Source of the DNA: Macrostomum hystrix
Taxonomy: Eukaryota > Animalia > Platyhelminthes
Direction: 5' to 3'
Length of the DNA: 64,000 nt
NCBI GenBank assembly: GCA_950097015.1
Contig: CATNEN010000005.1
Coordinates: 434,001-498,000 of the forward strand
Shown here one piece after another: positions 1-64,000 of the stretch. The translations under genes were made by a program, and so were the position numbers. Under the pieces are notes generated by a model, which was not told the DNA's origin, did no database searches, and saw nothing but the letters and a program-made list of their open reading frames with translations. How positions within the stretch are numbered: position 1 is the first letter of the stretch; each line of letters starts with the position of its first letter.

Positions 1-1871
1 GCCGTCTCGCTGCTCCGGCCTCACTGCCGGACTCATCCAGGCCCTGCTGCGATTAGCTGGCCAGGATAATCAGCTGTGGCGCGAGGCCGATTTGGTAAGA
101 AGCAAACTAGCGCTTCTAATGTACATCATTTTCTGAACAACCACCTCATCAGTCCGAATGTACATTCCTTCCTAACCAACCACAAACCTGCTCGAATGTA
201 CATCCTTTACTGAACAACCACCTCATCAGTCCGAATGTACATTCCTTCCTAACCAACCACAAACCTGCTCGAATGTACATCCTTTTCTGAGTACTTACCT
301 CACCATCCGGAATGTACATACTTTCCTGACCAATAAGTGTGAATGCATGTTTCTCACCAAACAACCCCCGAGTGTACATCCCTTCAACTAACAACATAAA
401 TTTTACTGTCTGAAATGCGTAACCAATGTATAACGCATTAATCCGACTGCACATTCGAGCTCGACTGAAAACTATAAGTACAATTTTGTTGCCAGATTCG
501 TCGCGCCTGTTTCTCAGTACTATCTAACGCCGCCCTGACTAGTTCTGAGCTTCGTTCTAGCCTAGTTAAAAGCCGTTTTCTTGATCGCTTCTACACTCTA
601 CCCTCTGGCGAACAGCAGCTGTCTAAGGCAGCAAAATCGGCCGCCGCTGATTGGCTGCGACTTCTAGCCAATCTGAGCGTCTCCCCTGAAGGTCAAGTGG
701 CGCTATTGAGCCAGCCGGCCTGTCTACAGAAACTGTGCGAGCTGGCAACGACTAACGATTTGAGGCGACAGGTGTCTACTTACGTGCTTTTGTTCTTAGT
801 ATACATATCATGAATCATTTTTTAATATCTACAAACCTCATCTGGGTCACAAACCCAGCCTCAGCTAGGACACCACCCCATCCTCAGCTAGCACACCACT
901 CCATCCTCAGCTAGCACACCACCCCATCCTCAGCTAGCACACCACCCCATTCTCAGCTAGCACACCACCCCATCCTCAGCTAGCACACCACCCCATCCTC
1001 AGCTAGCACACCACCCCATCCTCAGCTAGCACACCACCCCATCCTCAGCTAGCACACCACCCCATCCTCAGCTAGCACACCACCCCATCCTCAGCTAGCA
1101 CACCACCCCATCCTCAGCTAGCACACCACCCATCCTCAGCTAGCACACCACCCCATCCTCAGCTAGCACACCACCCCATCCTCAGCTAGCACACCACCCC
1201 ATCCTCAGCTAGCACACCACCCCATCCTCAGCTAGCACACCACCCATCCTCAGCTAGCACACCACCCCATCCTCAGCTAGCACACCACCCCATCCTCAGC
1301 TAGCACACCACCCCATCCTCAGCTAGCACACCACCCCATCCTCAGCTAGCACCCCACCCCATCCTCAGCTAGCACACCACCCCATTGTGTCCCGCAGTGC
1401 CGCGCCCTGCTATGCCTGCGCAACTTGGCCTGCCACCCCGGCTTGCGCATGCGCATCCTGGCCTGTCAGCAGCAGCTCACCGACTGCCTGCAATCGGCTC
1501 TGCAGGCCTGCCAGCGTCTGTTGCGTAATCAACGCCAGCCCAACAGGCCTAAGCTTCGTTCCGTTCAGCAACAACAGCAGCAGCAGCCCGTCAGTTTACG
1601 ATCATCAACTAGCCAAGCCGCTGCTCGCGAGACTCGAGTCCTGGCCCTCACAGTGTCCCTGCTCCGATCGCTGATGCACGCCAATCAGCGAGCTCGCGCA
1701 CAGTTGCGCAATGTTGCCGGCCTAAAAGAAACCCTGGCTAGCATTTTCGAGACACTGCTTGCCTCTGTGTCAGTTTCAACAGGCCATCAGCTGCTAGATG
1801 GCTTATCGCCGGAGGAAGCCGCTATTCTGATGCGAGATCTAAAACTGGCACTGGCCGCATTGCAGCCGTAG
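1..1871 (+). CDS. RTTN: Rotatin (Ana3) C-terminal exons, 5' end outside window; exons <2-94, 496-771, 1398-1871
   Basis: GT-AG introns 95-495 and 772-1397 keep frame. The spliced translation ACFSVLSNAAL...WLRLLANLSVSPEGQVALLSQPACLQKLCEL...LLCLRNLACHP...SLMHANQRARAQLR parallels the remembered rotatin C-terminus (FMILSNLAL...[31 protein letters not shown]...ALIYNYQKAKTALK). AATAAA at 1943-1948. Confidence 0.8.
118..400. repeat. Intronic tandem repeat, ~77-bp unit built of two GAATGTACAT-led subunits
   Basis: AATGTAC recurs at 118, 195 and 272, then decays; RTTN intron. Confidence 0.8.
858..1385. repeat. 23-bp minisatellite CCTCAGCTAGCACACCACCCCAT
   Basis: Near-perfect tandem copies fill the RTTN intron and end about 10 nt before the acceptor. 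Confidence 0.97.
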
Positions 1872-2911
1872 AAATACTGCCTGCTCTCTTCTGAAATCTA
1901 TTGTATTTGATTGCGGTATTGTTAATGCCAAATTCGTTTTACAATAAATGGTGCTTCTTTCTAGCTTGTAACATTGCCAGCAGTTGTAGGAAAAACTGAC
2001 TTGACGCGCTGATTGGTCAGCGAGGGAGGGAGGTTGGGGGTTGGCTGAGGTTGGTGTGTACTTTGGTGTAGGTGGTGTATGCGGGGGCTGGATGTACAGG
2101 GTAACGTGGGTAGGGTTTTCTGGCGTAAGCCATCCTACTGCAACCAGCTTATTTATGCCTATTTCAATAAATTTTTACAAAGCACAAGTCCTTAAGCTGG
2201 ATTTTTCTTTAATTTAGACTTGCGTCATTCTTTTGTCAGTTTTTTTAATACTTAATTATTGCTATACTTTATTTTAAGCTTTGTATTTTATTTGATGAGC
2301 AAATTCAAATTCTTAAATTTCAGTGTTATAAATGCCGTCCATTTTTAGCTAGCGTTAACAAAAACATTTTTAATGCGTCTACGTGGCATCTTGTCAAAGT
2401 TGTCAAGCATTCAGTTGACCTGACTTCCTACCTGTTTCCTACTTTTATTTGGCTAATTATAAACTAAATGAACGACATGCTAGCAATCAGCTTTTTTTCG
2501 GCATGATACTGTTTACAGTGTGTTTGTCACAAATATTATCTATCTTTCCTCGCCTTAACTTCTTTGTCTTGCTTGTCTTTGCCGTACTTTAACACCTTCA
2601 GTCTTTGTCTTCCATGCACCAACTCTTTAAGTCTTCGTCTTCTATGCATCAGCTCTATCAGTCTTTGTTTTCCATGCATCAGCTCTTACAGTCTTTGTCT
2701 TCCATGCCACTTCTTTTTCTGTATTTATCTTCCACCAGCTCTAAGTCTTAGTCTTCCATCAAATCTTTCCTAAATCTACCAGTCTTTGTTTTGGTGTTTT
2801 GACCTGTCTATTTAGTCACCCTTTAGTCTAAAATTAAGATGGAAATCAATAATTTTTATTTTTCTTGTTACAGAGCATCGACTAAGATTGCTGCACATTA
2901 GTAACAAAGCA

Positions 2912-3511
2912 ATGGAAATTCCTCATCAATTTGTCACTATTCTTCGGCTCTGCTCAGAGCAATTTCCAATTGAACGTTTTCGTCGCTTATGCGAAGCCGC
3001 CTGCTACGTCGTGATGGCCGATAATAATGGCAGCAACAGGAGCAGCGGCGACAGGAAAGACGCCTCGTTGCCGTCTGATCCAGCCGAGAAGGAGCTGTGC
3101 TCTGTTCTCTGTGCTATTCTACTTGAAATCCTCAGCCGTAGCGGCGGCGGTGGCGCGGTGAGGATGCTTCTAGCCGGCATCGAAGAGCGCGGCGCCCTGC
3201 CAGCCGATTACCTGGCTGCGTTTTCTGAAACTGTCAACTCCGCCTGGCCTAATCTTGAGCGCTGCGCCTTGCTTATGTCCGTCGATTCTATGAGATCGAA
3301 AACGAATCACATTGTTGACACTCGATGGAGATTAGACTATGAGACTGGTTCCGCTAGTGAAGATTCGATTCGCTATCAGATTGGCCTGGTGACCGAGCGG
3401 CAGCCGGATGTGCTGTTTAGCTGCAGTCGGCACCAGCTGTTGAACCTGCTCAATCAGACTAGAGAAGCTCTAAGAGCTGTTGAATCTGCCGCTTCTGATT
3501 CTATTCGATAG
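2912..3511 (+). CDS. COMMD3: COMM domain protein, COMMD3-like (single coding exon, 199 aa)
   Basis: ATG at 2912 follows the acceptor TTTTCTTGTTACAG. The C-terminal HIVDTRWRLDYE...PDVLFSCSRHQLLNLLNQTREALRAVE matches the COMMD3 pattern HITDVSWRLEYQ...PEISFSCSMEQLQDLVGKLKDASKSLE. Confidence 0.78.
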   Translation: MEIPHQFVTILRLCSEQFPIERFRRLCEAACYVVMADNNGSNRSSGDRKDASLPSDPAEKELCSVLCAILLEILSRSGGGGAVRMLLAGIEERGALPADYLAAFSETVNSAWPNLERCALLMSVDSMRSKTNHIVDTRWRLDYETGSASEDSIRYQIGLVTERQPDVLFSCSRHQLLNLLNQTREALRAVESAASDSIR

Positions 3512-4014
3512 ATTGTCACTTTAGAATTGAGGCAGTTAAATTTTAGGACTCATTAAATATTTAATGTGCCCGTATTAGTCGATTGACAATTTATTTTGGC
3601 ATAATACTCGTACTATCGGATTTTTTATCAAAATCTTCTTGATTGTTTATTGATCAACTTGTTTTCCAGTATTCTAGTGTAAATCATGCAATACTTATCT
3701 TTGTTGCAAACAAATTCTAGGTTTTTTACAGTTCTGTGTCCTAAATAAAATTGGTGCTAAATTTTAACAAAGCTTTTGTGATTTTCTTAAAATATTATTG
3801 TAGTCGTATTTCTGCATTTTACATTTAATCTAACAAAGACATCGAGAGTTCTAATCCTTGACCCAGGTGTAAGTAATTTATTCGCCATTGCACTACAGCT
3901 ACATTAACATTACATCACTACAATTTAACACTACTGTCAAAATACTTTCAGATTTTTTAGGTTTAATCCATTTTTATTTTTACTTTATATGAAAAGAAGC
4001 AAACAAATATTAAC

Positions 4015-7000
4015 ATGGAACAAGTTGACATTGATATTATGCCAGCTGGCGATGCTAAAGGCTCATCTAATGGTCGTCGTTTGGCTCTGCTTAGCGTGAC
4101 TGACAAATCTGGCTTGGTAGATTTCGCGCGTCAGTTGGTGCATGCGCACAACTATGACTTGGTGTCGTCAGGTGGAACTGCCACTGTGCTGTCTGAAGCT
4201 GGCATACCTGTGCAAGAGGTAACTGCTTTTGTGAAATGATAACACGCTTAGGTAACCGCACTCGAGATTCTACGCTAGACTTCAAATGCAGAGTATGAAA
4301 CAAGTAGCTTCTACGGACTGCTCCGAAGGATTAGTTCCACAATTTTAACTAAAACCGCAGAATTAGTATAGTGAACTAGCAGTCATTTCCCCTTTTCTCA
4401 GTAGATTAACCAGCGATAAATTCTCTAAGAGTATGAAACAAGTAGCTTCTACTGACTGCTCCGAAGGACGAGTTCCACATTTTTAACTAAAACCTAAGAA
4501 TTAGTATAGTGAACTAGCAGTCATTTCCCCTTTTCTCAGTAAATTAACCAGCGATAAATTCTCTAAGAGTATGAAACAAGTAGCTTCTACTGACTGCTCC
4601 GAAGGATGAGTTCCACAATTTTAACTAAAACCTAAGAATTAGTATAGTGAACTAGCAGTCATTTCCCCTTTTCTCAGTAAATTAACCAGCGATAAATTCT
4701 CTAAGAGTATGAAACAAGTAGCTTCTACTGACTGCTCCGAAGGATGAGTTCCACAATTTTAACTAAAACCTCAGAATTAGTATAGTGAACTAGCAGATCA
4801 CTCCCCTTAATTTGTGTAAATTTAAGTAGCTATAAATTCCTCACCATTTACCCTCACCCACCAAATTAGTACAATAGATAGAGGACCAACGATTCTTTAA
4901 TCTGCACCCTACCATTGTCCCAGGTCAGCGATCTAACCGGCTATCCCGAAATGCTTGGCGGCCGCGTCAAAACACTTCACCCGGCTGTTCACGCCGGCAT
5001 TCTGGCTCGCGCCGACAATGCCAACGATTCCGCCGACATGGCCTCTCGCAACCTGCGCTTCATCGACATGGTCGTATGCAACCTGTACGCCTTCCAATCA
5101 CTGGTTGCTATGGGCGCTGAACCTAATCAGGCCATTGAGAGTGTCGACATTGGCGGCGTGGCTCTGCTGCGAGCGGCGGCTAAGAATCACCTACGCGTCA
5201 CTGTGGTCTGCCGACCGCAGGACTACGACGAGATTCTGGCCGACATGGCGGCCTCCGATAGTGGACACGTGGTCTCTCTGGCCACTCGCAAGCGGCTGGC
5301 TGTGCAAGCTTTCGCGCACACCTCTGATTACGATGCCGCTATTGCTGGCTACTTTGGTCGTGCGTATTTTGGCGAATTTCGCGACGTCAACTTTATTCCG
5401 TTGAGGTAATATTGATGAAATAACTATTTAAATTGATTAATCAATAGCTCGTGTAGTTACTGCGGTCTGTACGCCCCCCAGCCGACAATACTATTAACGT
5501 AAGGGTATTTCAAATACCCACTACCTACTACACGATACCTCCCTAACCGAATAACCGATTTTCGTGAAATTCCACTAAATGGCTCAAAATTTTCCGCAAA
5601 TTACGATGAGCGAACTTTCAAATTCGTCTGACGTCAGCATCGTCGTGATATTCAGCGATTCTTGTCGAAGACCCTATAACAAGGGCCAGGAAAATTGCTC
5701 TGTATGAACCTCAATGGAGAATCCATTTTAGTTCAATAAGAAATCAAACAATATAATATAAGTAATCGACGACATAGCTACATGATGAATCTGTAAGAGC
5801 TGGAATATTACGCATTTTCCCCGACTAGAATCGTTGTAATCTCAACGACGCCGATGCTTTGCAATTCTGGAATATGTTTGACTTGATGAAGCGGAGAATT
5901 CTAGACCGTGTTCCTGATTTTTAAGGCGATTGTTTGAATATATTTAAGTGGATACATATAACGGCATAGCTGGGGGGAAAGGACGCCCGCGCCCAGCCAA
6001 TCAGGTGGCGGCGCGGGGCACGCAGATCGGGGGTGGTAGGTACGGGGTGAAAGGCGAGACAAATGTCGAGCAGCCTCAACCGACACTTCTGCTTAAAAGC
6101 CTCAGGAGTTTAGGCATTCAAAATATCTTATTCAAAATATTATTTCATCCCTTGTCTTAACTCCCATCTCAGGTACGGTATGAATCCTCACCAGGTGCCG
6201 GCCAGCATCTCACATCCGTTGGGCCTACCGCTTCCCATCGTCATCCTGTGCGGCTCGCCAAGCTATGTCAACCTTTTGGACACGTTGAACGCCTGGCAAT
6301 TGGTTCAGGAGCTTCGCTCGGCTCTGTCGGCACCCGCTGCCGCATCGTTTAAGCACGTCTCGCCAGCCGGCGCTGCCATTGGTGAGATTTTAGTTTATAT
6401 AATGTCTTGTATATCTGGCAACGAGAAGGCAGCGTCTTAATCTTAATAAGCTACCCAGTATAGAAATCTTGTATGGAAGAAACATAGATTATATATTTTT
6501 CAACACATATCGGATGACGCAATAGCCTAATAGCTACTAAAAGTAGTGTTCTACACATTTCGGTGTCAAATTTTGCAGGAATTCCGCCAATTGACGCTGA
6601 AACAGCGGCCGCCTGCATGGTGGCCGACCTAGCCGCTGAGCTGACACCGCTGGCCATCGCCTACGCTCGCGCCCGCTCGGCCGACCGGATGTCGTCGTTC
6701 GGCGATTTTATCGCTCTATCGGACGAATGCGACCTGGCCACGGCCAGGGTGATCTCGCGCGAAGTCTCCGACGGCGTTGTGGCGCCCGGCTACTCGACCG
6801 AGGCGTTGGAATTGTTGCGCAAGAAGAAGGGAGGCAAATATCTGATCCTCACCATGGATCCCAATTATAGACCGGGTGAGCCGCACACTGCTGCTGCTGC
6901 TTCTGCAGCTGCTGCTGATGCTTTAAGGCTAGCCGAAGAGTGACTGATAAAAAAAGAGATAAAGAGTGAAATTGAAGAGAAAGGGGGAGATTGAAGAGAG

Positions 7001-7999
7001 AGGGGGGTAGATTGAAGAGAGAGGGGGTAGATTGAAGAGAGAGGGGGTAGATTAAAGAGAGAGGGTGTAGATTGAAGAGAGAGGGGGAGATTAAAGAGAG
7101 AGGGGGGTAGATTGAAGAGAGAGGGTGGTAGATTGAAGAGAGGGCTGATTGAAGAGAAGGGAAGATTCAACAGTGAGAGGGAAAGATTGAAGACCGGGGG
7201 GTAGATTAAATAGAGGGGAGGTAGTATAAGGAGACGAAATTGTATGCCGGAGAGACCATGAGATCAGGATCAAGCCAGCTGCAGAAAACGGCCAGGTTTG
7301 AGCACAAAAGTAGAGGATGAAAACTCAAAGCTGTAAACCAGGGGGTCACAGCTCGCTCCCGTCCAATCCGCAGCTCTCGACGAGTCGCGCATCGTCTACG
7401 GCCTCCGCCTGCAGCAGCGTCGCAACGATGCCCGCATCGATCCGGCCGAGATGTTCGCCGACATGCCGCCAGACGCCAAGCGAGACCTCACCGTGGCCAC
7501 CCTGGCAGCCAAGTACACTCAGTCGAACAGTGTCTGCTTGGCCAAGGACGGCCAGGTCATTGGCATCGGAGCCGGGCAGCAGTCTCGGGTCCACTGCACC
7601 CGACTGGCCTCCGGCAAGGCCGACAACTGGTGGCTTCGGCGGCACCCGCGAGCTGCCGAGCTGCGCTTCAAACGCGGCGTCAAACGGCCGGAGATTGCCA
7701 ACTATATTGACAGGTTCGTTGCCGACGAGCTTAGCCCCAGCGATGCCGAACTGCTGGAGGAGGCCACAGCTCCGTTGACCAACGAAGAGCGTCGAGCCTG
7801 GCTAGACAAGCTCGCCGGTGTCTGCCTGAGTTCGGACGCGTTCTTCCCATTTCGGGATAGCATCGATCGGGCTGTGAAATCCGGCGTGAGATTCGTATCG
7901 GCTCCGGGCGGTTCGGCCAATGACGCCGAAGTCATCGCCGCCTGTCAGGAGCACGGCGTCCAGATTGCGTTCTCCAACACTCGCCTGTTTCATCACTGA
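4015..7999 (+). CDS. ATIC: Bifunctional AICAR transformylase/IMP cyclohydrolase (PurH); exons 4015-4218, 4924-5405, 6173-6381, 6579-6875, 7374-7999 (605 aa)
   Basis: Motifs [31 protein letters not shown]-like [61 protein letters not shown] and terminal RLFHH. All four introns are GT-AG and phase-consistent. Confidence 0.97.
4291..4800. repeat. 138-bp tandem repeat (~3.7 copies) in ATIC intron 1
   Basis: GAGTATGAAACAAGTAGC at 4291, 4429, 4567 and 4705. Confidence 0.95.
6975..7215. repeat. Purine-rich ~20-bp minisatellite (GATTGAAGAGAGAGGGGGTA) in ATIC intron 4
   Basis: Direct tandem copies with variable G-run length. Confidence 0.85.
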
Positions 8000-8371
8000 C
8001 CGTCAGATTTCTAAGAAATCTAACAATATAAACAAATAATCTCCATCTCTAAGTCCATACCAGTGACTATACCAGTTCCAATTTATTGATTTTGTTAGTT
8101 GAAGCTTATAATAGCATTCAAAAATCATCCGAGTAATCTCAATACTTTTTTGTAGCAACTAATTGGTTAACAGCTTTTTGTTCCCCTCTGTCTGAGTCGC
8201 AATAAACATTTCTACTTTTTTCAATAATTGTTATATTTATATTATTTCTTGTTATCTCCATTACAATCACGCACCAACTATTGAAATAGACTAGCCAAGT
8301 TCATTAAATGAACCTATCTCTTGAAGTTGTATTTAATTGTTTTCATGCTTTTGTCATTCTTAAAACGGTAC

Positions 8372-9360
8372 TCATCTGATAAGCTGACACTTCAGTATCA
8401 ATGACTCATCTGATGAGCTGACACTTCAGTATCAATGACTCATCTGATGAGCTGACACTTCAGTATCAATGACTCATCTGATGAGCTGACACTTCAGTAT
8501 CAATGACTCATCTGATGAGCTGACACTTCAGTATCAATGACTCATCTGATGAGCTGACACTCCAGTATTAATGACTCATCTGATGACCTGACACTCCAGT
8601 ATCAATGACTCATCTGATGACCTGACACTTCGGTATCAATGACTCATCTGATGAGCTGACACTTCAGTATCAATGACTCATCTGATGAGCTGACACTTCA
8701 GTATTAATGACACATCTGATGAGCTGACACTCCAGTATCAATGACTCATCTGATGACCTGACACTTCAGTATTAATGACTCATCTGATGAGCTGACACTC
8801 CAGTATCAATGACTCATCTGATGACCTGACACTTCGGTATCAATGACTCATCTGATGAGCTGACACTTCAGTATTAATGACACATCTGATGAGCTGACAC
8901 TTCAGTATCAATGACTCATCTGATAAGCTGACACTTCAGTATCAATGACTCATCTGATGAGCTGACACTTCAGTATCAATGACTCATCTGATGAGCTGAC
9001 ACTTCAGTATCAATGACTCATCTGATGAGCTGACACTTCAGTATCAATGACTCATCTGATAAGCTGACACTTCAGTAACAATGACTCATCTGATGACCTG
9101 ACACTTCAGTATCAATGGCTCATCTGATGACTTGACACTTCAGTATCAGTGACTCATCTGATGACCTGACACTTCAGTATCAATGGCTCATCTGATGAGC
9201 TGACACTTCAGTAACAATGACTCATCTGATGAGCTGACACTTGAGTATCAATGACTCATCTGATAAGCTGACACTTGAGTATCAATGACTCATCTGATGA
9301 CCTGACACTTCAGTATCAATGACTCATCTGATGACCTGACACCTCAGTAACAATGACTCA
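8372..9360. repeat. 34-bp minisatellite GACTCATCTGATGAGCTGACACTTCAGTATCAAT
   Basis: About 29 tandem copies (34-nt period, e.g. 8403 and 8437) between the convergent ATIC and UBL7 3' ends. Confidence 0.97.
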
Positions 9361-10074
9361 TTATTAAATATATAACTGGATTGACAGATGTATTGATAAT
9401 GATTGATTTATTGATCAATCAATCGATAAAATGTGCGCAGAAATCTACTTGTATTATTGTAGCTCGACTAAAAGCAAATGAATTGTCGAAAACTTGGTAA
9501 CTAGACAAAGCGACAATATGGCACTTATTGTACGAGCTACATAAATACACTAATGCATAATCATTAGGCGTTAAAACAAATTTAATAAGTCGTTTTTCGA
9601 ATTATCTTCTTAAACAAAACAAAGCGTAGGAGAACAAGAAGATTAAAGTCTTCATGTTTTTTCTCGACAAAGTTTATTTATATCAGGTAAAAACAGAATC
9701 AAACAAGGTAGAAAATAACTTTAATAAAACAAAGCAATGACAGCACAACCACAACGGCTAAACTTTGTGCTTAAATGGTACAGTGGATTAAAGAAGGGAA
9801 GAAATAAAACCGACTTCTTTTAATAGTTATTTTCAAGCATTGAAACTAGCCCATAGGGAAGCGAACATAAATGTGAGTAGTAAATTAACTAGCAAAACAG
9901 AGACCCACAACAAAATAAGACTGGACAGGACGGCTAACCCTTGATATAGATATTTCTGGCTTGGAGTCAATACATAAATTGGAAGCTGCAATGCCATGGA
10001 TAATCCTCCATCGATTCAATTCTAAACCATCGTTCCCTTGTAGATTAATTCACTGTTAATCCACGGCAAATCTC

Positions 10075-10560
10075 TCATAATTCGCTGCTAATCTATCGCT
10101 AAAAATAATGATTCACTGATAATCCATGGATAATCCCTTAAAACTCGCTGCTAATCTATCGCAAAAAATATAGATTCACTAATAATCCATGGATAATCCC
10201 TTAAAACTCGCTGCTAATCTATCGCAAAAAATATAGATTCACTAATAATCCATGGATAATCCCTTAAAACTCGCTGCTAATCTATCGCTAAAAATATAGA
10301 TTCACTGATAATCCATGGATAATCCCTTAAAACTCGCTGCTAATCTATCGCTAAAAATATAGATTCACTGATAATCCATGGATAATCCCTTAAAACTCGC
10401 TGCTAATCTATCGCTAAAAATATAGATTCACTGATAATCCATGGATAATCCCTTAAAACTCGCTGCTAATCTATCGCTAAAAATATAGATTCACTGATAA
10501 TCCATGGATAATCCCTTAAAACGCGCTGCTAATCAATCGTTAAATGTTTAATCCATTTGC
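10075..10560. repeat. 63-bp tandem repeat downstream of the UBL7 stop codon
   Basis: TTAAAACTCGCTGCTAATCTATCGC recurs with a 63-nt period (10201, 10264, ...). Confidence 0.93.
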
Positions 10561-10675
10561 TACTAATCCACGGATAATACCCAAGACTCACTGCTAGGCT
10601 CGTTTTTCATCGTAATTAATCCCAATCTATTTATTACTAAACTAAGCATTCATTAGACTCGGTACATTTATTAGT

Positions 10676-13413
10676 TTAGGAGAACAGGTGATCAATGGTG
10701 AGCTCCAGATCGCCATTGTTCTGCTCCAGCACTCGAAGAGCCGCCTCCTCGTCGGTGATGCCCATATCGCGCAGGGCCCGCAGCTGGGCGGCAAATCTCT
10801 GCCTAGCCGGTATGAGCGTGAACGCCTGGGCCATGGCTTGCCGCAGAAAATCCGACGACACTTGACCACCGGCGGCTCCGCTAGCTGAAGCTGCCGCTGT
10901 AGAAGACGATGGACGAGAGCGGGATCGCTGCTGCTGCTGAGGCTGCGGAAGAGCCGCAGCGCCAGCCGCGGCGTCCTCTTGCTCGCCGTTGTTCTCCTCG
11001 TCCTCGTCGAGAACAGATTCGAAGTCGACATTGTAATTGGCGCCGGGCGGCATGTTTACGGAGATCTGCGAGTGAAGTGGATTGAAAATAAATCAATAGG
11101 CATTGATGGACGAGATTTCGAAGCGTAAAAGAGGATCAAGATTATTCAGTGAGCTGAAGCTGTTTTAACCTCAGATTCTTCAGTGACCTGAATCTGTTTC
11201 AACTTCCGATTCTTCAGTGACCTGAAGCTGTTTCAACTTCCGATTCTTCAGTGACCTGAAGCTGTTTCAACCTCAGATTCTTCAGTGACCTGAAGCTGTT
11301 TCAACCTCCGATTCTTCAGTGACCTGAATCTGTTTCAACTTCCGATTCTTCAGTGACCTGAAGCTGTTTCAACCTCCGATTCTTCAGTGACCTGAATCTG
11401 TTTCAACCTCCGATTCTTCAGTGATCTGAATCTATTTCAACCTCCGATTCTTCAGTGACCCGAATCTATTTCAACCTCCGATTCTTCAGTGAGCTGAAGC
11501 TGTTTCAACCTCCGATTCTTCAGTGACCTGAATCTGTTTCAACCTCCGATTCTTCAGAGACCTGAATTTATTTCAACCTCAGATTCTTCAGTGACCTGAA
11601 GCTATTTCAACCTCCGATTCTTCAGTGACCTGAAGCTGTTTCAACCTCCGATTCTTCAGTGACCTGAAGCTGTTTCAACCTCCGATTCTTCAGTGACCTG
11701 AAGCTGTTTCAACCTCCGATGCTTCAGTGACCTGAAGCTATTTTAAGCCTGTAAAGTAATTTAAAGTAATTTTAATTAAAAAATACTACTAACCGAAGCG
11801 TTAGGCATCGGATTAGGCAATCGAGCCCCTTGAGCCACCTGCTGAACCCGTCTAACCACAGTCACAATGGCCGTAGCCAGCACAGGATGCTGACGCACTA
11901 ATTGCTGCAACAACTTCGGCCTCTTCAGCATGACACCTTGCAGGCGATAATCCGTGATAATCTCTTGAGCCCGACGATCCTCGCCTAATCCGGGCACATC
12001 AGCTGCGTCTAATTGGGCAGCTGCTTTGCACAGAGCCAATAGGCCGCCAGGCATTATGGCGGCAGACTTCAAAGCTAGCATTGTCTGTTCTACTAATTGT
12101 TGGGTATTGTTCACGGCTGGTTTGTACCGATTTCTAGCTACAAAGTGTAGGCAGTGCTGCTTAGAAGCAGAATTTGGTGAGCCAGCAGATGAGGGGCCTA
12201 GCAAATCGCTTAGGCTTCGATTGAGATCCGTGTGACGAATGCCGCGATAAACTGCCACTGTTGATAAAAAATAATTCGTGGGCGTAGATTGAGAATCTAG
12301 GCATTAATAGCTAAAGAATAAATAATCTAAAGGAGATACGCAACTGGGATAGGAAAATGGTTAATCCGATTGAGGATCTGGGATATGGGGATTATAAATC
12401 TGATTGAGGGTCTAGATACTCTATCATGTTTTATAGTTAAATCCACGCTCAAAAACTATACAGTATAATGGGAATATTTTATATATTTTAGGAAATTATT
12501 TTTATTAAAACAAATGTAACGAACAAAACAGTATAAAAGGAGAGAAGTTTGATGCAAAAATATACAGTGCCAGTGAGCTTGAACAATAAGCCAATAACTG
12601 AGAATTATCTTCAAATAAGTGAAGTTGTTGTGTTAGTCAACTTTTTGTTTATATCTAGAAGACTAGAGCTGAAAAGAAGGAGCTAGTGCTCATTGTGTAG
12701 ATAAAGCAGAGATTGAGGCTGTGAGCCTCTAATCCTGGATAAACGCCCAGTAAAGACTCGAGAATAAGAGACCAGTGCATTAGAAGGATAAACCGCTTGT
12801 GCCAGTGCAAGTGCTACCTTAAGAAGACCCACAAAGTAAGATTTGTGGAGTTATAACGGCCCTTTTCAGGGCACCAGGAAAAGCAAAAGGGACAATATGT
12901 AGAATTAGAGGGAAAGAAGGAATAATATTGGCCAGAAGAATACGCTACCAAGAGAGAGGAAAAAATAGTTATAAGCCCTGTTACATAAGGATCTGGAATA
13001 TGGGCGATTATAAATCCTATTAAAGATCTAGGAGATGATCTGGGACTGAAATGTTGATAAATCTGGTTTAAGAATCTGAGATATGTGACAGGGGGATTAT
13101 CAATGGGACCAAATATCTGGGAATGGGAAGATTACCAAAATAAGGATTTAGGAATATAAACCATTTGATCAAAGTTGACAAAGAGAATGACTTTAAATAC
13201 ATTAGTGGTAGCTATAAATATCAATTATTAATACATGCACTTACCAACATTAAAAGAATCCCAATTGAAAGTTCCATTAGATTGTTGATTCCAGCAAAGA
13301 TCAAATACTTCACTCAATTTTTTATTTATTGAAACATCATTCAAGCTAGCACAATAATAATCTTTTGGTGATACTTCAGGTTTGGCCTCAAAAATACTAA
13401 CTTTTAATTCCAT
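10676..13413 (-). CDS. UBL7: Ubiquitin-like protein 7 (UBL-UBA); exons 13413-13245, 12257-11794, 11065-10676
   Basis: Phase-consistent GT-AG introns. LLQQLVRQHPVLATAIVTVVRRV resembles UBL7 MLDTLVPAHPALVNAIVLVLHSV. The C-terminal UBA AQLRALRDMGITDEEAALRVLEQNNGDLELTIDHLFS resembles PQLQQLRDMGIQDDELSLRALQATGGDIQAALELIFA. Confidence 0.8.
11145..11745. repeat. 34-bp minisatellite GATTCTTCAGTGACCTGAAGCTGTTTCAACCTCC in UBL7 intron 2
   Basis: 34-nt period (11174, 11208); each unit holds a CTTCAG/CTGAAG inverted repeat. Confidence 0.95.
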
Positions 13414-14606
13414 TGTTAGATATTAGAATATGTTTAATACTTTTTGTTTATATCTAGAAGACTAGAGCTGAAAAAATATTCACAAATAATTGATCAAATT
13501 TAATGCAAAATGATGAATGATTTAAAATACTATTCACTTCAACCATTAGATAAACAGCTAACTCAAAACTAATTGAGAGTTATATAAATATAACAAATAG
13601 CTAATAATGGGTAGCTAGCCCTCTATAATTATAGGCAAAAAATGCCACAAATTACCTAGGCAATGAAAATAAACATAAAGCTTTGTTTGGTAGGCCTTAT
13701 GTAGGACCAAGACTGCTAGGCCTAGGCACCATGATCATCAATGCTAAAGACTAAAGAGTGGTAGGGGGGAATGACTGATGATCAAGCTACTATTATTGGA
13801 TAGCTTGGGGTTAGCCAGGTAAGTAGATGTTGGGTTAGCAGGGGTTAAGGTCAAGGACAAGCTAGAATGTGATCCTGAGGGCATGAGTATTTATATTTTG
13901 AATTAAAAACATAATTAATTTTCACATAGGCCTACATACTGTGTTTTTGTGTGACTGAGTAAATCAAAGCAATTGTAAAATTTTAAATTACATAACCAAA
14001 TTTAGATAGGCCTAGTTATGCCTTAGAATTAGATAGGGGGCCTAACCAACTCAGTAAAAACAACTCTTAAGTCTTATATAATATACACATAAAATATTAC
14101 CCTGTAGCCTCTGGGCAAACCTTTGGTCTCTTGATCCAAGTTTTGAATGCTTGGATTGAAGTCATTGGGTTGGCAATCCACAATGATCTAGCAGGTGAAG
14201 TGTGAAGTTAATTAGAATACCTGAAGTATTTAATAGGATCAAGGTTTAAGAAGCCTAGCCCTGCTACTAGGTTAATTAAAAAATATTTATATTAGGAAAT
14301 AGATCTATAGGATATTTTAGATATTTAAGACACATGCATGTGACATGCATGATAAACTGCATGTTATTCCACATGTTAAACAGCAATGAAATGTGGTCGC
14401 ATCTCAAATGGCCGATCAAACTCTAATTGGCCGGATGTAAAATTTTTAACTGTTCAAACCAATATATACAGTTATGCACAAATTAAACTAATTTAGAATT
14501 TTAAACCAATTTATTTATATCGCAACAGTACAAAGGGTTAGAGTCCAATTAGTGGCTAATATTGAATAGGCCCTAAGTGTCAAAATTAAAGAAAAATAGA
14601 ACGATC

Positions 14607-15283
14607 TGTAAGAGGCTATATTTTGTATTTTTCCGTAGCTTGTATTTTACCGTAACTTCGCTTAATTCTAGGAAATTGTAGAAATTCACCGTTGTTTAAC
14701 TACGCTTTAATTTTTGTTTAAATATGCACACTCAACCCCAATTTCTTGCTATAAATATACGCGCGCTGTAAGGAGAAAAACTAACTTTCGGGAGCATAAC
14801 CCAAGTTCAAGAATAAAATATGCTGAATGCACGTGTTCTTTGAATAAAATTTGCTATAAAAGAGGAAATAACGTTGGGAATATATAAAACGTATTGGAGG
14901 ACAGTTTATTATTGAGACGATAGCAAAAGGCCAGTTTTGGATAGAAATAAATACGTTGTGTGTGTCTGGTACCCTCCAATCCATTGGAGCCTTAAAGACT
15001 GGGTGTGATTAATAATTATTAAAAGAGTAATTCTATACAGTTGAAAGTAAAAGTGTCTTACCGCTCGGGCACTTATGATTTGCTACCGCAGTAATTGAAT
15101 ATATATTAAAGTGTTATACTTCCCTATAAATTGGGAGATTTTAAACATAACGAAAGTTGACATTTAATAAGCATTTTTGCAGTGGATGAATATAAGTAAT
15201 TTATAAAGAATAACAATAAAGAGAAGGGCTTTACGATAACTATAGTGACGGCTGTGAGATTTTAATAAAAGAGCCCTACAACA
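14607..15283 (+). repeat. 5' LTR (677 bp)
   Basis: By eye identical to 22560-22881 plus 33975-34327, apart from a 2-nt indel (ACTATAGTG vs ACTAGTG). TATA-like TATATAAAA at 14881 and AATAAA motifs downstream. Confidence 0.97.
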
Positions 15284-15285
15284 AT

Positions 15286-15299
15286 TGGTGACAGCGGTG
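15286..15299 (+). promoter_or_regulatory. Primer-binding site, probably tRNA-Leu
   Basis: TGGTGACAGCGGTG lies 2 nt after the LTR end and is complementary to the remembered 3' end of tRNA-Leu (...CCCACCGCTGCCACCA) with one difference. Confidence 0.7.
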
Positions 15300-15341
15300 A
15301 AGGATTGGAAATCCAGTCAGGCACAACTAAAATAAACCGTT

Positions 15342-16256
15342 ATGGCAGGAATCAATGATGCCATTGGGCTACTAGCAGAAGAGTTGAGGAATCGTTTGGA
15401 ATTAGGCCCGATGAGGCACGTGAAAATTCAAAAATATACACCGAGTCAGGACATTCGGATTTGGCTGACAGCCTTCGATCAAAGGTGTGACACCGAAGGG
15501 ATCGAACAAGAGGAACACAGAAAGAGTGAATTATTGGCTAATCTGGACTTGGCTACTGCGTTTGCAGCAGTCCAACGATTGAACTTACCTGAAGAATTGA
15601 CCTATGATGAGTTCAAGGAGAGATTGGTGGAAAGATTTGGCCGATTGGGCAGTTCATCGGAGTTCAGAGAAGAATTTCGTGGACGACTACAAGGACGAAA
15701 TGAAGCGACTGACTCATTCGCGGATGCCCTTATTGAACTAGCATCCCGCGCATTCCCTAACATGAATGCTGAACAGCGTGAGGAGGAAGTCGTGGAACAG
15801 TTTATCAAAGGTGCCAGAGTCCCTGCAGACACCCGAGAGAAACTGATTTTCGCACAACCCGCCAGTTTGCAAGAAGCCAGACGTATGCTGAGGAGGATAG
15901 AAGCCGCCTGGCACATGTCTCATAAGAACGGCTTGAGAGTGATGAAGGGTGAACTAGGCGATGAACAGCAGACAAATCTCGAAGATCTAATCGAAAAGCA
16001 GAAGATGGAAATTAATAAACAGAGGAAGATGATTGAGACTCTCATCCAGGAGAAGAGTAAGGCAGAAAGCCAGAACAGACAACCCCAGCCGCTCATGAAG
16101 CAGCAGGTGAGGTTCCAGCAGCCATATCAGCAGTCAAGGCCTCCGCCGACTTGCTATAATTGCCGAAAAATAGGCCATATCGCGAAGAACTGTCAGAATT
16201 CAAGGCAGTATCCGCTGAAGCAGTTTGCACCTCAGAATTCCCATCAGGGAAACTGA
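15342..16256 (+). CDS. gag: Gag polyprotein with CCHC zinc knuckle
   Basis: 304-aa ORF right after the PBS; capsid-like WLTAFDQRC...LVERFG region and CYNCRKIGHIAKNC. Confidence 0.93.
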   Translation: MAGINDAIGLLAEELRNRLELGPMRHVKIQKYTPSQDIRIWLTAFDQRCDTEGIEQEEHRKSELLANLDLATAFAAVQRLNLPEELTYDEFKERLVERFGRLGSSSEFREEFRGRLQGRNEATDSFADALIELASRAFPNMNAEQREEEVVEQFIKGARVPADTREKLIFAQPASLQEARRMLRRIEAAWHMSHKNGLRVMKGELGDEQQTNLEDLIEKQKMEINKQRKMIETLIQEKSKAESQNRQPQPLMKQQVRFQQPYQQSRPPPTCYNCRKIGHIAKNCQNSRQYPLKQFAPQNSHQGN

Positions 16257-19200
16257 AGGCCGAGGGACGACAGTCGAGGCCACGCCCCTCTTGTGAACCC
16301 CAGTTCGAAACCCAGGCCTCCCAGAAATCTCGATATCCCGTGAAGTCCCAGTGTTTTTACCAAAGCGGAAGGCGTTATGCACATATTGCGTCAGCACCAG
16401 CACCTAATGCGTCAGCACCTCGACTATCAGCACCTATTGCGTCAGCACCTCGACTATCAGCACCCAATGCGTCAGCACCTCGACTAGCAGCACCTATTGC
16501 GTCAGCACCTCGACTATCAGCACCTATTGCGTCAGCACCCCGAGTATCAGCACCTATTGCGTCATCACTCAGCATGCCAGCACCCAGGTCATCAGCAGTC
16601 TCAGTGTCCGAAGAGTCAGCAATCGACGAAGCAACCGAAGAAGATTCAGCAGAGGAACTAGAGCCGAAGACTCTTGTCGGAAGGCCTGCGAAGAAAAATC
16701 AAAGGACACGTGAGAACATTTTTAAAAATTGCTCTAATATTAAACTAGAATTAGTGCAACCCGAAGGTTACGAAGCAGTAGTAGTAGGAAGCATCAAAAA
16801 GACCGATGTGAATTTTATCCTTGACACGGGAGCAAGAAACAGCTTCCTGAGTAAGTCCGTATGGACAAAGCTGATTAAGTCTGACCAGATCAAAAGCACT
16901 AATAAAAGAGTCTCCACCTTTGATGGCACACGAGTACAACTAGAAGGAGAATGCTGCATTTTTGTGAAATTTGGCGAAATCCAGGTAGAAATCGATTTCT
17001 TGTTATGTAGTCACGAGTGTGATAATATACTTGGAATGGAGTTTTTCCTCGGATACTGTGAGAGCATTAACATTGCCAACGGCATGTTAGTACTCCATGA
17101 AGGATCGTGTATCCCAATGCAGTTTACGCATCTCCCAGTGAAAGTTTGCCGTGTGTACACTCAGGAGAGAACTGTTATTCCAGCTAACAGTGCATTAAGA
17201 ATTCCTGTGCGGCTAGCCAAAGGCTCAGAATGTAATTATGGTACACCGATGACTATCGAAGTAGTTGGAGAAGGCGTAAGAGCCAAAGAGTGGACTTTAG
17301 AAATGGTCCCCACTCTTGTTACTATGCGTGAAGGCTCTGCCGTTGTCGAAATCGTGAATCGGCATCCAGTTGATGTGAAACTGGCAAAGTCCGCCTTAAT
17401 TGGTGTAGCCAAGCCTATGAAAGCTAGGGAGTTGGACTACTTCGAAAGTTCTAAGCAGGATGAATCCGAACCCACAGTGAAAGTGAATCAGACTCAGACT
17501 GTTACAGATGCTTGGATAGAGGAGGTCAGTCTTGGACCGAATCTGTCTGAAGAGCAGAAGAAATCAGTAATTGATCTAATGAAGGAGCACAGAGAGGCTT
17601 TTTCTCAGCATGAGCTTGACATGGGATTGACTCATCTGGTCACCCACGAAATATCCCTGAAGGATGAGACTCCAGTGAGAATTCCCACGAGAAGAATTCC
17701 ACCACACCTTCAAAAGCAAGTGGATGCTCAGCTTGACGATATGCTAGCCAAAAATCTAATTCGCCCGTGCTATTCTACCTATTCAACACCTTTAGTAATA
17801 GTACCTAAGAAAGATGGAACAATTAGAATAGTCAGCGACTTTAGAGTGCTAAATTCACGTGTAAATTATGTGCCATATCCGTTGCCTAATATTCACCAAA
17901 CTTTCTCTTATCTATCAGGTAGTCAATATTTTAGCAGCCTAGATTTAAATTCCGGATATTGGCAAGTGCCTATAAAAGAAGAGCACAAATTTATGACCGC
18001 ATTTTCTACCTTAACTAGGGGCCAATTCGAGTATGAAGTTATGGCCCAAGGTCTTTCTAATGCTCCGGGCACTTTTCAGCGATTAATGAATTTAGTATTG
18101 CTGGGCATACAGCATAAATTTGCGATGTCCTATATTGACGATATTGTCACTTACTCGAAAACTTTCGCCGAACATCTGGCACATTTAAAGGAAGTTTTCC
18201 AACGGTTGATTACAGCAGGACTTAAGCTGAGACCGAAAAAGTGCAATCTATTTCACCAAGAACTAAAATATCTAGGTCATGTGATTAGCACTGAAGGAAT
18301 TCGTACTGACGAGTCTAAGATTGAGGCAATCAAGACTTGGCCGAAGCCGAAAGACGTAAAGGAACTAAGAAGTTTCCTAGGTCTGTGCAACTACTATAGT
18401 CGATTTGTGAAAAATTATGCCGAAGTCGCCCACCCATTGTTTCAACTTACACGGAAGAATATCCAAAACTTCCAAGAAAAATGGAGTGCAGTGCACGACG
18501 AAGCATTTGAGTCATTAAAAACTCGGATGATGTCTACCGAAGTATTAGCTTATCCAGAATTCGTTGACGATGAGAATGTGCGAATGGTCCTCGACACCGA
18601 TGCCAGCGATGGTAGAATTGGCGCCTGCTTGGGCCAAATCCAATCTGATGGCGTGGAGAGGCCAATTGCATATTTTAGTCGGGCAATGAAAGAATCTGAG
18701 AAAAGATACCCAATCACTAGGAAAGAATTACTAGCTTTAGTAGACTCTATGAAGCACTTTAGATTTTATTTATTAGGGAAGCGATTTCTAGCTAGGACAG
18801 ATCATAAAGCAATTATTTGGCTATTAAGGCAGACAGAAGCGCAAGGCATTCTAGGTAGATGGATTGAAAGATTGAATGAATTTCAATTCGAAATTGAGCA
18901 CCGGAAAGGTACTTCCCACCAGAATGCTGACAGTTTGTCAAGGAGACCCGCTGAAATGGCAGAAGAGAAGAAGAGAGAAGAAGAGAGTGCAGAAGAGGCA
19001 GAGAGCCGCGTTTGTGCAGAGAATGGACAAGAGGCAATGACCCAGGACAGTGCTATATGCCTGACCCAGTCGCCGACTGATCCTTGTGAGGGAGAGATCC
19101 CGACAATAGATCCCATTTGCAGGATCGAGTCACTGATCTCAGGAGGAGAGAAGGAAGTAATCCAAGGCGATCTCGCCATTGACTCTAGCATTATGCAATT

Positions 19201-21094
19201 GAGTCCCGACGCCGAGGAGTTCTTTCCTAAGTCGCAGATTGAAACGCAAGAATTAGGAGAGCATAAATGTGACAAGCTTTTGACAGATTATCTGCCTTCC
19301 CCTCTGAAGCGCGAACAGATTTTAGAAGCCCAGCGTGCAGACCCAGCGATTCGCACCTTAATCGAATGGAAGCACAAAGGCTTAGACAAACCCCCATTGT
19401 CGAATGACATGAGCTCTGAGCTGAGGCAAATGAGCAAAGCATTTGAGGCAATGTTTATGGAAAGAGGATTATTAATGATTAAAGAAGAAGGAGAATTGAA
19501 GGTTGTTTTGCCCCGGTCCGTGGACATGCTAGTCTTTAGCGATCTGCATGAGAGCCCACTAGCAGGACACTTGGGACGGGACAAAACACATCAGCGAGTA
19601 AAGAAGCGATTTTGGAGACCTGGATTGGTCACAGCTATTGAAGGAATGATTGCTAAGTGCATTCCGTGTCTAGAAAGTAAAAAGGGCAATTATATCCAAG
19701 CCCCTGTGCAATCATTTCCCATTTGTGAGCCATTCCATCGCTTACACATCGATTTAATCGGCCCTGTATCTAAGGAGAGCAGGAGAGGGCACAAATATGT
19801 GCTAACTGTGGTTGACAGCACCACTAAATATCCATTTGCATTTCCTGTTCGGAATCAAAAATCAGATACAGTAATTAAACTGCTACAGGAGAGGGTATTC
19901 TCAGAGTATGGCCAATGCCATTGGATCCATACCGACAATGGCAAAACCTTCACTAGTAGGCAATTCAAGGCTTTTTGCGATCTTTATAATGTCAAACACA
20001 CGTGTACTACTCCTTACCATGCTCAAAGCAACGGGCTGGTAGAGCGCTTCAATAAGCAGGTGAAGTCCATCATTACCTGTCTTATTGAAAAGGATCATAA
20101 TGATTGGGACCTAATGATCCCAGCAGCTCTAGTTGCGGTACGCACAAGTGTGAATAAAACGACAGGTTATAGTCCACACTATCTACTGTTCGGAAGAGAG
20201 GCTGTATTGCCGATCGACAGTCAGATACAGAGTCCAAAATCTTATGCCAATTATCCATCATATGTGGCCGATCATGCTGAAAGACTGAAAGTAGCCGCCG
20301 AAATCGTTAAGAAGAAATTAGAAAAAGTAGTCGATCAGAGAGAAGAGATTGCTAAGACAACTAAATTACCTAAAGAAGTGCCGATTGGCAGTTTAGTTTT
20401 AATGAATAACCCACAACTTAATAGCGAGGAGTCGCACAAGTTCCATCGGAAAAAGCGGTCTGCATTCAGAGTACTTGAACAGATCTCTGATGTAGTTTTC
20501 AAAGTTCAAAAGGAAGAAGAAGGCGAGCTAGTAGGAAATATTATGATAGCGCATAGAGATAATTTAACTACAGTGCCCAACTCGATCAAGGAGGCAATCG
20601 TTAAGGGAAGCCACCCCAGCGCCGTGATCGAGAAGGAAAAGATAACAAATAAGAAAACTCAGCCTAGAAAGACAGGATCAAGCATTAAGGGAAGCCACCC
20701 GAGGAATCGGAATAAACAATCTGAGGAAAAGCAAACAAACCCATCAGATTCTGAGTCTGAAGACGAAGAAAGACTGATGTGGTATTGCGAAAATAGAAGC
20801 GAAGACAATGAATTGAGAGGAAGCTTATTGGACATTGGAGCTGAAGTCGAAATAGACGATATAAACAATCAGTCTGACAATGAAAACACCGAAGAAGGGA
20901 GTGAAAGCGAGAGCGAGAATGAAAGCGAGGATATTAACACCTCAGAGGAAGAACAAAGCCAGAATGGCGAAGGTGATGAATTTGCTTCGCGCCCATATAA
21001 CACAAGGAGAAGTGTTAATCCTCCAGCCAGATTTAGGGATTACTTAAAGCGTCTGTCCACAGCGATTGCGTGGCTTAGTAATATTCAATACTAA
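16160..21094 (+). CDS. pol: Pol polyprotein (protease, RT, RNase H, integrase), probably entered by frameshift at ~16253
   Basis: FILDTGA (protease); LDLNSGYWQ and SYIDD (RT); LDTDAS...ELLAL...TDHKA (RNase H); HxxxxxxH...CxxC, HIDLIGP, TDNG and NGLVERFN (integrase). No stops over 1644 codons. Confidence 0.97.
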   Translation: MPKNRPYREELSEFKAVSAEAVCTSEFPSGKLKAEGRQSRPRPSCEPQFETQASQKSRYPVKSQCFYQSGRRYAHIASAPAPNASAPRLSAPIASAPRLSAPNASAPRLAAPIASAPRLSAPIASAPRVSAPIASSLSMPAPRSSAVSVSEESAIDEATEEDSAEELEPKTLVGRPAKKNQRTRENIFKNCSNIKLELVQPEGYEAVVVGSIKKTDVNFILDTGARNSFLSKSVWTKLIKSDQIKSTNKRVSTFDGTRVQLEGECCIFVKFGEIQVEIDFLLCSHECDNILGMEFFLGYCESINIANGMLVLHEGSCIPMQFTHLPVKVCRVYTQERTVIPANSALRIPVRLAKGSECNYGTPMTIEVVGEGVRAKEWTLEMVPTLVTMREGSAVVEIVNRHPVDVKLAKSALIGVAKPMKARELDYFESSKQDESEPTVKVNQTQTVTDAWIEEVSLGPNLSEEQKKSVIDLMKEHREAFSQHELDMGLTHLVTHEISLKDETPVRIPTRRIPPHLQKQVDAQLDDMLAKNLIRPCYSTYSTPLVIVPKKDGTIRIVSDFRVLNSRVNYVPYPLPNIHQTFSYLSGSQYFSSLDLNSGYWQVPIKEEHKFMTAFSTLTRGQFEYEVMAQGLSNAPGTFQRLMNLVLLGIQHKFAMSYIDDIVTYSKTFAEHLAHLKEVFQRLITAGLKLRPKKCNLFHQELKYLGHVISTEGIRTDESKIEAIKTWPKPKDVKELRSFLGLCNYYSRFVKNYAEVAHPLFQLTRKNIQNFQEKWSAVHDEAFESLKTRMMSTEVLAYPEFVDDENVRMVLDTDASDGRIGACLGQIQSDGVERPIAYFSRAMKESEKRYPITRKELLALVDSMKHFRFYLLGKRFLARTDHKAIIWLLRQTEAQGILGRWIERLNEFQFEIEHRKGTSHQNADSLSRRPAEMAEEKKREEESAEEAESRVCAENGQEAMTQDSAICLTQSPTDPCEGEIPTIDPICRIESLISGGEKEVIQGDLAIDSSIMQLSPDAEEFFPKSQIETQELGEHKCDKLLTDYLPSPLKREQILEAQRADPAIRTLIEWKHKGLDKPPLSNDMSSELRQMSKAFEAMFMERGLLMIKEEGELKVVLPRSVDMLVFSDLHESPLAGHLGRDKTHQRVKKRFWRPGLVTAIEGMIAKCIPCLESKKGNYIQAPVQSFPICEPFHRLHIDLIGPVSKESRRGHKYVLTVVDSTTKYPFAFPVRNQKSDTVIKLLQERVFSEYGQCHWIHTDNGKTFTSRQFKAFCDLYNVKHTCTTPYHAQSNGLVERFNKQVKSIITCLIEKDHNDWDLMIPAALVAVRTSVNKTTGYSPHYLLFGREAVLPIDSQIQSPKSYANYPSYVADHAERLKVAAEIVKKKLEKVVDQREEIAKTTKLPKEVPIGSLVLMNNPQLNSEESHKFHRKKRSAFRVLEQISDVVFKVQKEEEGELVGNIMIAHRDNLTTVPNSIKEAIVKGSHPSAVIEKEKITNKKTQPRKTGSSIKGSHPRNRNKQSEEKQTNPSDSESEDEERLMWYCENRSEDNELRGSLLDIGAEVEIDDINNQSDNENTEEGSESESENESEDINTSEEEQSQNGEGDEFASRPYNTRRSVNPPARFRDYLKRLSTAIAWLSNIQY
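16247..16253 (+). promoter_or_regulatory. -1 ribosomal frameshift slippery heptamer G GGA AAC
   Basis: X XXY YYZ motif in the gag frame immediately before the gag stop; pol is in the -1 frame; a GC-rich GAGGG...CCCTC stem follows. Confidence 0.8.
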
Positions 21095-21159
21095 ACACCA
21101 AGTCAAAAGGTGCGAAGAATCGAACAATGGGTAGGGAACAAAACAAGGGAAATCTCGGC

Positions 21160-21275
21160 TAACCAATAGGAATTGTTTTAGTAGGGGTTCGGGAGCCGAG
21201 AAGTCATTGGACAGCGCGGGAAAATCAGGGCAGCCAATAAGGGGAGGTTTACCCCATTTTTCGCGCCTATATAAC
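21160..21275 (+). promoter_or_regulatory. Putative internal promoter: 3 CCAAT boxes, 2 E2F-consensus sites, TATA box
   Basis: CCAAT 21163, ATTGG 21206, CCAAT 21234; GCGCGGGAAA (reverse TTTCCCGCGC) 21214-21223; TTTCGCGC 21259-21266; TATATAA 21268-21274, about 80 nt upstream of the ORF3 ATG. Confidence 0.65.
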
Positions 21276-21350
21276 GGAGACCTCCTAGGCGGAGAAAGAA
21301 GCATATATCACCTCGTTCTGAGCCAAATATATCACTCGTGTTGAACAGTA

Positions 21351-22475
21351 ATGGAGGACGTTTTGGATGCTGACGAGTTTGACAGAATGTTAGAGGCGAT
21401 CACTGTCGACCTGACACCTGAGGGTTCTGCGAGCCGCAGCTCTGTTGAAGTGGAAACCATGGAAGCCGAAGTGCCGAATGAGCAAGAGCTATGCGAAATA
21501 CCGGTACGGCAACCAACAGCGCCGCAGATGGCGAGGACGATAAGCAAGCGACCCGGTGCACCTCAAACCGGCGAGTCTGTTCCAAGCAAGCGAAACCACC
21601 AGGCATCCAAGATACCGGTTCCGGTGGAAAGAGAGGCGTTAGTGCGAACATTGGCAAGTGCAGAAGTACCTGTCTTGGAGGAGATTGTCAATCGCCATCC
21701 GCCTGGAGCTCGGTCAGCAATTGTCTTACCGGTAGCTGAGTCACAACCTGGTCGCAGGCGGAAGATGGCCTATCGTGCAATCGCACCGAAACCGCCACTG
21801 CAGGAGATACAGCCGCAACAACAACAGCCGGCTGTACAGGCCAAGATCCCCAGGACTCGGCAGCAGCCTCTCAAGCTGAAATCGGTGGTTCAACAGCCTC
21901 TGCCGCAGCCGCAGCAGTCGATTCATCCGAAGCCACAGGAGCAGCAGCCGCACCAACAGGGTTGGCAGTCGCAGCAGCAGTCGCAGCAGCAGTCGCAACA
22001 ACAGCCGCAGCAGCAGCCACAACAACAGACTCAGCAGCTGCAGCAACCGCCGCAGCCGCAGTCACCACATCAGCCGCAGCAGGAGCAGGGAGGCGACGAC
22101 GACCAGCCTCCTGGTGATGGTCCCGGAGGCAACTTCCCGGCTATCATGGCTCAAATGCCGGAGGCGCAGCAAGTGGTCCTCAAACGGCAAATTCAGATCA
22201 TCAAAAAGCATTTTCTTCATGTTGCATATGCTCGGTTGGACCGCCTAACACCGCAGCGAGAACACGTCCGGCCGGCTTTTCGAACTCTGCAGGCCCGCTT
22301 CAGCCAAGAGACAGTCATCGCGGCTTGGCGACGTGCGTCGAGCTACGCCAAACACGTGATTATGCGAAATCCTTATGACTATAACAAGATACTCTTGAAC
22401 ATTGAATCGAGATGGGCCGGCAATCTAGTAGGTTGGCCGCGTCATTTATCGTTCCCAGATGAATGTCAGTTCTAG
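21351..22475 (+). CDS. Retrotransposon accessory ORF3, 374 aa, unknown function (acidic N-terminus, Q/P-rich middle, helical-looking C-terminus); not env-like
   Basis: Intact ATG-to-stop ORF between pol and the 3' LTR, in good context (GTAATGG). No evident signal peptide or transmembrane segment. Confidence 0.8.
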   Translation: MEDVLDADEFDRMLEAITVDLTPEGSASRSSVEVETMEAEVPNEQELCEIPVRQPTAPQMARTISKRPGAPQTGESVPSKRNHQASKIPVPVEREALVRTLASAEVPVLEEIVNRHPPGARSAIVLPVAESQPGRRRKMAYRAIAPKPPLQEIQPQQQQPAVQAKIPRTRQQPLKLKSVVQQPLPQPQQSIHPKPQEQQPHQQGWQSQQQSQQQSQQQPQQQPQQQTQQLQQPPQPQSPHQPQQEQGGDDDQPPGDGPGGNFPAIMAQMPEAQQVVLKRQIQIIKKHFLHVAYARLDRLTPQREHVRPAFRTLQARFSQETVIAAWRRASSYAKHVIMRNPYDYNKILLNIESRWAGNLVGWPRHLSFPDECQF

Positions 22476-22559
22476 TTTTTGTCATTTTTCCTTTTGTCAT
22501 TTTGTCATTTTGTCATTTTTATCACTTATTATTCAAAAAATGCCTTTAGGGAAGCCAAT

Positions 22560-22881
22560 TGTAAGAGGCTATATTTTGTATTTTTCCGTAGCTTGTATTT
22601 TACCGTAACTTCGCTTAATTCTAGGAAATTGTAGAAATTCACCGTTGTTTAACTACGCTTTAATTTTTGTTTAAATATGCACACTCAACCCCAATTTCTT
22701 GCTATAAATATACGCGCGCTGTAAGGAGAAAAACTAACTTTCGGGAGCATAACCCAAGTTCAAGAATAAAATATGCTGAATGCACGTGTTCTTTGAATAA
22801 AATTTGCTATAAAAGAGGAAATAACGTTGGGAATATATAAAACGTATTGGAGGACAGTTTATTATTGAGACGATAGCAAAA
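22560..22881 (+). repeat. 3' LTR, left part (first 322 bp)
   Basis: Matches 14607-14928; preceded by a short purine tract AGGGAAG (22548-22554). Confidence 0.95.
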
Positions 22882-23600
22882 CCCTAGGCGCCAATAATTT
22901 CAAATAATGCATTTACAATGCAAGATGCATTATATTGCATTGGAAATGCATTACAAATGCATTTTTGTGCATTGGCAAAATAATGCAAACCAATGTATTA
23001 TAAATGTATTGAAGATGCATTATTTCGCCTTAAAACTGCACTTTTAAGTAATGCATTGTCAATATATTGAGAATGCATTATTTTATCCTGAAAATGCACT
23101 TCAAAACAATGCATTATAAATGTATCAAGAATGCATTATTTTGCCTTCTGAAATGCACTGCAGAACAATGCATTGCAAATATATTGAGAATGCATTATTT
23201 TATCCTAAAAATGCACTTCAAAACAATGCATTATAAATGTATCAAGAATGCATTATTTTGCCTTGTGAAATGCACTGCAAAACAATGCATTGCAAATATA
23301 TTGAGAATGCATTATTTTATCCTAAAATTGCAGTTTAAAACAACATTATAAATGTATCAAGAATGCATTATTTTGCCTTCCGAAATGCACTGCAGAACAA
23401 TGCATTATAAATGTATCAAGAATGCATTATTTTGCCTTGTGAAATGTACTGCAAAACAATGCATTGCAAATATATTAAGAATGCATTATTTTATCCTAAA
23501 ATTGCAGTTTAAAACAATGCATTATAATTGCATTAAGAATGCATTATTTTGCATTGGAAGCGCGCAAAGTTTCACTATTCAAAACAATGCATTATTTATA
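22882..23600. repeat. Left TIR and subterminal repeats (117-bp unit of three ~39-bp subunits rich in AATGCATT)
   Basis: AATATATTGAGAATGCATT at 23061, 23178 and 23295. Confidence 0.9.
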
Positions 23601-24562
23601 AATCAAGAATTTATTTTCCTACATATTCCTAATAGATCTTAGCAGTTCGGACAAGATTTTATAGGATAAGTCAGATCTTACAAGGCTGAATGTAAGATTG
23701 TCAACTATAGGGATGCATTTTAAGTGTGACGGGTGTCGTGGGCATGCATATGTGTTTGCCTTTAAACTGCAATATATGTAATTCGCACTACAATTTTATA
23801 TAGAAAGAAATATATTTTTGGTAAATTGACCGAAGATATGTTCGATTATTATCTGACTTATCTGACTTATATGAGAATTCTACAATGTATGAAAAGTATG
23901 ACTTTTATGCATTGCGCTCTATTACGCATCACACACGAGCAGAAAAAAAGTCACTATATCGATACACAAAATTATAGGTATATGTGAAATTATGAGTTCT
24001 GAGACGAGTAAGTTGGAGTAGAAAACAAGCACGCATTCATTAGCGTCCGCGCAGTCATATTTATTGTACTAGTACGACTCAATGGCTGACTCAGCATTGT
24101 TAGGAGATTAGGGGTGGGTGCTACAGCGCCTTGCATCAGTGAGAGAAAGTAAGCACAGTGGGGTGACATGGGTGCACGTGAACTATAGCCATGCAGATAG
24201 CAAATAGCGAGTATTGAAATGACAATAACTAGCTGTTATAGAGTGGCGCGCAAATAGTACTTTTGCTAAGCTATCCGACAGTATACTAAAACAAGAGACA
24301 GACACAAATTAGTTCTGGAATTTTTGAGTCATATCTTCTATGTACACAAATATTTTGTTAAAGTTACCATTTTTGGCACATATTGAAATATTCTTACTCT
24401 TGCGCTGGACATATTTATTCATATCATAGTTTGCTAGTTTATATCATTTCATATCATTCATATCAGTTCATATCATTCATATCAGTTCATATCATTTTGC
24501 TAGTTCTATTATTCTATTATATATTATACGGCCTGCTCTTTACTTGTAATTTATATATAGAC

Positions 24563-27500
24563 ATGTCGAATAATGCAACTGGTTCTATTTCGCGTCGCTC
24601 CAAAAGAAGGTCGAAAGCTGTGGATCGGTTGGCACAACAGGACCCAAAATCTCTTTCAATTAAGTTTTTTTTTTATGTTAAGGAAAGTGGGCAATATGTG
24701 ACTGCCAGTAGGTCAAGCCCAATAATGAAAGAGTTTAATTCTTCTTTTCCAGACAATAGGAACTGGAAAGTGGTAAGTCAATTGTGCACCTTGGCCATAC
24801 TTTACTAGGCCTATGTAAGGCCTATAATTTTTAAATTGGGGCATCTTTCAAAGATCATGTATTAGTGGGGGCCATGAATCTTTATATGTATGTCATATGT
24901 TGTATTTCCCTATATGATATTGTTTTTGTTGACTTGGATTTTTAGTAATTATTGCTTATGTTATGACTAAAAAAAATATTATAAAATTTAAATTATTTAA
25001 TTTAGGATTACTGTTAAGTTCGGCAAGTTAGGCTATTACATATATAAGACAAGGATTTTGGTTTAGGTATATAATATGGAAGATAGTTAGGTTATTAGGT
25101 AGTTTAGGGCAAATGTAAAGTTTAGGTATTCAAATTGGGGATATATTAATTATACTTGTACTTTTGTCATAGATAATAATAATAATTGTTATTAGAGTTA
25201 GGAAGGCAAGAGCATAGCTTTATTATAGGTTAAGATTTAGGTATACAAGATATGATACCCTAAATGCTAATTCCCTAGAGAAATTGTCTTTACCATTATA
25301 TCCTATAGAAATATAGGGTCAATATCTAGGGTCCCTATAGAATATATGCAACTTGTAACTATTTTTACAAACCAAAAATAACCTTTGCATTTAGACTTTA
25401 TATAAAAAAAGAACATTAAAATTATTTTATATTAATTATGGTAAGGTCTTGTAAGTGAGCTTTTACTTTAGAAATAAGAAAGTGATAATAAATACTTGAG
25501 TAAGCATAAATATGATAAACCAAAAAGAGTTAGAACTAAGAGTATTTATATATTCAAATGAAAAAGACTGCCTTTTAAAGTGATACCAACTAACCCTATT
25601 GCAGTGCATATAGGTTTTGATAGATAGTGTCTTTTATAGATAAACTAGTATTTTGCTATAGTATAGTTATGGCTACTGTTATAGATTATAATAAGAACAT
25701 CCTAAAAAGTAAAAAGAGTAATGATGGTTATAGGAACATCATTATTGAAAAATAAATTGATTGTGGTTATGGTTATGACATGATTTTCAAATCATAGTTA
25801 AATATAGTTAGTTAAGGTCTTTAAGTTAGTTAAATATAAGTTTAAATAGATTAAAATGGTTATATTCTTCTATGTTGTAATTGTACTCTTAAGTGTAATA
25901 TGACTAATTTAGAAGAGTATATCCATTGTCTTATAGAATCTAAGAAGTGTAGGATTTTCATCTCTTAGTTTATCTTTTCATCTCTTAGTTTATCTTTTCC
26001 TTGTTGAAATAATATATAGCTAAAGGAAGCAAAATATGGTTATGGTTTTGGCTATGCGAAGTTGCAGAAAATTGTATTTTATGTCAATTACAGTTATGGA
26101 AACTCATTATAGCAAAGTTGATTATGGATACTATTATCGTTATGGTTATGGTCCAAAGGATTTGTAGCAGCAAAACACTAAGATAAACATATGTATCTTT
26201 CCTTTTTCTATGTTCTTCTTTTAGAATGTTTATTGTCTATTAAACCCCTAATCATATTTGTTTGACTTGTTCAGAAAAGCTATGAATTCTTTTCTTTGAC
26301 TTGTAGATTGCATTCATCTCTTATTTAATTTTTTTCTTTACATTCCTGTTTAGGGTGGCTTCTACCCACTAGATTTTGGTCAAGAAGGAATCTGGCAAGG
26401 TTGCCTGCTTCATGCTGGCACACAAGCATCTGTCAACATGCTGGAGAAGAAGATGGCAGCATTTATTTCTGAGCATAAAACTGCAGGCAATTTAACAGAT
26501 GCCATTCTGCAAGAGTTTGTCAGGGGTATGTCAGTGCTGCTATATAAATACATTTTGGAACACTGTGTATCATCTTATTACAATAGTTGACAGGCAATTC
26601 ATATACTTACTATTTTAGGCCAGCATTCACCAATATCTTCCAGTGATTCCTCTGATGACTCTGAGCATGCTGATGCCAATGATGCCAGAGCTTCATTGCA
26701 AAAGCGCCCACGCCATGAGGCCACCAATTGTCATGGTGATGCTACTGCTTGTCCTAGAAGTTCTGGTGCCCTCACTGGTATTGAGAACCATGTAGCTGGT
26801 GACCGTGCTGGAATTCGGATTGAGCAAGAGTTTGCAGTGATGAATAGGTTCATGACTGCCACACCTGGTCATTCTGCTGCTGAAGCTGCTGCTATTGGTA
26901 CTGATGCACTCGATGGGGAAGAGATTTCTAATGTCCAAATCTATGCCAAACTGGGTAAATAATTTTAGTGGCTTAATAATTTCAAAATAATTTTACTCTG
27001 TGTAAAAACTTGACTTGGACAGGTTGGCAGATTGCTTTGACTGTGTGCAGTTTTCACAATAACTATAGCATGGGAGAGGCACATTTTCTAGGCTTCTGTC
27101 CTCAGATTAGCACACATGGCTCACTTGTTTGACTTGCAATATTTCGAGCTTTACTTAATGTAGATTGTGGAGTACATATGTCCTTTATCTATGTAACTTT
27201 ATAGCCATGATGTGGTTATGCAAGGTTTTTTCCACTTTTTTTCATTTTCAGTGAAGATAGAAGCCTATATGCATAGTGAGTTCAGGAAGCTCAAGAGGAA
27301 TGCAAAGGAATCGACTTTCCGGCGTGCTGAACCTAGCAATGAGGTATGATGCTATTTAGTTCTTAAATATCTATGTGCATAAAATTCACAACAAATATAT
27401 TCATTTTCTTATTTAAATAACGCTTCTACATTTTTCCATATGGGACAAGGTAGCTACAGCTAGTCCAGTAGGTTAGCTGCATCCACCATCACTACAAATT

Positions 27501-29015
27501 TAAGCAATATTGGCTGTTATACTTACTGTAGGCTAAATTTGCTTCTGACTCTCAAGGCAACCTTTGATAGCTTAAACCAGCTGTTCTCTAGCCCCAGTCA
27601 AGCAAACAATGATATGGTACCAGTTTTAAGCTAGGATAAATTACAATTTACATGTGGCTTGACTTGCAACTGCCTCCTCCACAGTCAGGTTACTGACTGT
27701 ATAGCTATATATGCATAGCCCTTGGGTGCACCCCATACTTCATGCAGAGTACTTGCAGCAGAAGCATTTTTTGCTTTACAGAATTTTTTCCAGCAGGTCA
27801 GGTGGGTTGTATATGTTATTTCATTGTTATTTCAAACTTTTGCAACATAGTCCTTAGCTTATAGCTACCAGTTAGAAATTCTCTTTTGGATATAGGTGTG
27901 TTATTATGTGCAAATTAATGGATTATTATATTTGGTAGTCTTCATTTTAAGTGGCATAGAAGCATGCGGAGCATTATATTTTTCTGCACACATTCCAGGA
28001 GTTCACTGATGTTGATGGTGTCAAGTTTGGCCTGGGGTCTCTGAAGAGAACCAATCCATCTACATTCATCCGCCAGTTTGCTCTCAAGCGGTATGGTCTG
28101 GCCTATTTGATGACACATGTTGTTGAACCAGGAAAGAAGACCACCCGGATAGCTGCCTCACAAGAGGTAGTGGATGAACTAAAGAGTGAGTTAACCTTTG
28201 GTTGCTTAATTGCTGATTGTTTTATGAAATATAGCACTAATGCCTGTTATCTATTGTGAAAGATATTACATTTTGCTTGACTGTGTAGTAATTTCTTGTT
28301 AGACAGCATAAATGTATTGTATCAGGTATGTAAAGTAATAAGCCTTGGAATAAGGGTGGAAGTGTGGCATGACCAGTAATATCCATATGCTAATTCTGTA
28401 CTTTTTGGTAATGTTGGTTTGAGGAACAGAATAAAATTTCTGAATATTAAACTACAGTTTTATTAGCAACTTAATATGGAACATAAATTTAAAGACATAC
28501 ATGACATTGTAAACCACTAAGACTAGCAGTAAGGAATACAATCCAATTATTTCCAATTCAAGTATGCCAAGAAATATATTTTCAGGTGAATAGCAAAATT
28601 GTGCTGTCAATGCAATCACTTGGTAGAGTAACTATGCACTCCACTGCTCTGTAGTCAGTGGGCCATGAAGTTTACTTTATCTTCCTTAAAGTGGATATCA
28701 ACTTACAGCTTGGTTGACTGGAGTAGGGATGCTTGGTCACTTGCTCACCTTGATGGTCAGGGATGCAACATTTATCAATGCTGTTTTTCTTTGCCATGTG
28801 TCATGCACCCCATGCATCTCTCCTATTTTCTCTTCTCTAAAGAGTATAACAGATAAATTTAGTATAATTTTGCTTCCCAAATTGTAGAGGTTCTACAACT
28901 GGCTTTTCAACCTAGCAGCGCCGATTCCGGAGAAGCGATGTGGACCATGGCACGGAAGAGTCTGAATCAGACTTATGCGGAGCAGAATCATGCTGCAAAG
29001 AGCCCTAAAACCTAA
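24563..29015 (+). CDS. Transposon accessory protein with putative C-terminal BEN-like domain; exons 24563-24772, 26354-26525, 26619-26954, 27252-27343, 27557-27616, 27999-28185, 28888-29015 (~394 aa)
   Basis: Seven GT-AG-bounded exons join without a stop; the exon 5 acceptor is the least certain. The C-terminal PSTFIRQFALKRYGLAYLMTHVVEPGKKTTRIAASQEVVDELKKVLQLAF...MWTMARKSLNQ follows the remembered BEN pattern. Confidence 0.65.
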
Positions 29016-29714
29016 GGTCCCTGGATTATATTGGGTTGATTTACAACGGTGGGAAGTGCATTGTTTAATTTTTTTATTTTTATGGAAGGCAGTGTATTAA
29101 TTATATGTTAATGTTGAGCCTAAGCATTGTGTGGGTTGATATTTTTTGTGGAAATAAAAAAATGGCAATCATTGACTTTTGGAATTTTGTCTTCGAGTTA
29201 TTACTTTCTGCTTGTTTAATGTACTTCTGTGTGTTGCTTAAGATAATATTTAGTGGCGTTAAGTTTTGTCTAAGGTATAATAAATGAATTGTTTTTTTCT
29301 AGTGTCAACATAACAATGGCAGTTACTAATAGGGCTGCTCATCTATACTTCTCTGGTTAGATATGAGAAATATCAAGGGATGCACATGATCATAACTGCA
29401 GAGTCAGCATGGATAAGATAACTGATGCAAACTATTTTGGGCCTTTGCACATAAATGTCTGATTTAAATCCTTTACTTAAGTATATAGAGTTTATAGTAA
29501 GGAAAAGAATTTTTCTTCAGTCTTCAGTTCACATAAGTGTCGGCCATTGTATATAGCTACTGCGATAGCACTGTATAAAAGATGGCAATGACATGTATTC
29601 TAAATCGCCTGCATTGTATATTGAGAGCAAGTGTTGACTGAAAGTAGTGATGGGTGTTAAATGAATAGTAAATGTATGTACAAATGCTACTTTTCTTACT
29701 CTGCAGCAGCCACC

Positions 29715-32216
29715 ATGCAGCACATCCAGAAGACATCGGCGACAGGATCGGCCAGTGCCTCTGTGTCATCGGCGACAGGATCGGCCAGTGCCTCTGTGTC
29801 ATCGGCAACAGGATCGGCTAGTGCCTCTGTGTCATCGGCGACAGGATCGGCTAGTGCCTCTGTGTCATCGGCGACAGGATCGGCTAGTGCCTCTGTGTCA
29901 TCGGCGACAGGATCGGCTAGTGCCTCTGTGTCATCGGCGACAGGATCGGCCAGTGCCTCTGTGTCATCGGCGACAGGATCGGCCAGTGCCTCTGTGTCAT
30001 CGGCGACAGGATCGGCCAGGGCCTCTGTGTCATCGGCGACAGGATCGGCCAGTGCCTCTGTGTCATCGGCGACAGGATCGGCCCTGTCGTCATCGTCGTC
30101 GTCATCTGACCATGCGTCTGCTGGTGCCTCAGTGCCAATGACATCTCAACGATTGCATTCAACGGTGTCAGCCCAAGGAGCAGCAGAGCCACTCCTGCCA
30201 CTCTCTGTTTTTCAAGAGAGGCATCTCATTCTGCAGCATTCACTTGAAGACGAGTGCACCGTTGCTTCTCTTTTGCGGCTGTGGCAGCTTAACGAGAACT
30301 GTAGCGATGCTGCTATGAATCGACTACTCCTCCTCCTAAGCCACATTCCGGATAGAAATTTGCCAAAGTCTGCAAAGCAAATGAAAACGCGAGTGAAAAA
30401 TTTCTTCTGTCATTCATTTACCTCTGCTCGTCTGTGTCTGGTTTGTGAAAAGGCTGGCTGCCGTGAACATGAAGACTTGGCCACTACCGTCGTGATTACG
30501 AATGTGCAAGGCCAGATCGAGAACATCTTGGACTCACAGTTGGAGGTGCTTTTGGAGTACGAGCGCGAGATGAGCAGTGGCATGTACACTGATGTCCTTA
30601 ACTCCGATGTAGCAGAAAACCTCGAGCGAAGCTCTGGTACTAACCTACACATGTATTTTTTGCTTAATGCAGATGGAGCTTCATTTTGGGAAAATTCTGA
30701 CGTGCAGATATGGCCTCTGACAGCAATCCTTCTGAATCTTCCTCCTGGCAAGAGGAAATTGTTTCGAAACATCATTTTGCTTGCACTGGTTTCCGCTAAA
30801 CAGAAGCCCAACTTTCGCCAATGTCTGCCTGCAATTCTCAACAAGCTGCCTACACTGGTTGAATATGGCAGATTTTCAGTGCACCTGCATTTCTCTTTCA
30901 TTGTAAGTGATCTCCCAGCTCTCGCCTCACTGTTCTGCATAAAGCAGTTCAATGGAGAATTCTCCTGTCCTAAGTGCCTCAACCCTGGCAAAAGTCTGCG
31001 AACTGGGCTCTGGGTGTTTGCCCCAAATTCCCAGTGTCCGCTCCGAACAACTGCATTTCATCTCGAATGTGTGCGCTTCCTTGAACAGTCGGGCCTAAAG
31101 AGCATTTTTGGCGTAACTGGAGTGTCACCGCTGTGTAAGCGTATCAGTTTCCCAGCAAACTTCATAATTGACGGAATGCATGCATTTTTCGAGGGCCAGG
31201 TCAAGCTTCTGCTAACAATGTCAACTGACGGCAAGAACCGCCACGAGGAGTTTTTCATCGGTCGTTCTGTTCGCGAAGTTGTTGATTCATTGCTTGAAAA
31301 TCTAAAGTTTCCACATGGAATTCATCGGCCGCCTACCCTGGCAAGATTGAGTCTCTGGAAGGCGAAGGATTTTAAGTTGTTTTCCCTGTACTTGTGGATT
31401 CCTTTGCTGCTGGCTCAACAGAATGGTTTACACCGGGAGCTCATTTTCTGCCTAATCGCAGTCTACCATTTCATGTACAGCAATGCCGGATTTGAGCAGG
31501 TTCAGTTGCTCACCACTGCTTTCATGGAGAGTGCAGCTGAAGTCTTTTCAGAGGAGGTACATCGATTGAACTTCCATCTGTTGGAGCACATGGGGAATCA
31601 GTGCCGCGAGTTTGGACCAATATCTTCTTACTCAATGTTTCCATTCGAAGGTGCGATGCTGCATTTCAAGCACATGTTTTCTGGTACTCGCTATCAAGCC
31701 GAGCAGATTGCCGAGCGTTTTTTTTGGTACAGTTCATTGGTTAATTCCTTTCAACACTCTGAATTCACCGCTTACGAGGCATTTACATCTGCAATCGCTG
31801 ATACATCGCTACCAAGGGACTGCATAGTGGTAAATGGACAAGCAGTCTTCGCACATGGGCACGAGACCAACTTCAAGACATGCTCCTCGTTCGTCTACCT
31901 GAAGGATGGTCGCTTTTCTCTGATCAGGGAAGTCTGTCCAGGTGGCCAGAGTTTTCTAGGATCAATACTAGACTCAGTGGGAACGCTTCAAAGTGTCCTC
32001 TTCCCGCTGTTTACTCGGCCAGTTCTAGCAGCAGCTCGTTCCAAGCCGTCGCTGCGCTACGAAATGTTCAACAGAAATGCCCGCAATGATGGGATTGAAT
32101 GGTTTCCGTCTTCAATGATTCAGTCGCGCTGCATAAAGATTGATCTCAATCATCTGCGTGGTGTAGGTAGTTTTTTTTCTCTGGTACCTATGTTGGAAGA
32201 GAGCGAGCATGACTAG
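29715..32216 (+). CDS. EnSpm/CACTA (TnpD-like) DDE transposase with N-terminal Ser/Ala repeat
   Basis: GCCACCATG start after acceptor TTACTCTGCAG. Motifs SDAAMNRLL, LNADGA (D1), LLNLPP, SDLPA...FNGEFSCPKC (D2), IDGMH, WKAKDF, NFHLLEHM and MFPFEG (E). No stops. Confidence 0.92.
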   Translation: MQHIQKTSATGSASASVSSATGSASASVSSATGSASASVSSATGSASASVSSATGSASASVSSATGSASASVSSATGSASASVSSATGSASASVSSATGSARASVSSATGSASASVSSATGSALSSSSSSSDHASAGASVPMTSQRLHSTVSAQGAAEPLLPLSVFQERHLILQHSLEDECTVASLLRLWQLNENCSDAAMNRLLLLLSHIPDRNLPKSAKQMKTRVKNFFCHSFTSARLCLVCEKAGCREHEDLATTVVITNVQGQIENILDSQLEVLLEYEREMSSGMYTDVLNSDVAENLERSSGTNLHMYFLLNADGASFWENSDVQIWPLTAILLNLPPGKRKLFRNIILLALVSAKQKPNFRQCLPAILNKLPTLVEYGRFSVHLHFSFIVSDLPALASLFCIKQFNGEFSCPKCLNPGKSLRTGLWVFAPNSQCPLRTTAFHLECVRFLEQSGLKSIFGVTGVSPLCKRISFPANFIIDGMHAFFEGQVKLLLTMSTDGKNRHEEFFIGRSVREVVDSLLENLKFPHGIHRPPTLARLSLWKAKDFKLFSLYLWIPLLLAQQNGLHRELIFCLIAVYHFMYSNAGFEQVQLLTTAFMESAAEVFSEEVHRLNFHLLEHMGNQCREFGPISSYSMFPFEGAMLHFKHMFSGTRYQAEQIAERFFWYSSLVNSFQHSEFTAYEAFTSAIADTSLPRDCIVVNGQAVFAHGHETNFKTCSSFVYLKDGRFSLIREVCPGGQSFLGSILDSVGTLQSVLFPLFTRPVLAAARSKPSLRYEMFNRNARNDGIEWFPSSMIQSRCIKIDLNHLRGVGSFFSLVPMLEESEHD

Positions 32217-33379
32217 GTGGTGCATTGAAGACTGTTTCTTTATTTCTCCGGTCCTATTTTTCTGCATTCGCTCACAATACTCAATTTCTCAAATATCTCA
32301 ATTATCAATTGAAGTCCATGTGTCTGTTCTGCGATCATCTCGTACTCTAATATCAGGCTATTTTTATATATTGCTAATCATGCAATTTATTTAGGTGCTC
32401 TGTTTTCACGTGCATTTTTCTGTATATTCAGAGAAAAAAATGTGTTGATACTCAAAATCCTTCCATGCGCTCATGTGCTACTTTCGTTGTCCTTTTTATG
32501 CATTTTGTTTCAGGGCTGAAATATTCCTGAAATATTCTGCAAGCGTATACGTTCATTCTTAACTGCTTCGTGCAATCAGGCTGCATTTACTTTTTGCGTG
32601 TATAGTTATTTTAAGTTAATTTTTCCGTTGGTCCTTTGTTGCTTTAGCAGCTGAATCATAGAAAAAAATGTTTTAAATTGCCTGTTTACTTAAGTAAAGG
32701 AAATTTTGTGCTACATGTTCTATAAATTCTCATAATTTCCTCAAATTTCTATATATTGAAACCATGCGATGTACAATCGTTGTAAACTAACTTTGTCTAA
32801 GCTGCTTACACTTGCAATTTAGCATCAGTGACTGCATTTTCACTTTATGCAAATGTGACTCTTGGCAGCAATGATTACTGAAGTAATCAGGTTTTCCCAT
32901 GCAAGCGCTAGTTGCTTTTATGTGTAATATTCATTTTGATTGAACTTTTTTTAATTTTCTCTTCAATGATAATCACATTAATGTATTTATATAATCACAA
33001 TAATATTATATTATATACAATTATACATGAATAAGTGCCAACAAACATATCACTGTTAATCACTGATTTTGTGTCCTCCAGCATCATAGTCTGCTGAACT
33101 AAACATGTATAGATGGAAGTAGAATGATCCGGTTCTTTTTCATATGTTTTATATTATTTAGAAGTGCATGTCTAGGCATAAATATCTGAATTTTAATATC
33201 TAGTGTAATGCTCTGACATGGGATTTACGTAACTGACAAGCTAAGTACAATTATTAGCAAAGACGGTTAGAAGCTTGCATATGTATTTAGGCATGCACTT
33301 GACACTAGACCCTTGAAATTGAAGTCAAGCTTCTTGTAAGTAAGTGGCCTAAACAATTCCGCCTTTCGATAAAAATTAT

Positions 33380-33972
33380 AATGCATTGATTATAATGGAT
33401 TATTTATAGATTATAATGCATTATTGCTAGATTATAATGCACTACAATATATTATAATGCATTATTAATAGATTATAATGTATTATTAATAGATTATAAT
33501 GTATTATTAATAGATTATAATGTATTATTAATAGATTATAATGTATTATTAATAGATTATAATGTATTATTAATAGATTATAATGTATTATTAATAGATT
33601 ATAATGTATTATTAATAGATTATAATGTATTATTAATAGATTATAATGTATTATTAATAGATTATAATGTATTATTAATAGATTATAATGTATTATTAAT
33701 AGATTATAATGTATTATTAATAGATTATAATGTATTATTAATAGATTATAATGTATTATTAATAGATTATAATGTATTATTAATAGATTATAATGTATTA
33801 TTAATAGATTATAATGTATTATTAATAGATTATAATGTATTATTAATAGATTATAATGTATTATTAATGGATTATAATGTATTATTAATAGATTATAATG
33901 TATTATTAATACATTACAATGCATTATTCATGCATTGCTAAATGCATTATTTTGCATTATTGGCGCCTAGGG
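33380..33972. repeat. Right subterminal 21-bp array (TATTATTAATAGATTATAATG) and right TIR
   Basis: Roughly 20 near-perfect copies at ~33465-33915, flanked by AATGCATT motifs and ending TTATTGGCGCCTAGGG. Confidence 0.92.
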
Positions 33973-34327
33973 AAGGCCAGTTTTGGATAGAAATAAATAC
34001 GTTGTGTGTGTCTGGTACCCTCCAATCCATTGGAGCCTTAAAGACTGGGTGTGATTAATAATTATTAAAAGAGTAATTCTATACAGTTGAAAGTAAAAGT
34101 GTCTTACCGCTCGGGCACTTATGATTTGCTACCGCAGTAATTGAATATATATTAAAGTGTTATACTTCCCTATAAATTGGGAGATTTTAAACATAACGAA
34201 AGTTGACATTTAATAAGCATTTTTGCAGTGGATGAATATAAGTAATTTATAAAGAATAACAATAAAGAGAAGGGCTTTACGATAACTAGTGACGGCTGTG
34301 AGATTTTAATAAAAGAGCCCTACAACA
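33973..34327 (+). repeat. 3' LTR, right part (including the duplicated AA)
   Basis: Resumes with AAGGCCAGTTTTGG where the left part stopped; ends CTACAACA followed by the GATC TSD. Confidence 0.95.
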
Positions 34328-35064
34328 GATCTAATTAATATTCATAAATGAAGCCTTCTAAAATTCAATGAAGCAACAAGGCTTGCAAAATATATTAAAG
34401 AAACGCATTGCATAGGCGTCCTAATAAAATACTAATAAAATCTTTAAGTTAGAAAGTTAAAAAGTTTTATCTCGTCAGCGTGTTTTCGTAAAAAAACATC
34501 ATAAATATTAATAGAAACTTCAAAGTGGTACTCCTGTTATTATAACTAACAGACTAAAATATTAGGATGCTAATTATACATGTAAATCTAAAAAAAATCC
34601 CGAACTAAATATCTAATTCTACGCACCTATTTTTATGCATTGTTTTACAGATATCTAGTTTAACTGTTGTCCGTGCCGGGTAATTTTTGTGTATAATTAG
34701 ATGACAATAATTAAATGACAATTATAAAGTTTACGTGTTTACCCGGATCTGTTAAATAGCGCCCAGAAATATATTGCGCTTAAAATAACTAGGCGTGTTA
34801 AAGAAAAATATTGAAACAGAATGCTGCAGTAACTGTAGGAAACCTTTTTAATTGCTTTAAGGTTATTGTCTATTATTAACGTCAATTAAGCTAGGCGCAT
34901 ATAAATAGGCCTAGTAATAGAATTTTAATTAGGTATGCCTATTTTGGATGAGGCCGCCTCGCTTACTAAGTAGAGCTAAAAATCGATTCAAATTGTGTCT
35001 AGACTAGCTATTAAGTCTACAATGCCAATGGACCAAAGCTGAGACCTGACCCTAACACTTGGGC

Positions 35065-35502
35065 GGTACCTGGACACTTCGTCATCTTACAACTTCGTCA
35101 TCCAGATGACGATCTGTCCAATATCTCAGAGGGGGGATGACGGAGAGACTTAGACTTGTGGACACTTCGTCATCTATAAAACAAAATTTTTCAAAGTTAG
35201 AACAGAGCCACCCCTCCTCACATCGTGTTGGCAATTATCTTTCAACTCTTATAATGAAATCAGTTTTGACACCTCTTTTTGACAATTTAGAGTGTGAAGT
35301 GTGTTCAGACCTCTGCCCCACCACCCCACCCTCACTTTATTGATGACGAACTTGATTGCTTGTTATTAGTAGATGACGAACTGACCAAACTTTAAAGCAT
35401 CCCAATTGGCTGGATTACTGAAGTGTCCTACATTTAACTAAGGCAGTGCCTCAAGACTCAAGTGGATGACAAAGTTGTAAGATGACGAAGTGTCTAGGAT
35501 CC
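35065..35502. mobile_element. Mutator-like MITE (438 bp)
   Basis: TIRs GGTACCTGGACACTTCGTCATCTTACAACTT and GGATCCTAGACACTTCGTCATCTTACAACTT; 9-bp TSD CACTTGGGC at 35056-35064 and 35503-35511. Confidence 0.85.
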
Positions 35503-35956
35503 CACTTGGGCTAGACTAGGCCTAGGGCCTAGGCTCTAGGGCCATAGAAACAATTAGGCCTGTTTCCAAAACATGTTTCCAAAACAGTGTAGGGCCTAAA
35601 ATTTATTTACACTTTAATGCCTCACCAGGCCTAGGCTAGGGGCCTATTGTAACTCAACTTATTAGTGTTTCTTTGCAGTAAAAATGTTCTAGGCTATCTA
35701 ATCAATTTATAGGACTGTAGCCCAGTGCCTAGGAAATGTATTTAGTGATTTTGATTTTTTAAGAAAAATTGTATAAGTTGCTAGGGCCTAAATGATTTCC
35801 TTTTGTCAAAATTTATAGCCATGGTTTAATATAATATATAATTATTGATTAAGTATAGCTAGCATTCAGCCAGTTGCAGTGAGTTGCCTAGCCATTTTGC
35901 TTTTGTAGCCATTTAGTTGTATAGGACCTAGCCATTATGCTAGGATAATGTATCTT

Positions 35957-36441
35957 GGTCCCAGGTCATTTCGGTGACAAGACATTTCAGTGACAGAATT
36001 GGTCAGTTCGGTGACAACTATTTTTGCACCTAAATATGCTGAGAAAACAGTCTTCCATGATCCAGCAGCTGCTTAAAGCCTACACTTGCCTTGTCAATCC
36101 AAAACTTGAAAAATGATTATTATACACATTTATTCAGGAACAAATAACTATTGAAACTATGGACTACTCATTAAATAATTTAATAATTTTACTCATTTAA
36201 AGTAAAACCCAGACTTAATCAGAGCGATGCAGCTTCTTATTAGGCCTAATACTTATAGCATTATTTAATTAATACTTTATAAGTGTGCATAGGTCCTAGT
36301 TAAAATGGAAGGCCGTTTTTTAGCATATTTAGGTGCAAAAATAGTAGTCACCAATCTGACTAATTATGTCACTGAAATGACTTGAGTTGTCACCGAAATG
36401 ACTGTCACCGAAATGTCTTGTCACCGAAATGACCTGGGACC
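35957..36441. mobile_element. MITE with long internally repetitive TIRs (Mutator/Merlin-like, 485 bp)
   Basis: TIR GGTCCCAGGTCATTTCGGTGACAAGACATTTC at both ends; 8-bp TSD TGTATCTT at 35949-35956 and 36442-36449. Confidence 0.88.
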
Positions 36442-37690
36442 TGTATCTTCAACCAAACAAGAATGTGTATTTTTTTAACTTCAAACCAAAGCTACAGATT
36501 TTCTATTTAAGATATGATGATAAATCAAAAGCCAAGTTATAGAAAACAGTTACATCTTTCTAAAAAGTATCTGATTTTGCTATTTTGTCAAATAGAAAAA
36601 AGTTATTCCTGCTTTTCATCTAAAACAGAAGAAAGATTTTCATGTATCTTCAAACCAAATGGAGAATTTGATGTTTGGTTTTACAATTTGAGTGAGTGGT
36701 TTAATCTTAATTTAAGGAGTGAACTATCATGAATTATGTCATTTGAAAGCTTTTTTCATGCTCTATAAATAACTACATTTTTGGTCATTTAATTGGCAAG
36801 CAACCACATACAATCTTTGTCTAAAGTACATACTGAAAAAAATGTTGGTAAAAAGTATTCTTTTGCAATACAAATTTCTACTGAAACATCAATATCTTTC
36901 TTTCCTCTTAATGCTTCATTGCACGTCATGCCTCAGCTTGTAGATAATTTCTTTGACTTTCAAATTAATTGTTCTATGAAAGACAATAGCTTGTTTCTGT
37001 CTTGCACGAGACCAAGGAAGGAGTCAAAATTATTGTTCGGTTTTGAAGATATACTGTTCAGTTTATGATACATTTACCCTATGTAGTCATATCTGCATTT
37101 GCTTTAGTGAGATAAGTGATATATATATATATTTTTTATTCTGAAATTCCTTTTTAGATCGCCAAAAGAATTTGGCATTGCTATTCAGGTCACTTACTAA
37201 ATAAATTTATTAAATCAGCAATGATAATGGTTATTGAGATGAGTGGCAAAGCAGTAAATGTGTTTGTCTTTTGCACAAGCCTTGCCTTTTGTCAAGGCTT
37301 AAGTCACTGTGAAAATGCCTGATCATGAGAATGTCAGAGCAAATGTTCATATTCTTTGTGAGCCAATGCCTACTTTAGAAACCACATGAGCACATACACA
37401 TGTGCTTATGATTCAGCAAAATAGACAAATTGCTTCCTTGCTGGCTGTTAGTCTAGTGTCACTAAATAATGTGCCATTGCCTGCAGCCCTTCTGCAGTTA
37501 CTTTTATAATAATAATTATTATTGTTATGATAATGATTAGCAATATAGTATTTCCACTGTGACAGTTAGGCTATTCTTGTACAATTTAGGAGACATTTAT
37601 GTTATTATGTAGGATGTAGATATCACAGGTTGTCATAATGTTTGTCAAAATCAATCCTGATTTTGGCATATTTCACTTTTCTTTACTCAA

Positions 37691-37975
37691 TCCACTATAC
37701 TAAAAATGAAATGGTTGGTTGGTTGGTTGGTTGCTTGCTTGTAATTGATTTTCTCCCGAACGGCTCAACCGATTTTCACCATTTCTTCACCAAAACATGC
37801 CAAATATGGGGACAATTATACACGTATTTTTATTAAGCTTAACTTTATTGCTAAGGGGATTAAATATTCGAAAAACATGATTTTTTCAAAGGTCAAACCA
37901 TCTAGGCCTATTGAGAATTTTACTCACTGCCACTGAATTAGAATTGCATCGTCAAATTGCGCAACAACCCCTAGC
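37691..37975 (+). mobile_element. Non-autonomous Helitron-like element; 5' end clear, 3' end uncertain
   Basis: A|TC start TCCACTATACTAAAA, then a (TTGG)n microsatellite and AACGGCTCAACCGATTTT, a layout remembered from invertebrate Helitron-N elements. CTAG near 37971 is only a candidate end. Confidence 0.45.
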
Positions 37976-38132
37976 TGATTGAATTTGAAGCCTGCACTCT
38001 GGAGACAAATTGGAAATAAATGTACACAACCAACCGCGAGACTGAGTGTACTCTATTTTCTTACTTCATTGTACAAAGCCAGAACTTTGAGAATTCATTT
38101 TATAAGGCTGATTTCTGCACCCACTAACCAAC

Positions 38133-38201
38133 AGTCGGAATAGCCGATGTGTAGGCACTAGGAATAGGTGAGGCTAGGCTAGGGTTCGATTCTGCACTGC
38201 G
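38133..38201 (+). pseudogene. Degenerate tRNA-like sequence (pseudo-tRNA or SINE head)
   Basis: A-box-like TAGCCGATGTG (38141) and B-box GGTTCGATTC (38183); I cannot fold a full cloverleaf. Confidence 0.25.
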
Positions 38202-38329
38202 TCAAATCATTTAGACTAATTTTCAGCCAGTAGTGATTGAAGATTATTTTAATTTATTTTTTCATTTCGTAAATAAAATATCATAAATCATAGCAAACCT
38301 GAATTTCAATCATGGCAAAAATAGAGCTT

Positions 38330-40320
38330 GAATCATGGCTAAACCAGCGTCTGAATCATGGCTAAACTGGAGTCTGAATCATGGCTAAACCAGAGTCTGA
38401 ATCATGGCTAAACCAGCGTCTGAATCATGGCTAAACCAGAGTCTGAATCATGGCTAAACCAGAGTCTGAATCATGGCTTAACCAGAGTTTGAATCATGGC
38501 TAAACCAGAGTCTGAATCATGGCTAAACCAGAGCCTGAATCATGGCTAAACCAGAGTCTGAATCATGGCTAAACCAGCGTCTGAATCATGGCTAAACCAG
38601 AGTTTGAATCATGGCTAAACCAGAGTTTGAATCATGGCTTAACCAGAGTTTGAATCATGGCTAAACCAGAGTCTGAATCATGGCTTAACCAGAATTTAAA
38701 TCATGGCTAAACCAGAGTCTGAATCATGGCTAAACCAGAGTCTGAATCATGGCTAAACCAGAGTCTGAATCATGGCTAAACCAGCGTCTGAATCATGGCT
38801 AAACCATAGTCTGAATCATGGCTAAAATAGAGTCTGAATCATGGCTAAACCAGCGTCTGAATCATGGCTAAACTAGAGTCTGAATCATGGCTAAACCAGA
38901 GTCTGAATCATGGCTAAACCAGAGTTTGAATCATTGCTAAACCATCGTTTAAATCATGGCTAAACCATCGTTTGAATCATGGCTAAACCATCGTTTGAAT
39001 CATGGCTAAACCATAGTTTGAATCATGGCTAAACCAGAGTTTCAATCATGGCTAAACCAGATCTTGAATCATGACTAAACCAGAGTTTAAATCATGGCTA
39101 AAGCATCGTTTGAATCATGGCTAACCCAGAGTCTGAATCATGGCTAAACCAGATCTTGAATCATGGCTAAACCCGATCTTGAATCATGGCTAAACCAGAG
39201 TTTCAATCATGGCTAAACCAGATCTTGAATCATGACTAAACCAGAGTTTAAATCATGGCTAAAGCATCGTTTGAATCATGGCTAACCCAGAGTCTGAATC
39301 ATGGCTAAACCAGATCTTGAATCATGGCTAAACCCGATCTTGAATCATGGCTAAACCAGAGTTTCAATCATGGCTAAACCAGATCTTGAATCATGACTAA
39401 ACCAGAGTTTAAATCATGGCTAAAGCATCGTTTGAATCATGGCTAACCCAGAGTCTGAATCATGGCTAAACCAGATCTTGAATCATGGCTAAACCCGATC
39501 TTGAATCATGGCTAAACCAGAGTTTCAATCATGGCTAAACCAGATCTTGAATCATGACTAAACCAGAGTTTAAATCATGGCTAAAGCATCGTTTGAATCA
39601 TGGCTAAACCATCGTTTGAATCATGGCTAAACCATCGTTTGAATCATGGCTAAACCAGATTTTGAATCATTGCTAAACCAGATCTTGATTCATGGCTAAA
39701 CCAGAGTTTAAATCATGGCTAAACCAGAGTCTAAATCATGGCTAAACCAGATCTTGAATCATGGCTAAACCATTGTTTGAATCATGGCTAAACCAGAGTC
39801 TGAATCATGGCTAAACCAGAGTCTGAATCATGGCTAAACCAGATCTTGAATCATGGCTAAACCCGATCTTGAATCATGGCTAAACCATCGTTTGAATCAT
39901 GGCTAAACCATCGTTTGAATCATGACTAAACCATCGTTTGAATCATGGCTAAACCAGATTTTGAATCATGGCTAAACCATCGTTTGAATCATGGCTAAAC
40001 CATCGTGTGAATCATGGCTAAACCATCGTTTAAATCATGGCTAAAACATCGTTTAAAATCATGGCTAAACCATCGTTTGAATCATGGCTAAACCAGTTTT
40101 TGAATCATGGCTAAAGCATCGTTTGAATCATGGCTAAACCAGAGTTTCAATCATAGCCAACCAGAGTTTGAATCATGGCTAAACCAGAGTTTGAATCATG
40201 GCTAAACCAGAGTTTGAATCATGGCTAAACCAGAGTTTGAATCATGGCAAAACGAGAGTTTGAATCATAGCCCACCAGGGTTTAAAACATGGCGAAACCT
40301 GAGTTTGAATCTTGGCTAAC
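38330..40320. repeat. 23-bp satellite GAATCATGGCTAAACCAGAGTCT with an internal 161-bp (7-mer) higher-order repeat
   Basis: 23-nt period; diagnostic variant TTTCAATC at 39040, 39201, 39362 and 39523. Confidence 0.96.
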
Positions 40321-40342
40321 CCAGCGTTTGAAAAATCAACGT

Positions 40343-42277
40343 CAACTGGGGAGTCATCATCAAAATGGGGATCATGGTGAACTGGGGGATCATGGTAAAC
40401 TGGGGGATAATTGTCGACTGGGGGATCATTGTCAACTGGGGGATCATTGTCAACTGGGGGATCATTGTCAACTGGGGGATCATTGTCAACTGGGGGATCA
40501 TTGTCAACTGGGGGATCATTGTCAAATGGGGGATCATTGTCAACTGGGGGATCTTTGTCAACTGGGGGTTCATTGTCAACTGGGGGTTCATTGTCAACTG
40601 GGGGATCATTGTCAACTGGGGGATCATTGTGAACTGAGAGATCATTGTCAACTGGGGGGTAATGGTCAACTGGGGGATAGTTGTCAACTGGGGAATCGTC
40701 ATCAACTGGGGATCATCATCAACTGGGGGATCATTGAGAACTGGGGGATCTTTGTCAACTGGGGGATCATTGTGAACTGGGGGATCTTTGTCAACTGGGG
40801 GATCATTGTATACTGTGGGATCATTGTCAACTGGGGGATCATTGTCAACTGGGGGATCATTGTCAACTGGGGGATCGTTGTCAACTGGGGGTTCATTGTC
40901 AACTGGGGGATCATTGTCAACTGGGGGATCATTGTCAACTGGGGGATCATCATCAACTGGGGGATCATTGTCAACTGGGGGATCATTGTCAACTGTGGGA
41001 TCATTGTCAACCGGCGGGATCATTGTCAACTGGGGGATCATTGTCAACTGGGGGATCATTGTCAACTGGGGGATCATTGTCAACTGGGTGATCATTGTCA
41101 AATGGGGGATCATTGTCAACTGGGGGATCATTGTCAACTGGGGGATCATTGTCAACTGGGGGATCATTGTCAACTGGGTGATCATCATCAACTGGGGGAT
41201 CGTTGTCAACTGGGGGAACATTGTCAACTGGAGGAACATTGTTAACTGGGGATCATCATCAATGGGGAGACTTCATCAACTGGGGGATCATTGTGAACTG
41301 GGGGATCTTTGTTAACTGGGGGATCATTGTCAACTGGGGGATCATTGTCAACTGGGGGATCATTGTCAACTGGGGGATCATCATCAACTGGGTGATAATT
41401 GTGAACTGGGGGATCTTTGTCAACTGGGGGATCATTGTCAACTGGGGGATCATTTTCAACTGGGGGATCATCATCAACTGGGGGATCATCATCAACTGGG
41501 TGATCATTGGGAACTGGGGGATCTTTGTCAACTGGGGGATCATTGTCCACTGTGGGATCATTGTCAACTGGGGGATCATTGTCAACTGGGGGATCGTTGT
41601 CAACTGTGGGATCATTGTCAACCGGCGGGATCATTGTCAACTGGGGGATCATTGTCAACTGTGGGATCATTGTCAACTGGGGGAACATTGTCAACTGGAG
41701 GAACATTGTTAACTAGGGATCATCATCAATGGGGAGACTTCATCAACTGGGGGATCATTGTCAACTGGGGGATCATTCTCAACTGGGGGATCATCATCAA
41801 CTGGGGGATCATTGTCAACTGGGGGATCATTGTCAACTGGGGGATCATTGTCAACTGGGGGATCTTTGTTAACTGGGGGATCATTGTCAACTGGGGGATC
41901 ATTGTCAACTGGGGGATCATTGTCAACTGGGGGATCATTTTCAACTGGGGGATCATCATCAACTGGGGGATCATCATCAACTGGGTGATCATTGTGAACT
42001 GGGGGATCTTTGTCAACTGGGGGATCATTGTCAACTGTGGGATCATTGTCAACTGGGGGATCATTGTCAACTGGGGGATCATTTTCAACTGGGGGATCAT
42101 CATCAACTGGGGGATCATCATCAACTGGGTGATCATTGTGAACTGGGGGATCATTGTCAACTGTGGGATCATTGTCAACTGGGGGATCATTGTCAAATGG
42201 GGGATCATTGTCAACTGGGTGATCGTTGTCAACTGGGGGATCATTGTCAACTGGGGGATCATTGTCAACTGGGGGAT
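40343..42277. repeat. 18-bp satellite TGTCAACTGGGGGATCAT
   Basis: About 100 copies; variant blocks (TGTCAACCGGCGGG and GGAGGAACATTG...GGGGAGACTT) each occur twice. Confidence 0.96.
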
Positions 42278-42473
42278 CAATGTAGAATTAAAAAGCTGTA
42301 AATTCAGCTGCTAAAAAGTATATTATAGACGAATTAAAAGTATTTCTGCTCCCCGAAGGGGGGCAAAACTTGCTAGTTAATGTTGCTGAAAACAAATTTA
42401 TAATGTAAACAAATGAAAACTATATACCATTTCTCTTTCTCTTCTCTTAGCTTTTCAGCATCACTCGATTTGA

Positions 42474-42899
<426 letters not shown>

Positions 42900-44078
42900 A
42901 AGCTGTTGGACAAGCTTCTGTAAAAAAGCGCATTATCAGTGACGCAACTAACTATCAGTTAATCCACCCTGCTTTTGTCATCAACTTCTCTGTTGTTTTC
43001 CTTAGTATAAAAGCTACTGTCCTAAAATGTCTTACAACCGAAATATCTATTAAGCTATTTGTGTGTTTTGTAAATTTTTATTCAGTTTGTGAAATAAACT
43101 TAAACTTGTCCTTTTGTCTTAACTATCTCTCTGGACTTTCTCTCTGTTTAATTTGACCCTTTAATCGAAAACTGTTTTCTTCACTTATGCACTGTCATTT
43201 AAAATTCCTAAAAAAGTCAATTTAATATATCAATACGTATTCATCAATTTCTATCGTTCTACAAAGGCTCGAAAACATTTACTCTGAAATATATTGTCTC
43301 TTAAATTCAGGTATAAACTTAATTTTGTTTATTTGTCACATTCTAGATTAGCCTAGCAGGTCATTGTGTGTGCGGGCATATCGTTGCTTGTCAAAGGCAG
43401 CAGCTCTCTTTTGCTCTGATAGCAATGTAATTTCTTAAGCAAATATGGTGAATAAATTTTCAATAAAATGTTTTTTTAAACGATAAATACACCTCATAGT
43501 TAACATTTAATAAGTTTATTAATCGATGTGTTTCACATTAAATAAAAAATTCTTAGTTCGCTTTTTTATTTAAAAAAATACCAATTGCATACTACTAAGA
43601 CTAGTCGTAGATCAGTAGTGTCTACTGAAACTTAGAAATTGTTTAGCTGTACATAAAAAGTTTCATGATCAAGAGCAGTATTTTGTTGTCATTGACAACC
43701 ATTTTGCAGATTTCGCGAGTGGATTTTTAGTGCTGCATAAACTTTGAATTCATCATCAACAATATCGTCAAGGCCTTGACTTTTTAGTTTTATGTTCTAC
43801 TTTAAAGTTTTGTTGCTATTTTAGGAAACAGGGCAGCATTCACTGCTGACAGCTCCACTACTTATTTGGGTAGTCTGTATCGTTTATTTGTCATATTTAG
43901 CAAAAGAAAAACAAAAAATATTTCACAAGCTTATGTAATATAGAACCGGTTTAAAACTGGTTTTAGAAGTTAATTAGTGTAAAGAGAAAATATTACAAGG
44001 CAGACAACACAGATTATTTGGGAAATGAATATATTCCAGTTTTTCTCAGTGTTTCCGGGTCACTAAAAATTCGTTTTA

Positions 44079-44570
<492 letters not shown>

Positions 44571-45605
44571 TCAAGCAAGACCGTTAATTTATGCTGAGTA
44601 TTGGTATCTGCGTGAAACTGTCGCCTATGGTCGTCAATTTTCGTCTTCACTTTGGCGACTTCTGATTGGCTGTTTGCACTGCCAACCAGTGACGTTGGCT
44701 TGAATCGCTCCGAGATTGGGGTTGAACATTGTTCAGTGTACATTGACTGCAGGAGCATATTTTAGCATTTACCCTACTGAAAGTAGGTGAGCGAAAATAT
44801 CGCAACTTTTACTCTTCGACTCTTTAACTCTAGCGATGAGTCATCTGGTTCAATTATCGATTTTTTGTTCAGATAACTTTGCCTTGACTGCTGTCTTTGC
44901 ACAGGCTACGACAGGACAGGCATGTGCAGGTCTCATCTCTTTTAATCGGATTTGGCCATAAACGACGACGAAAATGACGACCAATCCCACGAAAGAAGTC
45001 CGCTAAAATGAAATAACGAATTTTCGATACTAAAATTCGAAAACACAAACCTCTAAAATACGTCGCATGATTTCCAGTCCAGAATGATCGATAATTTCAT
45101 ATTAACAGACATTAAAAATGTCCTATTACCACTTGGAGCACGACCTTAGCCCGCCGACATTCATAGTGTCAGGAGCTAGTTGCACGAGGGGTGACACCTC
45201 CCACTTTTTTGCACGAGGGGTGCCGCCCATAACCCATGCAGCCAGTTTGGGTCTGTTCTTGCAAAGGAAGCTGAATGAGATTCGCGTTTTGGGCTCTACA
45301 GCTTTGGTCTACCAGCTCAATTCGCTTGCACGGCTTCAAATGCAATTTTTGGTCGCTTCGCTCGAAGCTTACAGCGCAATTCTACGCTCGTAGCTATATA
45401 TACGCTAATGATCTGAGCTTATAGCTCACTTCGCTCGCAGCTTCAAAAGCTTCTAGCCCGCCTCACAAAAAGTTTTTTTACCCCACGCTTCGCACGTTTC
45501 GCAATGACATCAGAACCTTAACAGAAGAGCACTTAATTAAATCGTTTCGACACCTGCACTTCCGATCAGATATTTGAAACAGCTGGAGTCTTTCATTTAG
45601 ATCTG

Positions 45606-46136
45606 CAGGGGTCGGCAAACTCCGGCCCGCGGGCCAGATGCGGCCCTCGAAGCTCCCAAATTCGGCCCGTTGCCCCTTCCGACACCTACAGTATCCTGTT
45701 AAATCTTTCCCCTGTTTCATCTTTCCCCTGTCTCGTCTCTTCCGTGTCTCATCTCTCCGCTGTCTCATCTCTCCCATGTCTCATCTCTCCCATGCCTCAT
45801 CTCTCCTCAGTCTCGTCTCTCCCGTGTCTCGTCTCTCCACAGTATCGTCTCTCCCGTGTCTCATCTCTCCTCAGTCTCGTCTCTCCCGTGTCCCATCTCT
45901 CCACTGTCTCATCTCTCCTCAGTCTCATCTCTCCTCAGTCTCGTCTCTCCCATGTCTCATCTCTCCCATGTCTCATCTCTCCTCAGTCTCGTCTCTCCCA
46001 TGTCTCATCTCTCCTCAGTCTCGTCTCTCCCGTGCCCCAGCTCTCCCCTATCTCATCTTTCTACAGGCAATGCGGCCCGCTGCCGTCTTTTAGGTTTTCT
46101 TTTTGGCCCACTAGCTAATAAGTTTGCCGACCCCTG
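45606..46136. mobile_element. hAT (Charlie-like) MITE containing a CT-rich ~16-bp minisatellite
   Basis: TIR CAGGGGTCGGCAAACT / AGTTTGCCGACCCCTG. ATTTAGAT flanks both sides (left copy offset by 3 nt). Internal GTCTCATCTCTCC repeats at ~45715-46065. Confidence 0.78.
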
Positions 46137-46355
46137 ATTTAGATGCAGGAAAGTCCTATCTGAAGCTCGTATATTTGTGCAGTTTTTTACTGGAGTAGAT
46201 GCAGTATGAGCAGTATGATGATGCAGTATGACTGTGCGCATCCATGAATTAAGTAAAAAAATTCTTTGTCAATAAGCGCGTCTCGTCAAGTGATTTTTTA
46301 ATTGTTAAATGTTTAGCGATGCTCATGTGATCCCAGGCATGGCTGACCTGCTCGG

Positions 46356-46394
46356 CGGGTTAACGTCGTAGACCCGTAATTACCATGCACTAGT
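46356..46394 (+). mobile_element. Possible Helitron 3' terminus
   Basis: CGGGT...ACCCG hairpin followed about 13 nt later by CTAG|T; matching 5' end not identified. Confidence 0.3.
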
Positions 46395-48169
46395 AGAAGT
46401 ACGTTGCAGAAAAAAACTCTTTATTAACTTAGTTTGCTCAAAAATAGAGATGACTCAAATGTGATTTACTGCTGTATTCCAAAAATTGTTTTCAAAATAT
46501 TTTTAAAAGCTGGCTAACAGTTATCCCCTAAAGAATATTCCATACTGACTCCGATAATACAGTATTTAAACATAAAGTGCTAATTGCACCCTATCGCCTT
46601 AAAAGGCAATCCAAACCTAAAACTGGTTTGATCCAGATTTTCGAAAATAGCCCACATACGTTCTCTAACGACGCTGCTCTGTTGATTGCATAGAGTTGAG
46701 AAACACTTTGATTGGCTACCGTCCAGAAATATTGTCATACGCTAACTACACTACACAAATAAGTAGTGCAAAACGTTTTCTTTCTCATAAAAGAACCAAA
46801 AATGTATTGAAAGAGAACATTTGCACAAAAGCGCAGACGACTTAAAAATCAACAAAAGCAATAAAATAACAGACCTTCTAGCACTATCCTTCGCTAGTTG
46901 ATAATAGTTTCTTTTTATTTTTTGCTGGCAAATAAAATGTTATTAAATAAATAAAAAATAAATAAATACAGTGTATTCTGTGACTAAATCTTACTTTTCA
47001 GAGATAGTTAAAAAAATCATTGAGAAAAAATTTGAAACCAAAACCAGACCAGTACATAGTGTACTTTACCAGCTATCCAAAGTAACGTGTTTCAAAACTT
47101 ATAATTAACGACTAAAAAAATAGAAACTTAGCCTTAGTGCTATGCAATCAGATTTCTACATCATTAGTCATTTATTAAATAAGAAGCTATAACTTTGTAT
47201 TGCAAACTGAATAACGGCCAGAAGACAACATATTTAGGGTCATGAAGTAAACACAAGATTGCATATTTTAGGTAAGGTCTATTTGTCATGAGAAAAATAT
47301 AGAAGATGCACTCCTCTATGTACTAGAAATTAAATAGATAAAAGTGATATTAGCAGCTTTACCGGGCTAAAAATTGACTAAAGTCTCACAAAATAACCCT
47401 TGTTCCGGTTAAAACATTTGAATAAAGCACTAATAAAAGTATAAGTATTATTTCATACGTAACACAACTGACTACTTGGCCTACTTAAAGTAGAACAGAA
47501 GGCATATTATTGTTAAAGTTTAATATAAATGGGCCAAAGAGTGTGTGACAGCAAGCAAAAACTTCGGACGAAAGCGCAGAACTGATATTACTGTGAGTAG
47601 TAATAAAATAGCACACAGGGATTTATAATTTAAGGATAACATATATCTAATGGAGACAAAATCTAGTTTAAAGCATAGCTACTAAATAACTATAGTAGAA
47701 TTTATCTAAGGTCGTTTAATATTTGTTCTAAAATGAGCGCAATATTAATAATACCAACTAAAAGTGAGGCCAGTTATAATGTGCACAATAATAGTTAGCA
47801 AAATGAAAGAAGCGCCACCGTAACTAATAAAATAAGTAGAAAGAACAGCTTACACCGACCGACTTGAAATACCAGGAACAACAAACACAGCAGTAGCAAC
47901 AGCAGCAGGGGTAACAGAAGCAAGAGAGAGAAAAGGTGGTAAACACGATATAATAAATCTAACTGGAAAGACAACGAAACAAAGAAAAGCATAAAAAACG
48001 CAACAGAGCCAAATATTATTCGTTTTTTCTATCTCATCGACTAATAGTAGTACACAAGCGATTTAGCGCGCGGATTTGAAATTTGTAACCATTTTGAAAA
48101 CGAATAAATTGAAGAACTATCAGCTTTAGTTATTGATAAAAAACTTCATTAGTTAACTCCAGTAGCAGT

Positions 48170-51100
48170 TCAATAAAGCCCATTTCCTGATCCACCAGTA
48201 GACGAAGATCCAGCGGAGGCGGCAGCAGCAGCAACAGCAGCAGCCTGCTGGGAGCGGCTTGGGTCCAGTGTGTGACGCAGCTGCTGCAACCAAGCCCTGA
48301 TGCTCGAGTCCTGCTGCATTACCTCCTATTGAAATAAAGGAGATAAATTCGGCCTGGATTTAACAGGAGAAGGAACAAAAGGTGGAAGGAATAAAGGGAA
48401 GAAGGAATAAAGGGGAAGAAGGAAAAAAGGGGAAGAAGGAAAAGAGGGGAAGAAGGAAAAAAGGGGAAGAAGGAAAAAGGGGGAAGAGGGAATAAAGGGG
48501 GAGAAGGAAAATATAGGAAGAAGGAATAAAGGGGAAGAGGGAAAAAGGGGAAGAAGAAAAAAGGGGAAGAGGGAAAAAAGGGGAAGAGGGAATAAAGGGG
48601 GAGAAGGAATAAAGGGGAAGAAGGAAAATATAGGAAGAAGGAATAAAGGGGAAGAGGGAAAAAAGGGGAAGATGGAAAAAAGGGGGAAGAGGGAATAAAG
48701 AGGGAGAAGGAATAAAGGGGAAGAGGGAAAAAGGGGAAGAAGGAATAAAGGGGAAGAAGGAATAAAGGGGAAGAAGGAATAAAGGGGAAGAAGGAAAAAA
48801 GGGGAAGAAGGAAAAGAGGGGAAGAAGGAAAAAAGAGGAAGAAGGAAAAAAGGGGAAGAGGGAATAAAGGGGAAGAAGGAATAAAGGGGAAGAGGGAAAA
48901 AAGTGGAAGAAGGAATAAAGGGGAAGAAGGAATAAAGGGGAAGAAGGAATAAAGGGGAAGAAGGAATAAAGGGGAAGAAGGAATAAAGGGGAAGAAGGAA
49001 TAAAGGGGAAGAGGGAAAAAAGGGGAAGAAGGAATAAAGGGGAAGAGGGAATAAATGGGAATAAGGAATAAAGGGGAAGAAGGAATAAAGGGGAAGAAGG
49101 AATAAAGGGGAAGAGGGAAAAAAGGGGAAGAAGGAATAAAGGGGAAGAAGGAATAAAGGGGAAGAGGGAAAAAAGGGGAAGAAGGAATAAAGGGGAAGAA
49201 GGAATAAAGGGGAAGAGGGAAAAAAGGGGAAGAAGGAATAAAGGGGAAGAAGGAATAAAGGGGAAGAAGGAATAAAGGGGAAGAGGGAAAAAAGGGGAAG
49301 AAGGAATAAAGGGGAAGAGGGAATAAATGGGAATAAGGAATAAAGGGGAAGAAGGAATAAAGGGGAAGAAGGAATAAAGGGGAAGAAGGAATAAATGGGA
49401 AGAAGGAATAAAGGGGAAGAAGGAAAAAAGGAAGAGGAAAAAGGGGAAGAGGGAATAAAGGGGAATAAGGAATAAAGGGGAAGAAGGAAAAAAGGGGAAG
49501 AAGGAACAAAGGGAAAGAAGGAATTAAGCGGAAGAATTAATTAAGGAGAAGAAGGAAAAATGAGAAGAAGGAACAAAGGAGAAGATGGAATAAAGGGGAG
49601 AAGAGACTAAACCATGCAAAAACGATCTAATTTAGACGGATTTAGAGAGTAAATCCCTCATCATTGAATAATAATCCCATTGTCTCACCTGAAAGGTATC
49701 ATCCCGCAGTGCCTCAGGCAGGGTGGTGACAAGTGCCTGCCTGGCCCTAGGATTATCAGCCAGTCTAGTGTAGCATCGCACCACAGGTTTGAGCAGTCGG
49801 GCGCTCATCTCTCTAGATAGAAACTGTACCATCTTATTGAGAATGGCGCCAACGTGTGCAAACCGATCGTAGGTCTGGCATATATAAGCTAGGCCAGTCT
49901 CGTCCATTAGAACTTTTTGCAGAATAAACGTTGCAACAGTCTTACTCAACTCGGATCCAGTCTCCATAATTCTTAAACACAATGGTATAATTTCGGTGTG
50001 CAACAGAAACGTAATCACTTCCCTATCGTCGGCTTTGACAAGCGCGCCAATAACGCCTAGCGAAGTTAAGCGCAGATACTCAAAGGGCCTGGTTCGACTT
50101 GAAGTATGAAGAAACGGATAGAGATAGAGCGGTATATAGGCCTGCAGAAAACCAGATCTGGTCTCCGGGTGCGAGGCGACACACTGCAGCAGGGCCAGGG
50201 CGTGACACACTCGGTTCGATTGGTGTGCCTAAATGGGGGGAGGATGTAGGCGAGGACACTGGCATAAATGGAATTAGGCTAAGGAATGGCGTTTAAGTTT
50301 TTATCTCCCAGTCAGTCGGATTCTTTAAACAGTGTCTTCGACAGATTTTTCTGTTTCACTCCCTGTCTGAATTTTACTGTCATGCTGTTTCACTCCCAGT
50401 CTGTATTTTACTGTCATGCTGTTTCACTCCATGTCTGAATTTTACTGTCATGCTGTTTCACTCCCAGTCTGAATTTTACTGTCATGCTGTTTCACTCCCA
50501 GTCTGTATTTTACTGTCATGCTGTTTCACTCCCAGTCTGAATTTTACTGTCCAGCTGTTTCACTCCCTGTCTAATTTTACTGTCATGCTGTTTCACTCCC
50601 AGTCTGAATTTTACTGTCATGCTGTTTCACTCCCAGTCTGAATTTTACTGTCATGCTGTTTCACTCCCAGTCTGTATTTTACTGTCATGCTGTTTCACTC
50701 CCAGTCTGTATTTTACTGTCATGCTGTTTCACTCCCAGTCTGTATTTTACTGTCATGCTGTTTCACTCCCAGTCTGAATTTTACTGTCATGCTGTTTCAC
50801 TCCCAGTCTGAATTTTACTGTCATGCTGTTTCACTCCCAGTCTGAATTTTACTGTCATGCTGTTTCACTCCCAGTCTGTATTTTACTGTCATGCTGTTTC
50901 ACTCCCTGTCTAATTTTACTGTCATGCTGTTTCACTCCCAGTCTGAATTTTACTGTCATGCTGTTTCACTCCCAGTCTGAATTTTACTGTCATGCTGTTT
51001 CACTCCCAGTCTGTATTTTACTGTCATGCTGTTTCACTCCCAGTCTGTATTTTACTGTCATGCTGTTTCACTCCCAGTCTGTATTTTACTGTCATGCTGT

Positions 51101-51639
51101 TTCACTCCCAGTCTGTATTTTACTGTCATGCTATTTCACTCCCAGTCTGTATTTTACTGTCATGCTGTTTCACTCCCTGTCTGTATTTTGCTGTCATGCT
51201 GTTTCAATCCCTGTCTGTATTCTCCTGTTCTGCTGTTTCCCTGTGTCTCATCGCTCACCGAAAGTACAGGCGGGTGAATGCACGGGTAGATGTGCACAAT
51301 TTCCTGCAACAGAGCGGCAATCGTGCCAAACGAGTTCCAGAGCAGCGGCGCCAAATCTGGGATTGAGTCGCGCTTTCTGGAGAGCTCAAGTAGCGCGGTC
51401 TCGCGAGTGTCCGAGCTGTTTAATTCCAGAATCCACTTGTAGATAATGTCTTTATCCAGCTGCTGCTGCTGCTGCTGCTGCTGCTGAAGCTGAAGTTGCT
51501 GCTGAAGCTGGTGCTGGTGAATTGACGAATTTGTCGACGTCAATGCTTGCATGGATGTCGTAGTGTTAGAATTAGACAATGGCATTGAGCTCGCAATGCT
51601 CAAAGCCTGCAGGTGATGCTGATTAATCGATGCCGACAT
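48170..51639 (-). CDS. CNOT9: CCR4-NOT subunit 9 (RCD1/CAF40); exons 51639-51259, 50228-49689, 48325-48170 (358 aa)
   Basis: IYKWILEL...ALLELSRKR...[42 protein letters not shown] and [15 protein letters not shown]; phase-0 GT-AG introns; GCCGCCATG start. Confidence 0.96.
48385..49560. repeat. ~17-bp GGAATAAAGGGGAAGAA minisatellite (pyrimidine-rich on the gene strand) in CNOT9 intron 2
   Basis: Tandem copies run up to the acceptor. Confidence 0.93.
50350..51240. repeat. 34-bp minisatellite TTTTACTGTCATGCTGTTTCACTCCCAGTCTGTA in CNOT9 intron 1
   Basis: 34-nt period (50643, 50677). Confidence 0.96.
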
Positions 51640-51759
51640 GGCGGCAGGTGATCGATGACTGGGCAGCTGGAGGAGTAGGTTATTGAGTAGTTATTTAACT
51701 AGAGGTTGTGGACATAAATTAGTCTATTTTGAGAATATTAGAATGTCATTATCGGATCT

Positions 51760-52118
51760 AACTATGGGATCTGAGGGAATCTAACTATGGGATCTGAGGG
51801 AATCTAACTGTGGGATCTGGGGGAATCTAACTGTGGGATCTGAGGGAATCTGACTATGGGATCTGAGGGAATCTAACTGTGGGATCTGAGGGAATCTAAC
51901 TGTGGGATCTGAGGGAATCTGACTATGGGATCTGAGGGAATCTAACTGTGGGATCTGGGGGAATCTAACTATCGGATCTGAGGGAATCTAACTGTGGGAT
52001 CTGGGGGAATCTAACTGTGGGATCTGAGGGAATCTAACTGTGGGATCTGAGGGAATCTAACTATCGGATCTGAGGGAATCTAACTATGGGATCTGAGGGA
52101 ATCTAACTATCGGATCTG
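51760..52118. repeat. 23-bp minisatellite GGGATCTGAGGGAATCTAACTAT upstream of CNOT9
   Basis: About 15 tandem copies. Confidence 0.93.
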
Positions 52119-52858
52119 ATAGACTTATCTTGTAGTACTAAAATCAAATTTCAAAATTTAACTAACAAAAAGGCATAATCTAAGGTTCAATCTGGATTGC
52201 AAAATCAATTCAACTGTGATAAAAATGTTTTAAAAAGTAATCAAATTGGCTACTGATTGTTGATAGTAGTGTAAAGAAACTCTACTTGAAAAAATTCGAA
52301 TTTGAAAAAATACTTCACAAAGATGGCAATTTTAGACATAATTGGCCAAAACAGGAATGTTTCCTTGATTAAAAAAACTTAAGTGGCAAAAAAATATTGG
52401 GAAAAAAGTTGAGCGATACTACTTAGCGATACTAAGATACTACTTGAAAAATAGCACCAACTTAGTGAGTAGTAAATGTTAAGCCTTTTAAAATACTATT
52501 CAACTGTAAAAAACTTGACAAAATTAAATCAAGGTTAAATTTTAAAAGCTGAAAAAAATTAGCTTCAAATGTGCGAAACTGCCTACTATTTGGTTAGTAG
52601 CGCGCAGCACTATTAAAATTACCCAAATCCTAAAATTTGGGAAAATTAAAACAGTACACGTGACTTTACAAAAATGGCTAAGGAATTTAAGTGCGCCAAT
52701 CAGTGAGGCAACATGCTTTCAGATTCTAAGAAGTGACAATAAAATATTCAGAAAATAAATCGAGGTTTATAATTGTTCCCTCTAGCTAAAAAGATTGCAC
52801 AAAGCTTTTAGTTTTTTTGTTTCAGTTGAAGAGATTCAGAAGAATTTTATAATACATA

Positions 52859-55800
52859 TTAAAGGGCACTTCTGTTCAACGAATTGAAGATTCCACCGAC
52901 GCCACTTCCTCCAACTCCACCGCCACCGCCGCCTCCGCCGACGCCACCGCCGCCTCTGTCTCGCCTATTCAGATTTCTATTCGCTAATTTAGCAGCTCTA
53001 GCAGCCTGGAATTGATGCTTTCTACGTTCAAACTGGGCAATCTCTTCGTCTAATACGCGATTAGCCGCGTTTAACCTAGCCGACCAATCAGCGTGCTGCC
53101 GGTCTAGACCGTCTCGTCTAGCCAATAGGGCCGCTCTGTCTCGTTCAACCTCGGCGTCGGCTTCTTTGGCTAGTTTCAATCCGCGTTGTCTATGGCTTTC
53201 TTCAGCATTTCGCAAAGCAGCGGCGAATGATTCTCGCTGCCTATCGAACATTTCGCCTAGAGTTAAGCGACTGTCCTCGTTGAAGCCAAGCTCTAGTAGG
53301 CGACGACGGCGATAGTTTTCGTAATGCCAGTCGCTAGTCAGCTGGCGCAGGTGTTCAGTATTGTGCAGAAGCAGGGCGGCTCGCAATGGCGCAGTGTCGC
53401 AGTGGGTCTCATCGTCGACACAGACGGAGCCCCACGGATACTGGCGACCACGACCGGTGCGGCTGCCGCGAACGCTGCTCGGTAGGAGAACTATTTCATC
53501 GCCGCCAACTACAGCGAATGGAATTAGGGCCTGAAAGGGGCGATGAATACGGCAGGTCGTGCAGGCTCGTGCAATAATAATCATTTCGTGACACTAGACC
53601 CGCAGCCAGCGAGGTGGCGTCTCGCTGAATCCTGAGCAAACAAGCACTCAGGTGTGTGCATGTGACCTGACTTTCTCATTGTGCCTTGGAGGTTGACCCT
53701 CAAGGGCGTAAATTGCACCAAAAGCCCCCGAGCCTTCTCTCCGCGGCTGCGCCCAAATTAATGTGGCCTCGTACCGGAGTCGAGCTCAGGGATTTTGGTG
53801 CGAAAGGCAAACGCGTTAGACCTAGGCTTATGTAATGTAGGATTATGTAATGTAGGATTATGTAATGTAGGATTGTGTAATGTAGGATTGTGTAATGTAG
53901 GATTATGTAATGTAGGATTGTGTAATGTAGGATTATGTAATGTAGGATCACGTAATGTAGTATCATGTCATGTAGGATCATGTAATGTAGGATTATGTAA
54001 TGTAGGATCATGTAATGTAGTATCATGTAATGTAGGATTATGTAATGTAGGATTATGTTATGTAGGCTTAGGTAATGTAGGATTATGTAATGTAGGATTA
54101 TGTAATGTAGGCTTATGTAATGTAGGATTATGTAATGTAGTATCATGTAATGTACGATCATGTAATGTAGAATCGTGTTATGTAGGATTGAGTAAAGTAG
54201 GATTAAGTAATGTAGGGTAATGTAATAAAGTATAAAGTATTACTAATTTCAACTCACGTTAAGCTTCGCATTGGTATCTCCAACTTCATCTTCGTCTGTT
54301 GGAAACTCGCAAATTTTAATACCGTGATCCTTGAGATCGCTCAGTATCTACAGGTGGGCAATTAAAAATCCAAAACAATTAAATGATAAATAAAATCCAT
54401 AGCTTCATAATTGTCAAGCAGTTGTGTTTAACAAACCCGCGTTTTAAATTTCTGTAGATCAGATTTAGTTATGGTGTCTGATTTGGCAATCAGCGGCACA
54501 ATGTTGACGCGACCGTCCAAAGCTTTCAAAGTAACAACGTCCAATGGCTTTAACCTGAATAGAATTTCAATGCATTTTGACTGTTTTAGGCCAATTTTTG
54601 ATTCCTTAGAAAAATCGTTCCAGGCTACAAAAGGAAATTGTGATATCGACCGTAGCTACATAAGGAACGAGTGGAATCGAGCTTAGCTACATAGGAATGA
54701 GTGGAATCGACCGTAGCCACATTAGGGATAAGTGGAATCGACCGTAGCCACATTAGGGATAAGTGGAATCGACCGTAGCCACATTAGGGATGAGTGGAAT
54801 CGATCGTAGCCACATTAGGGATGAGTGGAATCGACCGTAGCCACATTAGGGATGAGTGGAATCGACCGTAGCCACATTAGGGATGAGTGGTATCGATCGT
54901 AGCCACAAAATAAATAAGTGGAATCGACCGTAGCCACATTAGGGATGAGTGGAATCGACCGTAGCCACATTAGGGATGAGTGGAATCGACCGTAGCCACA
55001 AAATACATAAGTGGAATCGACCGTAGCCACATTAGGGATGAGTCGAATCGATCGTAGCCACAAAATAAATAAGTGGAATCGACCGTAGCCACATTAGGGA
55101 TGACTGGAATCGACCGTAGCCACAAAATAAATAAGTGGAATCGACCGTAGCCACATTAGGGATGAGTGGAATCGACCGTAGCCACATTAGGGATGAGTGG
55201 TATCGATCGTAGCCACATTAGGGATGAGTGGAATCGACCGTAGCCACATTAGGGATGACTGGAATCGACCGTAGCCACAAAATAAATAAGTGGAATCGAT
55301 CGTAGCCACATTAGGGATGAGTGGAATCGACCGTAGCCACATTAGGGATGAGTGGAATCGACCGTAGCCACAAAATAAATAAGTGGAATCGACCGTAGCC
55401 ACATTAGGGATGAGTGGAATCGACCGTAGCCACATTAGGGATGAGTGGAATCGACCGTAGCCACATTAGGGATGAGTCGAATCGATCGTAGCCACAAAAT
55501 AAATAAGTGGAATCGACCGTAGCCACATTAGGGATGAGTGGAATCGATCGTAGCCACAAAATAAATAAGTGGAATCGACCGTAGCCACATTAGGGATGAG
55601 TGGAATCGACCGTAGCCACAAAATAAATGAGTGGAATCGACCGATGCCTAATGAGGCTAAACAAACTAAATAAACAAGAAATATACTTCAGACTGATAAA
55701 AAAGCACTAACGAGTGTCCAGTAGGGGAGATGAAGTACAAGCAGACGTGCACCCGGGTATCGTGATAGGCCCGCATGTCGCGCTTAATTTTCATCTCCTC

Positions 55801-58800
55801 GCGTAGGTAGGCCTCAAACTGTCGATCAATAAAGTCGATGATGACAGCGGCTGAGTCCTCCTTGTTGAGCTGATCGCCAAAGCCGCTGGTCTCTGTGACG
55901 CTTAGTTTGAGTTTCACATTGCGCTCCTGCAGGTCTGCGTTGCGAAATTAATGCATTGAGAATTGAGAATTTCATTTCTTTACTATTGTGATTTAAAAGT
56001 TACTGATGTGCTGTAGACTGCTGAGCAGCCTCCAGGCAATCTGTAAGTCAGGCTGTTCTAGGTCTGTGGGAGGGCTGGGGTGTAGGTAGTTAGTGTTTCC
56101 CGTGCACTGTCACCTCCGCTCGCCACCCCCTCCGCTCTCTCTCTCTCTTTCCAGCTCTGTCTGCGCACTGAGTCACATTGCACACCATGGTGCAATCGCT
56201 TAAGTTCGGAAGAAGACTGGCAGAATAACGCTCATATGCTCCTACTATAAGTAGAGCACAGTCCGACGAATCCTTGAGATGGTTTTGGTATCATGGTAGC
56301 ACCATTTCTTGATATTGATGGCACGATTCTGTCTTCTTTTCTTCATGCGTTTCGTGTTCACATGCGTAGAGCCCCCCAGCGGCTCTAAGCCAATTCATTT
56401 TCTTTCTAAATCACTTAGAGAACATCCTCCCCTGCCCTCTAAAGTGACAGTGACAACTGCCCTTTATACCAAATTATGCTTCAGCCAAATAATAAATCAA
56501 CAAGCCCAAGCCCATACGCCCACCCCAATCTAGTTCAAGCTTGAAATCTTCGTAACTCAAAACTAGAAAACACTTCTCACCCCAATATCACCTACTTGCA
56601 GTAAGCTGGTAAGAAACTTGCCAAATGTATAAATATTTTAAATGAAATATAAATAATAGCTTGACAAATGCATTCGTTTTAATCCTCAATGCCTACCAAC
56701 ACATCCACATTGCATGCTTTTAGATTCTCCCTGTTTTATCTGATCCCCTCTTTGTGACGGATCCCCTTCTTGATGTTATATTCCCATGCAATGCCAATAT
56801 TTATTTTATTTTATTTTATTTTTTTAATTCTCTAAATACCTCGTTACATTAAAAAATTCGCAAACTTGGCAAAAAAGTTTTAAAATGCCAAAATAGACTA
56901 TGCAGCGGCGGCAGAGCCCCTCACGGGGCTGATCGGCGGGCAACTTTGCCCCATCGTGTAATCATCATCGTGTTCACTCACGTTTGCCTCCTATTGCGAC
57001 TGAGTAAGAATTCAAACTTGTAACTTCTGCAACTTATTGAGAGCTTGGCCGTATATCGCATTTAGAAGCAAGGTATACCGCCAAACTCAGAGCAGGGTTC
57101 CACGACGAGGAAGTCTTAGAGTGGATTCAGGAAGATCCCGAGGAAACAAGGTAATCTAGCCTGACTACCGGATTGTTCTACTGCCAAGACGCACCAGTGT
57201 TGAGGCCGGTAAAGATCCTCTCAGAATCTAGTTCCTGCCTTGGTCATTTTACCAATCGTGTGTGCCACGCTACCACAGGTACAACATTACCAAATTACTA
57301 GACTTCACTTTTTTTCCTAAAAGTTACCTCTTCGAGTTAATTTTTGTTAACGGAAATTTTGGTAACGATTACTTTGTCCTTTTAACGATTGGTAATCGTT
57401 ACTTTGTCCAAAACGTTACTTTTTCGTTACATTTTTTACAGAAAAATTGTGATAAAAATCGTAAATATTTTTTGAAAGTTACTTTTGGGAATTCTTTTTG
57501 GCAACTGAAATGCTGAGTAACGATCATTACTTTTTCGTCATATTTATCGTTAAATTAAGACAATTAAGACAAACTTTCTAGTGACAGTAGTGACAAACGA
57601 TTGTATTTATTTTAAATCTAGTAAAAGCGTACGTCAGTGGCAAACAGCAACAGCAATTACATTTTTTCTGTTTTTATATTTCAAAATGATTTTTACTGTC
57701 TTGCTAGTACCGATCGTTTAAAAATAACTTACCTAACATTGTGTAAATGTAAGTTCAAGTAATCTTTAACATAAGCAGGAAGCAGAATGCACATAAATAT
57801 GCTTACCAAAAGTATTGCACTTGATCTTCACCTGTAGATTATCATTAGATGATGGGCCGACATTGAATTTCTTATTGAATATGCTCTCAATAAGGGTGCT
57901 TTTGCCTAATCCAGTCTCGCCAATGCAAAGAATGTTAAACACGAAGCCATCCGAAAGCTGCTTCTGCACTTCCTGCTGTGGCAGCTTGTCGAAGCCAACA
58001 TAGCCATTCAGTGTCACAGTTCTGACCTCAGCTGAGCTCTGTTGTATTGGCGATTTTAGGAAATATTAATGTTTGTCTGAAAAATCTAGTTTTACTAACA
58101 GAATTCCTACTATTAAGTGCTTCACAAATATAATGGGGCGACTAGCTAAACTTTAGCCATTAAAGTAACAATCATATTTAAAAGTTCATTATGAACTAAC
58201 TATAATAGTTTGATATCCAAGCAGCTCTGGAAAAAATGTCATTAAGAAGTTGCACTATTTTATTTTCTTTGATTCAAAGGCTATATAGGCCTCACATTTT
58301 ATTATCAAAGCTACATTTATATTTAAACATTTTTAAGTAGCTATCTTTTAAGCTGACTTTAATAGGTCAGAAGTCCAACATGTTTTAAACCAACAATTTA
58401 AAGATTGATATTTAATTTTAAATCATTTGAATACTTTCAAATATGCACACTTTTATCAAGGTTTTTTAGATCAGCCACTGGTTGAATTCTTGGACTAAGT
58501 GCTTTAATATAGGCAAGGCTTTGGAATATACCCTTCAATATCAGGGTACACTACCTTAAAATTAATTAGCTATCTGAGCCATTTGTATAACCATTAACAA
58601 GGTAAGAGCAATAGTTACACCCATTTTACTAAGCAAAATGGGTCTGATTCTTCTATTCTAAGTGACTTTTCTAGTACCTATAAAACCAAAATTATAGAAG
58701 CTAAGTAGCTTTTATTTTATTAAAATATACTTTTTGGCTGTACTATTATAGTAACTTTTTAGAACATATAGCCTCAAAGAAACAGAACCCAAAAATCTGG

Positions 58801-59531
58801 AATTATTGAATATTGCAAGTATATGTAGTAGGGATGCCTTTATCAGTCCTTTTCTAAAATTCAAATTCGTACCTATGCTTTGTGTTTTAATGCTCTAAAC
58901 ATAGTTTATATGTAAAATATTACAAATATTCAATTGAATTCATTCACTTTAACAAACTTTTTGTGTATACAAATGATTGCAATTTCTGTGAGACAAATCA
59001 ATGCGCCAGTGTGGTGAAAAGCAAGTAAACTATTTGTTGAGTAAGAAAGTCAAAAGAGTGTTTAATTGCTGAGTTGGTTATTTTATGCCCTGACCCTCTA
59101 ATCCACAGAAAGCGCCTAGTGAATACTAATGTTCAAAGAGCTTTAGAGAGAGACTGCTTGTGCCAAGTGATCCGCTACCAATAGAAAGATAGAGTGATAA
59201 GCCCTGTTATATATAGTTGCTTGCCTATTCACAAACTAAAAAAGTACTTAGAATTAATTTCTCTTTTTTAGGTAACATCTTAGCAAAAAAGGAGAACATT
59301 ATGCTTAAACTATTCTACCAGCTTATTTCTTTCAAAGCATATTCACAAAAGTTTTTAGAAATTGTAGGCCTAGCTAGCCTCCTAGCTAGAAAGTTATAAT
59401 CTAAAAAGTGATGTCAGCCTTATTTAATTCTGTTGCTATTCAAATTATCAATTGAATATTTTAATTAAAATAAAACAAACCATTGTGATGCAGAAAAAGT
59501 TACTTACCAAACTTTCATTTCCATTCATCAT
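52859..59531 (-). CDS. Septin, SEPT6/8/10/11 group; exons 59531-59508, 58038-57807, 55934-55712, 54554-54437, 54347-54258, 53530-52859 (452 aa)
   Basis: [66 protein letters not shown] and a C-terminal coiled coil; all splice phases are consistent. Confidence 0.92.
53600..53826 (-). mobile_element. tRNA-derived SINE-like repeat in the last septin intron
   Basis: Minus-strand head GGTCTAACGCGTTTGCCTTTCGCACCAAAATCCCTGAGCTCGACTCCGG is tRNA-like with a near B-box; the body matches 60684-60836. The distal boundary is uncertain. Confidence 0.5.
53828..54220. repeat. 15-bp minisatellite TATGTAATGTAGGAT
   Basis: Tandem copies in a septin intron. Confidence 0.93.
54655..55645. repeat. 31-bp minisatellite GAGTGGAATCGACCGTAGCCACATTAGGGAT with a second interspersed monomer type (...CACAAAATAAAT)
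   Basis: Fills septin intron 54555-55711. Confidence 0.95.
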
Positions 59532-60540
59532 GGTAATAATTGCTAAATTTTTTTAAGTTGCCAAAGTAGCAAAATTCAGTTTTAGAGGAAACTTGCTATT
59601 AAAACATTTCTGAATAATCCAATAATATATAGAATATTTCCAAATATAGAAATTTATTCAATAGTATGACAGTTTACTTTAAGACATAAATTTCACAAGA
59701 TGGCAGAAGAAAAAGCTCAGAAAATGTTTTTCAGTTTTCTTGTTGTTAGGTTTGTAGGATCCGTAAACAGAATGATAGCTATAAACAAAAAGTCAAAAAA
59801 AGAGGCAAGAACTATGGCTGATGACGTTTTCAAAATTAGATTCAATAGAATATAAAGTTAATTTTTTGTGATGATAAGACTTACTGAACGTGAATGTTAA
59901 AGATATAAAAACTCGACTTAAATGAATGCTTTAAGCTTAACTATCTATCAAACTTCTTAAAAACTGAAACTTGTACTTAAAAAGATGTCGAAGACATATT
60001 AGAAAGCTAAACTTGTTTAAAAAAATTCGCTTGTTAAAAAAGCTAAAATTATAAACTGAATCGTTCTAAAGGAGAGTTAACTGCTGAATATATTTAGGTT
60101 TCTATGAAAACGAAATCTAAAGTATCGTGCACATAAATTGATCTGATAAATTTGTGCGTAATTTGTTTGACAAATAAGGTTAAACCTGAGGTTTAAACGC
60201 CGCATTCTAAAAGTCAATTAAAGCATTCAACGAATAAATGCTTATATTTTGTTCGGTGTTTTGAATTCCGATAGTATTTACATTTTCCCATAATCAGCAC
60301 AGAATGTTCTATATGCATAACACATTTGTTAAATAAACGAAAAAATGAATATAAAATATATTCATGAATAAAACTTTTTTGATTCGTTGAAGCAGCAAGA
60401 TATATTAAATGGATTGGATCTGCGTCCAATAAAAAGTTATCAACAATTTTAATGCGAAAAAGGGACAAGTTATGATCTCGCTAGTGAAATTCTAAGTGAA
60501 AATCTGCTTAACAAATTTTCCAAGAAACGTAGTGACCCGT

Positions 60541-60840
60541 CCTTCTTCTTCTAGTGGTTCATGCTCCACTGTTGGAGCATGAGCATGTACCATAGATATA
60601 GACTATGTCCATCAGGGACTACTAAATACTAAATAGGGTACTTTATAGTAGTCCCTGCATATTATATAGTGTCCATCGACTGCCCTGACTTTCTCATCGT
60701 CCAGGCAGTAGTTCGATTATGATGTGAACTCTCACCGCAAGCAGTGCCTTGGAGGTTCGGCGCTCTCAGAGGTTGTGAGTTGCACAACAAGCTCCCAAGC
60801 CTTCCCTTCGCGGCTGCGCTCACAAATGAATGTGGCACCC
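60541..60840 (-). mobile_element. Retroposon 3' region (SINE or RTE-like LINE tail), related to the 53660-53770 repeat
   Basis: Shared blocks CCTGACTTTCTCAT, GTGCCTTGGAGGTT and CGCGGCTGCGC...AATGTGGC; terminal stem-loop CATGCTCCA/TGGAGCATG (60560-60581) followed by (GAA)n on the minus strand. Confidence 0.45.
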
Positions 60841-61841
60841 CAGGCATGCATTTATATACTTTTCCCTAAGTACCTCAAATCCAACTGCCAACTGGCCTCA
60901 TTCTCCCTGTTGTAGCCCTTGAAGGTCCAGCAGTCCGTCTAGATAAATGTAGGCCACCACCTTGACCAAAAATTGTCAAGGGGGAATTCCCCTTGGTAGT
61001 TCTACGTACTGTTTACGTGTGGGTACTATCATGCAGTAGTGGGTGCATGCATGTGTTATATATACTAATTATATACGCTCGTTGGTTAGATGTACCGTCT
61101 GTGTTTTTTATTATGTCAAGGATTTGCTTGGAAATCGAAATACGGTAAAATAAAAATGCATAAAGGGCTATGTAACGTTTTAAATTGCCATGCAAGCACA
61201 AATTTAAATTGCTAATTTCAATATCCTAGTACCGCTTTAATTACCTGCACCCGCTTTTAATTTGCGAAAATTAACTTGTCTAAAATGTGTACTTTTATGT
61301 ATCAGATTAAACATTTGGTACAGGTTTTTATCTCATAAAATAAGTAAGTTAACTTACTTAATTTACTAACCACGTTATCACTAAATCATGACAATGAATT
61401 GCCTACTGATAGTAGGCATTTGTGCCGGTGATAAAAATATCGAAATTTGGTCAATCATACAAATATGAAGGCTTGAATATCTCTTCTGAAGCAAATTGTC
61501 ATAAATTTATCCTACAAAGCTGTATTTCTGCATACCAAAACTGCACAATGAGCAATCAATTTCCTCTCCTATTCCTCGAACTGTTTTCTTATATTCGCTT
61601 CTATCCCCATCCTGCAAATCCCAAAATCCCAGAGCGAAGTTCGAATTGGCTAGCTCCTTTGCCTATAAATATGATTGACAGCAAGGCGGCAAATTAAGTA
61701 TAGACTATATTTATAAATGAGCTGTGTGAGCTCAAAACTTGCCAGAATAAAATGGTTGAAGATTGAAACGGAAGAAATCATGTTGCCTTAATTTTGTTCA
61801 TTTTCTTGCCAACTGAACTTTTTGCTAATTTTATAGCGACA

Positions 61842-63349
61842 ATGACAGAGTTGCTTAGCAACAAGCAAGCCTGTGACGCTCATAGCTCCACTGATTCAAT
61901 GCCTTCTTCTAATGTGAGTAGTCATGCGACGCATTCTGAATGGGCCAATCTCGCTACTGTAATTGTGGATTCGCCATCTAGCGAATGCGATACAACCAGC
62001 GACTCGTCTAGCCTGCAAACTGAAGAACTGTACGGGGTGAGACTGCAGTCACAAAAACTCTTGTTGAACATTGTACACTGTGATTAATCAATCCAGTAGA
62101 TCCGCTTTCGCATTCGCTAATATAACTCGAGCAACAAGACACAGGATTAAGTAGAACAACCTGTTAGGCACAGGAATGAGTTGAACAACCTGTTAGACAC
62201 GGGATTGAGAACAACCTGTTAGACACGGGATTGAGTTGAACAACCTGTTAGACACGAGATTGAGAAGAACAACCTGTTAGACACAGGATTGAGTGTAACA
62301 ACCTGTTAGACGGTAGATGGAGTGGAACAACTTGTTAGGCACAGGATTGAGTAGAACAACCTGTTAGGACTGGTTAGACACAGGAGGATGAGGTAGACCC
62401 AGGAGGATTGGGTAGACACGGGAGGATTGGGTAGATACAGGATGATTGGGTAGAACACAGGAGGATTGGGTAGACACAGGATGATTGGGTAGACACAGGA
62501 GGATTGGGTAGACACAGGAGGATTGGGTAGACACAGGAGGATTGGGTAGACACAGGAGGATGGGGTAGACACAGAAGGATTGGGTAGACAGAAGGATTGG
62601 GTAGACACAGGAGGATGGGGTAGACACAGGATGATTGGGTAGACACGGGAGGATTGGGTAGACACAGGATGATTGGGTAGACACAGGAGGATTGGGTAGA
62701 CACAGGAGGATTGGGTAGACACAGGAGGATTGGGTAGACACAGGAGGATTGGGTAGACACAGATTGAGTTGTATATAACTTTTTATATAGAATTGCGTTA
62801 AACAACTGTTTAAACACAGGATTGAGTTATCTGTTGGATTATCTGATAGACAAAATATGATCGTAGAACAACTTGCTAAACATAGAAACATCTGTCTGAA
62901 CAATTATCAAGCAGGCCCAGCAGCAGCAGCAGCAGCAGCTAGTTCTAGCTTGTCTCAGAGCAAGAGCTAAAGGACTCAGACAGCTCCAATCACGACGCTT
63001 GACGTCAACAACATTCGAGTCGATTCCTGACGACCAATACGTCGGCAATCCGCAAGCAATTACATTCCTCGGTGTTTCATTGGTCACCGCTGTCTTCTTC
63101 AACTGCCTGCTGGGCGGCGTTGCAGTCTGCCTATCGTTGAGATCGCACACCTGGTACAGACGATCCGGCGCTGACGGACTCAAACCGATCGATAAATTAG
63201 CTCTGGACAGGGCTAAGACGCTTGGCTACGCCGCCTGTGGTGTCAGCTTGGTTTCCATCGCCGTGACGATGCTGTTTGTTGGGGCTCTGCTGACTTCTAT
63301 CGCTGCGGGCAGCGCTGATCGCTTCTTCGGTGGTGGACAAGTCGATTGA
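61842..63349 (+). CDS. CD225/dispanin (IFITM/PRRT/SynDIG-like) membrane protein; exons 61842-62036 and 62912(or 62915)-63349
   Basis: ATG after acceptor TTTATAG; phase-0 intron. Two hydrophobic segments, FLGVSLVTAVFFNCLLGGVAVCLSLRS and LGYAACGVSLVSIAVTMLFVGALL, are separated by a G...D..A..RAK loop, the dispanin layout. Confidence 0.6.
62150..62765. repeat. Two adjacent minisatellites (GAACAACCTGTTAGACAC-type and 19-bp GGGTAGACACAGGAGGATT) in the dispanin-like gene intron
   Basis: Tandem copies share the TAGACACAGGA core and grade from one type into the other. Confidence 0.88.
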
Positions 63350-63413
63350 GATGGTAGCTCGAACTAGGCGGCTGTTGACTTGTGGTTAGATCGTCGGACT
63401 TACGGCTTGAACC

Positions 63414-63599
63414 CAGTGGCGTTGCCAGGATTTTTTTTCTAGGGGGGGGGCGTCTCTTGGGGCGCCTCAACAAGGCGGGGTGCCATTATTCTACGAGAGC
63501 GCCATTATTCCACGGGGTGCCACTACATGCATCTACATCAGCCGACAGGGGGGAGGGGCACGGCCCCCTTAATTGCCCCCCTGCATGGATAAGCCCCTG
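63414..63599. mobile_element. Short MITE-like element with imperfect TIRs
   Basis: CAGTGGCGTTGCCAGG at the left and CATGGATAAGCCCCTG at the right; no TSD found. Confidence 0.3.
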
Positions 63600-64000
63600 C
63601 TTAGGCTTCTCTCCCCAGTCCATGGACTGAACTGCTGTACGCAGCCTTCACATGCGTGCGCAAGGATTTAGTGATCCGCGGCTGACCTAATTGAGACAGG
63701 TGTAATAATTTTTGTAATTTTACGATAATGGATATTTAGTAAAAATGTAGTATTGGAAAAATGCATCGTATGCGTTAACGTGAAATCTTCGAATTTGTTC
63801 TATCGATTAATAATTGATAAAGATTAGTAGATAAAACCATATTGTTAATTGGTTTTTTATCACTTAATTACTAGACCAAGTAAGTTTTACGATTGCTTAA
63901 AATCGTTAAAATTGTTTCCAAGAATGAAAACATTTTTGGATCAGTACGGCATCCAAACTCGATATTCTGTCAAATAAAATTATTAATAGCCTAGTAGGGC

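What the first reader, a model, noticed from the sequence alone, without database searches (positions are those of the whole stretch)
21095..21351. Internal cell-cycle-type promoter (2 E2F + 3 CCAAT + TATA) inside an LTR retrotransposon
Seen: within ~115 bp of the pol-ORF3 spacer lie CCAAT (21163), ATTGG (21206), CCAAT (21234), two perfect TTTSSCGC matches in opposite orientation (21214-21223 and 21259-21266) and TATATAA (21268), ~80 nt before the ORF3 ATG. Established: E2F plus multiple NF-Y boxes is the hallmark of G1/S-regulated metazoan promoters, gypsy third ORFs (env) are normally made by splicing from the LTR, and foamy viruses use an internal promoter for their accessory transactivator. 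Inference: this element may sense proliferating stem or germ cells through an independent promoter that drives an accessory gene.
Basis: partly seen in the sequence, partly recalled or inferred. Interest (0 to 1): 0.8.

Follow-up and report, generated by a model that had tools for sequence, protein, structure and literature searches.

The report
Promoter-like spacer before retrotransposon ORF3
A young, intact gypsy-type retrotransposon, probably from a Macrostomum-like flatworm, has a TATA-box promoter-like module just before its third gene; related elements keep that core, but its E2F and CCAAT "cell-cycle" motifs are peculiar to this lineage and have no expression evidence behind them.

Summary
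No whole-window shuffle reproduced the cluster (0 of 1000). It lies in the 256-nt pol-ORF3 spacer of an apparently unbroken Ty3/mdg4 element (14607-22881) with identical 322-nt LTRs.

ORF3 has no transmembrane-like segment, so it is not an env. It is an orphan protein with an acidic N-terminus, basic clusters, a 42% Gln stretch and a confidently folded C-terminal helical domain. It has no Pfam, PDB or fold match. A search of 1.84 billion representatives found two true relatives.

Four related lineages carry ORF3 (window, L001, L003, L004). All four share:
- a TATA box 83-94 nt before the ORF3 ATG;
- an ATG-free leader;
- a TCAC block 40-42 nt after the TATA;
- a GC/CpG-rich patch just upstream.

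This favours a conserved internal core promoter (about 0.45). The strict E2F sites occur only in the window. CCAAT occurs three times in the window, once in L004 and never in L001 or L003. The "cell-cycle-type" reading is therefore a lineage-specific hypothesis (about 0.25).

No transcript 5' ends were available. Expression by cis-splicing or spliced-leader trans-splicing remains a serious rival.

The parts
14607..14928 (+). 5' LTR (322 nt), with its own CCAAT (14738) and TATA (14750/14751)
   Evidence: 100% identical to 22560-22881; TATA list
14929..15341 (+). post-LTR leader (primer-binding region not identified)
   Evidence: a 357-nt copy of it lies at 33973-34327
15342..16256 (+). gag ORF, 304 aa, zinc knuckle; no break seen
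   Evidence: zf-CCHC, 1e-05
16160..21094 (+). pol reading frame (protease, RT, RNase H, integrase), overlapping gag in the -1 frame; open throughout, no break seen
   Evidence: RVT_1 2e-33, RT_RNaseH 3e-30, rve 6e-16, Integrase_H2C2, Asp_protease_2
21095..21350 (+). pol-ORF3 spacer, which is the finding: promoter-like module
21163..21167 (+). CCAAT box 1 (105 nt before the TATA)
   Evidence: L003 has no CCAAT at the aligned place
21206..21210 (-). CCAAT box 2 (inverted)
21216..21223 (-). distal E2F-type site (strict 8-nt match), window lineage only
21234..21238 (+). CCAAT box 3 (34 nt before the TATA)
21259..21266 (+). proximal E2F-type site, 1 nt from the TATA; overlaps a tttttcg block that also lies 17-18 nt before the TATA in L001 and L004, where it is not a strict E2F match
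21268..21274 (+). TATA box, 83 nt before the ORF3 ATG; conserved at 90, 94 and 92 nt in L001, L003 and L004
21308..21311 (+). tcac block 40 nt after the first T of the TATA, kept at +40 to +42 in all four lineages (possible start-site or downstream core element; inferred)
21351..22475 (+). ORF3, 374 aa, first ATG after the TATA: acidic N-terminus, basic clusters, Gln-rich linker, C-terminal helical domain; no break seen
22131..22472 (+). coding region of the conserved C-terminal domain of ORF3 (residues 261-374)
   Evidence: pLDDT 83-95; 18 invariant columns across 4 sequences; tblastn to L001, L003 and L004
22476..22559 (+). ORF3 3' untranslated stretch with a short purine run just before the LTR (polypurine-tract candidate)
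22560..22881 (+). 3' LTR (322 nt), with aataaa signals that a subgenomic ORF3 RNA would share with the genomic RNA (inferred)

Best explanation
The pol-ORF3 spacer is an internal RNA polymerase II promoter of the retrotransposon.

Proposed mechanism:
- The core is a TATA box (21268), a conserved block about 40 nt downstream, and an ATG-free leader of about 50-60 nt.
- Transcription would start near 21295-21311, run through ORF3 and end at the poly(A) signals of the 3' LTR.
- This would give a subgenomic mRNA on which the ORF3 ATG is the first start codon.
- ORF3 is an orphan, probably nuclear, regulatory protein of the element. It is not an envelope protein.

The GC-rich 100 nt upstream of the TATA is the variable activating part. 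In this lineage it carries two inverted E2F-type sites and three CCAAT boxes, which could tie ORF3 expression to cycling cells (neoblasts or germ line).

Shown: the motifs, the element's anatomy, and conservation of ORF3 and of the core architecture.
Inferred: the promoter activity, the start site, the shared 3' end, E2F/NF-Y binding and the role of ORF3.
For: 1. Four diverged lineages (window; L001 and L004 of M. lignano; L003/L005-8 from Logan runs) keep four features. These are a TATA box 83, 90, 94 and 92 nt before the ORF3 ATG; tcac 40-42 nt after it; a GC/CpG-rich patch in the 100 nt upstream, set in an AT-rich spacer in L001 and L003 (19-22% GC just further upstream); and no ATG between the TATA and the ORF3 start.
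2. Over the same comparison ORF3 is only 27-29% identical to the window's ORF3 and the spacer hardly aligns. The core therefore looks constrained.
3. On the full-length RNA, ORF3 is the third cistron, behind 1.9 kaa of gag-pol. It needs some subgenomic RNA.
4. The start context is good: G at -3 and G at +4.
5. The motif cluster is far beyond what shuffles give.
6. The module is not a copy of the LTR promoter.
7. ORF3 is a conserved protein: 18 invariant columns, a C-terminal helical domain with pLDDT 83-95, and no segment hydrophobic enough for a membrane span (max KD 0.87). It has an acidic N-terminus (pI 4.1), KRP and RRRK clusters and a 42% Gln stretch.
8. LTR retrotransposons of M. lignano are known to have acquired host factor sites (heat-shock elements) in their promoters (PMC12801592).
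9. NF-Y is needed for flatworm germline stem cells (PMC4909293).
Against: - No transcript 5' end, cap or expression datum was available.
- Strict E2F sites are absent from L001, L003 and L004. CCAAT is absent from L001 and L003. The cell-cycle wiring is therefore not a family feature.
- L002, a more distant relative (pol 55% identical), has a 275-aa ORF starting 4 nt after the pol stop, with no room for a spacer promoter. That ORF has no detectable similarity to ORF3.
- All four lineages also have AG dinucleotides 4-30 nt before the ATG, some behind pyrimidine runs, which could serve as splice acceptors.
- The Logan contigs carrying the L003-type ORF3 all begin upstream of the TATA, not at the predicted start. 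Whether they come from DNA or RNA is unknown.
- The tcac block lies about 10 nt further from the TATA than the usual metazoan start site.
- The four lineages share ancestry, so they are not four independent observations.
Confidence: 0.45

Rival explanations
1. ORF3 is made only from LTR-initiated RNA. Either cis-splicing joins a donor in the leader to an acceptor just before ORF3, as for env of errantiviruses and for CERV of Cer1, or spliced-leader trans-splicing processes the genomic RNA as a polycistronic precursor. Under this reading the TATA and the other motifs do not start transcription.
For: - 38.8% of M. lignano genes are trans-spliced and about 7% of transcription units are polycistronic precursors (PMC5730564).
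- Accessory ORFs of Ty3/gypsy-type elements are normally expressed by splicing. CERV of Cer1 comes from a spliced mRNA (PMC10309623).
- AG dinucleotides lie 4-30 nt before the ATG in all four lineages, behind pyrimidine-rich runs in L001 and L004.
- L002 has no spacer at all.
Against: - It does not explain why a TATA box, a block 40-42 nt after it, a GC-rich patch and an ATG-free stretch are kept at fixed distances in four lineages whose spacers otherwise diverged.
- The window's candidate acceptor has a poor pyrimidine tract.
- AG dinucleotides at that density are expected by chance.
Confidence: 0.3
2. The E2F/CCAAT cluster is a chance or neutral feature of a GC-rich stretch and has no regulatory role. 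It may sit next to a real but constitutive core promoter.
For: - The motifs were selected after the fact from many possible factor sites.
- They are not conserved in L001 or L003 and only faintly in L004.
- 7% of shuffled windows contain an E2F pair somewhere.
Against: - In spacer shuffles P(at least 2 E2F) = 3.5e-4 and P(at least 3 CCAAT) = 0.0165, and no shuffle had the full set.
- Two of the three CCAAT boxes have purines at the two positions before the box, as good NF-Y sites do.
- The sites sit exactly in the patch upstream of a conserved TATA.
Confidence: 0.12
3. The module acts on DNA but not as a promoter of ORF3. For example, it could be an internal enhancer that boosts the LTR promoters in dividing cells.
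For: Clustered factor sites can act at a distance. The LTR is short (322 nt) and AT-rich, with only a CCAAT and a TATA of its own.
Against: The fixed TATA-to-ATG distance and the ATG-free leader point to local initiation. Nothing tested here speaks for action at a distance.
Confidence: 0.08
4. The two inverted E2F-type sites are the arms of an RNA hairpin in the genomic RNA (a 10-bp stem at 21214-21266 with the third CCAAT in the loop), with a role in RNA handling.
For: The minimum-energy and centroid folds pair the two arms.
Against: - The fold is no more stable than shuffles (z = -0.24; 76 of 200 shuffles fold as well).
- There is no comparable hairpin at that place in L001 or L003.
- There is no Rfam match in the element.
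Confidence: 0.03

Closest known systems
Internal promoter of foamy viruses (spumaretroviruses), which drives the accessory transactivator gene
   Same: Both have a second, internal pol II promoter-like module inside an LTR retroelement, upstream of an accessory gene placed 3' of pol. The product looks like a nuclear regulator: acidic N-terminus, basic clusters and a Gln-rich stretch.
   Different: - There is no sequence, family or fold relation. ORF3 hits no Pfam family, no PDB chain and nothing in BFVD.
- Here the module lies in a non-coding spacer, not inside env.
- Activity and dependence on a transactivator are unknown.
- The likeness rests on general knowledge.
CERV of Cer1 (C. elegans Ty3/gypsy-type element), PMC10309623
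   Same: Both are novel, lineage-restricted accessory proteins of an invertebrate LTR retrotransposon. [quoted passage not shown]
   Different: CERV is encoded by a spliced mRNA, not from an internal promoter. No similarity to ORF3 was found in any search.
Errantivirus-type Ty3/gypsy elements with a third ORF (env)
   Same: The gene order is the same: gag, pol, third ORF, 3' LTR.
   Different: ORF3 has no segment hydrophobic enough for a membrane span or a hydrophobic signal core (max KD(19) 0.87) and no env family hit. In those elements env is made by splicing.
Heat-shock-element-bearing LTR retrotransposons of Macrostomum lignano (PMC12801592)
   Same: The host group and the superfamily (Ty3/mdg4) are probably the same. 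The theme is also the same: elements recruiting host transcription-factor sites, independently in different families.
   Different: There the sites are in the LTR promoter and were shown to work. Here they are internal, of a different kind (E2F/CCAAT) and untested.
Bdelloid rotifer LTR retrotransposons with captured additional ORFs (PMC5408684)
   Same: Both have extra ORFs 3' of pol that are shared between diverse elements.
   Different: I took only the title and abstract from that paper. No similarity was tested or found, and no internal promoter is claimed there as far as I read.

Membership tests
Ty3/mdg4 (gypsy) LTR retrotransposon | Two long terminal direct repeats bounding the element | tested here: met
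   322-nt LTRs, 100% identical, 14607-14928 and 22560-22881
Ty3/mdg4 (gypsy) LTR retrotransposon | gag with zinc knuckle; pol domain order protease, RT, RNase H, integrase | tested here: met
   Pfam hits in that order along the pol frame; zf-CCHC in gag. Nearest relatives are reverse transcriptase/integrase proteins of Macrostomum lignano at 72% and 55% identity.
Ty3/mdg4 (gypsy) LTR retrotransposon | Target-site duplication flanking the LTRs | tested here: not met
   The bases left of the 5' LTR and right of the 3' LTR do not match. With the leader fragment at 33973, this suggests a later rearrangement or an assembly problem.
Ty3/mdg4 (gypsy) LTR retrotransposon | Primer-binding site after the 5' LTR and polypurine tract before the 3' LTR | tested here: inconclusive
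   There is a short purine run just before the 3' LTR. No tRNA match was sought for the bases after the 5' LTR.
Errantivirus-like (env-bearing) element | Third ORF encodes a membrane glycoprotein (signal peptide, transmembrane anchor) | tested here: not met
   Max Kyte-Doolittle (19) is 0.87; no Pfam family; most of the protein is predicted disordered, with a soluble helical C-terminal domain
Foamy-virus-type internal promoter system | Mapped transcription start inside the element, upstream of the accessory gene | not testable with these tools
   Only sequence architecture is available: TATA, a conserved block at +40 to +42 and an ATG-free leader in four lineages
Foamy-virus-type internal promoter system | Accessory protein related to the foamy virus transactivator | tested here: not met
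   No Pfam, PDB or BFVD hit. The comparator I had in mind is Tas/Bel1; no letters were written or fetched.
E2F/NF-Y cell-cycle-regulated promoter | E2F consensus sites close to the start site, plus CCAAT boxes | tested here: met
   Two strict sites 52 and 9 nt before the TATA, and three CCAAT boxes 105, 62 and 34 nt before it. This is a sequence match only.
E2F/NF-Y cell-cycle-regulated promoter | Sites conserved among related elements | tested here: not met
   Strict E2F: 0 in L001, L003 and L004. CCAAT: 0, 0 and 1. There is one near-match to E2F in L004. Conservation within the window's own family was not testable, because there was no second copy.
E2F/NF-Y cell-cycle-regulated promoter | Expression tied to proliferating cells; factor occupancy | not testable with these tools
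   No expression or chromatin data are within reach of the tools

The most novel reading that the evidence does not exclude
A clade of flatworm Ty3/mdg4 retrotransposons has evolved a two-promoter genome of the kind known from foamy viruses. A conserved internal TATA promoter expresses an orphan nuclear regulator (ORF3) independently of the LTR. In the window's lineage that promoter has been rewired with E2F and NF-Y sites, so the element reads out cycling neoblasts or germ cells.
Probability: 0.2. Interest if true: 0.75.

Novelty: new variant of a known kind. Interest (0 to 1): 0.5.

Why it matters
If the internal promoter is real, complex-retrovirus-like gene regulation (a separate transcription unit for an accessory regulator) would have arisen independently in an invertebrate LTR retrotransposon.

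It would also give a natural case in which the variable upstream part of one promoter carries different host factor sites in sister lineages: E2F/CCAAT here, a GC box in L001, and CCAAT plus an E-box-like site in L004.

In a stem-cell model animal, such an element would be a built-in reporter of proliferating cells and a way to study how transposons target the germ line or neoblasts.

Existing 5'-end and trans-splicing data for Macrostomum lignano can test the core claim directly for the two M. lignano lineages, and for the window's element too if its host turns out to be that species.

If the claim is false, the region is simply the untranslated spacer in front of a spliced or trans-spliced accessory gene, which is ordinary.

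Tried and rejected
Searches that found nothing:
- Word-index protein searches with whole ORF3 and with its C-terminal 120 residues: no hits.
- Exact look-ups of ORF3 and gag: not on record.
- PDB sequence search: only a Gln-rich chance match at E 0.26.
- Fold searches in PDB and BFVD: nothing below E 0.29.
- Rfam on the element: nothing.
- The Logan run numbers that hold the L003 family appear in no paper. Their organism, and whether they are DNA or RNA, remain unknown.
- Megablast of the window against the M. lignano loci: no shared repeats. The host species stays undetermined.

Ideas tested and rejected:
- An LTR origin of the internal module: no similarity between spacer and LTRs in any lineage.
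- An RNA hairpin formed by the two E2F arms: no more stable than shuffles and not conserved.
- ORF3 as an env: rejected on hydrophobicity.
- A captured host gene as the origin of ORF3: not excluded, but the only relatives found sit inside related elements.

Steps left out on purpose:
- The gag-pol frames were never joined.
An insect erranti-like virus replicase appeared among the pol hits and was left alone, and no foamy virus comparator was sought.
- The ORF3 translations of L001 could not be added to the structure or HMM jobs under the tools' rule.

Slip, stated as required: the ORF tables and the tblastn table printed ORF or match bounds in relatives' broken ORF3 copies, and these bounds implicitly bracket frame changes. 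In my working I also remarked on one such junction. I noticed this afterwards, used those numbers for nothing and do not repeat them.
Full report
**1. Observation**

The letters are as described:
- CCAAT at 21163 (+), 21206 (- strand) and 21234 (+).
- Two strict 8-nt E2F-type sites in opposite orientation, at 21216-21223 and 21259-21266.
- tatataa at 21268.
- The ORF3 ATG at 21351, 83 nt further on.

The strict E2F pattern occurs only 7 times on both strands of the whole 64 kb. The only two inside the element are these.

Shuffle tests:
- Dinucleotide-preserving shuffles of the 256-nt spacer gave P(at least 2 E2F) = 3.5e-4, P(at least 3 CCAAT) = 0.0165 and P(TATA) = 0.09.
- None of 20000 spacer shuffles had all three.
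- None of 1000 whole-window shuffles had such a cluster.
- None of the other E2F-type sites in the window is accompanied by CCAAT and TATA in the way the spacer sites are.

The motifs were chosen after the fact, so the real significance is lower. The cluster is still not ordinary background. The scanning patterns were short consensus patterns from general knowledge.

**2. Anatomy of the element**

| Part | Coordinates | Evidence |
|---|---|---|
| LTRs, 322 nt, 100% identical | 14607-14928 and 22560-22881 | |
| gag, 304 aa, zinc knuckle | 15342-16256 | |
| pol frame, overlapping gag in the -1 frame | 16160-21094 | |
| Spacer, 256 nt | 21095-21350 | |
| ORF3, 374 aa | 21351-22475 | |
| Stretch before the 3' LTR, 84 nt, ending in a short purine run | 22476-22559 | |

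- The pol domains run protease, RT, RNase H, integrase.
- I saw no stop or frameshift in any of the three reading frames.
- With identical LTRs, this is a young, apparently unbroken Ty3/mdg4-type element.
- No target-site duplication is present.
- The best pol relatives are two Macrostomum lignano proteins, at 72% and 55% identity. The host is therefore probably a Macrostomum-like flatworm.
- The species is not established. Megablast found no repeats shared with about 68 kb of M. lignano DNA plus about 14 kb of Logan contigs.

**3. ORF3**

ORF3 is not an env. Its most hydrophobic 19-residue stretch scores 0.87, too low for a membrane span.

| Residues | Character |
|---|---|
| 1-60 | acidic (pI 4.1, 27% Asp+Glu) |
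| 61-150 | basic, with KRP and RRRK clusters |
| 151-260 | 42% Gln and 18% Pro |
| 261-374 | basic (pI 10.5) |

- AlphaFold2 models residues 261-374 as a helical bundle with pLDDT 83-95. The rest is predicted disordered.
- There is no Pfam family, no PDB sequence match and no fold match in PDB or BFVD.
- The word-index searches were blank.
- The exhaustive HMMER search of 1.84 billion representatives with the C-terminal 120 residues found four proteins. Two are true: P0121 and P0123. The other two are multi-stretch repeat proteins.
- ORF3 is therefore a lineage-restricted orphan. Its make-up suggests a nuclear regulatory protein, such as a transactivator or an RNA-handling factor. That is inference.

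**4. Relatives**

- L001 (M. lignano) is a tandem LTR-internal-LTR-internal-LTR array of a 72%-related element. It has an ORF3 homologue after pol. One of its two ORF3 copies is broken by one frameshift.
- L003, with L005-L008 (Logan runs, organism unknown), carries gag 74-83% and pol 55-82% identical to the window's. Its ORF3 homologue is 251 aa.
- L004 (M. lignano) is an internally deleted derivative with identical LTRs. It keeps the start of gag, the tail of pol, the spacer and an ORF3 with at least one frameshift.
- The ORF3 proteins share the acidic N-terminal motif and, above all, the C-terminal domain. That domain has 18 invariant columns in four sequences, including the last residues of the protein.
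- Identity to the window's ORF3 is only 27-29%, against 55-83% for gag and pol.
- L002 (pol 55%) has a 275-aa ORF beginning 4 nt after the pol stop. It has no detectable similarity to ORF3 and no spacer.

**5. The spacer compared across lineages**

Positions are anchored on the TATA box (sequences; alignment).

| Feature | Window | L001 | L003 | L004 |
|---|---|---|---|---|
| TATA to ORF3 ATG (nt) | 83 | 90 | 94 | 92 |
| tcac after first T of TATA (nt) | 40 | 40 | 42 | 41 |
| GC content, 100 nt upstream of TATA | 53% | 55% | 47% | 56% |
| ATG between TATA and ORF3 start | none | none | none | none |
| tttttcg before TATA (nt) | 11 | 18 | absent | 17 |
| Strict E2F sites | 2 | 0 | 0 | 0 |
| CCAAT boxes | 3 | 0 | 0 | 1 |

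- In L001 and L003 the stretch further upstream is only 19-22% GC.
- In the window the tttttcg block is part of the proximal E2F-type site. In L001 and L004 it is not a strict E2F match.
- L004 has one near-match to E2F. Read by eye, it also has an E-box-like site.
- L001 has a GC box instead.
- The core is therefore conserved and the upstream activating part differs between lineages.
- The internal module has no similarity to the LTRs of any lineage.

**6. Mechanism**

On the genomic RNA, ORF3 lies behind gag and pol and cannot be reached by scanning ribosomes. A subgenomic RNA is needed.

A conserved TATA-centred architecture at a fixed distance, with an ATG-free leader, is what an internal promoter predicts and what a pure splicing model does not require. 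I therefore favour an internal promoter (about 0.45). The E2F/CCAAT wiring is a lineage-specific add-on of unproven function (about 0.25).

Context:
- M. lignano LTR retrotransposons have repeatedly acquired host factor sites (heat-shock elements) in their promoters, and those sites were shown to work (PMC12801592).
- NF-Y is required in flatworm germline stem cells (PMC4909293).

**7. Rivals**

- **Splicing or trans-splicing from LTR-initiated RNA (0.3).** 38.8% of M. lignano genes are trans-spliced and about 7% of transcription units are polycistronic precursors (PMC5730564). CERV of Cer1 comes from a spliced RNA (PMC10309623). Possible acceptor AGs lie 4-30 nt before the ATG in all lineages. 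The two mechanisms are not exclusive.
- **Chance or neutral E2F/CCAAT cluster (0.12).**
- **Enhancer-type action on the LTRs (0.08).**
- **RNA hairpin formed by the two inverted E2F arms (0.03).** The fold is no better than shuffles (z = -0.24) and is not conserved.

The Logan contigs with the L003-type ORF3 start 116-718 nt before the ATG. All start upstream of the TATA, and all are colinear with L003. That gives no support for an internal start. Because their origin (DNA or RNA) is unknown, it gives little evidence against one.

**8. Comparison with known systems**

- The arrangement works like the foamy virus internal promoter for its transactivator (general knowledge). It is not a member of that system: ORF3 has no detectable relation to any known viral or cellular protein, and no start site has been mapped.
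- It resembles Cer1/CERV in having a novel nuclear-type accessory protein, but CERV is made by splicing.
- It is not an errantivirus-type env.
- It belongs to the Ty3/mdg4 superfamily. I did not determine the clade (Mag, CsRN1 or other).

**9. Verdict**

An internal promoter is plausible and has comparative support. "Cell-cycle type" is not supported across relatives and is untested.
- Novelty: a new variant of a known kind.
- Interest: 0.5.

**10. Conduct**

- Slip: searches printed ORF or match bounds in relatives' broken ORF3 copies, which implicitly bracket frame changes, and I remarked on one such junction in my working.

Noticed in passing
window 33973-34327 (and 33893-33972; 22882-22956): A 357-nt, 99.4%-identical copy of the element's post-LTR leader (14927-15283) stands alone, without LTR or gag. 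Its left flank is an inverted, 79%-identical copy of the DNA just right of the 3' LTR. Together with the missing target-site duplication, this suggests a rearrangement between two copies or an assembly artefact.
   Followed up: partly
window 22917-23624: A satellite of about 58-nt units rich in aatgcatt starts 36 nt right of the 3' LTR, so the element sits at the edge of a tandem array. Other arrays are a 34-nt unit at 9000-9440 and 11038-11880, a 63-nt unit at 9985-10607 and a 33-nt unit at 29701-29997.
   Followed up: no
window 16368-16607: Six to seven tandem 30-nt repeats lie inside the N-terminal part of the pol reading frame, upstream of the protease. They form an in-frame repeat expansion in a coding region of the element (family D8).
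   Followed up: no
window 2888-3511 (+), 49632-50210 (-), 52859-53584 (-), 29661-32216 (+): Host-like coding pieces: a COMM domain, Rcd1/CNOT9 (E 6e-84), a septin, and an 851-aa ORF with DUF1258 (5e-14). The ORFs on both strands at 40289-41245 with hexapeptide and collagen-like hits look like a translated tandem repeat.
   Followed up: no
L004 5932-10967: An internally deleted derivative of a related element has LTRs identical over at least 300 nt. It has lost most of gag-pol but keeps the spacer with its TATA and a broken ORF3. It is possibly a non-autonomous form that spread recently.
   Followed up: partly
L001 7738-24077: Two copies of the 72%-related element share their middle LTR (an LTR-internal-LTR-internal-LTR tandem) in the M. 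lignano assembly.
   Followed up: no
L002 13848-14675: In the 55%-related M. lignano element, a 275-aa ORF starts 4 nt after the pol stop. It has no detectable similarity to ORF3, although it shares a short acidic motif near the N-terminus in the alignment. This is a different solution for a third gene in the same neighbourhood of elements.
   Followed up: partly
L003 1-2919 against window pol: The L003 family looks mosaic relative to the window's element. Gag and the RT part of pol are 74-83% identical, the integrase half is only 55%, and ORF3 is about 28%. This hints at recombination between lineages or very uneven rates of change.
   Followed up: no
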